IMG/VR virus record: IMGVR_UViG_3300035191_000049
Strand: one strand, 5' to 3'
Source of the DNA: a virus
Length of the DNA stretch: 18,800 nucleotides
Part shown: positions 1 to 18,800 of the stretch, piece by piece
How positions within the stretch are numbered: position 1 is the first letter of the stretch
Layout: each line of letters begins with the position of its first letter
Program-made: the position numbers and the translations under genes
The notes under the pieces: generated by a model
What the model was told of the DNA's origin: nothing
Database searches by the model: none
What the model saw: the letters and a program-made list of their open reading frames with translations, nothing else

Positions 1-323
1 CGCCATCCTCGCTAACCCGATAACCACGAGCAAACGCAGCACATACTGCACGGGCTCTTTTTGAACGATAACCTGAAGACACAGTTACACCCCTTTTGAA
101 AAAATGATTCCATCCGACAAATGGGCAAGAGATAGCACACGGCGCCCCGTTTCGGCCTCCGTACACCGCTCCTCCGAAGAGGGTTACGGCACTGGGAACG
201 CAGCCACCGCTTTCGTTGTGACCGCTGTCGCTGAGTGCCTGCCAGCGTCTTTTTACAGCAAGCAACATCGCTACCTTAGGACCGTTAGTTGATGTAATCC
301 CTCTGGCATTCGGATCGAATCGG

Positions 324-396
324 TCGGAGTGACTGGACTTGAACCAGCAACCTCCAGCTCCCAAAGCTGGCGCGCTACCACTTGCGCAACACCCCG
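324..396 (-). tRNA. tRNA-Pro (anticodon TGG)
   Basis: Hand-folded cloverleaf on the minus strand. Acceptor CGGGGTG/CACTCCG with one G-U pair. D-arm GCGC-AAGTGGTA-GCGC. Anticodon stem CCAGC/GCTGG with loop TTTGGGA. T-arm GCTGG-TTCAAGT-CCAGT. No CCA is encoded. Confidence 0.75.
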
Positions 397-397
397 A

Positions 398-474
398 TGG
401 TCGGGCTGGTGGGAGTCGAACCCACACTACTCCGCGTCCCGAACGCGGCGGCTTACCATCAAGCCCTCAGCCCG
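398..474 (-). tRNA. tRNA-Pro (anticodon CGG), CCA encoded
   Basis: Acceptor CGGGCTG/CAGCCCG followed by a discriminator and CCA. D-arm GGCT-TGATGGTA-AGCC. Anticodon stem CCGCG/CGCGG with loop TTCGGGA. T-arm GTGGG-TTCGACT-CCCAC. The variable loop has 6 nt. Confidence 0.7.
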
Positions 475-538
475 TGTTTGGGGATGATTATTGAGTGCCG
501 TCCCCGAACACTTTTTCCACAAGCTGCCAACCCATGGG

Positions 539-641
539 TGGACCTGGCGGGAATCGAACCCGCGTCCACGCACAGTCCATTCGTAGGCTCTACGTGCGTA
601 GCCCTGCTTCAATACGACCGGTAGACCAGCAAGGCAGGTCG
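539..641 (-). tRNA. tRNA-like element, atypical (about 103 nt): canonical T-arm and 6/7-bp acceptor pairing but an unresolved, over-long body
   Basis: A perfect T-arm (GCGGG-TTCGATT-CCCGC) sits at 547-563 next to the acceptor 3' strand at 540-546. The only complementary 5' acceptor strand lies at 635-641, with a C-C mismatch at 1-72. The roughly 70 nt in between contain several hairpins (CGTAG/CTACG and CCTGC/GCAGG) but no clean D-arm or anticodon-arm solution. Confidence 0.3.
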
Positions 642-949
642 TACCCGGAAGATGTCCACTCTCTATCTCGTCAGCCCCGAGCGAGCGGAGACTTGAAAGC
701 TGACCAGCCACTAAATGACGTCCCATCCCGAGTCGCGGCACCTCAGGTGGAACGGAAGCTTACGCCGCCCTCGCGAGCGGTGCTTCATGGTAGTTATCGG
801 TGTTGACAACTGATTTTTTGCCTCCCGTTTTGACGGGCAAGGAGACATCTCCGGCACGCTCCTACGTACTTCATGTACCTGTCGAAACCAAATCAGGCCC
901 ATGCGGGCCACCCCTGCGTCCTCCTTGCGAAGGATAGCTGGGAGCCCTA

Positions 950-1036
950 CGGCAGAGGGGAGAATCGAACTCCATCCCTTTTACAGGACCATCCGATTAG
1001 CAGTCGGCGACGGGTCCATACCCGCTTCTCTCTGCC
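950..1036 (-). tRNA. tRNA-Ser (anticodon GCT), type II with long variable arm
   Basis: Acceptor GGCAGAG/CTCTGCC pairs 7/7. T-arm GGAG-TTCGATT-CTCC. Anticodon stem CCGA/TCGG with loop CTGCTAA. Length is 87 nt with an extra arm. The D region (CGGG-TATGGA-CCCG) is not fully resolved. Confidence 0.6.
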
Positions 1037-1037
1037 A

Positions 1038-1127
1038 CGGAAGGAGGAGGACTTGAACCCCACCCGCCTCTTCAGCGAGCGCACTGTTTTCGAAACAGGC
1101 TCGTCAACCCTGGACGATTCCCCTTCC
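1038..1127 (-). tRNA. tRNA-Ser (anticodon CGA), type II
   Basis: Acceptor GGAAGGG/TCCTTCC with one G-U pair. T-arm with loop TTCAAGT. Anticodon stem CTGT/ACAG with loop TTCGAAA. D stem CGTC/GACG. Length is 90 nt. Confidence 0.55.
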
Positions 1128-1132
1128 AACAG

Positions 1133-1217
1133 CGGAAGCCGAGGGACTTGAACCCCACCCCTTTTGAGAGCGCACCGCTTTCCAAGCGGGCATGGCACCC
1201 TGGCCATTTCAGCTTCC
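1133..1217 (-). tRNA. tRNA-Ser (anticodon GGA), type II
   Basis: Acceptor GGAAGCT/GGCTTCC with one G-U pair. The T-arm TTCAAGT motif is identical to the neighbouring Ser gene. Anticodon stem CCGC/GCGG with loop TTGGAAA. Length is 85 nt. Confidence 0.55.
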
Positions 1218-1381
1218 AGGCGCCCCTCCAATGAGCGCTCAGAGGAGGGACTTTCGCCACCGTTACCAGCGACAGGACAGGAACATGCTGCCCAAGGCCC
1301 ACGGCTTGCCGTGGGGGATGAAGCTAGGGGCCGAAATTCGGTCCCCTGCACCCGGTTGCCGAAGCTTCCGGGGGGATAGGG

Positions 1382-1463
1382 CGGAGGGTGTACGAGTCGA
1401 ACGCGCCCCGTCAAGGGTCATCGGTGTTCAAAACCGCGCCGGCACCACTGCCGCTCACCCTCC
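1382..1463 (-). tRNA. tRNA-Ser (anticodon TGA), type II
   Basis: Acceptor GGAGGGT/ACCCTCC pairs 7/7. D-arm CGG-CAGTGGTG-CCG. Anticodon stem CGGT/ACCG with loop TTTGAAC. Variable arm of 15 nt. T-arm GCGCG-TTCGACT-CGTAC. Confidence 0.65.
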
Positions 1464-1466
1464 ATG

Positions 1467-1538
1467 CGGTACCGACGGGAGTCGAACCCGCTTTCTCCTG
1501 GTCGACAGCCAGGTGTCCTACCGTTGGACCTCGGTACC
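1467..1538 (-). tRNA. tRNA-Asp (anticodon GTC)
   Basis: Acceptor GGTACCG/CGGTACC pairs 7/7. D-arm GTCC-AACGGTA-GGAC. Anticodon stem CCTGG/CCAGG with loop CTGTCGA. T-arm with loop TTCGACT. Confidence 0.75.
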
Positions 1539-1963
1539 TAGTGAACATAGCCTTTTCCAACCGGCTCGACCACCGACTGAAAAAGCTTTTCGATCGCGAC
1601 GTCGAGGTTGACGCCGTCTTTGGGACGAGCCATCGCCTTGGGTGAGTCGATTCGGATCGCACAGGTGTAGAGCTTCGCGAGCTGCATCCAGAAGACTGCC
1701 TCCCATGGAGGAACATCCTCGTCCAGATAGGGGACACGATGCCCCGCTGCGTAGGTCCGAATCTGACCCGAGACGATGCTGATGAAGGCGTGGTTTGGAA
1801 CCACTCCGAACGGAATCGACTCTTCCGTCCTGAGGACGCGAATCGCCCAGCGCTCTTCGTCACGGTCAAAGATGACGACACCGACGGGTGCCGCCGCGTT
1901 GTGCTCCGGCCTGTACATCTGACGAATGATGACGTAGCCGAAGTCCAGGTCTTCCAAAGCCAT
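1538..1963 (-). CDS. hypothetical protein (141 aa) embedded in the tRNA array
   Basis: ORF-track ORF 1538..2101, trimmed to the internal Met (MALEDLDFGYVIIRQMYRPEH...) because tRNA-Phe occupies 1975-2049. The composition looks protein-like. I recognised no family. Confidence 0.45.
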   Translation of the reverse strand: MALEDLDFGYVIIRQMYRPEHNAAAPVGVVIFDRDEERWAIRVLRTEESIPFGVVPNHAFISIVSGQIRTYAAGHRVPYLDEDVPPWEAVFWMQLAKLYTCAIRIDSPKAMARPKDGVNLDVAIEKLFQSVVEPVGKGYVH

Positions 1964-1974
1964 GTCATTCCCCC

Positions 1975-2049
1975 TGGTGGGCCAGATCGGAATCGAACCG
2001 ATATCTGCCGCATTTTCAGTGCGGGCTCTTACCAATTGAGTACTGACCC
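1975..2049 (-). tRNA. tRNA-Phe (anticodon GAA), CCA encoded
   Basis: Acceptor GGGTCAG/CTGGCCC with one G-U pair, followed by ACCA. D-arm CTCA-ATTGGTA-AGAG. Anticodon stem CCGCA/TGCGG with loop CTGAAAA, matching the canonical Phe loop. T-arm ATCGG-TTCGATT-CCGAT. Confidence 0.8.
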
Positions 2050-2138
2050 AAAAGAGTGGTGAATCACCTTGCTTCCTTCCGGACCTGGGGCAACTCACCA
2101 CCCCACAAAAAGGGGGTCAGCATGGCTGGCGACCATAC

Positions 2139-2213
2139 TGGCACCGGCAACAGGACTTGAACCTGTATTCACGGCTTCAAAGGCCGTTGTCCTACCGATT
2201 GGACGATACCGGT
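2139..2213 (-). tRNA. tRNA-Gln (anticodon TTG), CCA encoded
   Basis: Acceptor ACCGGTA/TGCCGGT with one U-G pair, followed by GCCA. U8 is present. D-arm GTCC-AATCGGTA-GGAC. Anticodon stem ACGGC/GCCGT with loop CTTTGAA. T-arm ACAGG-TTCAAGT-CCTGT, perfect. Confidence 0.8.
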
Positions 2214-2467
2214 ATTCCACCCCAGCTCACTCTCCCGATCGACGCCGTTTGGACCACCTGCTCCTCCAGACGCAAGATGGCCACCAAGCGCCTGAATTCA
2301 ACGCAGGTCGGGGCGGTACCTTCCCCGAATCTCACACGACTGGTGTGCGTCTTGTGTCGAGCGGCAACTGCTCCGTATCCTCGGTGAGCCGATCGGGCGT
2401 TTCCCAGAGACGACTGCAGTCGTTGATCTCAATCGACCTACTCCAGGTTGCCGAAACGGAGCTGAGG

Positions 2468-2543
2468 TGGCTGGGGTGGAGAGGCTCGAACTCCCGACAA
2501 CCTGGGCCAGAACCAGGTGCTCTTCCAACTGAGCTACACCCCA
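2468..2543 (-). tRNA. tRNA-Gln (anticodon CTG), CCA encoded
   Basis: Acceptor TGGGGTG/CACCCCA pairs 7/7, followed by GCCA. U8 is present. D-arm GCTC-AGTTGGAA-GAGC. Anticodon stem CCTGG/CCAGG with loop TTCTGGC. T-arm with loop TTCGAGC. Confidence 0.8.
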
Positions 2544-2550
2544 AGGGTAG

Positions 2551-2624
2551 CGGGCCAGGAGGGAATTGAACCCCCATCTCCAGGTTAACAGCCTGGCGCT
2601 AAAACCAGTATCAGCTACTGACCC
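2551..2624 (-). tRNA. tRNA-Asn (anticodon GTT)
   Basis: Acceptor GGGTCAG/CTGGCCC, the same acceptor as tRNA-Phe. U8 is present. D stem GCTG/TAGC. Anticodon stem CCAGG/CCTGG with loop CTGTTAA, matching the canonical Asn loop. T-arm with loop TTCAATT. Confidence 0.75.
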
Positions 2625-2629
2625 ACGAT

Positions 2630-2655
2630 CCGGCGCCCCAGCAAGGGGGCGCCGG
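2630..2655. other. perfect 10-bp GC hairpin (CCGGCGCCCC-AGCAAG-GGGGCGCCGG) between tRNA-Asn and tRNA-Lys
   Basis: Read directly from the sequence. No flanking U-run on either strand, so it is not a classical intrinsic terminator. It may be a processing or structural element within the tRNA transcript. Confidence 0.5.
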
Positions 2656-2721
2656 TAATTGATGCCTGATTGTCAAAGATCAACGTGGCCGTCACCACTG
2701 GACCGACGTTGTCCAATTTAG

Positions 2722-2796
2722 CCGGGGCGAGAGGATTCGAACCTCCGACCAAGTGATTAAGAGTCACCCACTCTAGCCAGACTGAGTTACGCCCCG
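2722..2796 (-). tRNA. tRNA-Lys (anticodon CTT)
   Basis: Acceptor CGGGGCG/CGCCCCG pairs 7/7. U8 is present. D-arm ACTC-AGTCTGGCTA-GAGT. Anticodon stem with a G-U closing pair and loop CTCTTAA. T-arm AGAGG-TTCGAAT-CCTCC. Confidence 0.75.
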
Positions 2797-2809
2797 AAAA
2801 CGTTATTTT

Positions 2810-2881
2810 GTGGGTCCACTGAGATTCGAACTCAGACCGCCTGATTAAAAGTCAGGAGCGCTACCCTTACGCTCATGGACC
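2810..2881 (-). tRNA. tRNA-Lys (anticodon TTT)
   Basis: Acceptor GGGTCCA/TGGACCC pairs 7/7. Anticodon stem CCTGA/TCAGG with loop CTTTTAA, matching the canonical Lys loop. T-arm CTGAG-TTCGAAT-CTCAG, perfect. The D region (GCG...CGC) is less clean. Confidence 0.75.
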
Positions 2882-2904
2882 CTGCTTTCTCCTCCAAAAA
2901 CGTC

Positions 2905-2939
2905 AAAAGCCGCCTCGGTTGACCCGGGGCGGCTTTTTT
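2905..2939. terminator. bidirectional rho-independent terminator (AAAA-GCCGCCTCGG-TTGAC-CCGGGGCGGC-TTTTTT)
   Basis: A 10-bp GC-rich stem (one G-U pair) with a 5-nt loop. A T6 run follows it on the plus strand. On the minus strand TTTTGACGTTTTT follows it. It sits between the 50-aa ORF and tRNA-Lys(TTT). Confidence 0.75.
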
Positions 2940-2959
2940 CGCGTCATATGCGCTTCAGC

Positions 2960-3112
2960 CTACCCCGGGGGACCCTCCTGAAGCGCGACGTTGGTATCAA
3001 TGGCAAATGGCGTACAGGAGGGCCGTTCCAAGCATGACGGGTGATTCAACGACCACCCGCTACGCTTGAGCAGCTCCCTTGTTGTCAGATAGCTTTTGCC
3101 GCCTTTTTCCAT
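2960..3112 (-). CDS. small ORF (50 aa, MEKGGKSYLTTRELLKRSGWSLNHPS...), possible HTH-like regulator, or else the body of an sRNA
   Basis: It lies entirely between the predicted promoter (3165-3192) and the terminator (2905-2939). An AGGA motif precedes the ATG but with only 2 nt of spacing. The LTTRELLKRSGWS segment resembles a helix-turn-helix turn. It is below the 60-aa cutoff of the ORF track. Confidence 0.3.
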   Translation of the reverse strand: MEKGGKSYLTTRELLKRSGWSLNHPSCLERPSCTPFAIDTNVALQEGPPG

Positions 3113-3163
3113 GATCCTGGTTTCTGTTTCGATACTCTCCGGGCCTTTCTCTAGCCCATGTAA

Positions 3164-3175
3164 AGTAGCATATGC
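3164..3175. promoter_or_regulatory. perfect 12-bp palindrome TAGCATATGCTA (copy 1), operator-like
   Basis: The identical 12-mer recurs at 16451-16462, also inside a minus-strand promoter. A chance recurrence of a 12-mer within 18.8 kb is very unlikely. Confidence 0.55.
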
Positions 3176-3192
3176 TATCCACAGAGCGTGTC
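3165..3192 (-). promoter_or_regulatory. sigma70-like promoter on the minus strand: -35 TTGACA (3187-3192), 16-nt spacer, -10 TATGCT (3165-3170)
   Basis: The hexamers were read from the reverse complement. The -10 lies inside the palindrome TAGCATATGCTA (3164-3175). The predicted TSS is near 3157 and would drive the 50-aa ORF/sRNA unit, with possible read-through into the tRNA array. Confidence 0.45.
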
Positions 3193-3225
3193 AACAAGAA
3201 AATGCTTGACAGCCCAAACTTTTTC

Positions 3226-3615
3226 CTATGCGGCCGTTTTCTTTGAGGGTTTTTTCTGACTGTTCAGCAGCTCAACAGTCGCAACGTACTCTCTCTCGAA
3301 GTCCTCAGGACTAAGAACCCAAGCGATCTCCATATCATGCAAGAGATACCCCCCCTCGGGGACATCATGAGCAGCGCAGCCGTCACCCTCTGGGACACCC
3401 AGGAGTCTTAAAGGGATATCCATCTTAAAGGCGCGCACCGACTCTCCCGTTTTCCTGGAGACGTACCAGGACCAGGGCAGCTCTTCAAAAACCATCGGCT
3501 CCTGCCGATAGTTGCGATTTTCCAGCGGAACCGACTCAGGCTCCGTGTACTCTCGACGCCCGTCGTAGACAGTCAAGCCGAAGAGCCTTCTGAATGACAT
3601 TCCAAGCTCGTACAT
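3226..3615 (-). CDS. hypothetical protein (129 aa)
   Basis: ORF-track ORF. Its start lies 1 nt after the stop of the methyltransferase gene. No motif recognised. Confidence 0.5.
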   Translation of the reverse strand: MYELGMSFRRLFGLTVYDGRREYTEPESVPLENRNYRQEPMVFEELPWSWYVSRKTGESVRAFKMDIPLRLLGVPEGDGCAAHDVPEGGYLLHDMEIAWVLSPEDFEREYVATVELLNSQKKPSKKTAA

Positions 3616-3616
3616 A

Positions 3617-4309
3617 TCAGAACCCCGTTTCCATTGCCTCTCGACTCTGCTTCCTAAATCTCACAACAAACTGCAATCCGGCTTTATCGATTGGCTGCCT
3701 GGTGTACGCTTTCAGGTATGTCGAGCATACAAATTCAACTGCCAAGCCAAGCTTCCTTGCCAGCGACACGAAAAACCCCGCGGGGAACCTTGCCCCGTTG
3801 AGTTCCCCGTCTCTCCAGGGATGCATTCCACTGGTTGTGTGCTCACCGTTCAACGACTCGTTGTAAGTAGAGAAGTAAACTCCATTTTCAGCCATACGAC
3901 CAAACACAGCGCCCAGGCATGCTTCAACCTGAGAGGGCGTCATATGCGTCATGACCGAGTGAGACCAGGCGAAGTCAAACCGAATCCCCTCGGGCAACAA
4001 AGAAAGATCAAAATCCGTCGACTGAAAAAGAGTAGCTTTCTTATCAACCAGGCCCTGAAGGACGATCTCTTCGCGAGCTGCAGACAGGACGTGTTCGTTG
4101 TGATCAAGGCCAAAATAGTGTCCAGGCTCCAAGTAGTCGATGAAAAAACGTCCAGCCCGCAGTGCCCCACAGCCCACCTCAAGCATGTAGTGGGAAGGAA
4201 CAAGACCATGAGCTTTGGCAAATTCAAATAGAAGCTCTCCATCCTCCCAGGTTTCACAGCCGTGGATTTCTTTTGTACGCCACCACTTATCGCTCGTCGG
4301 CTTAGTCAT
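3617..4309 (-). CDS. class I SAM-dependent methyltransferase
   Basis: Rossmann motif I YMLEVGCGALRAG followed by an acidic residue. A GAGGGG Shine-Dalgarno site lies about 9 nt upstream. This segment has lower GC (about 50%) than the rest of the window. Confidence 0.65.
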   Translation of the reverse strand: MTKPTSDKWWRTKEIHGCETWEDGELLFEFAKAHGLVPSHYMLEVGCGALRAGRFFIDYLEPGHYFGLDHNEHVLSAAREEIVLQGLVDKKATLFQSTDFDLSLLPEGIRFDFAWSHSVMTHMTPSQVEACLGAVFGRMAENGVYFSTYNESLNGEHTTSGMHPWRDGELNGARFPAGFFVSLARKLGLAVEFVCSTYLKAYTRQPIDKAGLQFVVRFRKQSREAMETGF

Positions 4310-4381
4310 TAACTCAAACCCCTCAGCAACCCAACGCGGTTAGTGCCTGCCAAATGACAAGACTTACCAAAATCCCAATAA

Positions 4382-4618
4382 TCACCGCGAGGATAGACCC
4401 CAATCGTCCCTCACCCCCTCCACCTCTGCCCCGGTACATACCACCCTCGCCACAAAGACCATCACCATCCAGGTAAAAATGATCACTGCTAGCCACAGTA
4501 AAAATCCCAGAGTAGCGCTCCGGACCAACTCCAAAGCACCCTCCTTCTTTCTCTGTTGCATGATGCTCGTGTTTAGCACGTTCATCCTGCAGAAGTCATG
4601 TTCGCTGCGTTTAGCCAA
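4382..4618 (-). CDS. small membrane protein (one TM helix, LGFLLWLAVIIFTWMVMVFVA)
   Basis: ORF-track ORF with a hydrophobic core. The true start may be the internal Met at 4585. Confidence 0.35.
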   Translation of the reverse strand: MAKRSEHDFCRMNVLNTSIMQQRKKEGALELVRSATLGFLLWLAVIIFTWMVMVFVARVVCTGAEVEGVRDDWGLSSR

Positions 4619-5312
4619 CTCTCAGCTTTGCCACACCCCAAGCGTGGTCGTAAATGTGCATCCCCTTGCAACTCCAGATGATTTCACCGGCCGTGACGGT
4701 AACGTCATCAGTACTGATGCACTCGGCCATATACTCCTGCATGAGCCTCACAGCGGCGATATTCGCCGGGAAGCCGTTCCAGAGGTCATTCGACCTGATG
4801 TAGACGAAGAAGTGCAACTCGGGCTCTTCTCCCTCTCGGAGCCCTGATGGGGAGAAAATTCTGGTGTCAATTTGTCGCAGACAGGGCGGGTCATCCAGCG
4901 TTATGTCTTCAGGACGGGCGACAGCAATGCACTCCTGGTTGGAGCCGAAACCGTTTCTGCGGTAGCGGTTGATGATGGCCTCCATCTGGGGAGCCACTCG
5001 CTCGCCATAGGTGTACAGCTCATTTTCCTTGAGAGGCTGGTCTGTCATTAAATAGGGAAGGTACTCCTCTATATATTCCATGGTCGTTGGAGGAGGCACG
5101 TGTGAGAGGTGCTGAGGCATCTCAGGAACGAGGGGGCGCACGCCTGGGTGGGTGACCCGTATCTCCACCCAGTCAAGCTCCCAGCGCTTCTGGCCCTCAT
5201 AGGAACCATGATCAACGACCCACTGTCGCCCATGGGTAAGAACTGCATCGACGGTTTGAAACCAGGCATCGGGCAGGTCCCTGGCTTTGATGTGAATTGG
5301 CTTCAAGGACAT
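4611..5312 (-). CDS. thymidylate synthase-fold enzyme (ThyA/dUMP hydroxymethylase family), divergent
   Basis: Aligns by eye to ThyA core motifs: YTYGERV (compare pVYGkQWR), DDPPCL (catalytic Cys of LAPCH), FVYIRSNDLWNGFPANIAA (compare QLYQRSCDVFLGLPFNIAS, Asn retained), and IIWSCKGMHIYDHAW (compare fVWTGGDTHLYSNH). The ATG at 5312 overlaps the upstream stop as TGATG. Confidence 0.75.
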   Translation of the reverse strand: MSLKPIHIKARDLPDAWFQTVDAVLTHGRQWVVDHGSYEGQKRWELDWVEIRVTHPGVRPLVPEMPQHLSHVPPPTTMEYIEEYLPYLMTDQPLKENELYTYGERVAPQMEAIINRYRRNGFGSNQECIAVARPEDITLDDPPCLRQIDTRIFSPSGLREGEEPELHFFVYIRSNDLWNGFPANIAAVRLMQEYMAECISTDDVTVTAGEIIWSCKGMHIYDHAWGVAKLRVG

Positions 5313-5533
5313 CAACTTTTCTCCTGGGGTCCTACCCCAGCGAGTGGCATCACGTCGATGTACAACCCACGCCAGCCACCTTCAAGCATTTGTCGAACAA
5401 AATAAACGTCCTGAGGATTACCTATCCATACAAAAACCTTCTTGCCGCCGTAAGCCACTCGGACGTCCTTTATCCCATGCACCTTGGTGAGGTGCCCATA
5501 CACAGCTTCAACGATCCCGTCGAAGCGCCTCAT
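5312..5533 (-). CDS. hypothetical protein (73 aa)
   Basis: ORF-track ORF. It is coupled by ATGA and TGATG overlaps to both neighbouring genes. Confidence 0.45.
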   Translation of the reverse strand: MRRFDGIVEAVYGHLTKVHGIKDVRVAYGGKKVFVWIGNPQDVYFVRQMLEGGWRGLYIDVMPLAGVGPQEKS

Positions 5534-6171
5534 GCTTCAGAAACAATGTTTCCTTCGCTGAGCTTCATCACCAGATCGTACTCCGACAGGTCGTCAGGAG
5601 ACGCAATCGCCACTCCATCGCCAACTCGGACGATCGGTATCCACGAAGCACAGCAACCACAGACGATCCGGAGCTGGTCACGGTCGTCACCCTCGAAGTT
5701 GTCGTCCTTTAGACGGGCGAACGTAATGTTTCCAGAGAATCTCGGGTTGTCGTCGTTTCCACCCATTGCGTCGCCACAGACAGGACATGGGCTGTCGAGA
5801 ATGCCGTTTTTAATGAGGTCCGCGATCATCTCCCAGGCCCGACGATCCACGACTAGGTTTGTCGCGAAGAGTGTGTGAGAGTGGAGCCTGTGAGCCTCCT
5901 CGATGGTCATTACATCTGTGGAGAGCGGGGCAAGCTTTGCGAGCTGTTTATGCAACCAACAATGCTGCCCCAGCGCAAGGTCCAACTCACCAACCAAGCG
6001 ATAGGACATGCTTCTTTCACTGAGCTTTTGAAAACAATCAGCGCAGAAACCGATAGGCCTCTCATGATCCGCATAGACGACAGTGACTCTCTCCCAAGGA
6101 GGCTCTTTTTCGCAATCTCGCTGCAAACCACACCCAAGGCAACGCTCCAATATTCGGACAACTTTCGGCAT
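5530..6171 (-). CDS. Cys-rich (Zn-ribbon-like) hypothetical protein
   Basis: Multiple CxxC pairs (CLGCG, CADC, CPVCGD, CGCC). A strong AGGAGG Shine-Dalgarno site precedes it. Confidence 0.55.
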   Translation of the reverse strand: MPKVVRILERCLGCGLQRDCEKEPPWERVTVVYADHERPIGFCADCFQKLSERSMSYRLVGELDLALGQHCWLHKQLAKLAPLSTDVMTIEEAHRLHSHTLFATNLVVDRRAWEMIADLIKNGILDSPCPVCGDAMGGNDDNPRFSGNITFARLKDDNFEGDDRDQLRIVCGCCASWIPIVRVGDGVAIASPDDLSEYDLVMKLSEGNIVSEA

Positions 6172-6681
6172 CTAATCCTCCTGCTCGATCACCTGAGGAG
6201 CAGGAGGAAGAAGAGCCGTCGCGCTGTTGTTCAGGATCTCCGGGAGTCGAGGACCGATGGCCTCGGCGACGGTACGTCCATCGCTACCGACGAGCCATGG
6301 CAGGAAGAGCTGCTCGGGCGTGATGATGCCGTTCTCGATGGCCTCGAAGGCGCCCTTGAGAAAAATGCTCAGCACGCGGTGCTCTCGCCATCCTCGGGAC
6401 GCCTTGAGACGCTTGAACTTGTCCGGGAGCAAGGTCCCGTGCCGCCTGTGCTTGGCCTCCTCCTTGAGCTTTTCGTCATCAGGTAGGGCGACGTTCATGC
6501 GCGCGTGGTAGCTGACACCTTCATGCTGCCAGACGAACTCCAGCATAACCCTGTAGTTCTCGAAATTTTCCGACCACCGAATCCCGGTTACGCCCCACAA
6601 ACGGAGCAGGTCGGTGATTTCCTCCCTGGACTCACCTGGCGGGACTACCGTGTTCTCGGCATACTTCCTCTTCTTGGGCAT
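6172..6681 (-). CDS. hypothetical protein (169 aa), basic N-terminus
   Basis: ORF-track ORF with a GGAG Shine-Dalgarno site 6 nt upstream. It overlaps the 3' end of the radical SAM gene by about 50 nt. Confidence 0.5.
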   Translation of the reverse strand: MPKKRKYAENTVVPPGESREEITDLLRLWGVTGIRWSENFENYRVMLEFVWQHEGVSYHARMNVALPDDEKLKEEAKHRRHGTLLPDKFKRLKASRGWREHRVLSIFLKGAFEAIENGIITPEQLFLPWLVGSDGRTVAEAIGPRLPEILNNSATALLPPAPQVIEQED

Positions 6682-7420
6682 CTTTCTCTCCGATTGCTTT
6701 GAGATGAAGGGGGCTCAGGTTCGAGTTGAGCCCACAACGGTTGCACTTCATGGTTTTGAGATTGCGCTCAATGGTCAGGACGTCATCGTGGACAGTCCCG
6801 ATTGAGTGGCAGGTGTCGGCCTCGCCAGTAACGATGGTGCCGTCGACGTTGACAGCCGGGCTGCAATGTTTCCCCATCTGCTCGATCGCCCTGATGCCAC
6901 CAGCAAGGCCACCAGTGCTCCTCGTCGCGCTTCTCAGATTGAAGCACGTAGGACTGATACGGGTGGGCTTGATACGATTCTCTTTCGTCCTGCGACAGGG
7001 AAAAATAACGCGGAGGTTCGACTCGAAGCTGACTCCAGGGATACGTCGAAACTTTTCCCTGGCGAGGATCTTCGGATAGTAGCGCGGATCGTTCGTCACC
7101 TGGATGGGCAGCTCCAACTCGCGAGCGAGCTTCACTTTCTCCGGATCATCGATCCATGAGCCGTTCGTTGTGATGAGCGTGGCCTGGTGATAGACGTGAA
7201 ACTTGTCGAGTCGCCTCAAATGGCCTGCCATCTCTTCGAGCTTCGGATGCTCGAAGGGCTCTCCTCCGGTGAGTAGAATGACCTTGGCGGCGACACTCTG
7301 AGCAAAATCGACAGCGGCCTTAAACGTCTCCATAGTCATGTGCTCGCCATCTGGACCTGAGGAATCGACCATGCAGTGCTTGCACCCCATGGTGCAGCAA
7401 TTCGTGACACGGATCAGCAT
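6632..7420 (-). CDS. radical SAM enzyme, QueE/NrdG/PflA-like (paralog 1)
   Basis: N-terminal CTMGCKHC (Cx3Cx2C) and LTGGEPFEHP (GGEP SAM-binding motif). C-terminal extra Cys pairs, ending in CNRCGL. A GAGGGGG Shine-Dalgarno site is present. Parallel in sequence to the gene at 10111-10929. Confidence 0.75.
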   Translation of the reverse strand: MLIRVTNCCTMGCKHCMVDSSGPDGEHMTMETFKAAVDFAQSVAAKVILLTGGEPFEHPKLEEMAGHLRRLDKFHVYHQATLITTNGSWIDDPEKVKLARELELPIQVTNDPRYYPKILAREKFRRIPGVSFESNLRVIFPCRRTKENRIKPTRISPTCFNLRSATRSTGGLAGGIRAIEQMGKHCSPAVNVDGTIVTGEADTCHSIGTVHDDVLTIERNLKTMKCNRCGLNSNLSPLHLKAIGEKDAQEEEVCREHGSPAR

Positions 7421-8715
7421 TGCTCGACCCCCTCAGTAGGCTCCTCTTCTTCAGGAGGTAGTAGCGCTTTCCAGCGGTCTTCCTTGAATCGATGATCGGT
7501 GGCGTAAGGGATGTAACGCACCAGGCCTGCATCGATAAGCCTTTGAAGAATGCCGTTCATGTACTTTACGGCCTCGTTGTGATCGTCGGGCAGTGAGCCT
7601 ATCCGGTTGAGGATCGAGTAGATGTCGTAGTCGCGCCACATGCGCTTTCCGCCCAAATCCCTGAGCATGAGGCCGTGCAACTCTTTCATGAGGGGGGTAA
7701 GCGGCTGCTGTTCGAAGGTGGCGTCCCTGTGAATAAAGGTTGGGTACTGACAGTTGTTGATTTCGACGCAGACCGGGCACTCGTCTGCTGCCTCCCGGAT
7801 ATCCTCATCCGTCATCGATATCATCCTGTGACTGTCACGTGCCGCGAACAGGAGCTGGTTGAGCGTCCAGGGAAGGAGCTTTCCTTCTTCGTCTTTGTTC
7901 GTGAGGAGCAGCTCGCCGATCGTCTTGGCGAGAGCCTCCTTTTTGCCTGGCTCCTTCTCCTCGGGACCCCCCACCTCGATGTCCATTTCTTCCAATCCGT
8001 TGTCTGCCACGCAGTAGACGTGGTCAGAGGTGTTTCCGAGACGGCTCTTGACGACTACTTCAACAGACATAAGAGCCTCAAGCTGCTGCTCGACGAGTTC
8101 GATATCGATCTCTGGGTGTACCTCTTTGAGCCCGTGCTCGATCTCCTCCGCGGACCAAACCGCGCTCATGCCGTCCTTCTTGGTCCCTGCCTTGACCATG
8201 AGCTTGACGATGTTGACGGCAATCGGAGGCCACGTAGCCTCCGGAATATTGACGGACAGCTCTGGCTCGTTTTCGCCGTCATTAGACGAGTGGCAGCAAT
8301 TCTCATCCTCACCGATCGCGGCCACATCATTATCCGGCTCGGGCTTCTGTTCAGGTTTCTGGAACGGCCGCATGTGCATGTCGGGCTGCTCGAACTTCTT
8401 GTCTTCGTTAACGATTGCGTCGCGAAGATCGCAGGTCAGGCGAAATGCTTCTTCAGCGACCCATGTCGCCTCCTCCCCCATTTCTTCGTTCTTTGTCATC
8501 TGGACGTTCAGCGACCAGCCCGAGATGAGCTTGGCGACCATCATGAGGATGCGAGAATTCTCTTCGACGCGAGCCACCTCTTTCGCAGCGTTGACGATGT
8601 CCGAGACACTGCCCTCGGTAGAACGAAGATACTTCTTTCGCACCCTTCCAAGCTCCTCAGCGGCCTCCTTCATCTCTGCGATCAAGTTTCTGATTTTGGG
8701 TTCGTCGGACATCAT
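7414..8715 (-). CDS. hypothetical acidic protein (433 aa)
   Basis: ORF-track ORF with balanced composition. The antisense plus-strand ORF 7675..8901 is Leu/Arg-rich and was judged spurious. A GGGGTGA Shine-Dalgarno site is present. Confidence 0.55.
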   Translation of the reverse strand: MMSDEPKIRNLIAEMKEAAEELGRVRKKYLRSTEGSVSDIVNAAKEVARVEENSRILMMVAKLISGWSLNVQMTKNEEMGEEATWVAEEAFRLTCDLRDAIVNEDKKFEQPDMHMRPFQKPEQKPEPDNDVAAIGEDENCCHSSNDGENEPELSVNIPEATWPPIAVNIVKLMVKAGTKKDGMSAVWSAEEIEHGLKEVHPEIDIELVEQQLEALMSVEVVVKSRLGNTSDHVYCVADNGLEEMDIEVGGPEEKEPGKKEALAKTIGELLLTNKDEEGKLLPWTLNQLLFAARDSHRMISMTDEDIREAADECPVCVEINNCQYPTFIHRDATFEQQPLTPLMKELHGLMLRDLGGKRMWRDYDIYSILNRIGSLPDDHNEAVKYMNGILQRLIDAGLVRYIPYATDHRFKEDRWKALLPPEEEEPTEGVEQC

Positions 8716-9137
8716 TCACCCCGCTTGAGAGAAAAACCTTTCAGGACACCCACGTCATCGCCAGCGGCCTCACAGGTGACCTCTGTGACCTGGATCGAGC
8801 CGAGCAGCCATCGTCCTGGCATCCGAATCATGTGCCTCAGCGCGTCCAGCTTCTTGTTGAGAAATTCCTTCAGTGATCCGCCGACATCCTCCTGGGAGTA
8901 GCGAGCCACCTCTTCTTTATCTTGCCACCAGCCGGGGTCAGGCTCGTGGCCAGGGAGCTGCCAAACGTTCTCGTCTGGACGGAAGGCCAGACTGAAGAAA
9001 GCGTCGGGGTACATTTCCAACAGCTTGTGCGTTGGAGGTCCCCACTCTTTGTCGTCCTCAGGATGTTCTTCTTTGTAGACCTCAAGAAGAGGACGAATCT
9101 TTCCGCCTCGCCGAATACGCAAAAAGCCTGGCATCAT
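8712..9137 (-). CDS. hypothetical protein (141 aa)
   Basis: ORF 8712..9266 trimmed to the internal MMPGF start (9137). A GAGGA Shine-Dalgarno site lies 5 nt upstream. This avoids a 94-nt overlap with the upstream gene. Confidence 0.5.
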   Translation of the reverse strand: MMPGFLRIRRGGKIRPLLEVYKEEHPEDDKEWGPPTHKLLEMYPDAFFSLAFRPDENVWQLPGHEPDPGWWQDKEEVARYSQEDVGGSLKEFLNKKLDALRHMIRMPGRWLLGSIQVTEVTCEAAGDDVGVLKGFSLKRGE

Positions 9138-9171
9138 GTATTCCTCGGGAATCACAGCAACGACGAGAGCG

Positions 9172-9717
9172 TCACCCACTTGCGCCTCCCTGTGCCCACC
9201 GTTCGAAGTCGACCTCTCGCATGTGACCGCTCTTCTTAAAGATGGGAAAAAGACCCATGGGTCCATCGGGCGGAAACATCTCGGCGTCCTTGCCCATGAC
9301 GGGCTCGAAGTTGCAGCCCTGAAGGATCAGGGCCACAAACTCAGAACAGGAGACCTTGTTGTGATTGATGATGGGGTTGAACCACTCGACTCCCGTCACC
9401 TTGTAGAGCGCAAGGAGGATGCCGTTCAGGATGACGGCCTTGAAATCGTATTTCTTGTTAACGTAGTTACGCGCCTTTCGCATCCCCTCCTCGATATCCA
9501 GTCCGACGACCTCGAAGCACATCCAGTCGTCGTAGTTTTTTTTGAGAAGCTCGACTCGCTGGGGAATGACGCCGTCGGAAATAGCATGGGTGACCCACTG
9601 GCCTCCCCACACCGGATCCGTGTAACCCACCCAGGCGTGGTTCCAGTTACCTCCCGTCGCCTTGCGAATGAGCCAACCGAGAAAGTTGTTCGACCTGCTG
9701 AATCCAACGACAATCAT
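9172..9717 (-). CDS. permuted papain-fold enzyme (LRAT-like / NlpC-P60 superfamily), thiol hydrolase or acyltransferase
   Basis: A His-containing segment (NWNHAWVGY) lies N-terminal to a Cys box (SCSEFV, compare LRAT NCEHF). That is the permuted order. The start at 9717 forms an ATGA overlap with the SLOG gene's stop. Confidence 0.5.
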   Translation of the reverse strand: MIVVGFSRSNNFLGWLIRKATGGNWNHAWVGYTDPVWGGQWVTHAISDGVIPQRVELLKKNYDDWMCFEVVGLDIEEGMRKARNYVNKKYDFKAVILNGILLALYKVTGVEWFNPIINHNKVSCSEFVALILQGCNFEPVMGKDAEMFPPDGPMGLFPIFKKSGHMREVDFERWAQGGASG

Positions 9718-10190
9718 CTCAGCCTCTTGAAGATTTCCATGCACCGGAACTTTGCTGTCTCCTGAGCACCTGGAAATCCACTCTCACGGGGGCCGGCGAC
9801 GTTGATGACCTCAAAGTTGGTTAGCAGCGAGGCAAGGTGGTCGTAGCCATCGCTCTCGTTGGGAAACATGTGCAGCTCGTTGATGATGTCGAACCAGGGC
9901 TTTTCCAGTTTGCGGCACAAGCGCACCGTGAGAGCTGTTCCCGTCGAATCAGGGATGCTGGGACAGAGGATGAGAGTCGCGTCCGAGTCCCGGACGTTCC
10001 ACTCCGTGCGCTGAGGATAGTTCGACGTCGGCGCCTCCTGGAGCCTGCGGTATTTCTGGGGGATCTTGCCGTCCTCAGCTCGACGTCCCAGGGGACACCA
10101 GCCCCCTATCTCAATGCCCAGCTTCAGCGCCGCATCGAGACCACCTCGATCGACCCCTGTCTGACCGCCTGATATGACTTTTTTCAACAT
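9714..10190 (-). CDS. SLOG-superfamily protein ('putative molybdenum-carrier'/YpsA-like)
   Basis: The N-terminus ISGGQTGVDRGGLDAALKLGIEIGGWCPLGRRAEDG matches the signature start of the MoCo-carrier-like SLOG family. Downstream TEWNVRDSDATLIL follows. Confidence 0.6.
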   Translation of the reverse strand: MLKKVISGGQTGVDRGGLDAALKLGIEIGGWCPLGRRAEDGKIPQKYRRLQEAPTSNYPQRTEWNVRDSDATLILCPSIPDSTGTALTVRLCRKLEKPWFDIINELHMFPNESDGYDHLASLLTNFEVINVAGPRESGFPGAQETAKFRCMEIFKRLR

Positions 10191-10929
10191 CCTTCAACCC
10201 GCACTTTCCGCAGGGGAGTATTGTTCGTATTCTCTCCATCGCCGCCCTTGACGCCGATTTCCAGTCGGCGCGCAGCTCATCGATCGTCGTCACCTTCATG
10301 CAGCAATCAAGCGGCCCCATTCGGACCTCTCCCCCGGGATGCACGTGAATGCTGCACGTTCCGTCCAACGCTTCCCACATGCGAACGAACGACCGGAAGT
10401 TTGCATCGCCTGCTCCGCGCTTCAATAGTCTGTTCGCGTGCACGCAGTAGCGATTCTTTTCTCTGATTTTCGTTCCAGGAGGAGGTTTCCAGCCGCGCCT
10501 TTTCGCCTTCTCTCCGACGTATATTGAACTTAGATAGCTGATAACCTTCACGTTCTTCAACGCTCGCAGCTCATCAACGAAGTCGAGCTGCGGATAGAAC
10601 CGAAAGTCAGCGGTCACCTGGAATGCGACAGGCGCCAAGGACTTGATCTCTGCGAGGCGCCCTCTGAGCAGGGCGCCACTCGTCCCGACCCTCACGATAA
10701 AACCATGCTCCAGCGCAGCGTCACGAAGGGTCTTCACGACTTCCCAAAAAAGCGGATGTTCGAGCGGCTCGCCACCAGCTATGCCCAGGTCGTTCGAGCC
10801 GATCTTTTTGAAGACGCGAAGCGTTTCTTCGAGCGTCTCCTTGCTCATGTGCTCGGCACCGGGACCGGTCTTCGACACCAGGCAGTGATCACAATCGAGG
10901 GAGCACCGATATGTGAGCATGATGACCAT
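10111..10929 (-). CDS. radical SAM enzyme, QueE/NrdG/PflA-like (paralog 2)
   Basis: CSLDCDHC (Cx3Cx2C) and IAGGEPLEHP. C-terminal Cys pairs, ending in CGKCGL. Same architecture as the gene at 6632-7420. Confidence 0.75.
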   Translation of the reverse strand: MVIMLTYRCSLDCDHCLVSKTGPGAEHMSKETLEETLRVFKKIGSNDLGIAGGEPLEHPLFWEVVKTLRDAALEHGFIVRVGTSGALLRGRLAEIKSLAPVAFQVTADFRFYPQLDFVDELRALKNVKVISYLSSIYVGEKAKRRGWKPPPGTKIREKNRYCVHANRLLKRGAGDANFRSFVRMWEALDGTCSIHVHPGGEVRMGPLDCCMKVTTIDELRADWKSASRAAMERIRTILPCGKCGLKDVEKSHIRRSDRGRSRWSRCGAEAGH

Positions 10930-10935
10930 AAGCCA

Positions 10936-11268
10936 TCAACGACCCTTCTTAGTCTTTGTATTCGACTTGCCACCAGGCCATCGGTCGGCCTTCCCTCGTC
11001 CGACGTGAAAGCTCTCGCCATCCTTCGCGGCGTGCTTCACAAACTGAGCGAGTTCTGGGTCTTTTTCGAGTAACCTCATGTACTGACGCGCCGCTTCATC
11101 AATAGCCGCGTCAGCGCCATTCAATCCCGTGTAGCCATTCTGTAATGCGGCCACCCCTTCATGCGGCGAGCACCCCGGTGCTTTAATCCGGACATCGTAC
11201 TCGTCGACCAATCCCGCGTGCCCCCCCGTCACCGTCAGACGAACCTCCCCACTGAACCTCTTCGGCAT
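10936..11268 (-). CDS. hypothetical protein (110 aa)
   Basis: ORF-track ORF. No family recognised. The GLVDEYD segment is only vaguely dUTPase-like. Confidence 0.45.
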   Translation of the reverse strand: MPKRFSGEVRLTVTGGHAGLVDEYDVRIKAPGCSPHEGVAALQNGYTGLNGADAAIDEAARQYMRLLEKDPELAQFVKHAAKDGESFHVGRGKADRWPGGKSNTKTKKGR

Positions 11269-11681
11269 TACTTTTCCCTCCGAACCCTTCCTTGCTTGAT
11301 CGCTGACCGAAAAAGCCCTTCTACATGCTTTCCCAGATCGATCTGGCTCACCCCCAGCACAGTGTTTGTCATGGCCGCGGTGGTTATCTCATCGATGAAT
11401 TCAGGGTCGATGTCCCAGCCCTCATCGTTGACGCACAGCTCGTCCCCCTCGAAGTAGAACTCCGGGATGTCATCGGCAGTGTGGTCAAATTGAAGTTCAA
11501 GGCCGCTGTCGGGACCGGTCCCGTTTGCGTTGACCACCAAGGGGTCAATCGCTTGCGGCATGTGCTTCTGGATCTCTTCCATCTGCTCGATTATTTCCAA
11601 AGCGCGCCCGACAGCCCCCTGTCGTAGCGACGCCTTCACCTTCTCCAGCTCTGCCCAGAAATCGACGTCTTCCTGTTTCAT
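11268..11681 (-). CDS. hypothetical acidic protein
   Basis: ORF 11268..11705 trimmed to the Met at 11681, which overlaps the upstream stop by 1 nt. Confidence 0.45.
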   Translation of the reverse strand: MKQEDVDFWAELEKVKASLRQGAVGRALEIIEQMEEIQKHMPQAIDPLVVNANGTGPDSGLELQFDHTADDIPEFYFEGDELCVNDEGWDIDPEFIDEITTAAMTNTVLGVSQIDLGKHVEGLFRSAIKQGRVRREK

Positions 11682-12100
11682 CAATCCAACCCTGCCACCT
11701 GACACGACAGCTCGTCGAGCTGCTTCTGCATGTCATCGACGCGATCCTCCAGCTCCGTCACCCTCGCCGCCAAGCTTTTGGCGAAGCGCTCGGTGTGCTT
11801 CACGCAGAGAGCGGTAAACTTCCCGCCGTCAACGATTATGCTGTTCTCATCGACGAATCCTGGCTGCACCCCCTCGACTTCCTGATTGAACACAGACGTC
11901 GCGAAGTTCCAGCAGCCGTCGACATCGCAGGTACACGGGATTGCCTCTACGCCGCGCATGTTCTTGAGCTTGTGACGATCGCGATACTGCTTGCGCGCCT
12001 CAGCTTTCTCGTAACGTCCGGCTGGGAAAAATAGATTGGACATCCCCTTCTTCCACACTCGCCAGTAGATGTGCGGCTGTCCGTTTTTATCAACACCCAT
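11681..12100 (-). CDS. hypothetical protein with C-terminal coiled-coil
   Basis: ORF 11681..12256 trimmed to the internal Met (MGVDKNGQPHIYW...). The N-terminal extension is Ser/Thr-rich, low-complexity, and overlaps the upstream gene. Confidence 0.45.
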   Translation of the reverse strand: MGVDKNGQPHIYWRVWKKGMSNLFFPAGRYEKAEARKQYRDRHKLKNMRGVEAIPCTCDVDGCWNFATSVFNQEVEGVQPGFVDENSIIVDGGKFTALCVKHTERFAKSLAARVTELEDRVDDMQKQLDELSCQVAGLD

Positions 12101-12488
12101 TTCTCTTCTCCCGGTCCAGGTAGTAACCCATGGGGTGACCATGAACCTCCTTAAAACGCTCTTTCGAGATTTCGTGACGCCGCATGAGGCACTCGTCGCA
12201 GATGGGCTCGTACTTGTAGAGCATGTCCCCGTCGTCAGCCCAGTCGATGTAACCATGCCACAGCACCCACGAGCGCTCTGCGGCCGTCGCGCGACAGAGG
12301 GCGCACTGCATACCGACCATACCCTTCAGGCCATGTAGCTTTCTGACGTCGCCACAGCCCCTACAGGTCATGAGTCTGGGGTTGACCCACTTCTTCTCGT
12401 GAATGCACTTCTCGCAGCCCTCGACCATGCACTCGAAGCAACCCCCGACCTCGACGTTCTCAGCGCCACATGCTCTACACTTCGGCAT
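12090..12488 (-). CDS. Cys-rich Zn-finger protein (132 aa)
   Basis: Five CxxC pairs (CRACG, CFEC, CEKC, CRGCG, CDEC). Confidence 0.5.
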   Translation of the reverse strand: MPKCRACGAENVEVGGCFECMVEGCEKCIHEKKWVNPRLMTCRGCGDVRKLHGLKGMVGMQCALCRATAAERSWVLWHGYIDWADDGDMLYKYEPICDECLMRRHEISKERFKEVHGHPMGYYLDREKRNGC

Positions 12489-13532
12489 CTATAGACGCCT
12501 CATCTCGAACTGGAGCGAACGGATCTTTTGGAGCAGCCCATCAACGCCCTGGAATATTTTCCTAACGCGATCCCTTGTCGTCTTTGGCCAGTTGTCCTTG
12601 TCATCGATACTGCCGAGCACTTTATTGGCCTCAAATTCCAGCTCGTCAACGGCTTGGACGGCATCAAACACATCGAACATTTTTTTCTTCTCGGGCACGA
12701 CGGACATGACGACCACATCTTTGGGAATGCTGTAGATCGGGCCACGAAGGATGTAGGCAACCTTCATCCTCAGGACGTTCCCAGTGTATCCCTGGTCAGG
12801 AGGACCAAAGTAGGTCTCGTCAGCCGTTACACCGGCACCTGTCGTCCCTGGGTTCCACTCCTTCAGAACGAGAATGTCGCCCTTCTCGAAGTCACGATCG
12901 TTCTTGCGAACGTCGAAGGTCTTCTCACCCGACTTCATTGCGCGGAATTCGGCTGGCCACGTCTTCAACTCGTGCTCGACGGGCTCACGCTTTTCATGTC
13001 GGCGCCTGAACATCTCCAGCGTCTTGTCAGGAGCACCTACTAAAACATTTCGATCGCCCACTGGATAGACACGTTCTGGATCCGCGCCCATCAGCTCCAC
13101 CGTCTCCTCGACGGAGATTGAGTCGGGCACTGGATCGCTAAACGGAGGCGACGCAGGATAGTCACCGCCGAGCCGCTCCATGAAGCCTACATCCAGCGGG
13201 GCGTCATCACCTTCTTCTTCATGCTTCAAGAGAGCGTCGATCTCTTCCTTCTGTCGCTGCTTCTCGGCCTCGTAGTCGCGGTCCCACTGGGCCAGTTGCT
13301 CTTTCGTGGCAGGCATGTGCTCGCCAGGCTTTCGACAAGCCTCTGGGTCATCGACAAGATGCGGCTCTTGACACCAACCGGAATTCTTTTCTCGCTCGAC
13401 TAGCCCCTTAAAAACAGGGCATTCAGACGTTTCCTTGGTCACTTCTATCGATTCATATTTGCAGCCGTGGACGGGGCAGCAGTGTGTAATGTGGACCCCC
13501 CAGCCCTCCGGTAGTTCTTCTTCGGACATCAT
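12489..13532 (-). CDS. ASCH/DUF3850 (PUA-like) domain protein with Cys/His-rich N-terminus
   Basis: The C-terminal KTWPAEFRAMKSGEKTFDVRKNDRDFEKGDILVLKEW...GYTGNVLRMKVAYI matches the DUF3850/ASCH signature. The N-terminus HCCPVHGC...ECPVFKG is a metal-binding cluster. Confidence 0.6.
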   Translation of the reverse strand: MMSEEELPEGWGVHITHCCPVHGCKYESIEVTKETSECPVFKGLVEREKNSGWCQEPHLVDDPEACRKPGEHMPATKEQLAQWDRDYEAEKQRQKEEIDALLKHEEEGDDAPLDVGFMERLGGDYPASPPFSDPVPDSISVEETVELMGADPERVYPVGDRNVLVGAPDKTLEMFRRRHEKREPVEHELKTWPAEFRAMKSGEKTFDVRKNDRDFEKGDILVLKEWNPGTTGAGVTADETYFGPPDQGYTGNVLRMKVAYILRGPIYSIPKDVVVMSVVPEKKKMFDVFDAVQAVDELEFEANKVLGSIDDKDNWPKTTRDRVRKIFQGVDGLLQKIRSLQFEMRRL

Positions 13533-14137
13533 TCTTCTCCGGGTAAAAAATCCTCTTTTCTGAAGATGGACCAGAGCTGCAGCCCGTTCTCACGGAGCAG
13601 CTCCTCTCCGCCTTCCTGACGGTCGACGACGGCGAGGACGCCCACGACGTTGAGATTCTCCTCGCGAAGCGTCTCGACCGCCTTGAGCGACGAGCCACCG
13701 GACGTGACGACGTCCTCGATGGCAAGGACGCGGCAATCGTTCGAGACCATCCGCTCTCCGTCGAGATCGTAGAGACCCTCGACAGACTGCTTGCGCCCGT
13801 GGCCCTTCTTGTCCAGACGAGGTATGAGCCATGGGATCTTCTTCGCGAAGGGTCCGCCGACGCCCATCAGTCGCGCAACGAGCAGGAGACCTCCCAGCGG
13901 CACAGGAGCGAGCGCCCAGTTCACCCCCGACGGTGTGACGCAGTCCAGGCCGAAGTGGAGAGCGCCCCCGAGGTGCTCACCCACCGAGGGGTGGCAGGCA
14001 GCCAGACGGCAGTCGACGTAGAACTTACTTTTTCGCCCCGAGGCGAGCGTCAGCTCCCTCTCCGTCGAGACCGCGTTGTTCAGCATCGCGTCCTTCAGAC
14101 GCCTCCAAACACGGATCTTCATGATCTCTTCGCGCAT
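13529..14137 (-). CDS. type I phosphoribosyltransferase, orotate-PRTase (PyrE) family
   Basis: LASGRKSKFYVDCR (compare PyrE LKSGRKSPYFF). The PRPP motif VLAIEDVVTSGGS. VVDRQEGG (compare PyrE LDRQERG). The start is ambiguous between 14086, 14137 and 14164. Confidence 0.7.
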   Translation of the reverse strand: MREEIMKIRVWRRLKDAMLNNAVSTERELTLASGRKSKFYVDCRLAACHPSVGEHLGGALHFGLDCVTPSGVNWALAPVPLGGLLLVARLMGVGGPFAKKIPWLIPRLDKKGHGRKQSVEGLYDLDGERMVSNDCRVLAIEDVVTSGGSSLKAVETLREENLNVVGVLAVVDRQEGGEELLRENGLQLWSIFRKEDFLPGEE

Positions 14138-14453
14138 CGACTCCGGGGTCTCCATCGTGCTCATATCTCTCCTCGTCTAGCATCGCGTCGAGCATCTCGG
14201 CCTCGGCGTCCACCGCCTTGCGAGAGCTGCTGTCCGCGAGCTTCTTCCTGATCCCCCTGGCAATCGTCGCCGGGTTGCCGCCCATGTTGAAATGAAACCC
14301 ACTCGCACCCCATGAGACGTAAAGGCGCAGGCCGGGGATGAGACGGATCGAGGTCCCGATCCGTGGGTTCAGCATTCTTGCTGCCGCCTTGGTCGTCTTG
14401 GAGACAATTTTTTTATTGAGTGGCTTACTAGCTAGGGACTTCTGGGATGGCAT
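14025..14453 (-). CDS. possible hypothetical protein overlapping the PRTase 5' end
   Basis: The N-terminal 80 aa have a protein-like frame. The C-terminus is charged and low-complexity. It overlaps the PRTase start by at least 60 nt. The call is uncertain. Confidence 0.2.
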   Translation of the reverse strand: MPSQKSLASKPLNKKIVSKTTKAAARMLNPRIGTSIRLIPGLRLYVSWGASGFHFNMGGNPATIARGIRKKLADSSSRKAVDAEAEMLDAMLDEERYEHDGDPGVDARRDHEDPCLEASEGRDAEQRGLDGEGADARLGAKK

Positions 14454-15531
14454 TATAAAACTCCCCTCCCAGCATCTTCCCGGTTTTTTTCTTACCAAGA
14501 AGATACATCTCTTCGAGATGGGGACCCTTTCCGTTCTTGCGCCCAGGATAAACATCAGGTTCCCACTGGCCATCTGATGTCAATGAACCGAACCGAGACG
14601 TGACGATGTCCGGCCCATAAAAACCACGAGACTTGACAATGTGGCCGTACTCGGAGCCGGCGATCCAGGCACCCCACTGTTTGAAGAAAAAACTGACGTG
14701 CGACTTCTCGCACTGCTCTTTGATGTCGTGGACCCACCGGGGGTGCATGGGACGAGCACCAGGGCCACTCTCTCCGCCCACGATCACCCACTGGATGCCG
14801 CGGTCACGAGCTGCCCAATACTTGAAGTCGTCCCACTCTCCCGGATTGGCGATTGGGTATGTAGCGTCCTCTTCTACCTCGCCGATCCCTGGCATCCGTA
14901 GCTTGACCGGCCCGAGCAGCGGTTCGAGGGAGAGGAATCGAATTCGAGCCGGCACCCTGAGCAGGTGGGGGATGCGCAGGTCGGCTGCTTCCTGATTTTC
15001 GACGGAGACGCCGCACCAGATGTGAGGAGGGAGCCACGCCTTTCTGACACGAGCATCGCGCTCTTCGATCTCGTCGAGCCCAACACAGATCTCGACAGGA
15101 CCCTTGGGCTCGTAGGGCGTGACCCATTTCTGAACGTACTTCGCCATGCGCTCGGGGCGCTTGGTCAGGATGAGATAGACGTGATGGTCGGCCTCGAACA
15201 TCATTTCGAAGACCTTGTCGATCCACTCGTCTGGCACCGATTGATGGAACAGGTCGCCCATCAGGCAGATAGCGATGCGGCGAGAGCGGGTCCACCGATT
15301 CGGCTTCTCCAGCTCCTTCTCGAAGAGCTTGGCCTGACCGGTCCAATTGCCGTCTTTAGTCAGCCCGTGAAAGTGCTCTCCAGGCTTCGAAAAACGCGCT
15401 GCCTGACGTTCGGCCCAGCAGTTATCACAACCGCCGAGGTTGTTGTAGAATTCCTCCTCGTCTTCGTGTGAACAGCCCTTCACAGGGTTGAGCGTCGCGT
15501 CGACGTATTCTATTTTTGTCCGATCGCCCAT
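14428..15531 (-). CDS. phage Gp37/Gp68 family protein (DUF5131), three-Cys motif
   Basis: The N-terminus DRTKIEYVDATLNPVKGC...GGCDNCWAE matches the family signature (tkIeWt..wNp..GC...GCdnCYA). The start is set at the Met that overlaps the upstream stop as TGATG. Confidence 0.6.
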   Translation of the reverse strand: MGDRTKIEYVDATLNPVKGCSHEDEEEFYNNLGGCDNCWAERQAARFSKPGEHFHGLTKDGNWTGQAKLFEKELEKPNRWTRSRRIAICLMGDLFHQSVPDEWIDKVFEMMFEADHHVYLILTKRPERMAKYVQKWVTPYEPKGPVEICVGLDEIEERDARVRKAWLPPHIWCGVSVENQEAADLRIPHLLRVPARIRFLSLEPLLGPVKLRMPGIGEVEEDATYPIANPGEWDDFKYWAARDRGIQWVIVGGESGPGARPMHPRWVHDIKEQCEKSHVSFFFKQWGAWIAGSEYGHIVKSRGFYGPDIVTSRFGSLTSDGQWEPDVYPGRKNGKGPHLEEMYLLGKKKTGKMLGGEFYNAIPEVPS

Positions 15532-16070
15532 CAGGCTGCGTTCTTCTTCCTGGGCCAGAGCTTGTCCTTTGCCCACCGCACCAAACCGCCATGCTCCGGG
15601 GCGTAGGCTTCCATTTCCCCAGAAAGACGGTTCTTATGCATCAGAAAGCACCAGTTCGACCCGCTTTTTCCGATGGCATTACCCTTTAGGAGAAGGAATG
15701 TCTCGTGGACGAGTCCCTCCTTCACTACCTCCGCCCTCTGGACAGAAAGGATTGGAAGGGGGCACTGGTCGAAAAGGCGTTCCCGGCCAACGCCAGGGAA
15801 TACCTCGACGATGCCAGGCTTGCGGATGTAGGCGGTGCCCTCAAATCCATCTTCGAGAACAAACTCATACTGACCCGGACGTACCTTGGGCAGCTTCACG
15901 TGGTCGCCGCTATAGTCGATGCGTTTGGCCAGATAGAGAGCCTCAAAGACGTCGTCGGCGAAGCACACGACTGAACGATAGCGATCAAACGCCCTAAACA
16001 CTGAGACCATATCAGCAACACTGACCCTCATCTCAGGCAGAGGGTGCCTTCCGTCGTCAATGGTGACCAT
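15531..16070 (-). CDS. hypothetical protein (179 aa)
   Basis: ORF-track ORF. A GGAG Shine-Dalgarno site lies 7 nt upstream. Confidence 0.5.
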   Translation of the reverse strand: MVTIDDGRHPLPEMRVSVADMVSVFRAFDRYRSVVCFADDVFEALYLAKRIDYSGDHVKLPKVRPGQYEFVLEDGFEGTAYIRKPGIVEVFPGVGRERLFDQCPLPILSVQRAEVVKEGLVHETFLLLKGNAIGKSGSNWCFLMHKNRLSGEMEAYAPEHGGLVRWAKDKLWPRKKNAA

Positions 16071-16073
16071 CGC

Positions 16074-16202
16074 TCATCTCCATAACGCGTGAGACGGTGG
16101 CTCAGGCAAGCAACTGTAGAGAACCCAAGTAACAAGCGACACGATGAGCACCCAGAGAAAGACGTATAAGACGACTCGCTTTGCGAACCCATTGCCCCAC
16201 AT
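16074..16202 (-). CDS. small single-TM protein (42 aa, MWGNGFAKRVVLYVFLWVLIVSLVTWVLYSC...)
   Basis: Found by hand, below the ORF-track cutoff. The ATG overlaps the upstream TAA as TAATG. The stop lies 3 nt before the next gene's ATG. It fills an otherwise gene-free gap and has a clear hydrophobic helix. Confidence 0.4.
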   Translation of the reverse strand: MWGNGFAKRVVLYVFLWVLIVSLVTWVLYSCLPEPPSHALWR

Positions 16203-16438
16203 TACCCACCCGAAACCACCTGTGGCGATTCCGCCTCCACTGCCTTGTAGGCCTCAAGCAAATCGTTCATAGCGTGTGCGAGCTGCCCCCGTTGCATCGA
16301 CAGAAACGCCTTTTCCTCCTCGCTCAGATTCGTGCCGAGCGCTTGATCGATAGACTGGATGCCCATCTGAAGCTCACTGATCTTGCCTTGTGCGACCGCC
16401 AATAGTAGGCGCAATTGTGCAGGTGTCATGGTAGTCAT
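16202..16438 (-). CDS. hypothetical protein (78 aa)
   Basis: ORF-track ORF. First gene after the predicted promoter at 16445-16472. The ATG lies only about 6 nt from the -10, so the mRNA may be leaderless. Confidence 0.45.
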   Translation of the reverse strand: MTTMTPAQLRLLLAVAQGKISELQMGIQSIDQALGTNLSEEEKAFLSMQRGQLAHAMNDLLEAYKAVEAESPQVVSGG

Positions 16439-16444
16439 AATATA

Positions 16445-16472
16445 GCATATGCTACCTTGGTCAACTTAAAAG
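16445..16472 (-). promoter_or_regulatory. sigma70-like promoter on the minus strand: -35 TTGACC (16467-16472), 16-nt spacer, -10 TATTAT (16445-16450)
   Basis: Read from the reverse complement. The spacer contains the palindrome TAGCATATGCTA (16451-16462). This is the likely promoter of the long minus-strand operon that extends down toward 3226. Confidence 0.5.
16451..16462. promoter_or_regulatory. perfect 12-bp palindrome TAGCATATGCTA (copy 2), operator-like
   Basis: Identical to the copy at 3164-3175. Confidence 0.55.
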
Positions 16473-16493
16473 TTTGATGGCCCCAAAGGATGG

Positions 16494-16985
16494 TCAGATG
16501 CCGTGTTTCCGGATCGAATCCACCATCCTCGTGACGGGCACCCACAGCGCCCGGTCGGCAAGGTAGAATGTGTCAGTGATACACCTCACGCGATCGTACT
16601 GCTCTCGCGTCGTCCACTTCGAATAAGTCTTGTCGCTCAGGCATATTATTTTACCGGTGATGGTACTCACGCAGATATAGCCGCGAGGCTTTGGATCTTT
16701 AACTTCCCAGCTCGACACAGTGTCCACCAAAATATTTCTATAAGGAAAATCCTGAGGACATGTAAATGGAAGTCTGCGGCTTTTTACCTCGAAATACCTT
16801 CCGGACAAGAGAAGATCCGGTCTATTGGCAAAGGTCTTTATCTCGCTGATATTATTTCGAAACGCCAACTCAGGAAGCACCGCCTCAAAACCATTCGCTC
16901 CAAAATAATCAGCGACATATTGCTGCCAGCGGTATCCTTCGAGCAGCTCTTTTTTGAACAGCTCGTCGTTTTCAATCCAGCTCAA
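16494..16985 (-). CDS. PD-(D/E)xK nuclease-fold-like protein, TTG start, in a low-GC island
   Basis: RPDLLLSGRYFEVKS carries a D...E-x-K arrangement. The in-frame upstream region is closed by a TAA, so the only start is the TTG at 16985. GC is about 42% over roughly 16640-16990, against about 60% in flanking genes. Confidence 0.4.
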   Translation of the reverse strand: MSWIENDELFKKELLEGYRWQQYVADYFGANGFEAVLPELAFRNNISEIKTFANRPDLLLSGRYFEVKSRRLPFTCPQDFPYRNILVDTVSSWEVKDPKPRGYICVSTITGKIICLSDKTYSKWTTREQYDRVRCITDTFYLADRALWVPVTRMVDSIRKHGI

Positions 16986-17047
16986 AAATTCGCCCCAACG
17001 GACGATAATAACCTCTTAACACCGAGGATGAACAGAGAATATATTCT

Positions 17048-17665
17048 TCAGATTGTTCCGGCGCCGCGGGTAAAGTCGGGGATAACCTCCTCGTCGAGGC
17101 AGACCCAAAGATGCAGCACGTAGGGATGAACGTTTACGTAATTTTCTTTCTTTGGAAGCACTTGGAGGGCGGTTCTATCGCCCAGGAAAAGCTCTTTGAC
17201 GTCCCGAAGCTCTTCCCAGGTGGGAAGACGATCCTGGAACGACGTCGACAGGTGCATCCAGCGCCGGCCGTCCTCCTCGCGATCGCCGGAGAGGATGACT
17301 CGCTGCCCCCTGACGGACTGATACCGGGCGCCGTTGAGGTTCGTATCGAGCACCTGCCAGTGGGGAGGAAGGATCTTGGGTAGGTATTCGCTGACCCAGT
17401 CTGCGACCTCGGCATCAAGTACCAACTCGACCTCGCCCTTCGAGAACTTCGCAATGAATTCCAGCTTCTTGCGGACCTCGTCCCACTTATCCATGAGCGC
17501 GAGATTGAAGGCTTCCTCCAGACTGGCGAACACCCAAGAGAATTGCCGCTCGTCGCAGCCCGAAAGCCCCTCACGGGTAAAACCGTAGCTGTCCAGCATC
17601 CGCTTCAGCTTGTCCTTGAGAGCCGCGGGGGTAAGCGGCTTGCGCTTGCGCTTTTTATTGCCCAT
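17048..17665 (-). CDS. hypothetical protein (205 aa) with basic KKRKRK N-terminus
   Basis: ORF-track ORF. Its start overlaps the stop of the kinase gene by 1 nt. Confidence 0.5.
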   Translation of the reverse strand: MGNKKRKRKPLTPAALKDKLKRMLDSYGFTREGLSGCDERQFSWVFASLEEAFNLALMDKWDEVRKKLEFIAKFSKGEVELVLDAEVADWVSEYLPKILPPHWQVLDTNLNGARYQSVRGQRVILSGDREEDGRRWMHLSTSFQDRLPTWEELRDVKELFLGDRTALQVLPKKENYVNVHPYVLHLWVCLDEEVIPDFTRGAGTI

Positions 17666-18372
17666 CAGAAGGATCTAAGGTTGTCTTCGATGGCGGCGAC
17701 GCACGCCTCAAACACCTCATCCTCAGGATGGTTTGCATCTATGTGAACAAAGTGCTTGCCAGGCGCGACATAGGACGAGCCGCCCATCTTCGGAAGCCGG
17801 CGATAGAACTCGGCGAGCCGTACTTGAAGCTCGTCCAGCTCGTAGATTTCTTTCATCTTATGACGGCACTCGCGCCGATTCGCTGCCTCGTCACAATCAA
17901 CGTTGAGAACCAGGACCAGGTCGGGTTCGATGGCATAACTGTGGAGCTTCATCAGCCACTTGAGAAATGACTCCTTATCGACGTGGTCAGAGGTCAACGA
18001 CTGGTAGGCCAATGTCGAATACATGTAGCGATCGCACAACACCCACTTCCCTTTGGCCAGAGCAGGCTCGATGACGTGAGCGATATGGTCCATTCGATCG
18101 GCCACAAACAAAAGGGCCATCGTCTCAGCCGGTGGCTTCCAGCCACCCTGACCATCACAAGGAATGATCCCTCTCAGAATCTTACGAATAAGCTTTCCGC
18201 ATGGTCGCTCCGTCGGCTGATGTTCTGAAGCAACTCCCGGATATTTTCCACTTTCGACAGATACCTGCATGTAGCCGTATAACCGTTGAGCGACTGTTGT
18301 GGTTCCGGATCCGTCAATCCCTTCGAGGACTATGAACTTACCCCTTTTCATCGACCCAATCCTTGCTGTCAT
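17665..18372 (-). CDS. thymidylate kinase-like (d)NMP kinase
   Basis: P-loop KFIVLEGIDGSGTTT. The Tmk DRY motif in LCDRYMYSTLAYQ. The start may be the Met at 18351. Confidence 0.7.
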   Translation of the reverse strand: MTARIGSMKRGKFIVLEGIDGSGTTTVAQRLYGYMQVSVESGKYPGVASEHQPTERPCGKLIRKILRGIIPCDGQGGWKPPAETMALLFVADRMDHIAHVIEPALAKGKWVLCDRYMYSTLAYQSLTSDHVDKESFLKWLMKLHSYAIEPDLVLVLNVDCDEAANRRECRHKMKEIYELDELQVRLAEFYRRLPKMGGSSYVAPGKHFVHIDANHPEDEVFEACVAAIEDNLRSF

Positions 18373-18800
18373 GAAAAGCTATTGGCTTTTCGAGCCGTTT
18401 CTTTATGAGGTCGGTGTCACCTTTCTCGATGGCGAACCACTGGCGCTCCTCGGATTCACAGACAGCAGGCATCGTTCCGCTACCAGCCATGGGATCGAGG
18501 ACCCTGTCACCAGGATTCGTCGCCAGAAGAAGACACCGGCGAATGAGCTTTGTACTGAGCTGGGGTCCGCTCCAGCCCTCGGCCTTGTACTTGGGATGCC
18601 GCACCGTTGGGACATCGGTCCAGATATCGGAGACCGTGACGCCCTCCTTCATCTTACCTCGGTGACCGCCGTAGTCTCGAAGATCCTTCTTGCAGTGGCG
18701 GCACACCTCGATAGGCATCCGCACCTTGTTGAGCACGCGCGGCTTGCCCTTCGAGAAGTGGATGATGCCGTAGTGCGCGCGATAGAGACCCTTAGCGCGG
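18338..18800 (-). CDS. DNA methyltransferase, N6-adenine/N4-cytosine family (C-terminal part, 5'-truncated by the window edge)
   Basis: VLDPMAGSGT, the motif I of the N6_N4 family, lies at the C-terminus, which is the beta-class arrangement. The reading frame stays open to position 18800 (...AHYGIIHFSKGKPRVLNKVRMPIEV). Confidence 0.65.
   Translation of the reverse strand, partial: RAKGLYRAHYGIIHFSKGKPRVLNKVRMPIEVCRHCKKDLRDYGGHRGKMKEGVTVSDIWTDVPTVRHPKYKAEGWSGPQLSTKLIRRCLLLATNPGDRVLDPMAGSGTMPAVCESEERQWFAIEKGDTDLIKKRLEKPIAFHDSKDWVDEKG

Follow-up and report, generated by a model that had tools for sequence, protein, structure and literature searches.

tRNA islands of the kind described here, with or without a tmRNA, are already known. 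The tRNA region of phage T4, where 8 tRNAs are co-transcribed with two small stable RNAs, also contains the gene for the SegB homing endonuclease. Our locus, which lies in a window of 18,800 nucleotides (the whole stretch of DNA that was analysed), resembles the T4 region in having extra small RNAs and a homing-type endonuclease among its tRNAs. It differs from the T4 region in its much larger number of tRNAs, its tmRNA and its similarity to SRP RNA. Sinorhizobium phage AP-J-162 encodes 66 tRNAs and a tmRNA (PMC11242549); this phage, and Stenotrophomonas phages with an annotated ssrA, combine many tRNAs with a phage-borne tmRNA, as is the case here, and the match between the window tmRNA and known phage tmRNAs is limited to 30-36 nt at the tRNA-like 3' end.

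Ser tRNAs of the 8/4 class have already been described in alpha-proteobacterial phages (Mukai 2017, PMC5389517); in contrast to these phages, the tRNA-His found here is 7/5 and not 8/4. The best database matches to the window Ser genes are in Roseobacter phage DSS3P8 (146 kb) and Mesorhizobium phage Cp1R7A-A1 (131 kb), which likewise have multi-kb tRNA arrays broken by small ORFs. The 8/4 Ser tRNA homologues that we found in these two phages, and that their GenBank records leave unannotated, resemble those of the window: the acceptor stem has 8 bp and the T stem 4 bp, both the variable arm and the D stem are long, and position 73 is G. Beyond the tRNAs, no DNA or protein relatedness was detected between either phage and the window, and the scanned 10-kb array stretches of both contain neither a tmRNA nor an SRP-like hairpin.

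Gene content of the array

Analysis with ARAGORN (at default settings and at 90% of the default score, -ps90) and Rfam identified 13 tRNA genes and one tmRNA on the minus strand between positions 322 and 2882. Default ARAGORN reported 10 tRNAs and the tmRNA, all on the minus strand of this segment, and the -ps90 setting added exactly three genes, Ser(GCT), Ser(CGA) and Ser(GGA), at 950-1217, with zero false positives. Rfam at the gathering score recovered the tmRNA and 9 tRNAs. Low scores with these standard tools were obtained for the same three Ser genes and for Pro(CGG). The anticodon set listed in the original prediction, which was folded by hand and included four Ser isoacceptors, matches the ARAGORN calls in 13 of 13 cases; the automated finders thus do not reject most of the folds, and the three additional hand-folded Ser genes are the ones that ARAGORN adds at -ps90. 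The nine genes other than those for Ser are:

2810..2882, minus strand: tRNA-Lys(TTT), A73, without CCA; ARAGORN; Rfam RF00005 63.4 bits
2721..2796, minus strand: tRNA-Lys(CTT), C1-G72, G73, without CCA; ARAGORN; Rfam 62.8 bits
2550..2624, minus strand: tRNA-Asn(GTT), G73; ARAGORN; Rfam 62.2 bits
2468..2543, minus strand: tRNA-Gln(CTG), U1-A72, G73, CCA encoded; ARAGORN; Rfam 61.1 bits
2139..2213, minus strand: tRNA-Gln(TTG), G73, CCA encoded; ARAGORN; Rfam 67.3 bits
1975..2049, minus strand: tRNA-Phe(GAA), A73, CCA encoded; ARAGORN; Rfam 62.3 bits
1466..1538, minus strand: tRNA-Asp(GTC), G73, without CCA; ARAGORN; Rfam 64.6 bits
398..474, minus strand: tRNA-Pro(CGG), C1-G72, A73, CCA encoded; ARAGORN; Rfam 40.5 bits
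322..396, minus strand: tRNA-Pro(TGG), C1-G72, A73, without CCA; ARAGORN; Rfam 61.7 bits

As had been claimed, four genes and no others encode CCA, namely those for the two Gln tRNAs, Phe and Pro(CGG), and the acceptor stems of Phe and Asn are identical over 7 bp (GGGTCAG/CTGGCCC). An 'atypical element' that had been counted among the tRNAs is most likely the tmRNA at 537-900 and not a tRNA; the identity of the tmRNA, the non-canonical fold of the Ser tRNAs and the extension of the array past the window had been missed. Bacterial identity rules are followed by both Pro tRNAs (C1-G72 and A73), both Gln tRNAs (a weak 1-72 pair and G73), Asp and Asn (G73), Phe (A73), all four Ser tRNAs (G73 and a long variable arm) and the tmRNA (G3.U70 and A73). 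Lys(CTT) has G73 where A73 is usual. Genes, folds, identity elements and conservation can all be read directly from the DNA. The 13 window tRNAs are apparently functional.

Shared pieces among the genes had been taken to suggest internal duplication, which pairwise comparison supports for Ser(CGA) and Ser(GGA) only. These two genes are 73% identical, the highest value of all 78 pairwise comparisons, and their sequences support the view that they are paralogues, whereas the adjacent Lys, Gln and Pro isoacceptors, at 62-67% identity compared to a median of 57%, are no closer than unrelated tRNAs. The 'identical T-arm' reported for two Ser genes corresponds to 16 identical nt, GGTGGGGTTCAAGTCC, in Ser(CGA) and Ser(GGA), which take in the 5' T strand and loop plus two further bases; because the 3' T strands differ (CCTC vs. 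CCCT), that description is right only in part.

Extent, conservation and source of the island

The window contains the upstream part of an RNA island that extends over 6 kb or more. An endonuclease ORF splits the array, and the tRNAs resume past the window start with genes for Tyr, His, Arg, Trp, Asp, Glu, Ile (two) and Val (two), after which one more tRNA starts at the contig end. Three elements other than RNA genes lie in or next to the window part of the array:

2905..2934, minus strand: terminator-like GC-rich hairpin followed by TTTT, read from the sequence, some 20 nt ahead of the first tRNA
1538..1963, minus strand: 141-aa ORF within the array, an open frame with an AGGGGG ribosome-binding site
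1..268, minus strand: 5' part of the HNH_3 endonuclease ORF, 246 aa in full; Pfam HNH_3 E = 6.5e-12

The terminator-like hairpin is 100% conserved in a relative at 82-90% identity; with a loop of more than 8 nt, it was passed over by the terminator scan. Immediately upstream of the array no promoter was detected, and both this and the terminator-like hairpin count against the explanation preferred below. The TAG stop of the 141-aa ORF overlaps the first base of tRNA-Asp. Its product has no Pfam or PHROG match and a single homologue, 86% identical, among 5.8 billion proteins; the codon differences are 19 synonymous and 19 nonsynonymous, and the AlphaFold model (pLDDT 45) is unusable.

Six more metagenome assemblies, which come from six samples, carry the window sequence at 100% identity, and it is found on contigs of up to 182,770 bp. 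A seventh sample, outside this six-assembly comparison, contains a 61.6-kb contig. In the relative at 82-90% identity gene order is kept, and Asn, both Gln tRNAs and Phe are 99-100% conserved. The array flanks match phage families in PHROG and Pfam (Gp37/Gp68 DUF5131, thymidylate kinase, a thymidylate-synthase-like protein, radical SAM enzymes and an HNH endonuclease), and the source is most likely a large phage. Its host is probably an alpha-proteobacterium, as hinted by a tRNA-His with A73, G1.U72 and no G-1 (rule: PMC5389517), by the nearest Ser tRNAs, which occur in Ruegeria and Mesorhizobium phages, and by the top DUF5131 matches, which are in alpha-proteobacterial phages.

Serine tRNAs with an 8/4 cloverleaf

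Four genes encode the Ser tRNAs:

1382..1463, minus strand: tRNA-Ser(TGA), 8/4-type, G73, long variable arm; ARAGORN default
1133..1217, minus strand: tRNA-Ser(GGA), 8/4-type, G73; ARAGORN at -ps90 only
1038..1127, minus strand: tRNA-Ser(CGA), 8/4-type, G73; ARAGORN -ps90
950..1036, minus strand: tRNA-Ser(GCT), G73, 6-bp D stem and tetraloop; ARAGORN -ps90

All four can be modelled as a tRNA-Sec-like 8/4 cloverleaf, with 8 bp in the acceptor stem and 4 bp in the T stem, a fold that keeps the acceptor branch at 12 bp. The top-scoring Rfam model for each of the four is tRNA-Sec (41.3 bits for GCT, 37.2 for CGA, 30.7 for TGA and 30.4 for GGA). In RNAfold, 8/4 is more stable than 7/5 in each of the four genes, the difference being 1.6-4.8 kcal/mol (3.4 kcal/mol for Ser(TGA) and 3.9 kcal/mol for Ser(GGA)), and the unconstrained minimum-energy fold of Ser(CGA) is the 8/4 cloverleaf itself. 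Under 8/4 the acceptor-D connector has the normal 2 nt in three of the four and 3 nt in Ser(GCT), which fits either 8/4 with an A8.C mismatch or, alternatively, 9/3, and whose acceptor stem ARAGORN -ps90 places in the wrong register. Among eight Ser tRNAs (those of the window, DSS3P8 and Cp1R7A-A1), the 8th acceptor pair is formed in 8 of 8, with one double change from G-C to U-A, whereas the competing 7/5 pair is formed in 2 of 8. The 8/4 fold is the reason why default ARAGORN missed three of the Ser genes.

The tmRNA and an SRP-like hairpin

Two further RNA elements are interspersed with the tRNAs:

2053..2104, minus strand: SRP-like 52-nt hairpin; Rfam RF00169 28.8 bits (gathering score 40)
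537..900, minus strand: one-piece tmRNA; ARAGORN; Rfam RF00023 147.5 bits (threshold 47)

The tmRNA is full-length (RF00023 model positions 1-374 are covered), with a G3.U70 acceptor stem and no encoded CCA. Its tag, (A)VNTDNYHEAPLARAA, is followed by TAA and was not found in the ARAGORN tag list. In alpha-proteobacteria a two-piece tmRNA is normal, so that the one-piece form makes either the host assignment or the host origin of the gene uncertain.

The SRP-like hairpin sits between Gln(TTG) and Phe and abuts the 5' end of tRNA-Phe. Its apex (2070-2087), with a symmetric loop and a GGAA tetraloop, is identical in 18 of 18 nt to the domain IV tip of 4.5S/SRP RNA (E. coli ffs C46-A63); the motif had no match in 200 shuffles of the window, and the fold z-score of the hairpin is -3.6. 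As in bacterial 4.5S or small SRP RNA (RF00169; E. coli ffs), the tip is placed at the hairpin apex, and the stem foot has U at -1 and G at +1, as at the RNase P site of pre-4.5S RNA. In contrast to these RNAs, which are about 100-114 nt long, the hairpin has 52 nt, a wobble-pair run or small internal loop in place of the asymmetric loop, and no distal helix end. It is kept in the relative at 82-90% identity, where GGAA is replaced by GGGA and one deletion per strand retains the helix register. No equivalent truncated SRP RNA was found in the phage collections searched. The exact tip variant is commonest in Bacteroidota, a poor fit with the hints of an alpha-proteobacterial host.

Alternative explanations and role of the island

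We consider it very unlikely that the array belongs to a bacterial chromosome, a plasmid or another mobile element and not to a phage. tRNA arrays do occur in all of these, an IMG/VR search gave no match to the window sequence, and neither the window nor the available gene maps show a capsid, portal, terminase or tail gene, so that the phage is something we infer; nevertheless, the matches to phage families, the small, dense, single-strand ORFs, mostly without a known family, the HNH homing-type endonuclease within the array, the lack of any plasmid match to the window sequence and the nearest Ser tRNA homologues, which are in phages of 131-147 kb, all argue against a non-phage source. Hardly more credible is decay of the three Ser genes rejected at default settings into pseudogenes, even though they fall below both the ARAGORN default score and the Rfam gathering score and show a 27-43 mismatch atop the anticodon stem and, in Ser(GCT), an A.C mismatch in the acceptor stem. 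A consistent alternative fold, which is common to the homologues in two other phages and includes a compensatory change, accounts for the low scores, and the 27-43 mismatch is itself kept in 7 of 8 family members. The Ser genes all retain G73 and the T loop, their anticodon loops have 7 nt and their long variable arms are paired; jointly they provide exactly one tRNA per Ser codon box. Moreover, 8/4 and 9/3 allo-tRNAs tested in E. coli inserted Ser efficiently (PMC5389517). The SRP-like hairpin, on the other hand, could well be a mere relic of a captured host ffs, at most a processing or termination hairpin that does not bind Ffh, although we lean slightly against this. The sub-threshold Rfam score, the absence of both the asymmetric loop and everything that corresponds to the distal half of 4.5S RNA, the terminator-like CUCUUUU that follows and the lack of a double compensatory change between the two sequences compared are compatible with a relic, whereas the intact 18 nt are exactly the tip that contacts the protein and the receptor, and form the very apex of a hairpin that has re-formed perfectly. 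An unconstrained relic would be expected to decay to the divergence of nearby spacers (~10-12%), whereas the relative keeps a GNRA loop and the helix register.

With respect to the role of the array, codon compensation, the interpretation given in the original prediction, by which its tRNAs would read just those codons that are common in the phage and rare in the host, is unlikely. AGG and ATA account for 21% of Arg codons and 12% of Ile codons, respectively, in 23 window genes, and Arg(CCT) and Ile(TAT) genes are present in the array continuation. However, the window set decodes all codons of Lys, Gln, Asn, Asp, Phe and Ser, frequent or rare; it includes a dedicated tRNA for CAA, only 19% of phage Gln codons, and lacks a GGG anticodon, although CCC and CCT, the commonest Pro codons of the phage and those that this anticodon would suit best, make up 59% of its Pro codons. 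Phage codon usage is also fairly even (GC3 0.67), and narrow compensation for a few rare codons is the less likely interpretation. A specific counter-defence, in which the tRNAs withstand anticodon nucleases or stand in for host tRNAs that these have cut, is conceivable but rather doubtful. The classic targets of these nucleases are Lys, Asn, Gln, Asp, Tyr, His, Glu and Arg tRNAs, of which the first four are encoded in the window and the others further on, and an RNA-ligase-like gene (weak Pfam match) lies upstream on the long contig. Such counter-defence has been proposed as a hypothesis (PMC10264068), and the unusual type of all four Ser isoacceptors might mean that the 8/4 fold itself evades a host nuclease. 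Conversely, neither a nuclease nor resistance is apparent here, and Phe, Pro and Ser are not typical targets. Counter-defence overlaps with the explanation that we prefer and does not exclude it.

Our preferred explanation, which we regard as likely, is that the locus is a translation-RNA island of a large uncultivated phage, probably with an alpha-proteobacterial host, in which 13 tRNAs, a tmRNA, a small protein and an SRP-like hairpin are combined and the RNAs are processed and charged by the host. We infer the expression, processing, charging and selective benefit of these RNAs as follows. The island genes would be co-transcribed into long precursors, which host RNase P and 3' nucleases would trim to mature RNAs; precursors of tRNA, tmRNA and 4.5S RNA are known RNase P substrates (PMC10731613). 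The host CCA-adding enzyme would complete the tmRNA and those nine tRNAs whose genes do not encode CCA, and host synthetases would charge the tRNAs, including the four Ser tRNAs with the rare 8/4 cloverleaf, which would be charged by SerRS, an enzyme stated to accept 8/4-type folds (PMC5389517). The main benefit would be a near-complete, phage-owned decoding set together with ribosome rescue, which may sustain phage translation while host tRNAs are depleted or cleaved.

Gene content of the tRNA array

With default settings, ARAGORN identified 10 tRNA genes, namely Pro(TGG), Pro(CGG), Ser(TGA), Asp(GTC), Phe(GAA), Gln(TTG), Gln(CTG), Asn(GTT), Lys(CTT) and Lys(TTT), and 1 tmRNA gene, all within 322-2882 and on the minus strand. 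At its gathering score of 29, the Rfam model RF00005 recovered 9 tRNA genes in the window (40.5-67.3 bits). Ser(GCT), Ser(CGA) and Ser(GGA) miss the default test for canonical tRNAs, and running ARAGORN at 90% of its default score added exactly these 3 genes (~950-1217), with 0 spurious calls. The minus-strand array of the original prediction, including the three Ser genes that had been folded there by hand, was accordingly recovered by ARAGORN at the two score settings, with nine of its tRNA genes and the tmRNA also recovered by Rfam, and the "atypical element" listed among its members is present and is best read as the tmRNA (537-900).

Reading the sequences bore out that four genes encode the 3' CCA, namely Gln(CTG), Gln(TTG), Phe and Pro(CGG), and that Phe and Asn have the acceptor stem GGGTCAG/CTGGCCC in common. 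The proposal that two Ser genes carry an identical T-arm is only partly right, because 16 nt of the T arm are common to Ser(CGA) and Ser(GGA) but their 3' T strands differ. The internal duplication drawn from such shared pieces is evident for Ser(CGA) and Ser(GGA), which are 73% identical, but for no other pair, and pairwise comparison of the tRNAs ruled out that adjacent isoacceptors are recent duplicates. The original observation is confirmed and its interpretation is partly right. By the established rules that link the discriminator base and acceptor features to the amino acid, Pro (C1-G72, A73), Gln (a weak 1-72 pair, G73), Asp and Asn (G73), and Phe and Lys(TTT) (A73) fit the amino acid of the anticodon, Lys(CTT), with G73, being the exception to the discriminator rules.

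The tmRNA matched RF00023 over its full length (model positions 1-374) with 147.5 bits, compared to a gathering score of 47. Its acceptor stem GGGCCUG/CAGGUCC yields G3.U70 and is combined with A73, a T arm is present, the resume codon is GUC, and the tag (A)VNTDNYHEAPLARAA runs for 15 codons and is followed by TAA. As predicted from these features, the gene encodes a standard one-piece tmRNA, the likeness of which to known phage tmRNAs is limited to its 30-36 nt 3' end. No SmpB gene was found within the window. Among other phages, the Sinorhizobium jumbo phage AP-J-162 has a tmRNA and 66 tRNAs (PMC11242549), and Stenotrophomonas phages have annotated ssrA genes. As a probable phage tRNA/tmRNA island, the array is of a kind that is already known, and tRNA arrays are well documented and ordinary in large phages.

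Serine tRNAs with an 8/4 cloverleaf

We compared two foldings of the Ser genes, with 7 acceptor-stem and 5 T-stem base pairs (7/5) or with 8 and 4 (8/4), the latter giving a 12-bp acceptor branch. Under 7/5, the T stem starts with a mismatched U.C at its base in 3 of the 4 genes, and the acceptor-D connector measures 3-5 nt in all 4, whereas under 8/4 a G8-C pair and a normal 2-nt connector are obtained in 3 of the 4. For Ser(GCT), the 8/4 cloverleaf comes with a mismatched A8.C and a connector of 3 nt, and 9/3 is an alternative reading. Comparison of the RNAfold energies shows that 8/4 beats 7/5 in every gene (by 3.9 kcal/mol for GGA, 4.8 for CGA, 1.6 for GCT, and 3.4 for TGA), and for Ser(CGA) the 8/4 cloverleaf is also the unconstrained optimum. 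The D arms are of the tRNA-Sec-like kind, and their stems comprise 6 bp with a tetraloop in Ser(GCT), 5 bp with a tetraloop in Ser(TGA), and 5 bp with loops of 6-7 nt in Ser(GGA) and Ser(CGA). The ARAGORN drawing of Ser(GCT), with 3 acceptor-stem mismatches, was rejected as mis-registered by 3 bases; the true stem is GGCAGAG/CTCTGCC. For all 4 genes the top Rfam family was tRNA-Sec, at 30-41 bits and thus under its gathering score of 47. The SerRS identity set, a long variable arm plus G73 or U73, is in place, with G73 and a variable region of 14-21 nt in all 4 genes and a variable stem in 3 of them, and the four anticodons jointly cover all Ser codons.

The best matches of these genes in a BLAST search of GenBank phages were in Roseobacter phage DSS3P8, Ruegeria phage vB_RpoS-V10 and Mesorhizobium phage Cp1R7A-A1, at unannotated positions within the tRNA arrays of those phages. 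We aligned eight Ser genes from the window, DSS3P8 and Cp1R7A-A1, excluding the window's Ser(GCT) on account of the one additional base in its 5' strand. The acceptor pair 8-65 is formed in 8 of the 8 genes, including one double change from G-C to U-A, and the competing 7/5 pair in 2 of the 8. A class named "(8/4) tRNA-Ser" was encountered by Mukai et al. (2017) while screening for tRNA-Sec, and was described from "bacteriophages", in tRNA clusters of alpha-proteobacterial phages (PMC5389517). Judged by their predicted folds, the window's Ser genes belong to this class, which is rare and already published. The homologues missing from the annotation of two published phage genomes are as follows.

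Unannotated 8/4 Ser genes in the GenBank records of DSS3P8 (n = 2; positions in L136, its 10-kb array stretch) and Cp1R7A-A1 (n = 3; positions in L137, the corresponding stretch)
L136, 4973-5056: 8/4 Ser gene
L136, 2833-2919: 8/4 Ser gene
L137, 4989-5077: 8/4 Ser gene
L137, 5165-5250: 8/4 Ser gene
L137, 5506-5597: 8/4 Ser gene

The DSS3P8 Ser(GGA), with 47.5 bits, reaches the Rfam gathering score of tRNA-Sec, so that a miscall as tRNA-Sec is possible. The Cp1R7A-A1 array also contains a GOLLD RNA (L137 1585-2047; 193.5 bits, the gathering score being 150) in which a tRNA is embedded; at this site a tRNA-Leu is the sole annotation in the record.

A hairpin resembling the tip of SRP RNA

The interval between Gln(TTG) and Phe holds a further candidate RNA.

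2053-2104 (core 2070-2087), minus strand: SRP-like hairpin, a sub-threshold Rfam match

The match, scoring 28.8 bits where the gathering score is 40, is to the bacterial small SRP RNA (RF00169). In 18 of 18 nt, the core CAGGUCCGGAAGGAAGCA (2070-2087) agrees with C46-A63 of E. coli 4.5S RNA (ffs), which comprise the domain IV symmetric loop and the GGAA tetraloop, a GNRA tetraloop. The fold is a stable hairpin (z-score -3.6), and the core occupies precisely its apex. A degenerate SRP-tip motif occurred once in the window and in 0 of 200 shuffles. On the 3' side of the hairpin come UUU and, next, G1 of tRNA-Phe. The asymmetric loop and the long helix 5 with its distal end are absent, the Rfam alignment deleting ~38 of 97 model positions, and the stem is continuous or interrupted merely by a 3x3 loop. 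Because 28.8 bits is below the gathering score, we file the hairpin as an SRP-tip look-alike and not as an SRP RNA, and because the rest of 4.5S RNA is missing, we place it outside the SRP RNA family.

Outside the Ser genes, the covariation evidence comes from one relative at ~90% identity, contig L006, which has the gene order of the window at 82-90% identity. Its version of the hairpin has the tetraloop GGGA, which retains GNRA, and a one-base deletion in each strand that leaves the helix register unchanged; compared to the window, two G.U pairs are replaced by A-U and G-C. In the window and in L006 alike, a weakly paired patch lies two pairs under the symmetric loop, at the place of the asymmetric loop in real SRP RNAs.

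The 18-mer core was found in 1 of 50,697 GenBank phage records, that of a 9-kb E. coli phage, and in seven IMG/VR contigs. Six of these were scanned with Rfam, and all 6 carry full-length, above-threshold SRP RNAs; in the seventh (L007) the site reads as an ffs of ~100 nt beside a tRNA-Ser. The IMG/VR contigs were therefore rejected as mini-hairpins and are probably host flanks or att sites. Of the bacterial genomic matches to the SRP tip, those examined with Rfam also proved to be full-length ffs genes. The exact 24-mer does not place the donor of the tip, being common in Bacteroidota ffs genes among the matches listed, and the two bases that follow the motif in the phage copy occurred in 0 of the 121 bacterial matches listed. 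The hairpin pattern had 0 matches in the JGI metagenome collection. GenBank phages and IMG/VR yielded no truncated counterpart of the SRP tip, and the predicted hairpin is the one island element of which this can be said.

What the hairpin does can be read in two ways. That it is a structural relic is a serious possibility, to which we give somewhat less than even weight. It is rather unlikely, but conceivable from its sequence and fold, that it is a functional SRP RNA mimic, a phage-made miniature that would display just the 4.5S tip contacting Ffh and FtsY. Under the miniature reading, we would tentatively expect its release from the tRNA precursor by RNase P cuts at the foot of the hairpin and at the adjacent tRNA-Phe. 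RNase P processes pre-tRNA, pre-tmRNA and pre-4.5S RNA (PMC10731613), so the three kinds of RNA in the island would share one maturation enzyme. Because it has no distal end to trigger GTP hydrolysis, such a mimic could top up or, more provocatively, jam the co-translational membrane targeting of the host during infection.

Extent, relatives and turnover of the island

Six more assemblies from six samples (L001-L005 and L008) match the window at 99.99-100% identity, and a 61.6-kb contig comes from a seventh sample. In L001, which reverse-complements the window and runs past its start, the array resumes beyond an HNH_3 endonuclease ORF, followed in order by Tyr, His, a methyltransferase ORF, Arg(CCT), Trp, an irregular Asp(GTC), Glu, Ile(GAT), an ORF, Ile(TAT), Val(GAC) and Val(CAC), and a further tRNA starts at the contig end. 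With this continuation, the island spans at least 6 kb and appears to be a near-complete decoding set. The irregular Asp(GTC) (L001 13667-13742), the second with this anticodon, has a D stem of 7 bp, a D loop of 3 nt and a connector of 1 nt, and its top Rfam model is tRNA-Sec (30.7 bits). Between Tyr and His, L001 12663-12766 is a sub-threshold match (24.7 bits) to YrlA, a bacterial Y RNA, and a vWA_Ro60-domain protein of 528 aa is mapped ~5 kb beyond it on the 61.6-kb contig; the phage may encode a Ro-like protein together with a Y-like RNA. Directly 5' of the ATG (268) of the HNH_3 ORF that interrupts the array, 20 nt on the minus strand (262-281), TAACGGTCCTAAGGTAGCGA, are identical to E. 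coli 23S rRNA ~1911-1930, a region of I-CeuI-type intron and homing sites, and weaker similarity continues into the ORF. The endonuclease gene may have come from an rRNA intron, of which this stretch would be a remnant.

Comparison of the window to L006 shows that the tRNAs are 99-100% conserved, as against ~88% for the spacers. At L006 3478-3713, which corresponds to 2721-2882 of the window, both Lys genes are swapped for unrelated versions, just ~70% alike to those of the window, and there is an additional, third Lys gene, Lys(CTT). The sequence on either side and the adjacent Asn, Gln and Phe genes remain 99-100% identical, a pattern that suggests a cassette-like turnover of single tRNA genes. 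The array spacers 2214-2467, 1218-1378 and 2625-2720 (minus strand) fold somewhat better than shuffles (z = -2.2, -2.5 and -4.1, respectively) and match no Rfam family; the first is ~88% conserved in L006. Ahead of the first tRNA lie a 50-aa ORF that has no Pfam match (2960-3112, minus strand) and then, just before it, a GC-rich hairpin with TTTT (2905-2934, minus strand); a promoter-like TTGACA-16-TATGCT is found at 3194-3167.

Genomic context and host

Nearly all of the remaining genes of the window are on the strand of the array.

Genes of the window outside the array
3617-14164, minus strand: nucleotide-chemistry gene run (SAM methyltransferase, thymidylate-synthase-like, 2 radical SAM, cpYpsA/SLOG, phosphoribosyltransferase, DUF3850)
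14428-15576: DUF5131 (phage Gp37/Gp68)
17665-18372: thymidylate kinase
18338-18736: DNA methylase fragment

From their predicted domains, the nucleotide-chemistry genes may form a DNA or nucleotide modification module. On the 61.6-kb contig, ~10 kb upstream of the window end, the gene map has a 216-aa protein with a weak match to the RNA_ligase Pfam family, and a cREC_REC protein; an RNA ligase gene would fit tRNA repair. The 141-aa ORF within the array (1538-1963, minus strand) recurs unchanged on 11 contigs, which reach up to 182,770 bp in length. It has 1 protein homologue, and its AlphaFold model has a pLDDT of 45. It had no match in IMG/VR, and its alignment had none in the JGI metagenome collection; a protein search with the neighbouring 433-aa protein returned 0 homologues. 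Among GenBank phages there is no close relative of the window; apart from generic tRNA similarity, the only match there is one of 36 nt, to the 3' end of the tmRNA. No plasmid match was found. The neighbours of the array are phage-like and the contig reaches 183 kb. From this we infer that the source is a large, poorly sampled phage, and only infer it because no virion gene was seen among the window genes and the gene maps obtained.

Several hints point to an alpha-proteobacterial host. The tRNA-His has A73 and G1.U72 and lacks G-1, in line with the rule that Mukai et al. quote for alpha-proteobacteria (PMC5389517). The closest Ser tRNAs come from phages of Ruegeria and Mesorhizobium, and the top DUF5131 matches are in alpha-proteobacterial phages. 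However, alpha-proteobacterial tmRNAs are normally two-piece and the window's predicted tmRNA is one-piece, which counts against such a host, as does the apparent SRP-tip variant, which is commonest in Bacteroidota among the matches listed.

Function and implications

The island genes would be co-transcribed and processed by RNase P and 3' nucleases, CCA would be added to the ten RNAs that do not encode it, and the tRNAs would be charged by host enzymes, yielding a self-sufficient replacement tRNA set combined with ribosome rescue. Compensation for a narrow set of codons is a less favoured explanation of the array: codons are used fairly evenly across 23 genes of the window (GC3 0.67), and the tRNAs of the window cover all codons of six amino acids, rarely used ones included. 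Because of this even usage and broad coverage, replacement with rescue is preferred over narrow compensation. An anti-nuclease role of the array (PMC10264068) would be compatible with these findings.

Full-text literature searches found no published report that ties phage takeover to membrane-protein targeting; if the candidate mimic is real, it would make that link. It would then be the first viral mimic of SRP RNA, and phage "translation RNA islands" would gain, beyond tRNA and tmRNA, a third RNA processed by RNase P. The Ser genes indicate that standard annotation drops a class of working-looking tRNAs, all four of those studied here being affected to some degree. They also provide a second, independent lineage with an 8/4 tRNA for each Ser codon box, which supports the view of this fold as a functional alternative rather than a curiosity.

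Follow-up and report, generated by a model that had tools for sequence, protein, structure and literature searches.

A bodiless tRNA-like 3' end in a phage-like tRNA array is the 3' third of a complete one-piece tmRNA gene

Positions 539 to 641 of the 18,800-nt stretch of DNA analysed here (the window) look like the end of a tRNA that lacks the rest of its structure. A sequence-only reading had described a 103-nt element in which a canonical T-arm and an acceptor pairing enclose about 70 nt with no resolvable body, and had proposed an intron-containing or degenerate tRNA, or a tRNA-like structured RNA. The question raised by the locus is which RNA this 3' end belongs to. Our analysis indicates, with little room for doubt, that 539-641 makes up the 3' third of a 365-nt one-piece tmRNA (ssrA) gene, which is complete, occupies 536-900 on the minus strand and lies within the tRNA array of a phage-like metagenomic element. 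A tmRNA on the minus strand, at 537-900, is reported by ARAGORN with the tag peptide VNTDNYHEAPLARAA followed by a stop, and the Rfam model RF00023 aligns to 536-900 with all of its 374 positions, scoring 147.5 bits (E 1.7e-58) against a gathering score of 47 bits. Of the 94 base pairs in the Rfam consensus structure, the sequence forms 77 as canonical pairs. The full RF00023 match further establishes that the gene has the standard one-piece order and is not permuted; the permuted tmRNA model RF04321 matches only partially, at 25.8 bits against a threshold of 47. Software thus recovers a clean fold at this locus with boundaries other than those first proposed, a full-length tmRNA at 536/537-900 according to both ARAGORN and Rfam.

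Read on the minus strand, the 103-nt stretch is CGACCUGCCUUGCUGGUCUACCGGUCGUAUUGAAGCAGGGCUACGCACGUAGAGCCUACGAAUGGACUGUGCGUGGAC-GCGGG-UUCGAUU-CCCGC-CAGGUCC-A, and much of what had been described in it holds. The perfect T-arm is present at 563-547 and is the true T-arm of the tmRNA, covarying in relatives; CGACCUG at 641-635 does pair at six of seven positions with CAGGUCC at 546-540; and 71 nt separate the 641-635 heptamer from the T-arm, in line with the distance given. Together, the T-arm and the existing 6/7 pairing favour a self-contained tRNA-like RNA of about 103 nt, closed by 641-635 with 546-540, whether it is taken as an intron-containing, an over-long or a degenerate tRNA, but several observations make such an RNA extremely improbable. 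The 3' acceptor strand pairs perfectly with GGGCCUG at 900-894, and because this is the real acceptor partner, the element is 365 nt long and not 103 nt. The local pairing is coincidental: a heptamer partner with at least six of seven Watson-Crick pairs appears 40-130 nt upstream in 16% of 20,000 shuffles (64% with G:U allowed), such a local partner is present in only one of nine other one-piece tmRNAs, and the 641-635 strand is already used inside the hairpin of pseudoknot 4. The bases that intervene between the two strands pair in turn with 854-883, with covariation.

The impression that the element has no body is correct for the local sequence, in which no fold resolves because about half of 539-641 has its pairing partners some 300 nt away and the remainder is pseudoknot. 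A body nevertheless exists, consisting of pseudoknot 4 and the 3' strand of helix 2, whose partner lies at 854-883. Calling the element a tRNA-like structured RNA was similarly half right: the stretch does include the 3' half of a tmRNA's tRNA-like domain, next to pseudoknot 4 and one strand of helix 2, but it belongs to a 365-nt RNA and is not self-contained. A tRNA proper, intron-containing or degenerate, did not emerge: at default settings ARAGORN makes no tRNA call in 500-700 with introns on or off, and no cloverleaf tRNA (RF00005), including intron-containing and type II forms, was found in that interval in its default and intron modes; Rfam discards lower-scoring overlapping matches of the same clan, so that a weak RF00005 match would be hidden there. 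At 60-80% of its default score ARAGORN does return marginal tRNA calls, which count in favour of a 103-nt tRNA-like RNA, but they are mutually inconsistent, one being a Ser(aga) tRNA with a 13-nt intron at 537-619 and the other an Arg(acg) tRNA at 537-636. We dropped these low-stringency calls, which disagree in length, identity and anticodon. The practical lesson is that, when a tRNA-like 3' end appears to have no body, the missing 5' acceptor strand of a tmRNA should be sought about 300-400 nt upstream.

The acceptor stem formed by the distant strands (Table 1) stacks on the T-arm and includes the pair G898:U542, which corresponds to G3:U70 and is invariant in the eight aligned tmRNAs. G3:U70 is the alanine identity element in tRNA-Ala and in tmRNA. 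The D-loop analogue region reads UGGUUUCGAC over 890-881, and its GGTTTCGAC is invariant in the alignment described below, while the anticodon arm is replaced by the long helix 2. The first-stem hairpins of pseudoknots 1 to 4 all agree with the Rfam consensus, and the second stems were judged by eye only. That of pseudoknot 1 is weak, with CGG at 853-851 meeting CCG at 836-834 in only three pairs; pseudoknot 2 would have a second stem of 5 bp between GCCGC at 739-735 and GUGGC at 711-707; and in pseudoknot 4, GCCUUGCU at 635-628 faces AGCAGGGC at 608-601 in eight pairs, a stem that is also present in the MFE fold. The 3'-terminal CCA is not fully encoded, as the DNA reads A539-C-C-C536 and the terminal A is absent. 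Many tRNA genes likewise lack an encoded CCA and receive it post-transcriptionally, and its absence is no bar to membership of the tmRNA family.

Table 1. Positions of the tmRNA parts (listed 5' to 3' along the minus strand), of neighbouring genes in the window, and of SRP-like mini-hairpins in other viral contigs
Feature	Position	Strand	Basis
Complete one-piece tmRNA (ssrA) gene	536-900	-	ARAGORN; Rfam RF00023; 77/94 pairs canonical
Acceptor stem, 5' strand GGGCCUG	894-900	-	Partner of 540-546, 7/7 pairs
D-loop analogue AUUUGGUUUC, then GAC	884-893	-	Agrees with Rfam consensus GAucuGGaUUCGAC
Helix 2 (P2), 5' strand	854-883	-	Rfam consensus pairs; covariation with 565-597
Pseudoknot 1 region	819-853	-	Hairpin 847-841 with 825-819, 7/7 paired; Rfam alignment
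Tag frame, (A)VNTDNYHEAPLARAA, stop	760-807	-	ARAGORN coding part 94-141; translation; Rfam alignment
Helix 5 hairpin, end of tag frame	764-781	-	Rfam consensus, 7/9 pairs canonical
Pseudoknot 2	705-754	-	Hairpin 754-741 with 733-719 from Rfam
Pseudoknot 3	652-704	-	Hairpin 704-696 with 678-670, 9/9 paired, Rfam; second stem ambiguous
Pseudoknot 4	598-651	-	Stem 1 651-637 with 627-615, Rfam
Helix 2, 3' strand	565-597	-	Pairs with 854-883; covariation
T-arm GCGGG-UUCGAUU-CCCGC	547-563	-	Sequence; Rfam 5/5 pairs
Acceptor 3' strand CAGGUCC (546-540), discriminator A539, C538 C537 C536	536-546	-	Sequence
Three type II tRNA-Ser (gct, cga, gga)	951-1033, 1038-1127, 1132-1217	-	ARAGORN -ps90; sub-threshold Rfam tRNA-Sec model
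Protein gene block	3226-18736	-	All genes on the same strand as the RNAs
Mini-hairpin loci in other viral contigs	L089 4320-4351 (L089/L082), L133 641-685, L107 ~101-140, L112, L142, L147, L153		

Support for this structure comes from a comparison with relatives. We aligned eight one-piece tmRNAs at 56-64% identity and took the acceptor, helix 2 and T-arm pairs from the window. Paired cells amount to 91% in this alignment, as against 74% in column shuffles and 31-45% when partners are slid by 1-3 columns, and 19 of 32 pairs have changed on both sides, a result that none of 500 shuffles equalled. The acceptor stem is nearly invariant because the sequences were retrieved via their acceptor ends, and the informative covariation is that of helix 2 and the T-arm: double-sided changes occur at 16 of 20 helix 2 pairs (854-883 with 565-597, eight sequences), and relatives show compensatory changes at three of the five T-arm pairs, of GC, CG and UA types.

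The tag reading frame consists of 15 codons and a stop, GUC AAC ACC GAU AAC UAC CAU GAA GCA CCG CUC GCG AGG GCG GCG UAA, with the resume codon GUC (Val) at 807-805 and the stop codon at 762-760, and is preceded by the A-rich leader AAAAAAUCAGUU. In the Rfam alignment GUC falls on the consensus resume codon GCa, and the valine codon is a single transition away from the usual alanine codon. A diverged relative, 64% identical and scoring 128.5 bits, lies on a 1.8-kb metagenome contig (L065) and has the tag ANSDNYEPVRLAA; its frame opens with GCC AAC AGU GAC AAC UAC, in the same register and codon for codon with that of the window at the start, and the NxDNY core of the tag is kept between the two. 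At its other end the tag of the window finishes in ARAA, with R as the antepenultimate residue, where relatives end in RLAA, RMAA or LVA.

These departures invite the reading that the tmRNA is decaying or has been diverted, so that it rescues ribosomes poorly or carries a tag unrecognised by proteases. The GUC resume codon in place of GCN, the ARAA end of the tag, the weak second stem of pseudoknot 1 and the fact that no SmpB gene was seen all speak for it. We nonetheless regard it as unlikely, as the 147.5-bit score is as high as those of the bacterial and other viral tmRNAs fetched for comparison (92-155 bits), the frame is intact with its core conserved relative to the metagenome contig, and G3:U70, the T-loop and the D-loop analogue are all intact. 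The same sequence also recurs in independent assemblies: a Logan assembly (L001, SRR11698139) holds the identical tmRNA and array, and so do JGI contigs of up to 61.6 kb (3300042731). In E. coli, mutagenesis has shown that tagging by tmRNA tolerates changes both in the identity of the resume codon and in pseudoknot 1. The tmRNA of the window is a new, divergent addition to the known tmRNA family, and its peculiarities, namely the valine resume codon, the ARAA end, the weak pseudoknot 1 stem and the unencoded terminal A, stay within that family.

Short stretches at the two ends of the gene are shared more widely than the gene itself. The exact 31-nt 3' end occurs at 23 loci in GTDB genomes, mostly of Lachnospiraceae and one of Bacteriovoracaceae; the 25-nt 3' end GGGTTCGATTCCCGCCAGGTCCACC occurs at 30 loci in IMG/VR; and the 20-nt 5' end occurs at five loci in metagenomes, two of which (L063 and L064) yielded no tmRNA by ARAGORN or Rfam. 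Across all fetched tmRNAs, full-length identity to that of the window is 56-64% at best, so none of them is a close relative. We rejected an inference of the host from the 31-nt end, because the bacterial tmRNAs that share it exactly are only 56-61% identical over their full length; the common end thus reflects conservation of the tRNA-like domain and is uninformative on the host. Exact tag-region and 5'-end patterns had no match in IMG/VR, and the neighbouring methyltransferase, used as a query there, retrieved no relatives. Among INPHARED phages, we found no near or distant DNA relatives of the tmRNA beyond its 36-nt 3' end, which is matched at 95-100% in several Xanthomonas and Stenotrophomonas phage records.

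Where integrative phages and islands use ssrA as their target, many of them carry a piece of its 3' end. A match confined to 36 nt in phage records could accordingly point to a fragment of a host ssrA 3' end kept as the remnant of an attachment site (attP), and ssrA fragments in prophages have been described (PMC9004378). Such a remnant is barely credible here, since the gene is complete, with model positions 1-374, both acceptor strands, the tag frame and all hairpins in place, and no integrase was seen near the tmRNA. The 36-nt match in Xanthomonas phage X1, the only one of these that we examined, moreover falls within a complete permuted tmRNA.

The setting of the complete tmRNA gene is a minus-strand array with 13 tRNA genes in the window. 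ARAGORN at default settings reports ten of the 13. The three type II tRNA-Ser genes of Table 1 are missed by default ARAGORN and are sub-threshold in Rfam; with tRNA-Ser(tga) at 1379-1464 they form a run of four consecutive serine isoacceptors directly upstream of the tmRNA. The 1.8-kb metagenome contig with the 64%-identical tmRNA has the gene order of the window, tRNA-Ser(tga), tRNA-Ser(cga), tmRNA and tRNA-Pro(cgg). In the Logan assembly the array extends 3 kb further, encloses an HNH endonuclease gene and reaches a total of at least 24 tRNAs; beyond window position 1 (L001 13883-14782 onward) it holds tRNAs for Tyr, His, Arg, Trp, Asp, Glu, Ile (two) and Val (two), and HNH_3 endonuclease and Methyltransf_23 genes are interspersed among the tRNAs past the window end. 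A promoter scan of the array gave one sigma-70-like site, at 3194-3167 on the minus strand upstream of the first tRNA, a hint only, given the 1.2 expected by chance, and a terminator scan of the array gave no convincing terminator between the tmRNA and its neighbours.

Beside the tRNAs, the array contains long spacers with no tRNA or Rfam call (1539-1974, 2214-2467 and 2883-3225); the open reading frames in them may be spurious, and the spacers could hold other unrecognised small RNAs. Past the part of the array that lies outside the window, at a distance of about 10 kb, a vWA_Ro60 (Ro60-like) gene is found on the 61.6-kb parent contig. Ro60-like genes are often accompanied by Y-RNA-like RNAs that mimic tRNAs.

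Protein genes follow the RNAs on the same strand (Table 1). They encode a SAM methyltransferase, a ThyA-like protein, two radical SAM proteins, a cpYpsA (SLOG) protein, a DUF3850 protein, a PRTase-like protein, a DUF5131/Gp37-Gp68 protein, a DUF7694 protein, a thymidylate kinase and an N6/N4 DNA methylase, together with several open reading frames of 130-430 aa with no family match, a content that suggests nucleotide or DNA (hyper)modification. The DUF5131/Gp37-Gp68 protein has relatives of 37-41% identity in 171 phage records, and there are PHROG matches among the neighbouring genes. We infer the phage origin of the element from this phage-like gene content, since the window has no virion gene; neither a capsid nor a terminase gene was seen in it. 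No SmpB gene was seen among the scanned open reading frames of the window or in gene lists covering about 35 kb of the parent contig, so SmpB is presumably supplied by the host.

The same lack of virion genes in the window would suit a housekeeping ssrA that is not phage-borne but belongs to a bacterial chromosome, or to a plasmid or island equipped with a tRNA array; exact-pattern searches of IMG/VR did not return the contig, and bacterial mobile elements also carry tRNA arrays. Such an origin appears quite improbable, however, for a tmRNA that lies among 24 or more tRNA genes and an HNH endonuclease gene and is flanked by genes, all on one strand, that have phage relatives (DUF5131 and nucleotide modification). 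Identity to the closest bacterial tmRNAs retrieved is only 56-61%, and the layout matches that of viral contigs in IMG/VR (L032, L036 and L058) in which tmRNAs lie inside tRNA arrays.

Also within the array, between tRNA-Gln(ttg) and tRNA-Phe, we observed a hairpin of about 59 nt (2048-2106, minus strand) with a fold z-score of -4.15. Its apex carries CAGGUCCGGAAGGAAGCA, the GGAA tetraloop and symmetric loop of domain IV of SRP (4.5S) RNA, the apex that binds Ffh. The hairpin is without the asymmetric loop and the distal helix, and RF00169 in a local search gives 28.8 bits (E 1e-4), below its gathering score of 40 because most of the SRP helix is missing. When IMG/VR was scanned with the degenerate pattern CAGGNCNGGAAGGNAGCA, 94 loci matched, many of which are chance occurrences or bacterial SRP RNAs of full size. 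At least seven, however, are hairpins of 28-50 nt on the tRNA strand, beside or between tRNA genes, in viral contigs of 41-436 kb (Table 1). In these mini-hairpins of viral arrays the apex is conserved and the flanking pairs covary. They may represent miniature SRP RNAs encoded by phages, or decoys for Ffh, and we found no description of a phage-encoded SRP RNA in the literature searched. This hairpin, with similar ones in other viral tRNA arrays, seems more interesting than the tmRNA, and we consider the locus worthwhile mainly as context, comprising a very large tRNA array, a probable nucleotide- or DNA-modification block and a mini SRP-like hairpin.

By analogy with the tmRNA family, the phage-borne tmRNA would probably share a transcript with the tRNAs beside it. 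RNase P and 3' nucleases would release it by tRNA-like processing, and its 3' end would be completed by the CCA-adding enzyme, which would have to add the terminal A because the DNA encodes ACCC. AlaRS would then charge it with alanine through G3:U70, and the charged tmRNA, together with SmpB (presumably that of the host), would enter ribosomes that have stalled on broken mRNAs and whose A site is empty. There the tmRNA would donate its alanine, translation would switch to the tag frame at GUC, and the ribosome would be freed at UAA, releasing a chain that ends in (A)VNTDNYHEAPLARAA, a C-terminal degradation tag. A phage tmRNA is usually proposed to maintain the supply of usable ribosomes during infection or to modulate proteolysis at that time (PMC9004378, PMC7162821), and a maintained supply of ribosomes would be the likely benefit to this phage as well. 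We can also imagine, as a long shot, that the more than 24 tRNAs, the tmRNA and the mini SRP hairpin form an RNA operon for the take-over of translation, in which the tag is tuned so that rescued chains of host or phage are handled differently from host-tagged ones. If so, chains bearing the tag, with its valine resume codon and PLARAA end, might escape ClpXP or reach another protease.

Compared with known systems, the window tmRNA has the overall design of the bacterial one-piece tmRNAs (RF00023, E. coli SsrA). It shares with them the 7-bp end-to-end acceptor stem with G3:U70, the UUCGAUU T-loop, a D-loop analogue of the form GG..UUCGAC, a long helix 2 instead of an anticodon arm, and an A-rich leader followed by a tag with an NxDNY core that ends in AA, a stop, helix 5 and four pseudoknot hairpins. 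It differs from them in lying on a phage-like element inside a tRNA array, in having GUC and not GCN as resume codon and ARAA and not LAA as tag end, and in leaving the terminal A unencoded; even the Lachnospiraceae and Bacteriovoracaceae tmRNAs that share its exact 31-nt 3' end stand apart in their low overall identity. With type II tRNAs, four genuine examples of which (tRNA-Ser) lie nearby at 951-1464, the 3' end has in common a T-arm and a 3' acceptor strand, but there is no anticodon arm or D-arm within 539-641, and 103 nt exceeds the length of any type II tRNA.

The permuted tmRNAs of phages (RF04321/RF01850) offer a second comparison. Two-piece tmRNAs are known from Melnitz and pelagiphages (PMC9004378), and these, Xanthomonas phage X1 and many IMG/VR contigs have the same 25-nt 3' end as the window and similar tags of the ANDN-Y/F...AA type; the viral contigs with this exact 3' end carry mostly permuted tmRNAs with ANDN...-type tags. 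The gene in the window, in contrast, is not circularly permuted. The permuted tmRNA of X1 (OQ427096.1, 200 kb) is itself unannotated: it lies at about 120.98-121.43 kb (L007 1142-1592), in a gap between hypothetical genes, scores 76.6 bits with RF04321 and has the ARAGORN tag VAANDADYSVARYA. In the related phage BUDD, the same 36-nt 3' end sits under a 'hypothetical protein' annotation.

Phage tmRNAs in general, one-piece and two-piece, are known from 402 of 18,146 phage genomes (2.3%; PMC9004378). Three were found among the first 30 mycobacteriophage genomes (PMC1475703), Stenotrophomonas phage Marzo has one together with 23 tRNAs (PMC8928761), and huge phages carry both tmRNA and SmpB (PMC7162821). 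With these and with the viral contigs L032, L058 and L054, the window shares a complete gene in a tRNA-rich genome, often within the array, and it is set apart by having no near sequence relative in INPHARED or IMG/VR. Two of these contigs, L032 (5724-6218) and L058 (2838-3332), hold unusually long one-piece tmRNAs of 495 nt in viral tRNA arrays, which ARAGORN missed and Rfam scored at only 68.5 bits, as against the compact 365 nt and 147 bits of the window tmRNA. Beside the roughly 2% of phages known to have a tmRNA, the gene described here thus takes its place as one more divergent phage-borne one-piece tmRNA.

Follow-up and report, generated by a model that had tools for sequence, protein, structure and literature searches.

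A candidate structured RNA unit between a long operon and the tRNA/tmRNA array of an uncultivated phage

Large phages carry tRNA/tmRNA arrays, and the genome studied here bears on how such arrays are switched on, with a small putative transcription unit at the entrance of one of them. We analyzed an 18,800-nt stretch (hereafter, the window) of the IMG/VR virus record IMGVR_UViG_3300035191_000049, a 61.6-kb JGI metagenome contig. In the window, the long ORFs are all on the minus strand, from ~18.7 kb down to position 3226. These ORFs, which include an operon of ~13 kb upstream of the spacer described below, encode nucleotide-metabolism and modification proteins, of a type typical of large phages: a thymidylate kinase, DUF5131, a phosphoribosyltransferase-like protein, a DUF3850 protein, two radical-SAM proteins, cpYpsA, a thymidylate-synthase-like protein and a SAM methyltransferase. 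A 343-nt spacer (3225-2883) lies between the last protein gene (129-aa product) and the first tRNA gene. The array, also minus-strand, spans 2882-322 and contains 10 tRNA genes and a tmRNA; a relaxed ARAGORN run gave three further tRNA-Ser genes. A search against GenBank phages returned matches to the tRNAs only. For the spacer, the initial annotation proposed a self-contained promoter, a 50-aa ORF or sRNA, and a terminator. Our analyses favor a unit that most likely encodes a small non-coding RNA, or a leader, in this uncultivated phage.

The promoter, which had been placed at 3165-3192 on the minus strand, is present at 3194-3167 and is invariant in the three relatives described below. This promoter (hereafter, P1) has a -35 element TTGACA (3194-3189), a 16-nt spacer and a -10 element TATGCT (3172-3167), and lies ~30 nt beyond the stop codon of the last gene in the operon. 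It has 10 of 12 matches to the sigma70 consensus in a consensus scan, sigma70 rules being an assumption for this phage's host. Judged by count, sigma70-like sites are at chance level (2 found in 6 kb vs 2.0 expected). P1 has both hexamers within the 16-18 nt spacing of sigma70-type promoters and is conserved in relatives, with hexamers and spacing identical in L001-L004 and a promoter block that is 89-95% identical to L002 and L003. Transcription is predicted to start near 3161.

A perfect 12-bp palindrome, TAGCATATGCTA (3166-3177), overlaps the -10 element of P1 and is a putative operator. It occurs exactly twice in the window, compared with 0.18 occurrences expected even when two mismatches are allowed, and is invariant in all relatives. 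The other copy (16443-16454) falls between the hexamers of another sigma70-like promoter (TTGACC-16 nt-TATTAT, 16437-16464, minus strand), which heads the long minus-strand operon. The 14-mer ATAGCATATGCTAC has opposite orientations at the two promoters and the distance from the palindrome to the -35 element differs between them, which fits the operator of a dimeric regulator, not a directional promoter element. Judging from this arrangement, the small unit and the long operon would be co-regulated via their common palindrome. Of the suggested autoregulator binding a palindrome, the palindrome does exist, in the promoter and again at the head of the operon, but nothing ties a palindrome-binding regulator to the 50-aa ORF.

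At the other end of the unit is a two-way intrinsic terminator (2905-2939), with a GC-rich stem at 2909-2933, an A-tract at 2934-2939 and a U-tract at 2905-2908, which reads AAAAAA-GCCGCCCCGGG-UCAA-CCGAGGCGGC-UUUU on the minus strand; a second U-run follows at 2896-2900. Both strands are predicted to fold here, the minus strand at -23.4 kcal/mol (z -5.0) and the plus strand, where the hairpin is followed by 6 U, at -28.8 kcal/mol (z -6.2), so the terminator is predicted to be bidirectional in form, in agreement with the strong bidirectional terminator that had been annotated here. The minus-strand version has 9 G-C pairs, a C.A mismatch and a 5-nt loop, then UUUUGACGUUUUU, and its U-tract has only 4 U before GACGUUUUU (GACG). 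An automatic terminator scan did not list 2905-2939; our guess is that the plus-strand stem was extended into the A/U tracts and that the minus-strand mismatch was not tolerated. The terminator is invariant in the relatives, save one loop base in L003.

From ~3161 to ~2900, P1 and the terminator delimit a predicted transcript of ~260 nt, and all parts of the self-contained unit are thus in place. No other terminator was found between 3226 and 2939, from which we infer that transcripts of the upstream operon also end at 2905-2939. The first gene of the array, tRNA-Lys(UUU) (2810-2882, minus strand), starts 22 nt past the terminator U-tract (the initial estimate was about 24 nt), and the scan of positions 1-6000 found no other sigma70-like site on the strand of the array. 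Given the imperfect minus-strand terminator, this short gap and the lack of another such site, the array would most simply be supplied by read-through, with RNase P-type processing of the resulting transcripts. The dependence of the tRNAs on read-through or processing that had been suggested is therefore supported, by inference, from the layout of the locus.

To compare the unit with its counterparts, relatives were found via the 129-aa upstream protein, which retrieved only three among 5.8 billion protein clusters, also when searched by profile. They are from independent metagenomic contigs, namely L004 (identical over the element), L002 and L003, and the comparisons accordingly rest on only three distinct sequences. 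The order gene-promoter-RNA-terminator-tRNA-Lys is kept in the three closely related lineages. In all relatives, a tRNA-Lys gene follows the terminator within 22-30 nt; in L002 and L003 this gene lies 25-30 nt away and differs in sequence. The tRNA-Lys genes were replaced, yet the position of the unit was kept. No paralogues of the element were detected in the window or in the loci of the relatives, and the radical-SAM neighbor gene had no close relative in IMG/VR. Two 20-mers from the core of the element had no match in IMG/VR, and one 20-mer searched against metagenomes and GTDB genomes matched only unrelated sequence, mostly on Isosphaeraceae-like contigs, with flanks that do not align and ~1 match expected by chance. 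These metagenome and GTDB matches also exclude an obvious host-derived attP/attB core for the 20-mer stretch.

The conservation within the unit is strongly uneven. A 174-nt block at its 3' side (2897-3070, minus strand), comprising a hairpin A, a linker, a hairpin B and the terminator, is nearly frozen, with one substitution relative to each of L002 and L003 (98.9% identity over the block), and is a candidate functional RNA core. For comparison, the neighboring 129-aa gene has changed at ~32% of its third codon positions (41 of 125 in L002, 38 of 121 in L003), identity is 97-100% for orthologous tRNAs, and it is 83-91% for the spacers between tRNA genes. Judged by identity, the block is as conserved as the tRNA genes and more conserved than the spacers between them. 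The whole unit has 90-94% identity vs 80-82% for the flanking DNA. Between the promoter and the frozen block is a variable segment (3071-3139, minus strand) that includes the 5' UTR, a weak Shine-Dalgarno (SD) site, the ATG and ORF codons 1-14; its identity is 67% to L002 and 88% to L003, with 8-nt and 3-nt indels. In a 5-kb alignment with L002, the 60-nt windows of at least 98% identity are nearly all in the frozen block and the tRNA genes, the exceptions being a spacer hairpin at ~2625-2684 (97-98%) and part of 1550-1699. This mosaic, with a conserved promoter, a diverged middle with indels and a frozen 3' block, argues against a single recent recombination patch. The frozen block starts inside the ORF, at codon 15, and extends 60 nt past its stop codon. 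Protein coding cannot explain frozen synonymous sites together with a frozen 3' untranslated part, whereas constraint at the nucleotide level, such as RNA genes show, can.

The structures that follow are thermodynamic predictions. Near the 5' end of the transcript, a hairpin (3140-3158, minus strand; -8.1 kcal/mol, z -2.0) has a GGGCU/GGCCC stem and a 7-nt purine-only loop. The loop varies among the sequences (AGAGAAA, AGAGGAA, AGAAAAA) and is always all-purine, and two one-sided compatible changes (U-A to U-G, G-C to G-U) leave the stem intact. Its purine loop may recall lambda boxB/nut, an analogy to which we give little weight. Hairpin A (3028-3069, minus strand) has 17 bp with one bulge and contains G-U pairs, because of which it is ~8 kcal/mol more stable on the minus strand (-24.9 kcal/mol, z -5.5) than on the plus strand (-16.9 kcal/mol). 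This asymmetry points to a minus-strand RNA, not to DNA. The linker GGCCCUCCUG (3015-3024, minus strand) includes an anti-SD-like CCUCCU and is complementary to CAGGAGGGUC (2980-2971) in hairpin B. Hairpin B (2950-2986, minus strand), already noted as a 9-bp hairpin in the initial annotation, has a perfect 9-bp stem (arms 2950-2958 and 2978-2986) and a 19-nt loop, which holds the ORF stop codon and CCCGGGGUAGGC (2969-2958), the latter complementary to the 5' arm of the terminator. The whole-transcript fold has a z-score of -3.9 and the frozen block one of -4.2. The variable segment is predicted to pair with the invariant linker, and the pairs of the SD/AUG with 2993-3012 are mostly kept, with 4 broken. 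Compensatory double changes were found in 0 of 86 pairs, helices A, B and the terminator being invariant among the three sequences.

Searches with 2883-3225 against Rfam 15, whose models include T-box, riboswitches, Y RNA/YrlA, 6S and SRP, gave no match at gathering scores, and at E ≤ 5 only terminator-like partial matches to sX6, suhB and RcsR1 were obtained (17-20 bits vs gathering scores of 40-60). Relaxed ARAGORN found no tRNA or tmRNA within the element. A Ro60-like gene is also present on the contig; a Y-RNA partner for it was considered and rejected for this element, given no match to Y_RNA or YrlA and no 5'/3' closing stem. A T-box suggested by a GGGUGGU string was likewise dismissed, as the string is wrongly placed and gave no covariance-model match.

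The 50-aa ORF (MEKGGKSYLTTRELLKRSGWS...; 2960-3112, minus strand) is present as annotated, with its ATG at 3112-3110 and the SD AGGA (3117-3114) 3 nt before it. The further proposal that it encodes an HTH-like Cro protein was not upheld. None of the three ORF variants matched a Pfam family at E ≤ 10, the only PHROGs matches were at E ~0.2 to families of unknown function, and a PDB search gave a single match (E = 0.31) to an FHA protein. A word search of 5.8 billion clusters retrieved no protein with three 5-mers in common with the ORF, which indicates that no gene caller ever predicted it on any contig, and the gene tables of the contigs confirm that it is uncalled. Phmmer against 1.84 billion representatives gave seven matches (E 2.5e-5 to 9e-4), to proteins of 242-2053 aa that each aligned in 3-8 stretches; the two inspected (P0004 and P0005) are repetitive, and the matches were therefore taken as chance. 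An AlphaFold2 single-sequence model, a weak test when made without alignment depth, had a mean pLDDT of 58.7 and one 8-residue helix (residues 11-18). The ORF thus shows neither an HTH profile match nor a predicted multi-helix fold, and it should not be annotated as a Cro-like gene. Trp-type leader-peptide attenuation by its Lys codons was also rejected, as these codons are neither tandem nor conserved (L002 has one).

Taken together, we favor, at a probability of about 55%, a structured RNA of ~260 nt that is made from its own operator-bearing promoter and has the same terminator as the upstream operon, with read-through feeding the tRNA array. P1, with the palindromic operator that it has in common with the promoter of the long operon, would start the transcript. 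Its 5' third would be free to vary, and its 3' 174 nt would be held constant at the nucleotide level. The terminator would end both the small RNA and the transcripts of the 13-kb operon, and polymerases that read through it would supply the tRNA/tmRNA array, which has no room in front for a promoter of its own. The pairings of the hairpin B loop with the terminator arm and of the linker with hairpin B may provide a built-in competitor, by which read-through would be adjustable. The sRNA option of the initial annotation is thus better supported than the protein.

Three other explanations have to be weighed against this RNA. The 50-aa ORF could be translated, giving a small protein or a dual-function RNA, and perhaps a regulator acting at the palindromic operator, which does overlap the promoter of the ORF itself. 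In line with this, each of the three variants has an uninterrupted frame and keeps the ATG, and the 3-nt deletion in L002 is in-frame. The pN/pS of codons 1-15 is ~0.4-0.7, a value that comes from 7-10 substitutions only, with 3-4 of the 7-11 ORF substitutions being synonymous in each comparison. Codon usage, with a score of 0.11 per codon (real genes, 0.44 ± 0.19; unconstrained expectation, ~0), scores above 99% of the off-frame windows of genes, but also below 94% of true in-frame windows, and an ATG-initiated ORF of at least 50 codons occurs in 32% of shuffles of the 343-nt spacer, which is not above chance. Initiation would rely on a weak SD that is changed to AGAA in L003, in a region where SD and AUG are predicted to be base-paired with the invariant linker region. 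The protein has two prolines in the would-be recognition helix, besides the low-confidence model, and had neither an HTH or other family match at E ≤ 10 nor a homologue in the two very large searches. In addition, pS falls from 0.28-0.30 in codons 1-15 to 0-0.04 in codons 16-50, which are frozen at all codon positions, and such synonymous sites, like the equally frozen 3' UTR, imply some constraint in addition to that on a protein. We therefore regard translation, also as part of a dual-function RNA, as unlikely, and the ORF is most likely incidental.

The RNA body might also be unremarkable, the unit being an operon terminator plus an array promoter, and the near identity of the 174 nt coming from recent gene conversion, or from exchange among co-circulating phages, along with the tRNA block. 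The tRNA arrays are indeed mosaic, with the two tRNA-Lys genes swapped and whole genes present or absent between the window and L002. A promoter and a terminator would by themselves explain the position of the unit, and the lineages compared, being only three, may share a recent patch. This account is, however, hard to reconcile with a block that has diverged sequence on both sides and is separated from the promoter by the 67-88% stretch with indels, so that each of two lineages would have to have acquired two or more independent patches. It would also be odd to drive tRNAs from a promoter 260 nt upstream, across a strong terminator, unless the intervening RNA matters, and neither the fold z-scores nor the asymmetry of hairpin A between strands would be accounted for; we find this account rather improbable. 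Still less probable, in our judgment, is that the frozen block works as DNA, whether as an origin of replication, as a site for packaging or recombination, or as an array of protein-binding sites. The block does have several inverted repeats and the palindrome CCCCCGGGG, it lies at a boundary of genome modules, and its terminator hairpin is better on the plus strand. On the other hand, the G-U pairs of hairpin A would become C.A mismatches on the plus strand or if a cruciform formed, there are no iteron-like repeat units and no AT-rich unwinding region (GC 0.49-0.56), and the block is exactly between the conserved promoter and the terminator.

The favored reading, a structured RNA, leaves room for a switch between terminator and antiterminator. 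When the frozen block is folded alone, the antiterminator fold is the minimum free energy structure (-78.9 vs -75.7 kcal/mol, P = 0.98). This fold joins the linker to CAGGAGGGUC in the 5' part of hairpin B, and CCCGGGGUAGGC, from the hairpin B loop, to the terminator 5' arm GCC-GCCCCGGG, so that the terminator cannot form; the C that is mismatched in the terminator (C.A) is Watson-Crick paired in this alternative helix. In the full-length RNA, the 5' third is predicted to pair with the linker, and the terminator form is favored by 3-4.6 kcal/mol in each of the three variants (P 0.997-0.999, an equilibrium prediction). In a post hoc set of shuffles, with the terminator kept and the upstream sequence shuffled, an energy gap as small as the native one was obtained in none of the 300 shuffles of the block and in 11 of the 300 of the full RNA. 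In these models, the native sequence is an unusually strong competitor of its terminator. As the terminator form is predicted at equilibrium in the full-length RNA, the switch may never operate. It is therefore a doubtful proposal, though one consistent with the folding models, that the frozen RNA would be a cis-acting gate, of a new attenuator or antitermination class, for polymerases arriving from P1 and from the 13-kb operon into the tRNA/tmRNA array. The signal for such a gate would act on the variable 5' part or on the anti-SD-like linker, and candidates for it would be ribosome loading, a phage protein on the purine-loop 5' hairpin, or a tRNA.

Whether or not such a gate operates, the conserved RNA may act in trans, perhaps via the anti-SD-like CCUCCU linker, which is predicted to be exposed, or it may affect read-through alone, in cis. 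Acting in trans, it would be a new phage sRNA, and acting in cis, it would give access to how phage tRNA expression is timed.

Several known systems resemble parts of this locus. Like the Cro, Xis and AlpA regulators, the 50-aa ORF is of a similar length, lies behind a palindrome-bearing promoter and has a YLTxxEL-like start reminiscent of Xis/MerR-type HTH proteins, but it differs from them in having no profile match, no predicted second or third helix and no clear conservation signal at the protein level, and in the prolines already mentioned. Attenuators and riboswitch leaders such as the tRNA-sensing T-box likewise have a terminator with a mutually exclusive competing helix, and the leader here also adjoins tRNA genes. 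The genes found behind T-boxes are aminoacyl-tRNA synthetase and amino-acid genes instead, and in this unit no Rfam leader or riboswitch was matched at E ≤ 5 and no specifier or T-box motif was recognized. The tRNA cluster of phage T4 includes the stable RNAs species 1 and 2 (rnaC and rnaD), which are conserved and of unknown function, and which are cut from the tRNA precursor without a promoter-terminator unit of their own. The present RNA is similarly a non-tRNA small RNA in a phage tRNA cluster, but it has its own promoter and terminator and showed no sequence similarity in the phage collection. Type I 3' UTR sRNAs of enterobacteria, such as DapZ and MicL, have their own promoter, use the terminator of the mRNA, depend on Hfq and have defined seeds and targets. 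The present unit is arranged in the same way, with P1 ~30 nt past the final stop codon of the operon and a terminator that would serve both the operon and the RNA, but this terminator precedes further genes and the likeness is one of layout.

The closest parallel is with Pseudomonas phages, which produce abundant short RNAs of <250 nt from promoter-proximal terminators, together with read-through transcripts (PMC10914365). In that study, of the 42 terminators located in 5' UTRs, 81% produced either a short transcript (<250 nt) or a long one by read-through. Northern blots confirmed two of the short phage RNAs, and candidates were reported to be conserved within a genus; examples of these ncRNA candidates are phiKZ T102 and TU237 and the leaders of PAK_P3 and YuA (PMC10914365). 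Those RNAs were seen by ONT-cappable-seq and northern blot, whereas the present one is predicted from sequence; it also precedes a tRNA/tmRNA array, not protein genes, and has no sequence relationship to them. In common with them, it has ~250 nt from promoter to terminator upstream of same-strand genes, conservation in close relatives and no ORF with a good SD. We therefore consider the unit to be a new family-level RNA candidate of an already known kind, the promoter-proximal terminated ncRNAs of phages.

Sequence comparison indicates that the head of the tRNA/tmRNA array is exchanged between lineages, with the conserved promoter-to-terminator element upstream kept in place. We compared the tRNA-Lys regions of the window (2721-2882) and of two metagenomic contigs from relatives that carry the same element, L002 (3478-3713, with three tRNA-Lys genes behind the element) and L003 (895-970). 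The tRNA-Lys genes immediately following the element shared just 60-77% identity between lineages, in contrast to the remaining shared tRNAs, which were 97-100% identical. Relatives also differed elsewhere. At window positions ~3627-4345 and 4625-5462, the greater part of the methyltransferase gene and a large share of the thymidylate-synthase-like region had no aligned counterpart in L002, so this module is mosaic between relatives.

Within the array, the spacer between tRNA-Lys(CUU) and tRNA-Asn holds a hairpin of 10 bp, all G/C and without a U-tract (2630-2655, CCGGCGCCCC-agcaag-GGGGCGCCGG), and the 60 nt around it were 97% identical to L002. Gene calling on the source contigs placed an ORF of 141 aa, which belongs to no known family, inside the array (1538-1963, minus strand). 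Its final ~170 nt were 93-100% identical to L002 (75-88% for the rest), and no unusual structure was found in this final part (z +0.4). A full-length tmRNA (537-900, minus strand; 147.5 bits) lies within this phage array and encodes the tag VNTDNYHEAPLARAA. The spacer between tRNA-Gln(UUG) and tRNA-Phe, 89% identical to L002, contains a sub-threshold match to the bacterial small SRP RNA (2048-2106, minus strand; 28.8 bits versus a gathering score of 40). Three additional long-arm tRNA-Ser genes, with anticodons GCU, CGA, and GGA, were identified on the minus strand at 951-1033, 1038-1127, and 1132-1217; they were absent from the default ARAGORN output and required a relaxed threshold, and in the Rfam scan they appeared as sub-threshold tRNA-Sec matches.

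The 12-bp palindrome TAGCATATGCTA, whose first copy (3166-3177) overlaps the -10 of the element's own promoter, recurs at 16443-16454 in a second sigma70-like promoter (16437-16464). Downstream of this second promoter, an ORF of ~76 aa marks the start of the long minus-strand operon.

The source of the window is a 61.6-kb JGI metagenome contig. Outside the window, ~9 kb past the element on the tRNA side, this contig encodes a Ro60-type vWA protein (PF25045), and genes for an HNH endonuclease and a further methyltransferase lie amid its tRNAs. The presence of a phage Ro60 homologue suggests a Y-RNA-like partner somewhere. Within the window, the sole hit to Y RNA or YrlA was a weak 17-bit YrlA match at 2519-2578.

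Follow-up and report, generated by a model that had tools for sequence, protein, structure and literature searches.

Gene content of the locus

We analysed a stretch of 18,800 nt (18.8 kb) from an uncultured phage (IMG/VR record IMGVR_UViG_3300035191_000049), referred to at its full length as the window. A tRNA array and a large block of modification genes were observed on its minus strand, and the main features are as follows.

322..2882, minus strand: 10 tRNA genes, a tmRNA and three further class-II tRNA-like genes, below the unit of predicted promoter P1
2896..2939, minus strand: strong G+C-rich hairpin followed by a T tract, resembling an intrinsic terminator in sequence and folds, just upstream of tRNA-Lys
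2898..3070, minus strand: candidate structured RNA block of 173 nt, one change relative to the diverged contig L209, ending in the terminator hairpin
2960..3112, minus strand: ORF of 50 aa below P1, coding status doubtful
3226..16438, minus strand: tightly packed block of about 26 co-directional genes (13.2 kb) below predicted promoter P2

The 13.2-kb block encodes a helical hairpin protein of 75/78 aa, DUF5131 and DUF3850 proteins, two radical SAM proteins, cpYpsA, a thymidylate-synthase-like protein and a methyltransferase, and its gene content differed in L209. A 163-aa ORF (16494-16985) with a restriction-endonuclease-like PD...EVK motif was also observed ~40 nt upstream of the second palindrome copy described below. 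This ORF is a presence/absence insertion, present in the diverged contig L204 and absent from L205.

The transcript predicted from P1 is ~265 nt long and ends at the hairpin ahead of the tRNA/tmRNA array. Its 173-nt block had a fold z-score of -3.49, with none of 200 shuffles folding as well. Rfam gave no match at either palindrome site or in the P1 transcript, and the conserved RNA hairpin was not observed in IMG/VR or in GTDB genomes. The 50-aa ORF had been put forward as a DNA-binding candidate in a sequence-only reading of this DNA, a role for which support was lacking, and it was rejected as an obvious binder: neither the JGI nor the Logan gene caller predicted it, it had no Pfam or PHROG match and only weak, repeat-like database matches, and its AlphaFold2 fold was of low confidence (pLDDT 58.7). 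In L209 the ORF persists despite a 3-nt indel, which leaves the frame intact.

A palindrome repeated at two predicted promoters

Two exact copies of the 12-bp sequence TAGCATATGCTA were observed in the window, each overlapping a predicted promoter.

3166..3177, no strand: palindrome copy 1 (O1), exact match, at about -17 to -6 of P1
3167..3194, minus strand: predicted promoter P1, TTGACA (3194-3189), 16-nt spacer and TATGCT (3172-3167), with the -10 inside the palindrome
16437..16464, minus strand: predicted promoter P2, TTGACC (16464-16459), 16-nt spacer and TATTAT (16442-16437)
16447-16439, minus strand: alternative, overlapping extended -10 of P2, TGC-TATATT
16443..16454, no strand: palindrome copy 2 (O2), exact match, at about -24 to -13 of P2

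TAGCATATGCTA is a perfect palindrome, for which a given 12-mer has 1 chance in 4096, and its dyad symmetry stops at 12 bp, the flanks being asymmetric. The sequence-only reading had reported the repeated 12-mer correctly, with coordinates (3164-3175 and 16451-16462) that were 2 and 8 nt off. The search for near matches that it proposed returned, within the window, the two exact copies and no third copy with up to two mismatches; two matches with three mismatches are at chance level. The count of two copies applies to ~22 kb of a phage genome of at least 183 kb.

It had also been argued that any perfect 12-mer is very unlikely to recur within 18.8 kb, which is wrong as worded: 75 canonical 12-mers occurred more than once in the window, compared with ~33 in random sequence of the same composition. 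An argument beyond chance does stand for the palindromic repeat, its intergenic place and its embedding in promoters. A repeated palindromic 12-mer was observed in 0 of 200 Markov simulations, and a separate estimate of our own gave about 0.003. O1 and O2 are single sites 13 kb apart, both located in short intergenic gaps that sum to ~3% of the protein-coding portion of the window.

Both promoter strings of the sequence-only reading were correct (TTGACA-N16-TATGCT at 3194..3167 and TTGACC-N16-TATTAT at 16464..16437, minus strand), as was its placing of the palindrome inside the promoter core. P1 and P2 were the only matches of at least 10/12 to a sigma-70-type consensus on the minus (coding) strand of the window. 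When random flanks are placed around a fixed palindrome, a promoter match of at least 10/12 spanning the palindrome has P=0.0026 per site. The palindrome covers the -10 at P1 and fills the spacer beside the -10 at P2, so that the sites are centred at about -11.5 (O1) and -18.5 (O2), within the core promoter. It begins 11 nt past the -35 hexamer at P1 and 4 nt past it at P2, a register difference of 7 bp, and so it is not a promoter element with a fixed register.

As a single strand, TAGCATATGCTA folds with only -1.2 to -1.3 kcal/mol (z about 0), and no T tract follows it. A hairpin element (terminator, RNA or DNA stem-loop) was rejected, as the sequence forms no stable stem-loop, and this lack of hairpin potential means that an RNA structure does not account for it. 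Together with the register difference it favours a trans-acting, symmetric protein.

Conservation in diverged relatives

Diverged relatives were obtained only from short Logan contigs (L204, L205 and L209), with L204 and L209 coming from the same sample (SRR8389946). No diverged relative was found by protein or DNA pattern in IMG/VR, JGI metagenome contigs or GTDB genomes, and the other contigs of the same phage were 99.99-100% identical and hence uninformative. A further contig, L211, ended short of site 2. The phage appeared isolated in protein searches as well, with no homologue of its 433-aa protein except itself among 5.8 billion sequences and a nearest DUF5131 relative only 47% identical. 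Two conserved footprints were observed.

3141..3217, minus strand: conserved footprint of site 1 (77 nt), comprising TGTCAA-N11-TTGACA, the palindrome and the first ~20 nt past the predicted start
16430..16474, minus strand: conserved footprint of site 2 (45 nt), AACTTTTAAGTTGACCAAGGTAGCATATGCTATATTATGACTACC

The footprint of site 1 had three changes relative to L209, compared with ~18-20% divergence in the neighbouring genes. Two of the three were in bases of the -35/-10 spacer outside the palindrome, and O1 (12/12) and both hexamers of P1 were identical. At site 2, one of 45 positions had changed in L204 and three of 45 in L205, while third codon positions of the gene that follows were 38% different in the relatives. 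O2 was kept 12/12 in L204 and 11/12 in L205 (TTGCATATGCTA), and P2 was identical in L204 and L205 apart from this one base inside the palindrome. In one relative lineage both copies are thus intact (12/12), O2 in L204 and O1 in L209, two contigs from one sample. Conservation extended beyond the palindrome alone to the whole promoter block at both sites, and one of the L205 changes falls within the 12-mer itself. TATGCTA, which forms the right half of the palindrome, is standard promoter grammar (TRTG-n-TA) that is very common in phage promoters, and part of the conservation is therefore attributable to promoter function.

Search for a regulator

No match to a DNA-binding family was observed among the window proteins scanned, which covered most ORFs including those beside both sites. 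The 75/78-aa product of the first gene after site 2 was rejected as an obvious binder, its predicted form being a plain two-helix hairpin and not an HTH or RHH. IMG/VR phages carrying the palindrome shared no protein with the window. A scan of bacterial genomes for the 12-mer with GTTGAC upstream and YWTTA downstream gave no more than two matches, both unrelated and both in metagenome-assembled genomes of Firmicutes. In the literature the 12-mer was encountered only as the core of the EBNA1 site and in unrelated oligonucleotides.

Discussion

The association of the palindrome with the promoters, its intergenic place and its conservation are the observed part of our interpretation. We consider it reasonably probable that the two copies of TAGCATATGCTA are duplex-DNA operators for one symmetric, probably homodimeric, regulator, which is probably a repressor. 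P1 and P2 would be sigma-70-type promoters read by the host RNA polymerase, with P2 heading a DNA-modification operon of ~13 kb and P1 heading the ~265-nt transcript. A protein bound at O1 or O2 would block RNA polymerase, and both units would therefore be switched together. For the dimeric repressor operator proposed in the sequence-only reading, the palindrome, promoter placement and conservation all speak in favour, while no DNA-binding protein was found among the window proteins scanned. We infer that P1 and P2 fire, that a protein binds with repression as its effect, and that the gene for this regulator lies in another part of the phage genome or in the host. The proposal that the two promoters control a small ORF/tRNA unit and the modification operon stands insofar as both face these co-directional genes, but the terminator-like hairpin splits the small unit from the tRNAs.

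An unlikely alternative is that the palindrome is only a cis-acting promoter module with RNA polymerase as its sole binder, TATGCTA serving as a -16/extended -10 (TRTG-n-TA...) or a -10 and the symmetry of the left half being incidental. TTGAC-N11-CATATGCTAT is indeed a very common form of phage promoter, observed in at least ~100 distinct IMG/VR phage promoters, and this grammar mostly explains the IMG/VR excess of the palindrome 8 nt past TTGAC; among the matches listed, TAG precedes CATATG in 2 of ~120 stretches. TATGCT at site 1 can be read as a -10 and TATG-C-TATATT at site 2 as a near-perfect extended -10, although an extended -10 fits site 1 poorly (TACTTT, 3/6). This register would also leave good -35 hexamers 14 and 21 nt away, where they would be non-functional, yet both are conserved and are exactly 16 nt from the alternative -10 hexamers. 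The perfect symmetry is left unexplained, as is the identical left half, TAGCA, at both sites and in the relatives; ordinary phage promoters that share this right half show, among the matches listed, no conservation of the left half.

It is quite unlikely that the sites bind an activator, whether a MerR-like spacer-binding protein, a dual-acting regulator or a global host factor that the phage exploits. Protein binding is supported here by the same evidence as in the operator interpretation, evidence that does not bear on the sign of regulation. The binding sites of most activators are at the -35 or further upstream, whereas these sites are centred within the core promoter. A MerR-type spacer operator was rejected from the 16-nt spacers of P1 and P2, compared with 19-20 nt in MerR-type promoters, and from the off-centre dyad. 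The bacterial-genome scan, with only its two Firmicutes matches, also counts against an activator.

We regard it as distinctly improbable that a symmetric DNA enzyme, rather than a transcription factor, acts on the palindrome; candidates would be the 163-aa PD...EVK protein, an HNH endonuclease, a DNA methyltransferase or a site-specific recombinase working at both ends of the 13-kb modification cassette. Palindromes are the typical targets of homodimeric nucleases and methyltransferases, the PD...EVK insertion is next to copy 2, and the two copies bracket a block whose content differs in L209. However, the site is perfect in genomes with the nuclease gene and mutated in the one genome without it, the reverse of homing logic; no recombinase was observed in the window, half-sites of 6 bp are short for a recombination site, and the exact embedding in two promoter consensus matches is unexplained. 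Chance recurrence without function is very unlikely: 12-mer repeats in general are frequent in 18.8 kb, but the simulations produced no palindromic one, and both copies are intergenic, inside the only two strong promoter matches and conserved in relatives.

If the operator interpretation is confirmed, this uncultured and lineage-isolated phage would gain its first regulatory handle, with a single factor in joint control of a large DNA-hypermodification operon and of the unit leading into the tRNA/tmRNA array. P1, P2 and the 12-mer are small enough to be tested as parts in reporter assays and to be used in finding the regulator. A broader reading, to which we give a low probability, is that TAnCATATGnTA is the operator of a new regulator family common to unrelated phages; in the present phage the regulator would couple the timing of the hypermodification operon to a highly conserved small structured RNA ahead of the tRNA array. 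This reading involves two phages, the present one (56% G+C, contigs up to 183 kb, with others of 61.6 and 113 kb) and a low-G+C phage with 15 promoters.

Comparison with known systems

The low-G+C phage is uncultured (IMGVR_UViG_3300021256_000160) and has its 15 promoters within 7.6 kb, in the form TTGAC-N8-TAnCATATGnTA-taat. Four of the 15 contain exact TAGCATATGCTA, and conservation is symmetric with positions 3 and 10 free. It is unrelated to the present phage, being low in G+C, using Firmicutes-type ribosome-binding sites and having no protein in common with it, and its palindrome has a fixed register overlapping the -10 by 2 nt, unlike P1 and P2. Its early genes gave no DNA-binding domain matches. 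Extended -10/-16 promoters (TRTG-n-TATAAT) match the right half of the palindrome, CATATGCTAT being at the corresponding position in the IMG/VR promoters counted above; the extended -10 element is asymmetric and fixed in register, whereas TAGCATATGCTA is symmetric and shifts by 7 bp between P1 and P2.

The 12-mer is also the core of EBNA1 site probes of Epstein-Barr virus, e.g. GGGTAGCATATGCTA (PMC2853575). Epstein-Barr virus is eukaryotic and encodes a DNA-binding protein of its own; the match is a sequence coincidence with nothing to suggest homology.

In the stoperators of mycobacteriophage L5 and the conserved inverted repeats of phiC31, one short repressor site recurs intergenically across a phage genome. 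Stoperators are asymmetric, 13-14 bp long, orientation-dependent and present in dozens of copies; a mycobacteriophage-type stoperator was rejected for TAGCATATGCTA, which is symmetric and has only two copies in ~22 kb. Lambdoid CI/Cro operators are dyad-symmetric, are located inside the -35/-10 region of phage promoters and exclude RNA polymerase. O1 and O2 resemble them in symmetry and placement, but lambdoid operators are 14-17 bp long, tandem and beside the repressor gene, and here single 12-bp sites are 13 kb apart with no repressor gene found nearby.

KorA operators (OA) of the IncP-1 plasmids RK2/RP4 are similar in that one replicon uses the same perfectly symmetric 12-bp site at several of its promoters. 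A KorA dimer binds such an operator at seven promoters of RP4, the small HTH homodimer repressing this promoter set and binding imperfect copies more weakly (PMC2665229). Identity with OA was rejected, as its sequence is GTTTAGCTAAAC and no KorA-like match was observed in the window; OA also belongs to a plasmid and not a phage, and the present palindrome has just two copies in ~22 kb. The arrangement proposed here would be the standard operator-in-promoter, a textbook control element now seen in a new phage, and leaves the understanding of phage regulation unchanged.

Palindrome copies and promoter context

Exactly two copies of the palindrome TAGCATATGCTA were observed in the window (3166-3177 and 16443-16454), in agreement with the sequence-only reading that an identical 12-bp palindrome occurs twice, while the coordinates given there were shifted by 2 and 8 nt. 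No third copy was found in the window at up to 2 mismatches, the two matches with 3 mismatches were at chance level, and the half-site TAGCAT showed no enrichment. The dyad symmetry stops at the palindrome edges, with asymmetric flanks at both sites. A scan of the window for minus-strand promoters matching at least 10 of 12 positions returned only two, each spanning one palindrome and containing the promoter strings reported earlier:

P1: 3194..3167, minus strand, predicted sigma-70-like promoter, TTGACA-16-TATGCT
P2: 16464..16437, minus strand, predicted sigma-70-like promoter, TTGACC-16-TATTAT

At P2 the palindrome (site 2) supplies 12 of the 16 spacer bases and abuts the -10 (about -24 to -13), while at P1 the palindrome (site 1) covers the -10 (about -17 to -6), a difference in register relative to the -35 of 7 bp.

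The earlier claim that chance recurrence of a perfect 12-mer is very improbable did not hold, as 75 repeated canonical 12-mers were present versus approximately 33 in random sequence of the same composition. Palindromic 12-mers are expected about 5 times per window in simulations, and a repeated one was seen in 0 of 200. Site 1 lies in the intergenic gap 3113-3225 and site 2 in the gap 16439-16493, such gaps amounting to ~3% of the window's protein-coding part (summed from gene tables). For a fixed palindrome in random flanks, a promoter match of at least 10/12 spanning it had P=0.0026 per site. Since the palindromic repeat was absent from the simulations and both copies are intergenic and inside promoter matches, the observation is significant, and a repeated palindrome within two predicted promoters is confirmed.

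Two ATG codons (16438 and 16429) follow P2 without a Shine-Dalgarno sequence. The second is only 8 nt past the -10; with transcription predicted to start near 16430 (and near 3160 at P1), the P2 transcript may thus lack a leader. The P2-proximal gene likewise begins at 16429 in the JGI gene calls, giving 75 aa. P1 and P2 are alike in having an ATG exactly 8 nt beyond the final base of the predicted -10 (positions 3151-3159 and 16427-16429), and this ATG is kept in relatives at both promoters. At P1 it opens a two-codon mini-ORF (ATG GGC TAG), and at P2 it would be the leaderless start of the 75-aa protein. An inverted repeat, TGTCAA-N11-TTGACA (3189-3211), takes in the P1 -35 hexamer. It is unchanged in the relative L209 and may be a second site for a protein.

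Conservation in diverged relatives

No close relatives were found in IMG/VR, the JGI metagenome collection or GTDB genomes. Diverged relatives, from SRR8389946 and SRR17165181, were observed on short Logan contigs (L204, L205 and L209): the P2-proximal small protein matched relatives at 77-81% identity, and a cluster look-up contributed one more contig. At site 2 a 45-nt block (AACTTTT..ACTACC) carries 1 change in L204 and 3 in L205, one of them within the palindrome (TTGCATATGCTA), against 38% divergence at third codon positions of the adjoining gene and an apparently almost as high divergence in the ~19 nt upstream of the block. At site 1, only 3 changes separate L209 from the window across 77 nt (3141-3217). 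Two of them are spacer bases outside the palindrome, the -35 and palindrome are intact, and identity in nearby genes is ~80-82%. As L204 and L209 come from the same sample (SRR8389946), their unchanged sites indicate that both copies are still an identical 12-mer in so diverged a lineage. Conservation alone cannot separate the palindrome from its promoter because whole promoter blocks are conserved.

Gene content also differed among the relatives. Both the 230-aa methyltransferase gene and the gene for the thymidylate-synthase-like protein (window 3626-4346 and 4624-5463) are missing from L209, so the content of the modification cassette varies between close lineages, and L204 lacks the 42-aa ORF region (about 16078-16272). 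Next to site 2, a 163-aa ORF with a restriction-endonuclease-like PD...EVK motif lies within 16494-17047; L205 (1171-1260) lacks it and has a DUF7694 gene directly ahead of the P2 promoter. Similar short repeats, TCATCCT (17031-17025) and CCATCCT (16493-16487), flank the insertion, which opens with another perfect 12-bp palindrome, AGAATATATTCT (17036-17047).

Predicted transcription units and genome context

All window genes are on the minus strand, and a dense nucleotide and DNA-modification gene block adjoins the tRNA/tmRNA array:

P2 down to 3226, minus strand: ~26 packed genes with gaps of at most ~70 nt
Modification block, minus strand: thymidylate-synthase-like, thymidylate kinase, two radical SAM, DUF5131, DUF3850, cpYpsA and methyltransferase genes
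2960-3112, minus strand: doubtful 50-aa ORF
2896-2939, minus strand: strong hairpin and T tract
322-2882, minus strand: 10 tRNA genes and one tmRNA

P1 lies directly past the end of the modification block. Its predicted transcript of ~265 nt holds the 50-aa ORF and ends at the hairpin and T tract, 13 nt ahead of tRNA-Lys, and the tRNAs must therefore be reached through read-through or processing. A 173-nt block (2898-3070, minus strand), which starts within the 50-aa ORF and extends through the terminator hairpin, has a single change versus L209 in surroundings diverged by ~18-20%. It folds as four hairpins (z -3.49) and may represent a small structured RNA expressed from P1. No Rfam family matched the block, and searches of IMG/VR and GTDB genomes did not recover its first hairpin (20 nt).

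Three tandem long-arm tRNA-like genes (951-1036, 1039-1127 and 1134-1217, minus strand) were missed by ARAGORN and by the Rfam gathering threshold, and gave sub-threshold matches to the tRNA-Sec model (E 6e-7 to 4e-4). The phage tmRNA (537-900, minus strand) has the tag peptide VNTDNYHEAPLARAA, and 36 nt of its 3' end, similar to Xanthomonas phages BUDD and X1, are the only stretch of the window resembling any GenBank phage. The phage is uncultured and also appears on longer metagenome contigs: a 61.6-kb JGI contig of sample 3300042731, and contigs of 113 and 183 kb that encode its 433-aa and 169-aa proteins. Beyond the window, gene tables for the JGI contig list an HNH endonuclease and Ro60-like vWA, RNA-ligase-like and cREC_REC proteins in the vicinity of the tRNA/tmRNA array, a hint of a module for RNA repair or quality control.

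Candidate binding proteins

Among the window proteins scanned (Pfam, PHROGs), including those flanking both sites, none matched a DNA-binding family. The 75/78-aa protein after P2 is confidently predicted as a two-helix hairpin (pLDDT 89.6) with only generic structural neighbors. The 50-aa ORF, earlier put forward as a candidate binder, was called by neither of two gene callers, had no family match and a low-confidence fold, and its sole database matches were weak, repeat-like and in long proteins. Within 10 kb upstream of the thymidylate kinase gene, the JGI gene table lists several genes of 73-130 aa, one divergent 130-aa gene and gaps of 500-770 nt.

Discussion

We consider it reasonably probable that the palindromes are operators to which a symmetric regulator binds. 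Bound at P1 and P2, this regulator would shut out RNA polymerase and place the modification operon under joint control with the P1 unit. This operator reading, first proposed from the sequence alone, is plausible and the best available; support is partial because we infer binding, repression and the regulator alike.

That the palindrome is purely a promoter module, or a generic promoter word, seems unlikely. An IMG/VR scan for TTGAC-N3-12-palindrome gave a strong excess at the 8-nt gap, and a control scan found TTGAC-N11-CATATGCTAT to be very widespread as a promoter form (TRTG -16 region plus -10); among the matches listed, TAG as the triplet before it was no more frequent than by chance. The right half of the palindrome thus also serves as promoter grammar, but its symmetric left half and variable register are left unexplained in the window phage. 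The exception is an unrelated low-G+C phage (contigs L022, which is IMGVR_UViG_3300021256_000160, L026 and L070) having no protein in common with the window, where 15 promoters within 7.6 kb follow TTGAC-N8-TAnCATATGnTA-taat and are conserved symmetrically, indicating that the dyad is a selected unit there too. Each of these promoters (L022 1-7700) precedes a small gene whose function is not assigned.

Binding by an activator or host factor we regard as quite improbable. Still fainter is the prospect that the adjacent 163-aa protein or another symmetric DNA enzyme targets the palindrome; the nuclease-like motif of this protein and the presence/absence insertion of its gene beside site 2 point that way. 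A hairpin element was ruled out, as single-stranded folding yields no more than a 4-bp stem (-1.2 to -1.3 kcal/mol, z about 0). Chance recurrence is hardly credible given the simulations and the promoter-match probability.

By coincidence, the core of the Epstein-Barr virus EBNA1 site is identical to the 12-mer. The element would be a further case of a well-known kind, and mechanistically its closest precedent is the RP4 protein KorA. This 101-aa dimer recognizes, at seven promoters, a 12-bp operator of perfect symmetry (PMC2665229).

Follow-up and report, generated by a model that had tools for sequence, protein, structure and literature searches.

Canonical ThyA enzymes (E. coli, L. casei, and human) have Leu143, His147, Gln165, and E58, an R126'/R127' pair with which the partner subunit binds phosphate in an obligate dimer active site, a shield made up of hydrophobic L143 and W80/W83, and a C-terminal segment that closes over folate and ends in a carboxylate. 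The C-terminus is needed for the hydride-transfer step, as Carreras, Climie, and Santi reportedly found in 1992. His147 is dispensable: B. subtilis ThyA and phage phi3T have Val in its place. Methanogen-type ThyA (e.g., M. jannaschii MJ0757) is short and lacks the ThyA C-terminal segment; in UniProt, the cosubstrate of the archaeal type is listed as unknown, and Krone et al. are said to have purified the Methanobacterium enzyme in 1994 and to have seen only partial reactions. Several phage enzymes and their relatives act on other nucleotides or yield other products. T4 gp42, a dCMP hydroxymethylase, and the 318-aa MilA, which acts on CMP, have Asp at the position of N177, a residue that specifies cytosine in gp42. 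The flavin-dependent HY126 AfhB (PDB 9iqc/9iqu) and RB69 gp48 also have this Asp and in addition carry Asn at D169. In the dUMP hydroxymethylases of SPO1 (gp29), M6, ViI/PhaxI, and Ab19, Asn occupies position N177, and the L143 and D169 positions both carry Asp. Among characterised relatives, hydroxymethyl products are associated with an acidic residue at L143 (PMC13326640), and the genes of dUMP hydroxymethylases lie near modification genes (PMC8989533). Archaeal ThyA biochemistry has been called scarce (PMC9931769; PMC9012536).

The gene analysed here lies in an 18,800-nucleotide stretch of viral DNA (IMG/VR record IMGVR_UViG_3300035191_000049; the window), which is part of a roughly 183-kb genome. 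Reading of the sequence confirmed its previously assigned coordinates, with an ORF of 233 codons plus stop, an ATG start at 5312-5310, and an AGGAG Shine-Dalgarno motif ~8 nt upstream (Table 1). The same 233-aa product was obtained from an independent JGI gene call, and 8 contigs from several samples encode the identical protein. The preliminary description presented it as a divergent ThyA-fold enzyme about 30 aa shorter than a canonical ThyA. This is borne out by a match to Pfam PF00303 that is far beyond chance (33 bits; gathering cut-off 24.3; E 4.6e-8), by our alignments, and by an AlphaFold model with the ThyA fold (pLDDT 94.7; pTM 0.91), and the length is indeed 233 aa versus 264 aa for E. 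coli ThyA. This net gap hides two losses, of ~45 C-terminal residues and of ~17 residues around W80/W83, and insertions at residues 54-77 and 153-165 make up for part of them.

Table 1. Coordinates of the thyA gene, its active-site elements, and associated genes in the window.
Feature	Position	Strand	Remarks
Short-type ThyA-family gene, probable thymidylate synthase, 233 aa	4611..5312	(-)	
His219-Ile-Tyr221, corresponding to H207/Y209, deoxyribose 3'-OH binding	4650..4658	(-)	
RSND...GFPANIA (R173-S174-N175-D176...G180-F181-P182-A183-N184-I185-A186)	4755..4796	(-)	Invariant across the family
DDPPCL (D140-D141-P142-P143-C144-L145)	4878..4895	(-)	From sequence and alignments
Asn125-Gln126, replacing the partner-subunit phosphate-binding R126'/R127'	4935..4940	(-)	HMM alignments, GSNQ vs DSRR
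Tyr102, corresponding to E. coli Y94, general base region	5007..5009	(-)	In invariant Y-T-Y-G motif
Upstream 73-aa ORF	5312..5533	(-)	Stop shares one base with the thyA start (TGATG)
Thymidylate kinase, step after dTMP synthesis	17665..18372	(-)	PF02223, E 1.2e-29, full length

The catalytic Cys and the Arg-Ser, His, and Tyr residues that accompany it in ThyA are all present and invariant in the family (C144, R173, S174, H219, and Y221). C144 aligns with the catalytic C146 of E. coli ThyA, and R173/S174 align with R166/S167, which bind phosphate. D176 corresponds to D169, which binds the pterin, and N184 falls on N177, so that the Asn specifying uracil is kept, as first described. Inteins found in relatives are inserted exactly at C144 (directly before the Cys), at R173/S174, and at Y100/T101, which marks these sites as the conserved functional core. 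The N-terminal half is harder to compare since MAFFT does not align it reliably with E. coli ThyA, the C-terminal half being more certain; in this half, R43 and E98 are invariant and are candidates for the equivalents of R21 and E58.

Other hallmarks of canonical ThyA are replaced or missing. The motif around the catalytic Cys does read PCL, with L145 at the position of H147, but this change is not diagnostic because His147 is non-essential and is replaced by Val in some ThyA. Within the same motif, D141 aligns with L143, a position that is Asp in the family and Glu in Bathyarchaeia; in phage and in cellular members alike, C144 and L145 never vary and D141 reaches at least 90% conservation. 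The R126'/R127' pair is absent, Asn125-Gln126 standing in its place in every close (118/118) and every genome-encoded (79/79) member, and with Asn-Gln instead of the partner-subunit arginines the enzyme may function as a monomer. Gln165 is replaced by I172 (Ile or Phe in the family), and E58 has no clear equivalent by position, residue 83 being E, D, or Q. From helix 78-89 to Y102, the chain is ~17 residues shorter and has no Trp; the hydrophobic shield is thus lacking, with the reservation that the N-terminal alignment is less certain. Finally, the chain ends 12 residues after Y221, compared to 55 after Y209 in E. coli ThyA, and lacks both the folate-closing segment and the terminal carboxylate. 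Alignment to ThyA, SPO1 gp29-type enzymes, and T4 gp42, which the preliminary description had proposed, gave Asn177 kept, Asp at L143, and the folate-closing elements absent. Intact folate-reduction residues and an intact C-terminal carboxylate, which it had named as evidence against its reading, were not found, the canonical C-terminus being absent. The Asp at L143, the replacement of R126/R127, and the family-wide occurrence of these traits are points that it had not raised.

We determined where this protein belongs within the ThyA family by profile comparison. Against the canonical equivalogs TIGR03284 and PRK01827, it scores 12-24 bits (cut-offs 108-405). The best-scoring model is TIGR03283 (thy_syn_methano), to which the window protein aligns over residues 7-225 (model positions 2-198 of 201), as do, end to end, ten other family members. 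The score of 63.8 bits (28-120 bits for relatives) is below the cut-off of 174.55, which makes the window protein a member of a sister subfamily rather than of TIGR03283 itself, and it falls under every NCBIfam thymidylate synthase cut-off. The short architecture without the C-terminal segment is shared with the methanogen type, a comparison made by profile only. The distribution is different, the methanogen type occurring in methanogens and the window subfamily in bacteria, Bathyarchaeia, and phages; a second search for homologues, started from the member nearest to TIGR03283, yielded Bathyarchaeia sequences only. There appears to be no characterised close relative. A PDB sequence search gave weak partial matches only (best E 0.0017), among 50,697 phage records the only sequence match was a weak one, in a Yersinia pestis (T4-like) phage, a BFVD structure search gave matches of at most 20% identity with generic names, and a literature search for MJ0757 found nothing.

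Homologues of the window protein are numerous, with 4374 relatives in 619 clusters at 50% identity, and at least 572 GTDB species genomes, bacterial and archaeal and including complete chromosomes, carry one. CP070673.1 and a 1.56-Mb Bathyarchaeum contig are examples of complete genomes with the family. The carriers are Desulfobacterota, some Actinomycetota, Dehalococcoidales, and Bathyarchaeia, many of them strict anaerobes. The departures from the canonical type (Asp141, Asn125-Gln126, PCL, and the short C-terminus) are family-wide and common to the chromosomal genes of these species, and the checked active-site columns agree between 79 genome-encoded and 118 close members. The nearest homologue, with 78% identity and identical residues at all mapped active-site positions, is on bacterial contigs, where it adjoins dsrC, dsrM/K-like genes, and multihaem cytochromes; another, with 73% identity, is on a 211-kb bacterial contig. 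Chromosomal neighbours include 1) lysA, hom, and thrC, as identified by Pfam, and 2) an rlmN-like gene (at 40 of 80 genome loci) and hisG, hisI, gyrB, and dnaN, as identified by eye from their sequences. Flanking sequence amounting to 2.3 Mb contained neither ThyX nor canonical ThyA. Database sources label family members thymidylate synthase. The preliminary view that such a profile is a poorer match for a housekeeping thymidylate synthase finds no support, the same traits being those of chromosomal genes in at least 572 species and the nearest homologue being itself bacterial and chromosomal.

Since the chromosomes of sulfate reducers and other anaerobes contain a closely similar gene, the phage has most probably borrowed the window gene for metabolism rather than for DNA modification, and we favour, as the probable explanation from sequence comparison, a host-derived thymidylate synthase that converts dUMP to dTMP as an auxiliary metabolic gene of the phage. 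Under this explanation, the short branch would be sister to the methanogen-type thymidylate synthase and would serve as chromosomal ThyA in many strict anaerobes; the phage may have acquired the gene from its host lineage, and the enzyme would make dTMP from dUMP during replication. As conservation indicates, dUMP would be held by R173/S174 (phosphate), H219/Y221 (3'-OH), and N184 (uracil O4/N3), and Cys144 would be placed as the C6 nucleophile. Asp176 is kept, as would be expected for a methylene-pterin cofactor, presumably tetrahydrofolate in bacterial hosts. Methylene transfer to C5 would then be followed by reduction to methyl, and the phage's own thymidylate kinase could handle the next step. 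This kinase is encoded on the same strand as thyA, 12 kb away. Several observations weigh against a synthase: the scores under all NCBIfam cut-offs, the acidic residue at L143, the lack of the C-terminus, a family profile that matches SPO1 gp29 better than E. coli ThyA, and a hydroxylase as best structural neighbour.

Three related jumbo phages, whose portal genes are T4-like, carry a 72-76% identical gene directly after DNA polymerase A, and common neighbours on 80 viral contigs are RecA, primase, DnaB, UDG-polymerase fusions, and ribonucleotide reductase.

Another, broader proposal is that the whole short ThyA branch might be mechanistically distinct, either with 5-hydroxymethyl-dUMP as product or with a non-folate hydride donor such as flavin, which we consider fairly unlikely. 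The best structural neighbour of the window protein is a flavin-dependent dCMP hydroxylase (9iqc; 16% identity) and not a synthase, and since this closest solved neighbour is flavin-dependent, a non-folate donor may be possible for the ThyA fold. To our knowledge, dTMP formation in vitro has never been demonstrated for the archaeal-type enzyme, which a distinct mechanism, if true, would explain. The proposal covers the phage enzyme, its relatives in Desulfobacterota and Bathyarchaeia, and possibly the methanogen type as well.

The first of these chemistries is the one that the preliminary description had put forward, a dUMP hydroxymethylase, and part of its case stands. In such an enzyme, Cys144 and the methylene-pterin would give rise to the exocyclic methylene intermediate, which would be hydrated to 5-hydroxymethyl-dUMP, Asp141 admitting and activating water in the absence of a C-terminal lid, and the product would be incorporated into phage DNA after phosphorylation. 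The Asp at the L143 position is consistent with this, as it is found in T4 gp42, MilA, and 4/4 aligned dUMP hydroxymethylases, and so are the Asn at N177 that specifies uracil and the absence of the C-terminus and of the W80/W83 shield. SPO1 gp29 likewise scores best on TIGR03283 (83.6 bits), and our family profile matches it with an E of 5.3e-11, better than E. coli ThyA (4.6e-7), while its match to T4 gp42 is weak (1.4e-3). The window protein, however, has N184 and D141 but not the further features that we derived from four dUMP hydroxymethylases (SPO1, M6, PhaxI, and Ab19). In all four, Asn occupies position 147, directly behind the Cys, and position 165, ahead of the Arg-Ser. Both positions are within 6 Å of dUMP C5 in E. 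coli ThyA, and both are hydrophobic here, with L145 and I172 in the window protein and Leu and Phe/Ile in the family. Gp29-type enzymes also keep the canonical E58 helix, with the motif ESLWxLxGR that is absent from the family, at least one partner arginine, and a C-terminal extension of ~100-130 aa, none of which is found in the window protein. The genomic surroundings differ as well. The M6 and PhaxI enzymes are encoded near dCMP deaminase or dUTPase genes (the M6 locus also near PLP- and radical-SAM-type genes). In contrast, the window contains no gene for dUTPase/dTTPase, dCMP deaminase, 5-HMUDK, or aGPT-Pplase, and within 10 kb on either side at 86 phage loci none of the M6 or ViI thymidine-hypermodification genes, 5-HMUDK and aGPT-Pplase included, had a homologue and FolA was absent, while dUTPase was seen at only 3 of these loci and dCMP deaminase at 2. 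The nucleotide kinase of the window would also suit a hydroxymethylase, but it is a full-length Tmk-type thymidylate kinase. The same residues, Asp141 included, occur in chromosomal genes in a housekeeping context in hundreds of bacteria and archaea, and we know of no use that these organisms would have for hydroxymethyl-dUMP. We therefore judge a hydroxymethylase to be distinctly unlikely.

The other chemistry, a thymidylate synthase that would take its hydride from another donor, e.g., a loosely bound reduced flavin, seems to us quite improbable. The methylene would still come from the pterin, which would stay in the tetrahydro form, and dihydrofolate reductase would be unneeded. All the elements that align folate for canonical hydride transfer are missing, which fits this idea, as does the lack of FolA beside the gene at 80 genome and 86 phage loci, although the latter says little about whole genomes. 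The partial reactions of the Methanobacterium enzyme and the unknown cosubstrate of the archaeal type, noted above, point the same way. On the other hand, the idea is purely inferential, no flavin site was detected, and Asp176 (D169) is kept, where flavin-dependent hydroxylases carry Asn. An enzyme like these hydroxylases, i.e., a flavin- and O2-dependent pyrimidine nucleotide 5-hydroxylase of the HY126 AfhB or RB69 gp48 kind, was considered and rejected as very improbable indeed since the window protein has D176 in place of their D169N signature, N184 (uracil) in place of their Asp (cytosine), and only 16% identity to 9iqc, and since an O2-dependent enzyme makes little sense in the chromosomes of strict anaerobes (Desulfobacterota and Bathyarchaeia).

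The subfamily to which the window protein belongs is very large, with thousands of sequences annotated as thymidylate synthase by homology alone, and it represents the ThyA-family gene of many anaerobic bacteria and archaea even though it is without several canonically essential residues and carries an acidic residue otherwise tied to hydroxymethylation. If it is a thymidylate synthase, the phage copy would be an ordinary auxiliary metabolic gene, would point to gene flow between sulfate-reducer-type bacteria and jumbo phages, and would offer a clue to the host. The subfamily also bears on the rule by which an acidic residue at L143 means a hydroxymethylase, used in predicting phage DNA modification, once this rule is taken outside the canonical branch, and on the activity and cofactor of the short, archaeal-type enzymes, a question that dates to the 1990s.

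In the window, thyA is flanked by genes for a methyltransferase, two radical-SAM proteins, and cpYpsA. A functional link between these genes and thyA was considered and rejected, as related phages have thyA elsewhere, beside DNA polymerase, and as the copy in the related contig L094 described below differs in sequence and place. The 73-aa ORF immediately upstream has no family match. It shows weak similarity to an ORF of the related phage contig L094 that is not adjacent to thyA there, and the thyA of that contig is only 55% identical to the window gene and occupies another place in the module.

The thyA-type ORF of the window begins at an ATG at nucleotide 5312, which shares one base with the stop codon of an upstream 73-aa ORF and is preceded, as read from the sequence, by AGGAG ~8 nt upstream. 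Its 233-aa product is identical in JGI gene calls on independent contigs. The resemblance of this protein to ThyA is confirmed and not due to chance: both motifs quoted in the preliminary description, DDPPCL and RSND...GFPANIA, are present, and the Pfam PF00303 match scores 33 bits (E 4.6e-8) against a gathering score of 24.3. The AlphaFold model, with 43 relatives as input, has a pLDDT of 94.7 and a pTM of 0.91. Judging from the comparisons below, the protein is probably a functional, host-derived, short-type thymidylate synthase that would raise the phage dTMP supply.

Features of the window and their positions
Feature	Position (nt)	Strand	Remarks
Ten tRNA genes	322-2882	minus	Pro x2, Ser, Asp, Phe, Gln x2, Asn, Lys x2
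tmRNA gene	537-900		in tRNA array; tag peptide VNTDNYHEAPLARAA
Class I SAM-dependent methyltransferase (Methyltransf_12/25)	3617-4309	minus	300 nt downstream of thyA
thyA-type ORF, 233 codons plus stop	4611-5312	minus	ORF reading
RSND...GFPANIA motif, residues 173-186	4755-4796	minus	read from sequence
DDPPCL motif, residues 140-145	4878-4895	minus	read from sequence
Radical-SAM protein	6632-7420	minus	
Circularly permuted YpsA/SLOG protein (cpYpsA)	9714-10190	minus	
Radical-SAM protein	10111-10929	minus	
DUF3850 protein	12489-13532	minus	
Phosphoribosyltransferase-like protein	13529-14164	minus	
DUF5131 protein	14428-15576	minus	
N6/N4 DNA methylase-family ORF (PF01555)	18338-18736	minus	model 122-212/221, E 6.6e-13

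HMM, profile-profile, and MAFFT alignments to E. coli ThyA were concordant over the C-terminal two thirds of the protein. They show that the nucleophile and nucleotide-binding residues are retained, as are the Asn that specifies uracil and the Asp that binds the pterin, with Y102, C144, R173, S174, D176, N184, H219, and Y221 corresponding to E. coli Y94, C146, R166, S167, D169, N177, H207, and Y209, respectively. In contrast, R126, R127, L143, H147, and Q165 are replaced by N125, Q126, D141, L145, and I172 (Phe in most relatives), and thus His147, Leu143, and both partner-subunit arginines of the canonical enzyme are gone or changed. Some 17 residues around W80/W83 are also missing, as is a C-terminal stretch of ~45 residues with the terminal carboxylate that closes canonical ThyA over the folate. 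Sequence alignment of the N-terminal half is poor. R43 and E98, both invariant, may stand in for R21 and E58; E83, which aligns with E58 in the helix, is E, D, or Q among family members.

These unusual residues are family traits, not peculiar to one gene. Relatives at E <= 1e-3 number 4374, and clustering at 50% identity gives 619 groups. Among curated models, TIGR03283 (methanogen-type thymidylate synthase) fits the protein best, aligning end to end (model positions 2-198/201), but the 63.8 bits fall short of the 174.55-bit cut-off; canonical ThyA models give 12-24 bits, and ten more bacterial and archaeal members behave in the same way. Across 79 genome-encoded and 118 close members, the unchanged columns are Y102, N125, Q126, D141, C144, L145, R146, R173, S174, D176, N184, H219, and Y221. 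In Bathyarchaeia, a clade found by a search seeded with a distant family member, Glu takes the place of D141 and positions 125-126 read Arg-Gln. Scanning one genome per GTDB species revealed at least 572 carrier species, the best 80 of which are mainly Desulfobacterales, Desulfatiglandales, and Syntrophobacterales, but also include Actinomycetota (Aquicultor and Anoxymicrobiaceae) and Dehalococcoidales; carrier sequences include a complete 5.09-Mb chromosome and a 2.84-Mb contig. Cellular family genes stand in a housekeeping context, adjoining lysA, hom, and thrC (Pfam) and, by eye from the sequences, near hisG, hisI, gyrB, and dnaN, with an rlmN-like radical-SAM gene following in 40 of 80 cellular loci. 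Many family members (P0121, P0122, P0124, P0126, P0166, and P0178; 550-990 aa) contain inteins with LAGLIDADG endonuclease domains, two of them in one protein. The three insertion points are active-site positions: 1) directly before the catalytic Cys (DPP/C...HN/CLR), 2) the Arg173/Ser174 junction (YFR/C...HN/SWD), and 3) before Thr101 of the YTYG motif.

The preliminary description had proposed a dUMP hydroxymethylase or variant methylase, partly because PCH reads PCL. That change is not diagnostic, since substitution of His147 is tolerated, with B. subtilis ThyA and phage phi3T having Val at this position. The hydroxymethylase idea is nevertheless more reasonable than was then apparent. At the N177 position, Asn specifies dUMP and Asp dCMP, and at the L143 position synthases have a hydrophobic residue and hydroxymethylases an acidic one (PMC13326640). 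With Asn/Asp/Asp at N177/L143/D169, the window protein reads as uracil type with the acidic residue linked to hydroxymethylation. Moreover, SPO1 gp29 (L090 14101-15252), an experimentally known dUMP hydroxymethylase, matches TIGR03283 best (83.6 bits) and not the canonical ThyA models, and the family profile ranks it (E 5.3e-11) above E. coli ThyA (4.6e-7) and T4 gp42 (1.4e-3). From the TIGR03283 match, at least one member of the short/archaeal-like ThyA branch is apparently not a synthase.

Three counterpoints make a hydroxymethylase unlikely. First, the acidic residue is equally conserved in chromosomal genes, annotated as thymidylate synthase, of hundreds of anaerobes, both bacterial and archaeal; since we know of no role for hydroxymethyl-dUMP in these organisms, the L143 rule cannot discriminate within the short branch. 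Second, in all four dUMP hydroxymethylases aligned (SPO1, M6, PhaxI of the ViI group, and Ab19) the Cys is followed, and the Arg-Ser preceded, by Asn, and the E58 helix has its canonical form, ESLWxLxGR, whereas the window family has Leu after the Cys, Phe or Ile before Arg-Ser, and lacks the helix motif. Third, genes homologous to the M6 or ViI modification genes are absent within 10 kb of the family gene in 86 phage loci. Over the same distance, dUTPase is found in only 3/86 and dCMP deaminase in only 2/86. The genes commonly seen near thyA encode RecA, primase, DnaB, ribonucleotide reductase, UDG-polymerase fusions, and a PD-(D/E)XK nuclease. A full-length thymidylate kinase of the Tmk type is encoded in the window as well, and the 2.3 Mb of flanking sequence covered contained neither ThyX nor canonical ThyA. 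In the polymerase fusions, a UDG-superfamily domain is joined N-terminally (L170 6689-9070; L129 4805-8056) to family A enzymes in 11 loci and family B in 10. Twelve viral thyA loci encode a small radical-SAM protein with a QueE-like N terminus (e.g., L160 6519-7205), and nine a 463-aa protein without Pfam match (e.g., L154 11723-13114); these may conceivably be a sign of 7-deazaguanine DNA modification.

Somewhat less likely still is a short-branch synthase using another, non-folate hydride donor. The structural neighbor, a flavin-dependent dCMP hydroxylase (PDB 9iqc), resembles the window protein mainly in its compactness and shows that a short ThyA fold can hold a flavin at the usual folate site, which is why we keep this reading at low probability. 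Biochemistry on archaeal ThyA is scarce, and its cofactor use is unknown (PMC9931769; PMC9012536). A flavin hydroxylase is highly improbable and was discarded, since D169N marks flavin-dependent 5-hydroxy-dCMP synthases (PMC13326640) and the window protein has Asp there.

The closest homolog (P0002, 78% identity) lies on bacterial contigs (L092 33-12924; L093 1-8176) among dsrC copies, dsrM/dsrK-like genes, a GGDEF protein, and large multihaem cytochromes, a context hinting at a bacterial host lineage that metabolises sulfate or sulfur. Another homolog (P0005, 73%) comes from a 211-kb contig whose many other genes are of ordinary bacterial kinds, and homologs with 72-76% identity occur on phage contigs of 180-200 kb that encode T4-like portal, protease, and capsid proteins; on these, thyA directly follows DNA polymerase A. 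L094, a 290-kb contig of a phage related to that of the window, has radical-SAM, cpYpsA, and other genes in common with the window, but the two ThyA proteins share only 55% identity and the L094 gene lies elsewhere in the module. Since close relatives are both cellular and phage-borne, and given the divergent, displaced ThyA of L094, thyA has moved between bacteria and phages fairly recently, and it is not tied to its neighbor genes in the window.

The thyA and methyltransferase genes, on the same strand with a ~67-aa ORF between them, stay paired in near-identical contigs alone; other phages that carry this thyA lack the pair. Part of the 6632-15576 block (the second radical-SAM gene, cpYpsA, and several unknowns) is 45-69% identical in L094 12000-18000, and the block may be a module for modifying nucleotides or nucleic acids. 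The DNA methylase-family ORF matches the C-terminal part of PF01555; its start is near the window end, and the gene may extend upstream. Finally, the tRNA/tmRNA array suggests a large phage, and an identical ThyA protein is also found on a 182,770-bp contig.

Follow-up and report, generated by a model that had tools for sequence, protein, structure and literature searches.

A cpYpsA-family SLOG gene and a YaeF/YiiX-like permuted papain-fold gene overlap in a dense phage operon and are separable in related phages

On the minus strand of the window, that is the whole stretch of 18,800 nucleotides of viral DNA that was analysed, two short genes follow one another so closely that the stop codon of the first overlaps the start codon of the second. 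This arrangement raises the question of whether the two products also act together. The original prediction was that they do. It described a SLOG gene of the 'MoCo-carrier-like' type and an LRAT-like permuted papain-fold gene, coupled by an ATGA junction and located between two radical SAM genes, and it envisaged that a SLOG enzyme releasing a base would catalyze the reverse of the step carried out by a PRTase encoded in the same region. Examination of the two proteins, of the surrounding genes and of the related phages leads to another view of this locus.

The coordinates of the two genes (Table 1) and their junction had been correctly described, as read both in the sequence and in public gene calls. 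The plus strand carries TCAT at positions 9714-9717, corresponding to ATGA on the minus strand, where the upstream gene stops at TGA (9716-9714) and the downstream gene starts, in overlap, at ATG (9717-9715). The open reading frame of the latter extends from 9172 to 9744, and use of the overlapping ATG as the start codon gives 9172-9717, encoding 181 aa. On an identical phage contig, the public gene calls consist of the same two genes, encoding 158 and 181 aa with the 4-nt overlap. A truncated call of the upstream gene at one locus (L001) was rejected as an artefact of the gene caller, the DNA being 100% identical to that of the window over 1,900 bp. Homologues of the two genes show 53-79% identity (E 1e-61 to 1e-95). 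When the orthologues found at three related loci (L005, L007, and L011) are considered, pN is well under pS for both genes (0.23-0.31 versus 0.60-0.90), with pS near saturation. Strong homologues and low pN thus indicate that both genes are real, intact and subjected to purifying selection, and are not chance ORFs. They are arranged for co-transcription and, in the window, they are translationally coupled.

The upstream gene encodes a bona fide, intact SLOG protein of the cpYpsA family. The match to PF12694 (E 5.2e-47) aligns residues 5-147 with positions 1-138 of the 145 positions of the profile, and its score of 159.7 bits is far over the cut-off of 26.2 bits, which confirms the SLOG call of the original prediction. 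PF12694, formerly MoCo_carrier, is now the 'circularly permutated YpsA SLOG family' (cpYpsA); its 'molybdenum carrier' label is historical. A structural-genomics entry of the PDB, 3IMK, is matched with E 6e-27. Presence of the glycine-rich loop and of the conserved glutamate had been proposed as a check of the assignment, and both are found. The loop, SGGQTGVD, occupies residues 7-14 and is followed by GGWCPLGRRAEDG at 29-41, RTEWNVRDSD at 61-70, GT at 84-85, and NVAGPRES at 130-137, the latter including Glu136. In an alignment of about 38 homologues, the 24 invariant columns of the family are all kept in the phage protein, in the motifs SGGQTGVD, GGWCPxGRRAEDG, RTxxN, GT, and NxAGPRES. For this gene taken separately, pN is 0.27-0.31 and pS 0.68-0.90. 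The protein therefore resembles the known cpYpsA members (PF12694, 3IMK) by its full-length match, its invariant residues, its size and its single-domain architecture, and differs from them in being encoded by a phage.

At E ≤ 1e-10, the cpYpsA family counts no fewer than 7,994 clusters. It is mostly bacterial, with representatives in Planctomycetota, Nitrospirota, Acidobacteriota, and Proteobacteria among others. The cpYpsA protein of the window is 50-56% identical to housekeeping-like bacterial copies, and this level of sequence identity suggests that the gene was acquired from a host. Few cultured phages carry it (Maribacter phages Molly and Colly, IAS virus, and Rctr197k), and a literature search on the function of cpYpsA or PF12694 found no paper. 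The family profile also reaches chains of two other SLOG members, DprA and ShosA, with E around 0.01, in alignments that span the glycine-rich loop and the GT motif and superimpose the loop on the SGxxxGxD motif of DprA. LOG-type SLOG enzymes are known to cleave N-glycosidic bonds. With the LOG-type phosphoribohydrolases and ShosA, cpYpsA shares the SLOG Rossmannoid fold and its glycine-rich loop. However, PF12694 is the sole Pfam match of the phage protein at E ≤ 0.1, so that the LOG (lysine-decarboxylase-like) family, with its PGGxGTxxE motif, is not matched, and a PDB search with the cpYpsA profile retrieved no LOG or MCP chain. ShosA itself is a DprA-like SLOG antitoxin, the partner of the PRTase toxin ShosT. 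A toxin-antitoxin couple resembling ShosTA, formed by cpYpsA and the PRTase of the window, is ruled out because PADLOC gives no match for either protein and because the two genes are unlinked in related phages, where the PRTase is not conserved with cpYpsA.

Taken alone, the downstream protein has no Pfam (E ≤ 0.1) or NCBIfam match, and only 13 close homologues are found in an index of 5.8 billion proteins. A profile search among 1.84 billion cluster representatives yields 358 relatives of about 170-180 aa. In an alignment of 91 relatives, the sole invariant columns are His27 and Cys124, precisely the catalytic His/Cys whose conservation had been raised as a test of the original prediction. 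Tyr90-Asp91, Ser125, and Glu126 are near-invariant, and Cys124 is found in the motif SCSEF. Within the same set, 86 of the 91 proteins belong to phrog_1128, of which the label 'enoyl-CoA hydratase-like' does not fit the domain of the protein. Compared with solved structures, the family profile matches BcPPNE (3KW0, E 1.3e-9) and YiiX (2IF6, E 1.6e-4), with 'SH' paired with His27 and 'CSEF' with Cys124, so that His27 and Cys124 are aligned with His49 and Cys154 in BcPPNE and with His49 and Cys128 in YiiX; no LRAT or PLAAT chain is retrieved at E ≤ 10. PF05708 (Peptidase_C92) is touched by 21 of the 91 relatives at E ≤ 0.1 (best E 3.3e-6), whereas none of them matches the LRAT family. The AlphaFold model of the protein (pLDDT 80) adopts the permuted papain fold. 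With this model, Foldseek finds 3KW0 and 2IF6 at E around 3e-4, and then TseH (7.0), the MARTX RID acyltransferase (6.5), and PLAAT4 of the LRAT family (5.3). In view of these profile matches, the protein is closest to the YaeF/YiiX family (peptidase C92), within the permuted NlpC/P60 superfamily. The fold that had been attributed to the protein is therefore retained, and its attribution to the LRAT family is not. On the basis of sequence, the protein belongs to a divergent sister group of PF05708 rather than being a Pfam-defined member. A hit to a cytosine/adenosine deaminase (3OCQ, phmmer E 0.034) was discarded, since the PCxxC zinc motif is absent and the fold searches return papain. A scan of IMG/VR with the alignment of the close subfamily found no relatives, and nothing informative came from domain fusions in longer relatives (P0065, P0127, P0137, and others).

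The catalytic residues of BcPPNE (C154/H49/E64/Y127) and of YiiX (C128/H49/E64/Y115) have been described (PMC3142127). Mapping of these residues predicts, in the phage protein, a tetrad made of Cys124, His27, His44, and Tyr90, the latter in the YD motif (codons 9346-9348, 9637-9639, 9586-9588, and 9448-9450, respectively). The third residue would then be a histidine, invariant in the close subfamily, in place of the glutamate that is usual in the YaeF/YiiX family. A histidine also occupies the third catalytic position in PLAAT enzymes. With LRAT/PLAAT (HRASLS) proteins, the phage protein has in common the permuted NlpC/P60 superfamily and the catalytic order His...His...Cys, and a chemistry involving a thioester acyl-enzyme is plausible for it. 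As compared to YiiX and BcPPNE, which represent PF05708 and MEROPS C92, it falls below the Pfam threshold and displays an extra hydrophobic helix-loop (residues 92-122), modelled with low confidence. Each of the two genes adds a new member to a family that is known but uncharacterised.

What can the surroundings of the two genes tell about their role? The window is phage DNA, as an identical protein is found on contigs of up to 182.8 kb. It carries 10 tRNA genes and a tmRNA, and its source is an uncultivated large phage. No GenBank phage matches the window by blastn or the papain-like gene by tblastn. The genes of this region all lie on the minus strand. Besides the pair, the block encodes a dTMP kinase, DUF7694 and DUF5131 proteins, an OPRT-like PRTase (TIGR00336, E 3e-23, below the cut-off), a DUF3850/ASCH protein, two radical SAM proteins that we refer to as rSAM1 and rSAM2, a short ThyA-like protein and a methyltransferase. 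The PRTase gene lies 3.3 kb from cpYpsA. rSAM1 shows 26% identity to rSAM2-type genes, and the acidic protein of about 400 aa encoded in the block has no match in Pfam, the PDB or PADLOC. From the DUF5131 gene to that of the 169-aa protein, 11 of the 14 junctions are overlapping, over lengths of 1 to 80 nt; promoter- and terminator-like sites are not in excess. These two observations point to a dense operon, located in the tightly packed early / nucleotide-metabolism block of the phage. Overlaps being the norm in this operon, with a length of 4 nt in three cases, the ATGA junction is not distinctive and loses the value that had been given to it as a sign of joint function.

Table 1. Features of the region surrounding the cpYpsA and papain-like genes, in positions of the window.
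Feature	Position	Strand	Evidence or remark
110-aa conserved protein	10936..11268	-	Directly upstream of cpYpsA in L005, L007, and L011
Radical SAM gene 1 (rSAM1), 272 aa	10111..10929	-	PF04055, E 4.9e-12; 3' end overlaps the cpYpsA start by 80 nt
cpYpsA-family SLOG gene, 158 aa	9714..10190	-	ATG at 10190; PF12694 and PDB 3IMK
Shine-Dalgarno-like motif AAGAGG	9723..9728	-	5 nt 5' of the papain-like ATG, within the 3' end of cpYpsA
ATGA stop/start overlap of cpYpsA and papain-like genes	9714..9717	-	Read directly from the sequence
YaeF/YiiX-like permuted papain-fold cysteine enzyme, 181 aa, phrog_1128	9172..9717	-	Fold and family profile
155-aa protein	8712..9179	-	8-nt overlap with the papain-like stop; homologue in L005 only
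Divergent acidic protein of about 400 aa (433 aa in the window)	7414..8715	-	24-30% identity in 5/5 related loci searched
Radical SAM gene 2 (rSAM2), 262 aa	6632..7420	-	PF04055, E 1.3e-13
169-aa protein	6172..6681	-	Best-conserved gene of the block; 62-70% identity in 5/5 related loci searched

Comparison with related phages bears on the association of the two genes. Ten loci were compared, including that of the window and, by inference, a 4317-bp contig (that of P0002/P0165). The pair is adjacent in six of these ten loci: the window, L005, where the ATGA overlap is also present, L007 and L176, where spacers of 17 and 24 nt, respectively, separate the genes, L178, and the inferred contig. In three others (L011, L174, and L175), cpYpsA is followed by the gene of the ~400-aa protein with an overlap of 4-8 nt, and the papain-like gene is absent from the locus. 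Conversely, in L177, the papain-like gene is found with neither cpYpsA nor the 110-aa gene upstream. These counts refer to the site under comparison, since most comparison loci are short metagenomic contigs, and a gene not seen there could be encoded in another part of the genome. Since related phages carry either gene without its partner, the pair is separable, and its association is specific to the clade. Nevertheless, adjacency is observed in six of the seven loci of the clade that carry the papain-like gene, and the ATGA overlap occurs in two lineages (the window and L005) across saturated synonymous divergence. Such a persistence of adjacency exceeds what would be expected had the gene been inserted at random, and it would fit with some functional link.

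The other genes of the block show contrasting distributions. In the window and in the five loci searched (L005, L007, L011, L174, and L175), a common backbone encodes the 110-aa protein (39-54% identity in these five loci, and 60% in L176), cpYpsA, the acidic protein of about 400 aa and the 169-aa protein. DUF5131 and the dTMP kinase are each found in four of the five loci, and rSAM2 in three (L005, L011, and L174, with 49-51% identity), L007 and L175 having no orthologue. In contrast, rSAM1, the PRTase, the ThyA-like gene and the methyltransferase are seen in the phage of the window only and in none of the five loci. The location of the pair between two radical SAM genes, which had been considered meaningful, is therefore accurate for the window's own phage and does not extend to its relatives. 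In this context, the papain-like gene is best explained as an accessory insertion between cpYpsA and the gene of the ~400-aa protein, within a syntenic early block.

Outside the clade, the two families appear to ignore each other. Independent loci around cpYpsA genes (±6 kb) were collected, 80 of them viral, from IMG/VR, and 80 bacterial, from GTDB. At E ≤ 0.01, the papain-like family is found in none of the 160 loci, and none of the other genes of the window is recurrent there, a DUF5131 gene being seen once. After clustering of the neighbours, J-domain proteins are the sole strongly recurrent partner. Among the 116 immediate neighbours of viral cpYpsA genes, none has a papain-like domain, and the commonest are DnaJ (3), thymidylate synthase (2), and PRTase (2). 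In bacteria, cpYpsA neighbourhoods are housekeeping-like and unconserved; in viruses, cpYpsA is a portable, stand-alone gene present in very different phages. Papain-like relatives are likewise found without cpYpsA, as exemplified by P0016 at locus L010, for which PHROG annotation of the neighbouring genes found nothing, and by gp105 of Bacillus phage Kioshi, annotated 'cysteine peptidase'. Taken with the separability of the pair in the clade, these distributions do not bear out the idea that the two genes work together.

Several views of the locus may be weighed in the light of these data. A dedicated module of two enzymes can be imagined, in which the SLOG protein would release or exchange a base while the thiol enzyme, working on that same nucleotide-linked substrate, would transfer or remove its acyl or aminoacyl group; together with the radical SAM enzymes, DUF5131 and the PRTase, they would produce a modified nucleotide or DNA base. 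The ATGA coupling shared with L005 and the adjacency at six loci of the clade, the 4317-bp contig being counted by inference, agree with such a module, as does the content of the block, with its dTMP kinase, ThyA-like protein, PRTase, methyltransferase, DUF3850/ASCH protein, DUF5131 and two radical SAM genes. PRTases and thymidylate synthases, at two of 116 each, are also met beside viral cpYpsA, the PRTases giving a faint hint from context for a SLOG enzyme that would release a base in opposition to a PRTase, and a contextual link of the YpsA clade to PRTases has been reported (PMC6459960). However, four of the genes of the block (rSAM1 and those of the PRTase, the ThyA-like protein and the methyltransferase) are confined to the phage of the window, rSAM2 is absent from two of the loci, either member of the pair occurs without the other, the papain-like family is missing from the 160 other cpYpsA loci, and overlapping junctions are the rule in the block. 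The existence of such a module is therefore unlikely. A more restricted version would be a true two-step module proper to this clade of large phages bearing tRNA and tmRNA genes. Its substrate would be a nucleotide carrying an acyl or aminoacyl group, which the thiol enzyme would take off or pass on, with the SLOG enzyme cutting the N-glycosidic bond. Candidates would be acyl- or aminoacyl-(ADP-)ribosyl compounds, CoA-type thioesters and base-linked amides. We hold this version to be quite improbable. Were it true, a host immune signal could be destroyed, or a DNA-base modification involving DUF5131 and a radical SAM enzyme could be fed, and a first substrate would become available for both orphan families.

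Another view concerns the biological role of the proteins and is compatible with separable neighbours as well as with a module. Both could take part in counter-defence, cpYpsA by binding or degrading ADP-ribose-derived or other nucleotide immune signals, and the papain-like enzyme, independently, by removing an acyl or ubiquitin-like modification imposed by the host or by acylating a host protein. [quoted passage not shown] Moreover, NADAR and KptA/Tpt1 genes are each found once beside a viral cpYpsA, the gene has the portability described above, and the toxin acyltransferase RID is, with the T6SS effector TseH, among the structural relatives of the papain-like protein. On the other hand, neither protein is matched in PADLOC, and the neighbourhoods of bacterial cpYpsA genes would better fit a metabolic enzyme than a component of immunity. 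A counter-defence role is thus conceivable and, on balance, doubtful. Still further from the data stands the possibility that the papain-like protein is a peptidoglycan hydrolase used for entry or lysis, like canonical NlpC/P60 enzymes, and unrelated to nucleotide chemistry. Kioshi gp105 is encoded in a tail/baseplate module and P0016 amid very large ORFs, as would suit such a function. However, both in the window and in related loci, the gene belongs to an early/replication block, beside SSB, integrase and nucleotide-metabolism genes, rather than to a structural or lysis module, and its sequence has neither a signal peptide nor a cell-wall-binding domain. In addition, the hydrophobic S1 pockets of YiiX and BcPPNE were judged unsuitable for peptides (PMC3142127). 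A role in cell-wall hydrolysis is therefore very improbable.

The view that we favour, with a probability of about 0.6, is that of two phage enzymes acting independently from one dense operon, in host takeover or in nucleotide metabolism. On this view, because the two genes are separable, because the papain-like family is absent from the 160 other cpYpsA loci, and because rSAM1 and the PRTase are limited to the phage of the window, the pair is not a dedicated system: it is not obligate, and neither the radical SAM genes nor the PRTase share a pathway with it. We know of no biochemical activity for any cpYpsA or YiiX-family protein, so that the chemistry proposed for the two enzymes rests on superfamily relatives only. 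By analogy, cpYpsA would bind a ribosyl or phosphoribosyl nucleotide through its glycine-rich loop. It would then probably hydrolyse or otherwise process this nucleotide, and may cleave its N-glycosidic bond as LOG enzymes do, thereby shifting the pools of host nucleotides or of nucleotide-derived signals during infection. Alternatively, it might sense or degrade ADPR-derived signals, following the prediction made for viral domains of the YpsA clade (PMC9503650). The papain-like enzyme would be cytoplasmic, with Cys124 as the predicted nucleophile, His27 as the general base, His44 in an orienting role and Tyr90 contributing to the oxyanion site. An acyl-thioester intermediate would form by means of Cys124 and His27, after which the acyl group, taken from an amide, an ester or a thioester, would be hydrolysed or transferred. 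This group is probably hydrophobic, by analogy with the fatty acid found in YiiX and with the hydrophobic S1 pockets of PPNEs (PMC3142127). In the case of BcPPNE, the ligand that co-purified was lysine.

Genomic context therefore appears to be a weak pointer to function at this locus, and the main value of the comparative evidence is to correct the annotation. The downstream gene should be described as a YaeF/YiiX-like (C92-like) thiol hydrolase/acyltransferase of phrog_1128, not as an LRAT-like protein, and a shared pathway with the radical SAM and PRTase genes should not be assumed for the pair. The issue is of some breadth, as cpYpsA and the YiiX-like permuted papain enzymes both account for thousands of bacterial clusters, and phage context can sometimes reveal function. 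The more persistent unit of these phages is the backbone formed by the genes of the 110-aa protein, cpYpsA, the ~400-aa protein and the 169-aa protein. The latter, for which no convincing structural neighbour was found, is modelled with confidence (pLDDT 87).

Comparison of the neighbours of cpYpsA, the SLOG gene, showed that it is recurrently adjoined by a gene for a J-domain (DnaJ-like) protein, the only recurrent neighbour found among the cpYpsA loci compared. On three IMG/VR contigs (L058, L086 and L048), the J-domain gene is co-directional with cpYpsA and overlaps its start. In seven Nitrospirales genomes (loci L094, L097, L101, L105, L114, L124 and L135), it is a divergent neighbour of cpYpsA. 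The related-phage loci L005 and L007 also carry a DnaJ gene, located 4-5 kb from cpYpsA.

In the window, the 5′ end of cpYpsA and the 3′ end of the radical SAM gene rSAM1 overlap by 80 nt (10111-10190), in different frames. rSAM1 is a paralogue of the second radical SAM gene, rSAM2 (6632-7420), with which it shares 26% identity, and it is restricted to the window's phage. Taken together, these two features suggest that rSAM1 arose by recent insertion or duplication. Matches of both radical SAM proteins to viperin, MoaA and ArsS are only weak and N-terminal.

Concerning gene 2, the YiiX-like neighbour of cpYpsA, 86 of its 91 relatives match phrog_1128 (PHROGs v4), labelled 'enoyl-CoA hydratase/carnithine racemase-like'. 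The matched region (profile positions ~27-143 of 381) corresponds to the YiiX-like papain-fold domain. Therefore, the label does not appear to fit this domain.

Other genes of the window are collected in the table below. Of the five related loci searched, four have conserved the DUF5131 protein. Its matches to two PADLOC candidate-defence models, PDC-M41B and PDC-M30B, are strong (E 1e-61), and that to 'radical SAM mobile pair protein A' is weak. In the 347-aa protein, a Cys-rich N-terminal region precedes the DUF3850/ASCH-like domain, and the similarity of the ThyA-like protein is confined to the C-terminal half of thymidylate synthase. As a pair, these last two proteins may hint at a role in modifying nucleotides or bases. 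Finally, the tmRNA is phage-encoded.

Features of the window and J-domain/cpYpsA gene pairs at three IMG/VR loci (locus coordinates)
Feature	Position	Strand	Remarks
tRNA array, ten genes	322-2882	minus	Pro x2, Ser, Asp, Phe, Gln x2, Asn, Lys x2
tmRNA gene	537-900	minus	encoded tag peptide VNTDNYHEAPLARAA
ThyA-like protein, short, 234 aa	4611-5315	minus	thymidylate synthase match
347-aa protein	12489-13532	minus	DUF3850/ASCH-like domain, residues 187-277
DUF5131 (phage Gp37/Gp68) protein	14428-15576	minus	PADLOC matches
L058, J-domain gene / cpYpsA	5142-5966 / 5938-6477		
L086, J-domain gene / cpYpsA	5063-5983 / 5980-6528		
L048, J-domain gene / cpYpsA	5003-5983 / 5980-6519

Follow-up and report, generated by a model that had tools for sequence, protein, structure and literature searches.

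Known pyrE systems

In cyanomyophages, pyrE, the gene for orotate phosphoribosyltransferase (OPRTase), is recognised as an auxiliary gene (PMC1079782, PMC9983427); it is annotated in P-SSM2 (PSSM2_043), P-SSM5 and P-SSM7. Phage pyrE is therefore already known from P-SSM2-type cyanophages; we describe a further phage pyrE, of a diverged subfamily, in an 18,800-nt stretch of DNA (here, the window) from the IMG/VR virus record IMGVR_UViG_3300035191_000049:

13529..14164, minus strand: PyrE-like orotate phosphoribosyltransferase coding sequence, stop included (211 aa, ATG-to-stop ORF)

We put at about 75% the probability that this phosphoribosyltransferase (PRTase) gene, as predicted from its sequence, encodes a catalytically competent OPRTase (PyrE, EC 2.4.2.10) and is an accessory metabolic gene of a large uncultured phage. 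By analogy with some ocean cyanophages, its most likely role would be to boost nucleotide supply in infection. We know of no phage PyrE, and of no enzyme of the window's subfamily, that has been assayed.

The cyanomyophage gene, which is grouped here with those of marine IMG/VR contigs, and the window gene are alike in being the single de novo pyrimidine gene of a large phage, in lying among small ORFs with a DNA methylase gene and further genes of nucleotide supply close by, and in matching phrog_32468. They differ in descent: the window PRTase belongs to an independent lineage, is ~30–33% identical to cyanomyophage PyrE and has no neighbours in common with it. With the cellular short-type OPRTases (M. 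tuberculosis PyrE 5HKF/5HKI, C. diphtheriae 2P1Z and the OPRT domain of human UMP synthase, 2WNS), the window PRTase has in common the fold, the length class, the LxSGR...FYVD hood strand, the R-x3-K-x-H-G flexible loop, the E-D-V-x-T-x-G PRPP motif and the V-D-R-x-x-G base-site arginine. Unlike them it is phage-encoded, has ~10 extra residues in the N-terminal helical hairpin of the hood and 6 directly after the catalytic loop (VEGL-YDLDGER), carries Leu in place of the K95 (Mt)/K100 (Ec) lysine, and reads 'HGRK' for 'HGT' and 'APVPLGGLL' for 'GGxTLGADP'. The two insertions are specific to the subfamily and are placed where specificity could be tuned.

Two further kinds of system bear comparison. 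In pyrF-pyrE modules (bifunctional UMP synthase, bacterial pyrFE), the same two-step logic from orotate to UMP is found as in the operon of another subfamily member, P0124, whereas no pyrF occurs in the roughly 38 kb inspected around the window's PRTase. Phages with hypermodified pyrimidines (SPO1, T4 and the thymidine-hypermodifying phages) have a dUMP or dCMP hydroxymethylase and a kinase. The window resembles these in that its gene train encodes an enzyme of the ThyA family together with a nucleotide kinase; it differs in that the kinase is predicted to be an ordinary dTMP kinase, a relative has ThyX in the slot of the ThyA-like gene, and no hypermodification family (hydroxymethylase, DNA kinase/transferase) was matched among the 28 ORFs scanned.

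A diverged member of the PyrE family

The preliminary description, made from the sequence alone, had reported a clear match to PyrE on the strength of the SGRKS loop (residues 42–46), the PRPP motif VLAIEDVVTSGGS (146–158) and DRQEGG (181–186). The protein is indeed a member of the PyrE family (OPRTases, type I PRTases). A sequence search of solved structures gave 2p1z as the best match (E = 3.3e-14), followed by the human OPRT domain 2wns (3.3e-13) and M. tuberculosis OPRT 5hkf (3.8e-12), with PurR among the weak matches, and the NCBIfam model TIGR00336 (pyrE) aligned over its full length (residues 30–205; E = 3.1e-23). The match is clear in the sense that similarity lies far beyond chance, but the solved enzymes share 25–28% identity with the protein and no cellular PyrE shares more than 45%, and scores fall short of curated cut-offs that are operational naming thresholds rather than biochemical features: 82.4 bits against 106.8 for TIGR00336, and 23.7 against 26.3 for Pfam PF00156, the alignment of which covers the PRPP motif. 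The subfamily member P0124 also falls below the TIGR00336 cut-off (76.6), and such scores mark the subfamily as an outlier. The non-OPRT models of NCBIfam (HPT, APRT, XPRT) reached at most 25.6 bits, on the PRPP motif only, and phrog_32468 ('phosphoribosyl transferase') matched at 2.7e-18. An AF2 model was confident (pLDDT 89.2, pTM 0.88); when its fold was searched in the PDB, the top 45 matches were all OPRTases with probability 1.00 (5hki: E = 1.4e-14, TM 0.81 on the target), and the first non-OPRT match, E. coli APRT 2dy0, ranked 46.

By sequence comparison, the subfamily is both rare and diverged. In a search of 1.84 billion representatives, 4 of the 7849 matches to the PRTase reached E ≤ 1e-30. 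A neighbour-joining tree places the subfamily on its own deep branch and groups the cyanophage and marine sequences with Synechococcus PyrE. Relatives of PyrE occur on 258 IMG/VR contigs, none with more than 40% identity and none with shared neighbours. Among deposited phages, tblastn found no close relative, the matches being 30%-identical 'Listeria phage' fragments only; at E 1e-5, the window protein did not reach the P-SSM phages. Scanning JGI metagenomes added one locus, L087, from the same phage as the relative L003. Marine cyanomyophages are not the only phages with a lone pyrE: large, uncultured phages with GC-rich genomes, of a lineage unrelated to them, appear to have gained a long-diverged PyrE of their own and to have retained it. 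A separate phage PyrE lineage is consistent with the view that, in infected cells, pyrimidine supply is limited at the PRPP-committing step.

Active site and predicted reaction

The preliminary description had proposed comparing the substrate-binding residues with those of characterised OPRTases. We took the PRPP-contacting residues of the M. tuberculosis enzyme (MtOPRT) from PMC5430920, and the roles of the flexible-loop Lys, Arg and His from PMC10087573 and PMC5430920. All PRPP-contact residues (MtOPRT) and catalytic residues (E. coli/Salmonella OPRTase) are kept except one loop lysine, and the base site is kept as well. In the alignment, the catalytic loop arginine (Ec R99/Mt R94) corresponds to R116, the essential loop lysine (Ec K103/Mt K98) to K120, the loop histidine (Ec H105) to H122, the acidic pair of the PRPP motif (Mt E120-D121) to E150-D151, its threonine (Mt T124, Ec T128) to T154, Mt R38 to R53, and the arginine of the D-R-x-x-G motif (Ec R156) to R182; all of these are invariant across the subfamily. 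The backbone of the hood strand, Ec F34-F35, aligns with Y49-V50, identical to Mt Y34-V35. From the Salmonella and yeast complexes, we take Y49-V50, T154 and R182 to be the orotate-binding positions. The missing residue is the second loop lysine, replaced by L117 in the window, by V, P or E in P0002, P0003 and P0004, and by Pro in the intermediate sequences P0005 and P0006; three of four subfamily members have extra basic residues (K119, R124, K125) beside the loop. In MtOPRT this lysine, K95 (Ec K100), touches the pyrophosphate of PRPP (PMC5430920).

The mechanism, by homology with the solved OPRTases, as well as substrate, activity, dimer state and expression timing, is inferred. The enzyme would be homodimeric, each subunit having a type I PRTase fold. 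E150-D151 would bind Mg-PRPP at its ribose hydroxyls and T154-S158 at its 5′-phosphate, while R53 and the flexible loop of the partner subunit (R116...K120-G-H122) would close over the pyrophosphate. The N-terminal hood would cover orotate, whose contacts would be the F48-Y49-V50 backbone, T154 and R182, and ribose-5-phosphate would be moved onto N1 of orotate to give OMP and PPi. OMP would then be converted to UMP by PyrF. As no pyrF was seen around the window's PRTase, the enzyme would have to use that of the host; in the relative L170, PyrF is phage-borne. The predicted effect is that the PRPP-committing step of de novo pyrimidine synthesis is raised during replication of a phage genome of more than 100 kb, with the phage thymidylate synthase and dTMP kinase acting further down the same supply line.

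Selection, loss and linkage to PyrF

The PRTase ORF is a genuine gene and is under purifying selection. It has a good Shine–Dalgarno site, read from the sequence as GAGGAG at 14169–14174. Its N terminus is conserved in the relative L169, and downstream of the overlap with a small gene described below, 16 of the 19 substitutions between the two fall at third codon positions (p = 7e-6). Intact ORFs with invariant catalytic residues are present in at least six sequence clusters, and the full catalytic set is kept across 42–70% divergence within the subfamily. One JGI sample has the PRTase starting at Met27, a call that we did not adopt: residues 1–26 are conserved in both L169 and P0002, are confidently predicted to form helix and show the substitution pattern of coding DNA. 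Met4, at 14155, is an alternative start. We also discarded as spurious a 50-aa ORF (14161–14313) whose end overlaps the PRTase start at an ATGA; it lacks a homologue, and its frame is unsupported by the substitution pattern. On the coding strand around the gene, a scan for promoters and terminators found none, and an Rfam scan found no regulatory RNA near it.

In one close relative, L168 (81–83% nucleotide identity), most of the gene is missing:

13549..14152, minus strand: segment absent from L168, which has 24 bp instead (PRTase codons ~5–205)

By blastn, L168 1–636 corresponds to window 14794–14153 and L168 661–1520 to window 13548–12689 (81–82% identity), and tblastn of the PRTase found nothing in L168. 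The DUF5131 gene, the small gene, the DUF3850 gene and the downstream genes are all still there. Because L168 lacks the PRTase but has every neighbour, the PRTase is a dispensable accessory gene and the neighbours are independent of it. The deletion, together with scores under curated family cut-offs, could suggest that the PRTase is a functionless, host-derived passenger in decay and heading for loss. We regard this as highly improbable, given the intact ORFs with invariant catalytic residues, the strong third-position bias, the good Shine–Dalgarno site and the confident fold. An obligatory module of DUF5131, small gene and PRTase was likewise rejected: the arrangement is conserved in L003 (= L087), but L168 keeps it without the PRTase, P0004 (L084) sits in an unrelated gene context and P0124 (L170) also has other neighbours.

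P0124 lies on another mobile contig, L170, in a translationally coupled pyrF-DUF7352-pyrE operon with 4-nt overlaps, two genes downstream of PyrF. The L170 PyrF, at 216.1 bits, clears its cut-off of 193 and carries the DLKLHDIP motif. Since P0124 is operonic with a bona fide PyrF, we infer that the PRTase product would be OMP. The preliminary description had reasoned that an orotate-specific enzyme with homologues beside a complete de novo pyr gene set would indicate simple pyrimidine supply; the P0124 operon is partly in line with this, but around the window's own PRTase there is no pyrF, prs or other pyr gene within ~10 kb on either side.

The patchy occurrence of the PRTase among close relatives also raises a non-metabolic role in conflict, as a PRPP drain or sensor, a binder of a nucleotide signal or a counter to a host defence that starves the phage of pyrimidines, in which case OMP output would not be the selected property. 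Neighbours of a host-takeover type are consistent with such a role: sister contigs encode a DNA methylase, an RNA ligase and a Ro60 vWA protein, and L170 encodes Lar and FHA proteins; moreover, type I PRTase folds serve as regulators elsewhere, PurR being an example. However, a mere binder would not need the full catalytic set that persists through the subfamily's divergence, the linkage to PyrF points to OMP, and no defence or anti-defence family was found in the Pfam, NCBIfam and PHROG scans; we consider a conflict role quite improbable. For the preferred reading, that of a nucleotide-supply OPRTase, the presence–absence pair of window and L168 and the pyrF-pyrE operon of L170 provide material for testing the gene's worth to the phage.

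Other nucleotide genes of the gene train

The PRTase had been described as part of a phage-like operon, and it does lie in a phage-like train of small genes, all on one strand, with matches to PHROGs (phrog_2045 at 1.6e-90, phrog_986, phrog_7839 and phrog_17260). The replicon also has a tRNA array (10 tRNAs and a tmRNA), sister contigs of 56–183 kb encode a DNA methylase and HNH, and no virion genes were seen in the stretch inspected; it is very likely a phage. Two other genes of nucleotide metabolism belong to the train:

17665..18372, minus strand: predicted dTMP kinase (Tmk; PF02223 1.2e-29; TIGR00041 121.9 bits, above the cut-off of 83.25)
4611..5315, minus strand: diverged ThyA-like thymidylate synthase, archaeal/'methanogen' type (PF00303 4.7e-8)

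The PRTase was said to be next to both; all three are in the same train but neither gene is adjacent to it, Tmk being 3.5 kb and 5 genes away and the ThyA-like gene 8.2 kb and 13 genes away. Tmk, which is 52% identical to its homologue in L003, appears to be an ordinary dTMP kinase. The ThyA-like protein scores 63.8 bits with TIGR03283, under the cut-off of 174.55, and in an alignment with PDB entries retains the PPC cysteine, the RSxD motif and the uracil-specifying (dUMP-type) Asn. The syntenic relative L003 has ThyX (PF02511) in its slot, which argues for plain dTMP synthesis.

The preliminary description had joined these genes into a complete route from base to NMP to NDP. The product of OPRTase is the ribonucleotide OMP, and the substrates of ThyA and Tmk are the deoxynucleotides dUMP and dTMP; PyrF, PyrH, ribonucleotide reductase and a dUTPase or dCMP deaminase stand between them, so the three enzymes do not catalyse consecutive steps. 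That route had been offered as one possibly serving a non-canonical pyrimidine. A PRTase retuned to a non-canonical or 5-substituted pyrimidine, or to plain uracil, and feeding the phage nucleic acid pool, would accord with the long branch and rarity of the subfamily, the hood and post-loop insertions, the loss of the K100-equivalent lysine, the score under the equivalog cut-off and the unexplained chemistry of the window, which encodes three radical-SAM-superfamily proteins, a cpYpsA SLOG protein and a SAM methyltransferase besides the very diverged ThyA-like protein. We nevertheless judge it unlikely. Apart from K100, the residues known to contact orotate and PRPP are unchanged; PyrF, with which P0124 is operonic, is an OMP-only enzyme; the L168 neighbours persist after loss of the PRTase, and P0004 is found in an unrelated context; and ThyX in the L003 slot and a standard dTMP kinase point to ordinary thymidylate supply. 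Phage pyrimidine hypermodification, as far as we know, starts from dNMPs or acts on DNA, not on free bases, and uses no PRTase. That the subfamily as a whole may have shifted its specificity to a base other than orotate is similarly doubtful. Candidate bases would be uracil and a modified pyrimidine supplied by the radical-SAM, SLOG or methyltransferase proteins encoded nearby; if this were true, free bases could enter a non-canonical nucleotide pool of the phage through the PRTase. Nothing at the locus points to an exotic DNA base, and this tempting reading is unsupported.

The overlapping small gene

A 142-aa frame overlapping the PRTase start had been noted as unexplained. The overlap is real and is 140 nt long:

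14025..14453, minus strand: conserved small gene (142 aa from the ATG at 14453; Met27 start, 116 aa, according to other gene callers)
14025..14164, minus strand: overlap of small gene and PRTase (140 nt; 46-codon read-through tail of the small gene over PRTase codons 1–46)

Comparison with relatives explains the frame as a real, conserved small gene that has lost its original stop. It is 63% identical over 68 aa to a 99-aa ORF of L003 and has the further homologues P0121–P0123, with the common core LNPRxGTSIxLIPGLRLYVSxGxSGxHFNxGG. Upstream of 14453, GGAGGGGAG forms its Shine–Dalgarno site, and 22 of the 39 substitutions relative to L169 are at its third codon positions (p = 0.0025). It has no Pfam, NCBIfam or PHROG match; a suspected resemblance of the core to DUF4236 was dismissed, as Pfam gave no match even at E ≤ 1. 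In L003 and L168 the gene stops 12 codons past MLDEE, and in the window and L169 it continues. Within the overlap, 12 of the 18 substitutions relative to L169 are at third codon positions of the PRTase, against 2 of 18 at those of the small gene; the 46-codon tail is not under selection. A small conserved gene missed by some gene callers is thereby recovered.

A diverged member of the orotate phosphoribosyltransferase family

The PyrE-like phosphoribosyltransferase (PRTase; window 13529–14164, minus strand) had been matched to PyrE in the preliminary description, and sequence and fold searches confirm this assignment to the orotate phosphoribosyltransferase (OPRTase) family. Its gene is preceded by a Shine–Dalgarno sequence (GAGGAG, 4 nt 5′ of the ATG), and the protein carries the motifs SGRKS (42–46), VLAIEDVVTSGGS (146–158) and DRQEGG (181–186). 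The NCBIfam model TIGR00336 (pyrE) matches it over the full length (3.1e-23), and models of non-OPRTase PRTases in NCBIfam cover the PRPP motif alone. Sequence searches of solved structures returned 2p1z from C. diphtheriae (3.3e-14), the human OPRT domain (3.3e-13) and the M. tuberculosis enzyme, MtOPRT (3.8e-12). When an AlphaFold model (14-sequence input; pLDDT 89.2) was compared with the PDB, ranks 1–45 were all OPRTases and E. coli APRT first appeared at rank 46. By sequence and predicted fold, the protein appears to be an OPRTase. It is nonetheless an outlier within PyrE: it fails to reach the curated cut-off of either TIGR00336 or PF00156, and no cellular PyrE among 5.8 billion clusters exceeds 45% identity to it.

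A profile built from the four closest sequences and searched against 1.84 billion representatives recovered 7,849 PyrE-like proteins, only 4 of them at E ≤ 1e-30; beyond these, ordinary PyrEs follow in a continuum. The subfamily unites the window PRTase with P0002, then P0003, P0004, P0124 and the fragments P0125 and P0130. Its signature, which is not found in cellular enzymes, comprises about 10 residues added in the N-terminal hood hairpin, APVPLGGLL, a catalytic loop P-R-x-x-K-K-G-H-G-R-K and a six-residue insertion following VEGL. In a rough neighbour-joining tree the subfamily forms its own deep branch, whereas Synechococcus PyrE, P-SSM2 and marine IMG/VR contigs form one separate group. 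Phage pyrE has clear precedent as an already known class: P-SSM2, P-SSM5 and P-SSM7 have annotated copies, 258 IMG/VR contigs carry PyrE relatives, and published work treats it as a host-derived gene of myo-cyanophages (PMC1079782, PMC9983427). The window PRTase adds to this class a new member that was acquired independently and is unusually diverged.

Active site

PRTase residues were mapped to E. coli (Ec) and M. tuberculosis (Mt) numbering using sequences that we take to be those of the two reference enzymes. The residues that PMC5430920 and PMC10087573 name fit this numbering.

Active-site positions of the PRTase
Ec R99 / Mt R94: R116, kept
Ec K103 / Mt K98: K120, kept
Ec H105: H122, kept
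Mt R38: R53, kept
Mt E120-D121: E150-D151, kept
Mt T124: T154, kept
Ec R156: R182, kept
Ec K26: A41; MtOPRT also differs (Ser), and all close cellular homologues have Ala
Ec K100 / Mt K95: L117, the sole real change

In MtOPRT, K95 hydrogen-bonds the PRPP pyrophosphate (PMC5430920); most subfamily members have an excess of basic residues beside the loop. The substrate-binding residues had been singled out for comparison with characterised OPRTases, and the known base-contact positions show no difference from a validated enzyme. We favour plain OPRTase activity for nucleotide supply as the predicted function (probability roughly 0.75). Judged from sequence alone, a shifted base specificity is an improbable alternative.

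Gene neighbourhood and loss of the PRTase

All credible window genes lie on the minus strand, packed as a tight train.

Features of the window
18338–18736, minus: N6/N4 DNA methylase, cut
17665–18372, minus: Tmk (TIGR00041, 121.9 bits, above cut-off)
17048–17665, minus: DUF7694
16494–16985 and 15531–16070, minus: two ORFans
14428–15576, minus: DUF5131
14025–14453, minus: small ORF
13529–14164, minus: PRTase, 211 aa
12489–13532, minus: DUF3850/ASCH fusion
10111–10929 and 6632–7420, minus: two small radical-SAM enzymes
9714–10190, minus: circularly permuted YpsA (cpYpsA) SLOG protein
4611–5315, minus: very diverged ThyA-like protein
3617–4309, minus: SAM methyltransferase
322–2882, minus: ten tRNAs and a tmRNA

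Several window proteins match phage families and sister contigs span 56–183 kb, so the element is very probably a large phage; no virion gene was seen within the stretch at hand.

The close relative L168 (81–83% nucleotide identity) aligns with window 14794–14153 and then 13548–12689. Window 14152–13549 (PRTase codons ~5–205) is reduced to 24 bp, and remnants of the first and last PRTase codons are left, which suggests a deletion. L168 still has DUF5131, the small gene, the DUF3850 protein and the genes that follow. This exact loss with neighbours retained argues that the PRTase is a dispensable accessory gene rather than part of a pathway made with its neighbours; P0004 lies in another gene context again. 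The DUF3850/ASCH fusion (347 aa) has a 64-aa C-terminal extension (window 12492–12688, the 3′ end of the gene). The L168 protein (283 aa) is without it, with 8 bp in place of 197 bp, and the DUF3850 protein on the P0002 contig has 128 aa only.

Thymidylate genes and radical-SAM neighbours

An exotic base route through the PRTase, ThyA-like and Tmk proteins, as first proposed, finds no support. OPRTase yields a ribonucleotide and ThyA and Tmk act on dUMP and dTMP, with four or five host steps between, so the steps are not consecutive. By curated score, Tmk is an ordinary dTMP kinase. The Cys nucleophile, the RSxD motif and the Asn that specifies uracil are all retained in the ThyA-like protein. 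L003 (= L087), a syntenic relative, has ThyX (17801–18667) in the ThyA-like slot between homologues of u213 and u129; in these related phages one thymidylate synthase has thus been displaced by a non-orthologous enzyme that also makes dTMP. The window counterpart of this slot, with the same flanking genes, holds the archaeal-type ThyA-like gene and the SAM methyltransferase gene. On the simplest reading, the phage would carry three separate genes that each boost supply along the pyrimidine-to-dTTP line and not a self-contained new-base pathway.

Within 9 kb lie three proteins of the radical-SAM superfamily, to which DUF5131 belongs (PMC9477430): DUF5131/Gp37-Gp68 and two MoaA-like enzymes of ~265 aa, which matched no equivalog. 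The cpYpsA SLOG protein accompanies them. Synteny with L003 extends to cpYpsA, a 433-aa ORFan, one radical-SAM protein and a 169-aa protein with 71% identity, and the radical-SAM/cpYpsA group persists independently of the PRTase.

Linkage to PyrF

P0124 (42% identical) bears the subfamily signature and lies on a 27-kb, one-strand contig of ORFans (L170) that also encodes a C5 DNA methylase and a Lar restriction-alleviation protein. At L170 7019–9358 (also in L171), pyrF (231 aa), DUF7352 and the PRTase gene form a translationally coupled operon with start/stop overlaps of 4 nt, followed by a gene for an FHA-domain protein. This PyrF scores above both of its curated cut-offs (NF001273, 216.1 versus 193; TIGR01740, 156.5 versus 92.3) and contains the catalytic motif DLKLHDIP. 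To our knowledge, PyrF acts on OMP and no other substrate, which argues that its partner PRTase should make OMP. The operon is a mobile two-step orotate-to-UMP module.

The overlapping small gene

The overlap of a 142-aa frame (14025–14453) with the PRTase start, noted earlier without explanation, is real, and the frame is a genuine gene with an unselected read-through tail. Its first ~96 codons share 63% identity with a 99-aa ORF at the same position in L003; near-identical homologues exist and the Shine–Dalgarno sequence is strong. A comparison with the PRTase-bearing relative L169 (~87% nucleotide identity) places 22 of 39 substitutions at third positions of this frame (p = 0.0025). The stop codon lies 12 codons past MLDEE in L003 and L168; it is missing from the window and L169, where the frame continues 46 codons into the PRTase. 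Substitutions in the 140-nt overlap fall at PRTase third positions in 12 of 18 cases (p = 0.004) and at small-gene third positions in 2 of 18, which points to the PRTase N-terminus (start 14164 or 14155) as the constrained reading and to the tail as tolerated read-through in a GC-rich frame. Scans of Pfam, NCBIfam and PHROG gave no family match for the small protein. Besides the PRTase overlap (14025–14164), neighbouring genes share unusually long same-strand overlaps at 15531–15576 (46 nt), 14428–14453 (26), 10111–10190 (80) and 6632–6681 (50); these may also reflect the rarity of stop codons in off-frames of a GC-rich genome.

Other genes

A 190-aa ORF (window 9172–9744), for which Pfam gave no match, weakly matches phrog_1128 (E 1e-8; category ‘moron, auxiliary metabolic gene and host takeover’). 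The tRNA array comprises Pro (two), Ser, Asp, Phe, Gln (two), Asn and Lys (two), together with a full-length tmRNA (536–900; Rfam RF00023, 147.5 bits; tag peptide VNTDNYHEAPLARAA); tmRNAs are uncommon in phages. Beyond the window edge (L001 1978–3158 and sister-contig gene lists) are a cREC_REC domain protein, an RNA-ligase-like protein, an HNH endonuclease and a Ro60-type vWA protein, which with the tRNA/tmRNA array suggest a theme of RNA repair or translation maintenance.

Follow-up and report, generated by a model that had tools for sequence, protein, structure and literature searches.

A phage protein that joins a conserved, probably metal-binding Cys/His module to a DUF3850 (PUA-like) domain

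The gene at positions 12489-13532 of an 18,800-nucleotide viral stretch (hereafter the window; IMG/VR record IMGVR_UViG_3300035191_000049) raises the question of what a Cys/His-rich N-terminus contributes to a protein with a PUA-like domain, and whether the genes around it reveal what that protein does. The initial annotation suggested that the protein reads or processes a modified nucleotide, as would fit its gene cluster, and that its N-terminus binds nucleic acid in a Zn-dependent manner. We examined the gene, both halves of its product and the occurrence of each half in other phages.

The gene is real. It lies on the minus strand, encodes 347 amino acids, and begins at ATGATG with a GGAG Shine-Dalgarno element 8 nt upstream. 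The start codon shares the sequence ATGA with the upstream stop, which it overlaps, and the TAG stop directly abuts the ATG of the next gene. The gene is therefore translationally coupled to both neighbors within a tightly packed same-strand operon. An identical protein called from the second Met (P0001) was recorded on two metagenome contigs, one of which (L011) matched the window at 99.99% identity across 15.5 kb, and no near-identical DNA was present among 50,697 phage records. A word-indexed search of 5.8 billion proteins returned a sole full-length relative (P0002; 86% identical, 283 aa), together with proteins sharing only the N-terminal ~80 residues; IMG/VR held no full-length relative, and the corresponding search of JGI metagenomes yielded one distant DUF3850 locus only. 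The fusion of this Cys/His module with DUF3850 is rare: across the databases that were searched, two protein clusters contain it.

The protein is modular and consists of five parts: the module, a helix, a linker, the DUF3850 domain and a C-terminal extension (Table 1). The charged helix is common to the target protein, P0002 and P0004, and the linker that follows it carries a net charge of -5 and was modeled with pLDDT below 50 for residues 123-169. The loop inserted within DUF3850 is absent from typical members of the family and present in the closest relative, L003, with a comparable insertion in P0005. Most of the C-terminal extension (~62 aa) corresponds to a ~190-nt in-frame insertion relative to L003 that begins at GAGAAGAAAAAAATG and includes an internal Met at residue 286; in L003 the protein terminates in ...VPETEA and is immediately followed by the gene that also lies downstream in the window. 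Whereas a typical DUF3850 protein is a stand-alone domain of ~94 aa, the target has 347 aa with a module, helix, linker, ~21-aa loop and C-terminal hairpin. Over its full length the protein is strongly acidic (net -21, pI 4.9). The full-length AlphaFold model was poor (pLDDT 57.6) and a Foldseek comparison with the PDB proved meaningless; its DUF3850 half is unreliable, falling below pLDDT 50 because the alignment was shallow in that region. Pfam and PHROG searches with the N-terminal, middle and C-terminal pieces of the protein gave no match.

Table 1. Features of the target gene, its product and the surrounding genes, in window positions (residue numbers refer to the 347-aa protein; surrounding genes follow the direction of transcription).
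Feature	Position	Strand	Basis or match
Target gene, complete: 347 codons and TAG stop	12489..13532	-	ORF call
Shine-Dalgarno-like GGAGAAGA, within 3' end of upstream gene	13533..13540	-	sequence read directly
His3Cys6 module, residues 11-72 (WGVHITHCCPVHGCKY...ECPV...GWCQEP...CR)	13317..13502	-	profiles, alignment, AlphaFold
Single helix, long and highly charged, residues 77-107 (KEQLAQWDRDYEAEKQRQKEEIDALLKHEEE)	13212..13304	-	AlphaFold pLDDT 93-98
Acidic, proline-rich, low-confidence linker, residues 108-182	12987..13211	-	AlphaFold, charge count
DUF3850 (PUA-like) domain, residues 187-277	12702..12974	-	Pfam, PHROG, PDB, alignment
~21-aa loop insertion within DUF3850, residues 227-247 (NPGTTGAGVTADETYFGPPDQ)	12792..12854	-	alignment
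Two-helix C-terminal extension, residues 283-347	12492..12686	-	AlphaFold, comparison with L003
N6/N4 DNA methylase, C-terminal part, off window edge	18338-18736	-	
Thymidylate kinase (Tmk)	17665-18372	-	
DUF7694	17048-17665	-	
DUF5131	14428-15576	-	
PyrE-like PRTase	13529-14164	-	3e-23, below cut-off
Cys-rich protein, 132 aa	12090-12488	-	
Radical SAM	10111-10929	-	
cpYpsA SLOG	9714-10190	-	5e-47
Radical SAM, second	6632-7420	-	
Archaeal-type ThyA-like	4611-5315	-	
SAM methyltransferase	3617-4309	-	
tRNA and tmRNA array: ten tRNA genes, one tmRNA	322-2882	-	

The domain in the second half of the protein was matched confidently. Pfam PF12961 (DUF3850) aligned to residues 187-277 with E=1.1e-21 and 77.2 bits against a cut-off of 22.9, spanning positions 2-76 of the 77-position model, and PHROG 986 matched with E=8e-26. 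In the PDB, residues 180-229 were matched with E=8.8e-9 by 3IUW, a DUF3850 structure of an Enterococcus faecalis protein that was deposited as an "activating signal cointegrator"; like that family, the target contains the RKNDR motif (R209-K-N-D-R213). A 10-sequence alignment (31-45% identity) defined ten DUF3850-invariant residues, all of which are kept in the target (H187, K190, P193, K204, R209, D212, R213, G218, D219, and G251 of Y249-T-G251). The ASCH-type octapeptide G202-x-K204-x-x-D207-x-R209, and beyond it N-D212-R213, G218-D219, E225 and Y-T-G, are likewise intact. Judged by sequence, residues 187-277 form a bona fide DUF3850 domain with all pocket residues intact. ASCH (PF04266) reached only E=0.02 and 16.0 bits against a cut-off of 21.2, over residues 197-230, and members of the EVE, YTH and SRA families were absent from the profile search of the target protein even at E values up to 10. 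The initial label of an "ASCH/DUF3850 (PUA-like) domain" therefore stands for DUF3850, to which the profile search gave a significant match, and fails for ASCH proper; the outcome named as refuting it, the lack of any significant ASCH or PUA match, did not arise. By these matches ASCH is the family closest to DUF3850 here, and the placement of DUF3850 in the PUA-like superfamily follows published work (bioRxiv 10.1101/2025.10.10.680097). The DUF3850 assignment is itself ordinary, and the apparently new part of the protein is its N-terminal module.

Some enzymes of the same superfamily act on free nucleosides, and DUF3850 might likewise be an enzyme on free nucleosides or nucleotides, sanitizing the pool beside NDK- and NUDIX-type proteins (described below) and comparable to YqfB and EOLA1, which deacylate N4-acetylcytidine. 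The ten invariant residues fall within ~75 aa, and seven are charged or polar (H, K, K, R, D, R, D), which suggests a pocket or active site; the acidic pI resembles that of many small-molecule enzymes, and free nucleotides are the substrates of the sister cargoes NDK and NUDIX. Activity of ASCH enzymes on free nucleosides has been documented (PMC9599836), and the ASCH domain and the N4-acetylcytidine amidohydrolases YqfB and EOLA1 share with the target the superfamily, the octapeptide GxKxxExR and the downstream GD. The catalytic residues of YqfB are Lys21, Thr24, Arg26 and Glu74 (PMC9599836). When the target was compared by hhalign with the YqfB sequence, verified as PDB 1TE7, K204, D207, R209 and G218-D219 aligned to K21, T24, R26 and G36-D37 at a probability of only 21%. 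The Thr24 nucleophile is thus represented by Asp207 (Glu in most DUF3850 proteins), and Glu74 falls outside the aligned region with no alignable counterpart; the target also scores below the ASCH gathering threshold. Because its Thr nucleophile is replaced by Asp, the protein is not a YqfB-type amidohydrolase. A second line of evidence comes from prophage proteins in which DUF3850 is fused to a ParB-CTPase (bioRxiv 10.1101/2025.10.10.680097 / PNAS 2025). There, as here, DUF3850 is one module of a multi-domain phage protein, although those fusions join it to a ParB fold that binds CTP and has ParA as its partner protein, and the target joins it to a Cys/His module with no ParA or ParB. Such ParA-paired fusions point to a polymer-binding role, and we consider a free-nucleotide enzyme doubtful.

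We sampled DUF3850 in other phages. IMG/VR contained at least 549 DUF3850 loci, of which 80 were retrieved as a sample for neighborhood counts. The median length of the DUF3850 protein in these 80 loci was 94 aa, indicating that the domain normally stands alone, and none of the 80 had the Cys/His module nearby. Homologs of the Tmk, ThyA-like, PRTase and SLOG genes of the window were found in 0 of the 80, and a distant radical-SAM match was found in one (L051). DUF5131 was present in three; it also recurs two genes upstream of the closest outside homolog (P0005) in the Stagnimonas prophage L023 and directly downstream of DUF3850 in L086. A constant partnership between DUF5131 and DUF3850 was rejected as a general rule on the count of three in 80 loci, and this recurrent neighborhood is a weak lead.

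These counts bear directly on the proposal that the neighboring genes (ThyA-like, Tmk, SAM methyltransferase, two radical-SAM enzymes, SLOG, PRTase) produce a modified base for DUF3850 to read or process, with the N-terminus as a zinc finger on nucleic acid. The window is dense in nucleotide-metabolism and modification-type genes and plausibly represents the part of a large phage genome given to nucleotide metabolism or modification. PUA-like domains include such readers, an ASCH-like 5hmC glycosylase has been reported, and DUF5131 does occur near DUF3850 in the distant prophage and in the three viral loci noted above. However, no neighbor co-varies with DUF3850 across phages, so the gene cluster says little about the target protein. 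The PRTase gene immediately upstream is a ~580-nt indel that is missing from L003, on which ground a functional PRTase-DUF3850 pair was rejected. Additionally, temperate phages of Listeria, Clostridioides and Streptococcus commonly carry DUF3850, and no hypermodification hallmark enzyme was found. The EVE, YTH and SRA readers resemble the target at the superfamily level and in the idea of a base-accommodating pocket, but the target has no profile match to them and no aromatic-cage evidence, and its context is not modification-specific; the EVE/YTH-type link in the initial annotation finds no support here. Taken together with the acidity of the module, described below, these results correct the earlier picture of a modified-base reader in a modification cluster: there is no indication of modified-base specificity in DUF3850, and we regard such a role as unlikely.

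An RNA-directed role, in which DUF3850 would be a PUA-like RNA binder that helps to maintain, repair or protect tRNA or tmRNA in a phage with its own set of tRNAs, is brought to mind by the tRNA/tmRNA array, which lies 9.6 kb downstream on the same strand as the target gene. An RNA ligase is encoded two genes away from DUF3850 in Listeria phage LP-101, as is the RNA 2'-phosphotransferase KptA in phiCD211, and the genes of the Cys/His module occur near an RNA ligase (L022) and near a polynucleotide kinase (Gordonia phage Sixama). PHROG 986 bears the name "RNA-binding protein," but that name is a prediction. Of the 80 DUF3850 loci, just two had an RNA ligase homolog, on which count a general membership of DUF3850 in RNA-repair cassettes was rejected, and the DUF3850 domain of the target is net negative. 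Such a role therefore appears improbable to us. In annotated phages, DUF3850 is placed among early and replication genes, as in BcepSaruman, where it lies near DnaB.

The HCCPVHGC...ECPVF motif singled out in the initial annotation corresponds to residues 17-24 and 37-41 of the protein. A module profile (A1) built from five copies and scored against 1.84 billion cluster representatives retrieved 116 representatives at E <= 1e-3, all 116 of which contain CC..HGC, and a second profile search extended the family to at least 354 protein clusters. Each of the top 120 of these 354 encodes a protein of 46-112 aa. The carriers are almost all phages, and the usual form is a stand-alone protein of ~100 aa. 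None of the 354 clusters contains a Pfam domain, and all are "hypothetical" or unnamed. The consensus of ~55 aa reads HxxHCCxxHGCKY, then 2-11 residues, CPV, 10-25 residues and a terminal Cys pair; residues 14-66 of the target fit it with a GWCQEP...C variant of the terminal pair. Conservation across 241 copies was nearly complete for the His at position -4 (240 copies), the His at -1 (236), the Lys at +7 (233) and the Tyr or Phe at +8 (240), as it was for C-[PQLS]-[VIL] after 4-11 residues (240 copies, CPV in almost all). The terminal Cys pair was kept in 237 of the 241 copies when all variants are considered, as CxxC in 215, as WCQEP...C in 18 and as Cx(2-9)C in 4. Such conservation indicates that the N-terminal Cys/His motif is far beyond chance and is the core of an autonomous module, and the initial claim of a Cys/His metal-binding N-terminus is borne out to the extent that residues 11-72 form a conserved Cys/His unit that is probably metal-binding.

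Nine residues of the target are candidate metal ligands (H14, H17, C18, C19, H22, C24, C38, C54, and C66). In the GWCQEP subfamily, to which the target belongs, S51 sits at the first Cys of the usual CxxC, and on alignment C66 appears to replace that missing Cys. AlphaFold modeled the module at pLDDT 89 (model m7b9103b9b2c9), and no sequence or fold relative was found in the PDB. Nor was there a profile or fold match to established zinc-finger families such as zinc ribbons and treble clefs. Pfam searches with all 116 module proteins gave no consistent family and none above threshold, and matches to Zn_ribbon_8 or Zn_ribbon_9 were weak and confined to at most 5 of the 116. The second half of the module (CPV...CxxC) resembles the paired zinc knuckles of zinc ribbons and treble-clef fingers, whereas its first half (HxxHCCxxHGCKY) has no counterpart in them. 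As far as the searched libraries and the literature show, the module is an undescribed domain family.

The charge of the module bears on its function. It is -5 in the target and averages -4 over 242 copies, being negative in 92% of them, and such acidity argues against binding to a nucleic-acid backbone. The module is also portable on different enzymes, and together these properties count against the earlier suggestion of Zn-dependent nucleic-acid binding by the N-terminus.

The position of the module is not fixed: it is N-terminal in the target and C-terminal in the proteins P0020, P0022, L104, and L105, and the module segment is C-terminal in P0004 as well. P0020 joins a GWCQEP module to a nucleoside-diphosphate kinase (PF00334, 1e-38), P0022 to a NUDIX domain (1e-10), and L104 and L105 to a DEDD 3'-5' exonuclease (PDB 7T2S, 5e-9; ExoI-III motifs). 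With DUF3850, carried by the target and P0002 and also joined to the GWCQEP form, the identifiable partners are of four types, all within the GWCQEP subfamily. In addition, P0003 carries two tandem copies without DUF3850, as one of eight proteins with tandem duplicates (P0003 and seven others), and in L006 a NUDIX gene has its start overlapped by P0008, a stand-alone module gene of the GWCQEP subfamily. Those partners tested in P0003, P0004, P0017-19, P0021, P0023, and P0027 had no Pfam, PHROG or PDB match. In the wider family, represented by 78 module loci in IMG/VR (median protein 102 aa), homologs of NUDIX, NDK, DUF3850 and radical-SAM genes were found near the module in 0 of the 78, so the link to nucleotide enzymes is confined to one subfamily. 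That link may reflect the shared ancestry of a few phages.

Radical-SAM genes followed the same pattern. Genes of one radical-SAM family lie next to GWCQEP-type module genes in 3 of 5 lineages, with two in the window, one directly downstream in L001, and one in L007 that is 47% identical to a window copy. L022 has a more distant radical-SAM gene, at 1 kb from its module. An Fe-S centre could be held just as well by the nine conserved Cys/His residues, and the module, small, acidic and Cys-rich like rubredoxins and ferredoxins, might be a redox or Fe-S centre that partners the nearby radical-SAM enzymes rather than a structural zinc tag. Such a radical-SAM gene was nevertheless found in none of the 78 broader module loci; fusions to NDK, NUDIX and exonuclease domains make no sense for an electron carrier, and a pattern of three His and six Cys is more typical of zinc. 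A redox centre is therefore very unlikely in our view. The broader proposition that the module generally accompanies radical-SAM or NUDIX genes was rejected on the same 0 of 78 loci and holds within the GWCQEP subfamily only.

Each half of the protein is thus normally a separate phage protein of ~90-100 aa, and the two are fused here. The explanation that we favor, tentatively and at somewhat less than an even chance, is that the module is a zinc docking tag carrying a nucleotide- or nucleic-acid-binding DUF3850 cargo in an early nucleotide-metabolism gene region. The module would bind two zinc ions through eight of the nine invariant Cys/His residues and, because it is acidic, would serve as a zinc-stabilized protein-docking tag and not as a nucleic-acid binder. 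The rigid charged helix and the ~70-aa flexible acidic linker would act as a spacer between tag and cargo. Through the tag, DUF3850 would be kept at the same place as the other cargo enzymes; the phage machinery for replication and dNTP supply is the most plausible candidate, since NDK, the MutT-like NUDIX and the proofreading-type exonuclease act there. The conserved polar pocket of the DUF3850 cargo would bind a nucleic acid or a nucleotide. Against the docking reading, only four partner types of the module are identifiable. The strongly negative charge of the whole protein (net -21) is also unusual for a nucleic-acid binder.

A bolder version, which we think has a small chance of being correct, makes the module a new two-metal fold that serves phages universally as a tag recruiting NDK, NUDIX, 3'-5' exonuclease and DUF3850 to a single hub. 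If so, DUF3850 would also work at a hub of fidelity and dNTP supply, for example in sensing or removing non-canonical nucleotides. DUF3850 is among the commoner unexplained small phage proteins, and a natural fusion provides a handle on it; the partner in that fusion is an unrecognized Cys/His domain family, widespread among phages, with neither a Pfam entry nor a structural relative. Were the docking tag confirmed, the docking target would assign a location and a probable process to several orphan phage proteins, and if it proved false a clean definition of a new domain would remain.

Module genes in isolated phages lie in replication regions, which favors the docking explanation. In cyanophage S-CRM01 the module gene g150 is situated between a gp62-like clamp loader and two methyltransferases, and in Shewanella phage 1/40 the module gene S140_184 lies just downstream of DNA pol I. 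The range of the module also includes jumbo phages and Gordonia phages.

Directly downstream, the stop codon of the 347-aa Cys/His-DUF3850 gene abuts the start codon of a gene for a CxxC-rich protein (TAGATG), for which a family search gave no match. Its counterpart in L003, the closest relative locus, occupies the same position and shares 84% identity. The PyrE-like phosphoribosyltransferase gene lies immediately upstream and constitutes an indel of ~580 nt, with the corresponding stretch of L003 measuring only 43 nt; an alternative gene caller placed its start at 14086 (185 aa) and called an additional 142-aa ORF at 14025-14453. Most of the C-terminal extension of the DUF3850 protein is accounted for by a ~190-nt in-frame insertion relative to L003, which adds some 62 aa starting near residue 284. 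This insertion opens at GAGAAGAAAAAAATG, with an A7 stretch and, at residue 286, an internal Met; it may represent a captured small ORF or contain an independent internal start.

The two radical-SAM proteins of the window are paralogues (27% identity to each other), both with an N-terminal CX3CX2C motif, and they resemble MoaA and viperin only weakly. Relatives from this family also adjoin genes for Cys/His modules of the GWCQEP type, the subfamily found in the DUF3850 protein, in two further phage lineages (L001 and L007); in the broader module family, none of 78 loci showed the association. The SLOG gene and the 3' end of the radical-SAM gene at 10111-10929 have 80 nt in common; on L011, a contig near-identical to the window, the SLOG gene was called merely as a 70-aa fragment. 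Elsewhere, the GWCQEP-type module forms the C-terminus of proteins with a DEDD 3'-5' exonuclease domain (PDB 7T2S-like; L104 and L105), analogous to which are database proteins that join the module to NDK (P0020) or NUDIX (P0022). Two or three tandem copies were found in P0003, P0024-26, P0028, P0037, P0052, and P0120.

The DUF5131 protein of the window far exceeds the 243 positions of the Pfam model; the family corresponds to phage Gp37/Gp68 and is listed in the RadicalSAM.org resource. Overall, DUF5131 was near DUF3850 in just 3 of the 80 DUF3850 loci retrieved. In Listeria phage LP-101 a stand-alone DUF3850 gene is found two genes away from an RNA ligase, and in phiCD211 one is at the same distance from the RNA 2'-phosphotransferase KptA, which hints at an RNA-repair context for DUF3850 in some phages; this context is not general, since an RNA ligase was present in just 2 of the 80 loci.

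Among the remaining genes of the window, the thymidylate-synthase-like protein could be an enzyme that hydroxymethylates or methylates pyrimidines, and the SAM-dependent methyltransferase gene sits just upstream of the tRNA array. Genes for the module or DUF3850 are near DNA methyltransferases also in L004, L007, L017, L022, and L023. The array (Pro x2, Ser, Asp, Phe, Gln x2, Asn, Lys x2), together with a tmRNA encoding the tag peptide VNTDNYHEAPLARAA, points to a large phage with its own translation RNAs. The ORFs called mechanically at 427-741 and 1411-2013, like the 3' end of the one at 947-1414, lie across these RNA genes in the same orientation and are likely to be spurious.

Coordinates of features in the window and in compared loci
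Feature	Locus and position	Strand	Remarks
tRNA array and tmRNA	window 322-2882	-	ten tRNA genes
Complete tmRNA	window 536-900	-	Rfam RF00023, 147.5 bits
SAM-dependent methyltransferase	window 3617-4309	-	after thymidylate-synthase-like gene
Archaeal-type thymidylate-synthase-like protein	window 4611-5315	-	TIGR03283, 1.5e-17, below cut-off
Radical-SAM gene	window 6632-7420	-	short protein
Circularly permuted YpsA SLOG-family protein	window 9714-10190	-	PF12694, 5e-47
Radical-SAM gene	window 10111-10929	-	short protein
Cys-rich 132-aa protein	window 12090-12488	-	many CxxC pairs
C-terminal extension of the DUF3850 protein	window 12492-12686	-	compared with L003 ~1515-1535
PyrE-like phosphoribosyltransferase	window 13529-14164	-	TIGR00336, 3e-23, below cut-off
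DUF5131 protein	window 14428-15576	-	382 aa
N6/N4 DNA methyltransferase, C-terminal part	window 18338-18736	-	PF01555, 6.6e-13; runs off window end
Radical-SAM relative	L001 3004-3774		immediately downstream of P0003
Radical-SAM relative	L007 6020-6739		47% identity
DUF3850 region, Listeria phage LP-101	L013 3925-4812		
DUF3850 region, phiCD211	L015 3631-4173		
DUF5131 gene	L023 6162-7154		Stagnimonas prophage, two genes upstream of DUF3850 protein P0005
DUF5131 gene	L086 8495-9565		IMG/VR locus, immediately downstream of DUF3850
Exonuclease-module fusion	L104 5336-6193		IMG/VR, ~280 aa
Exonuclease-module fusion	L105 7338-8171		IMG/VR, ~280 aa
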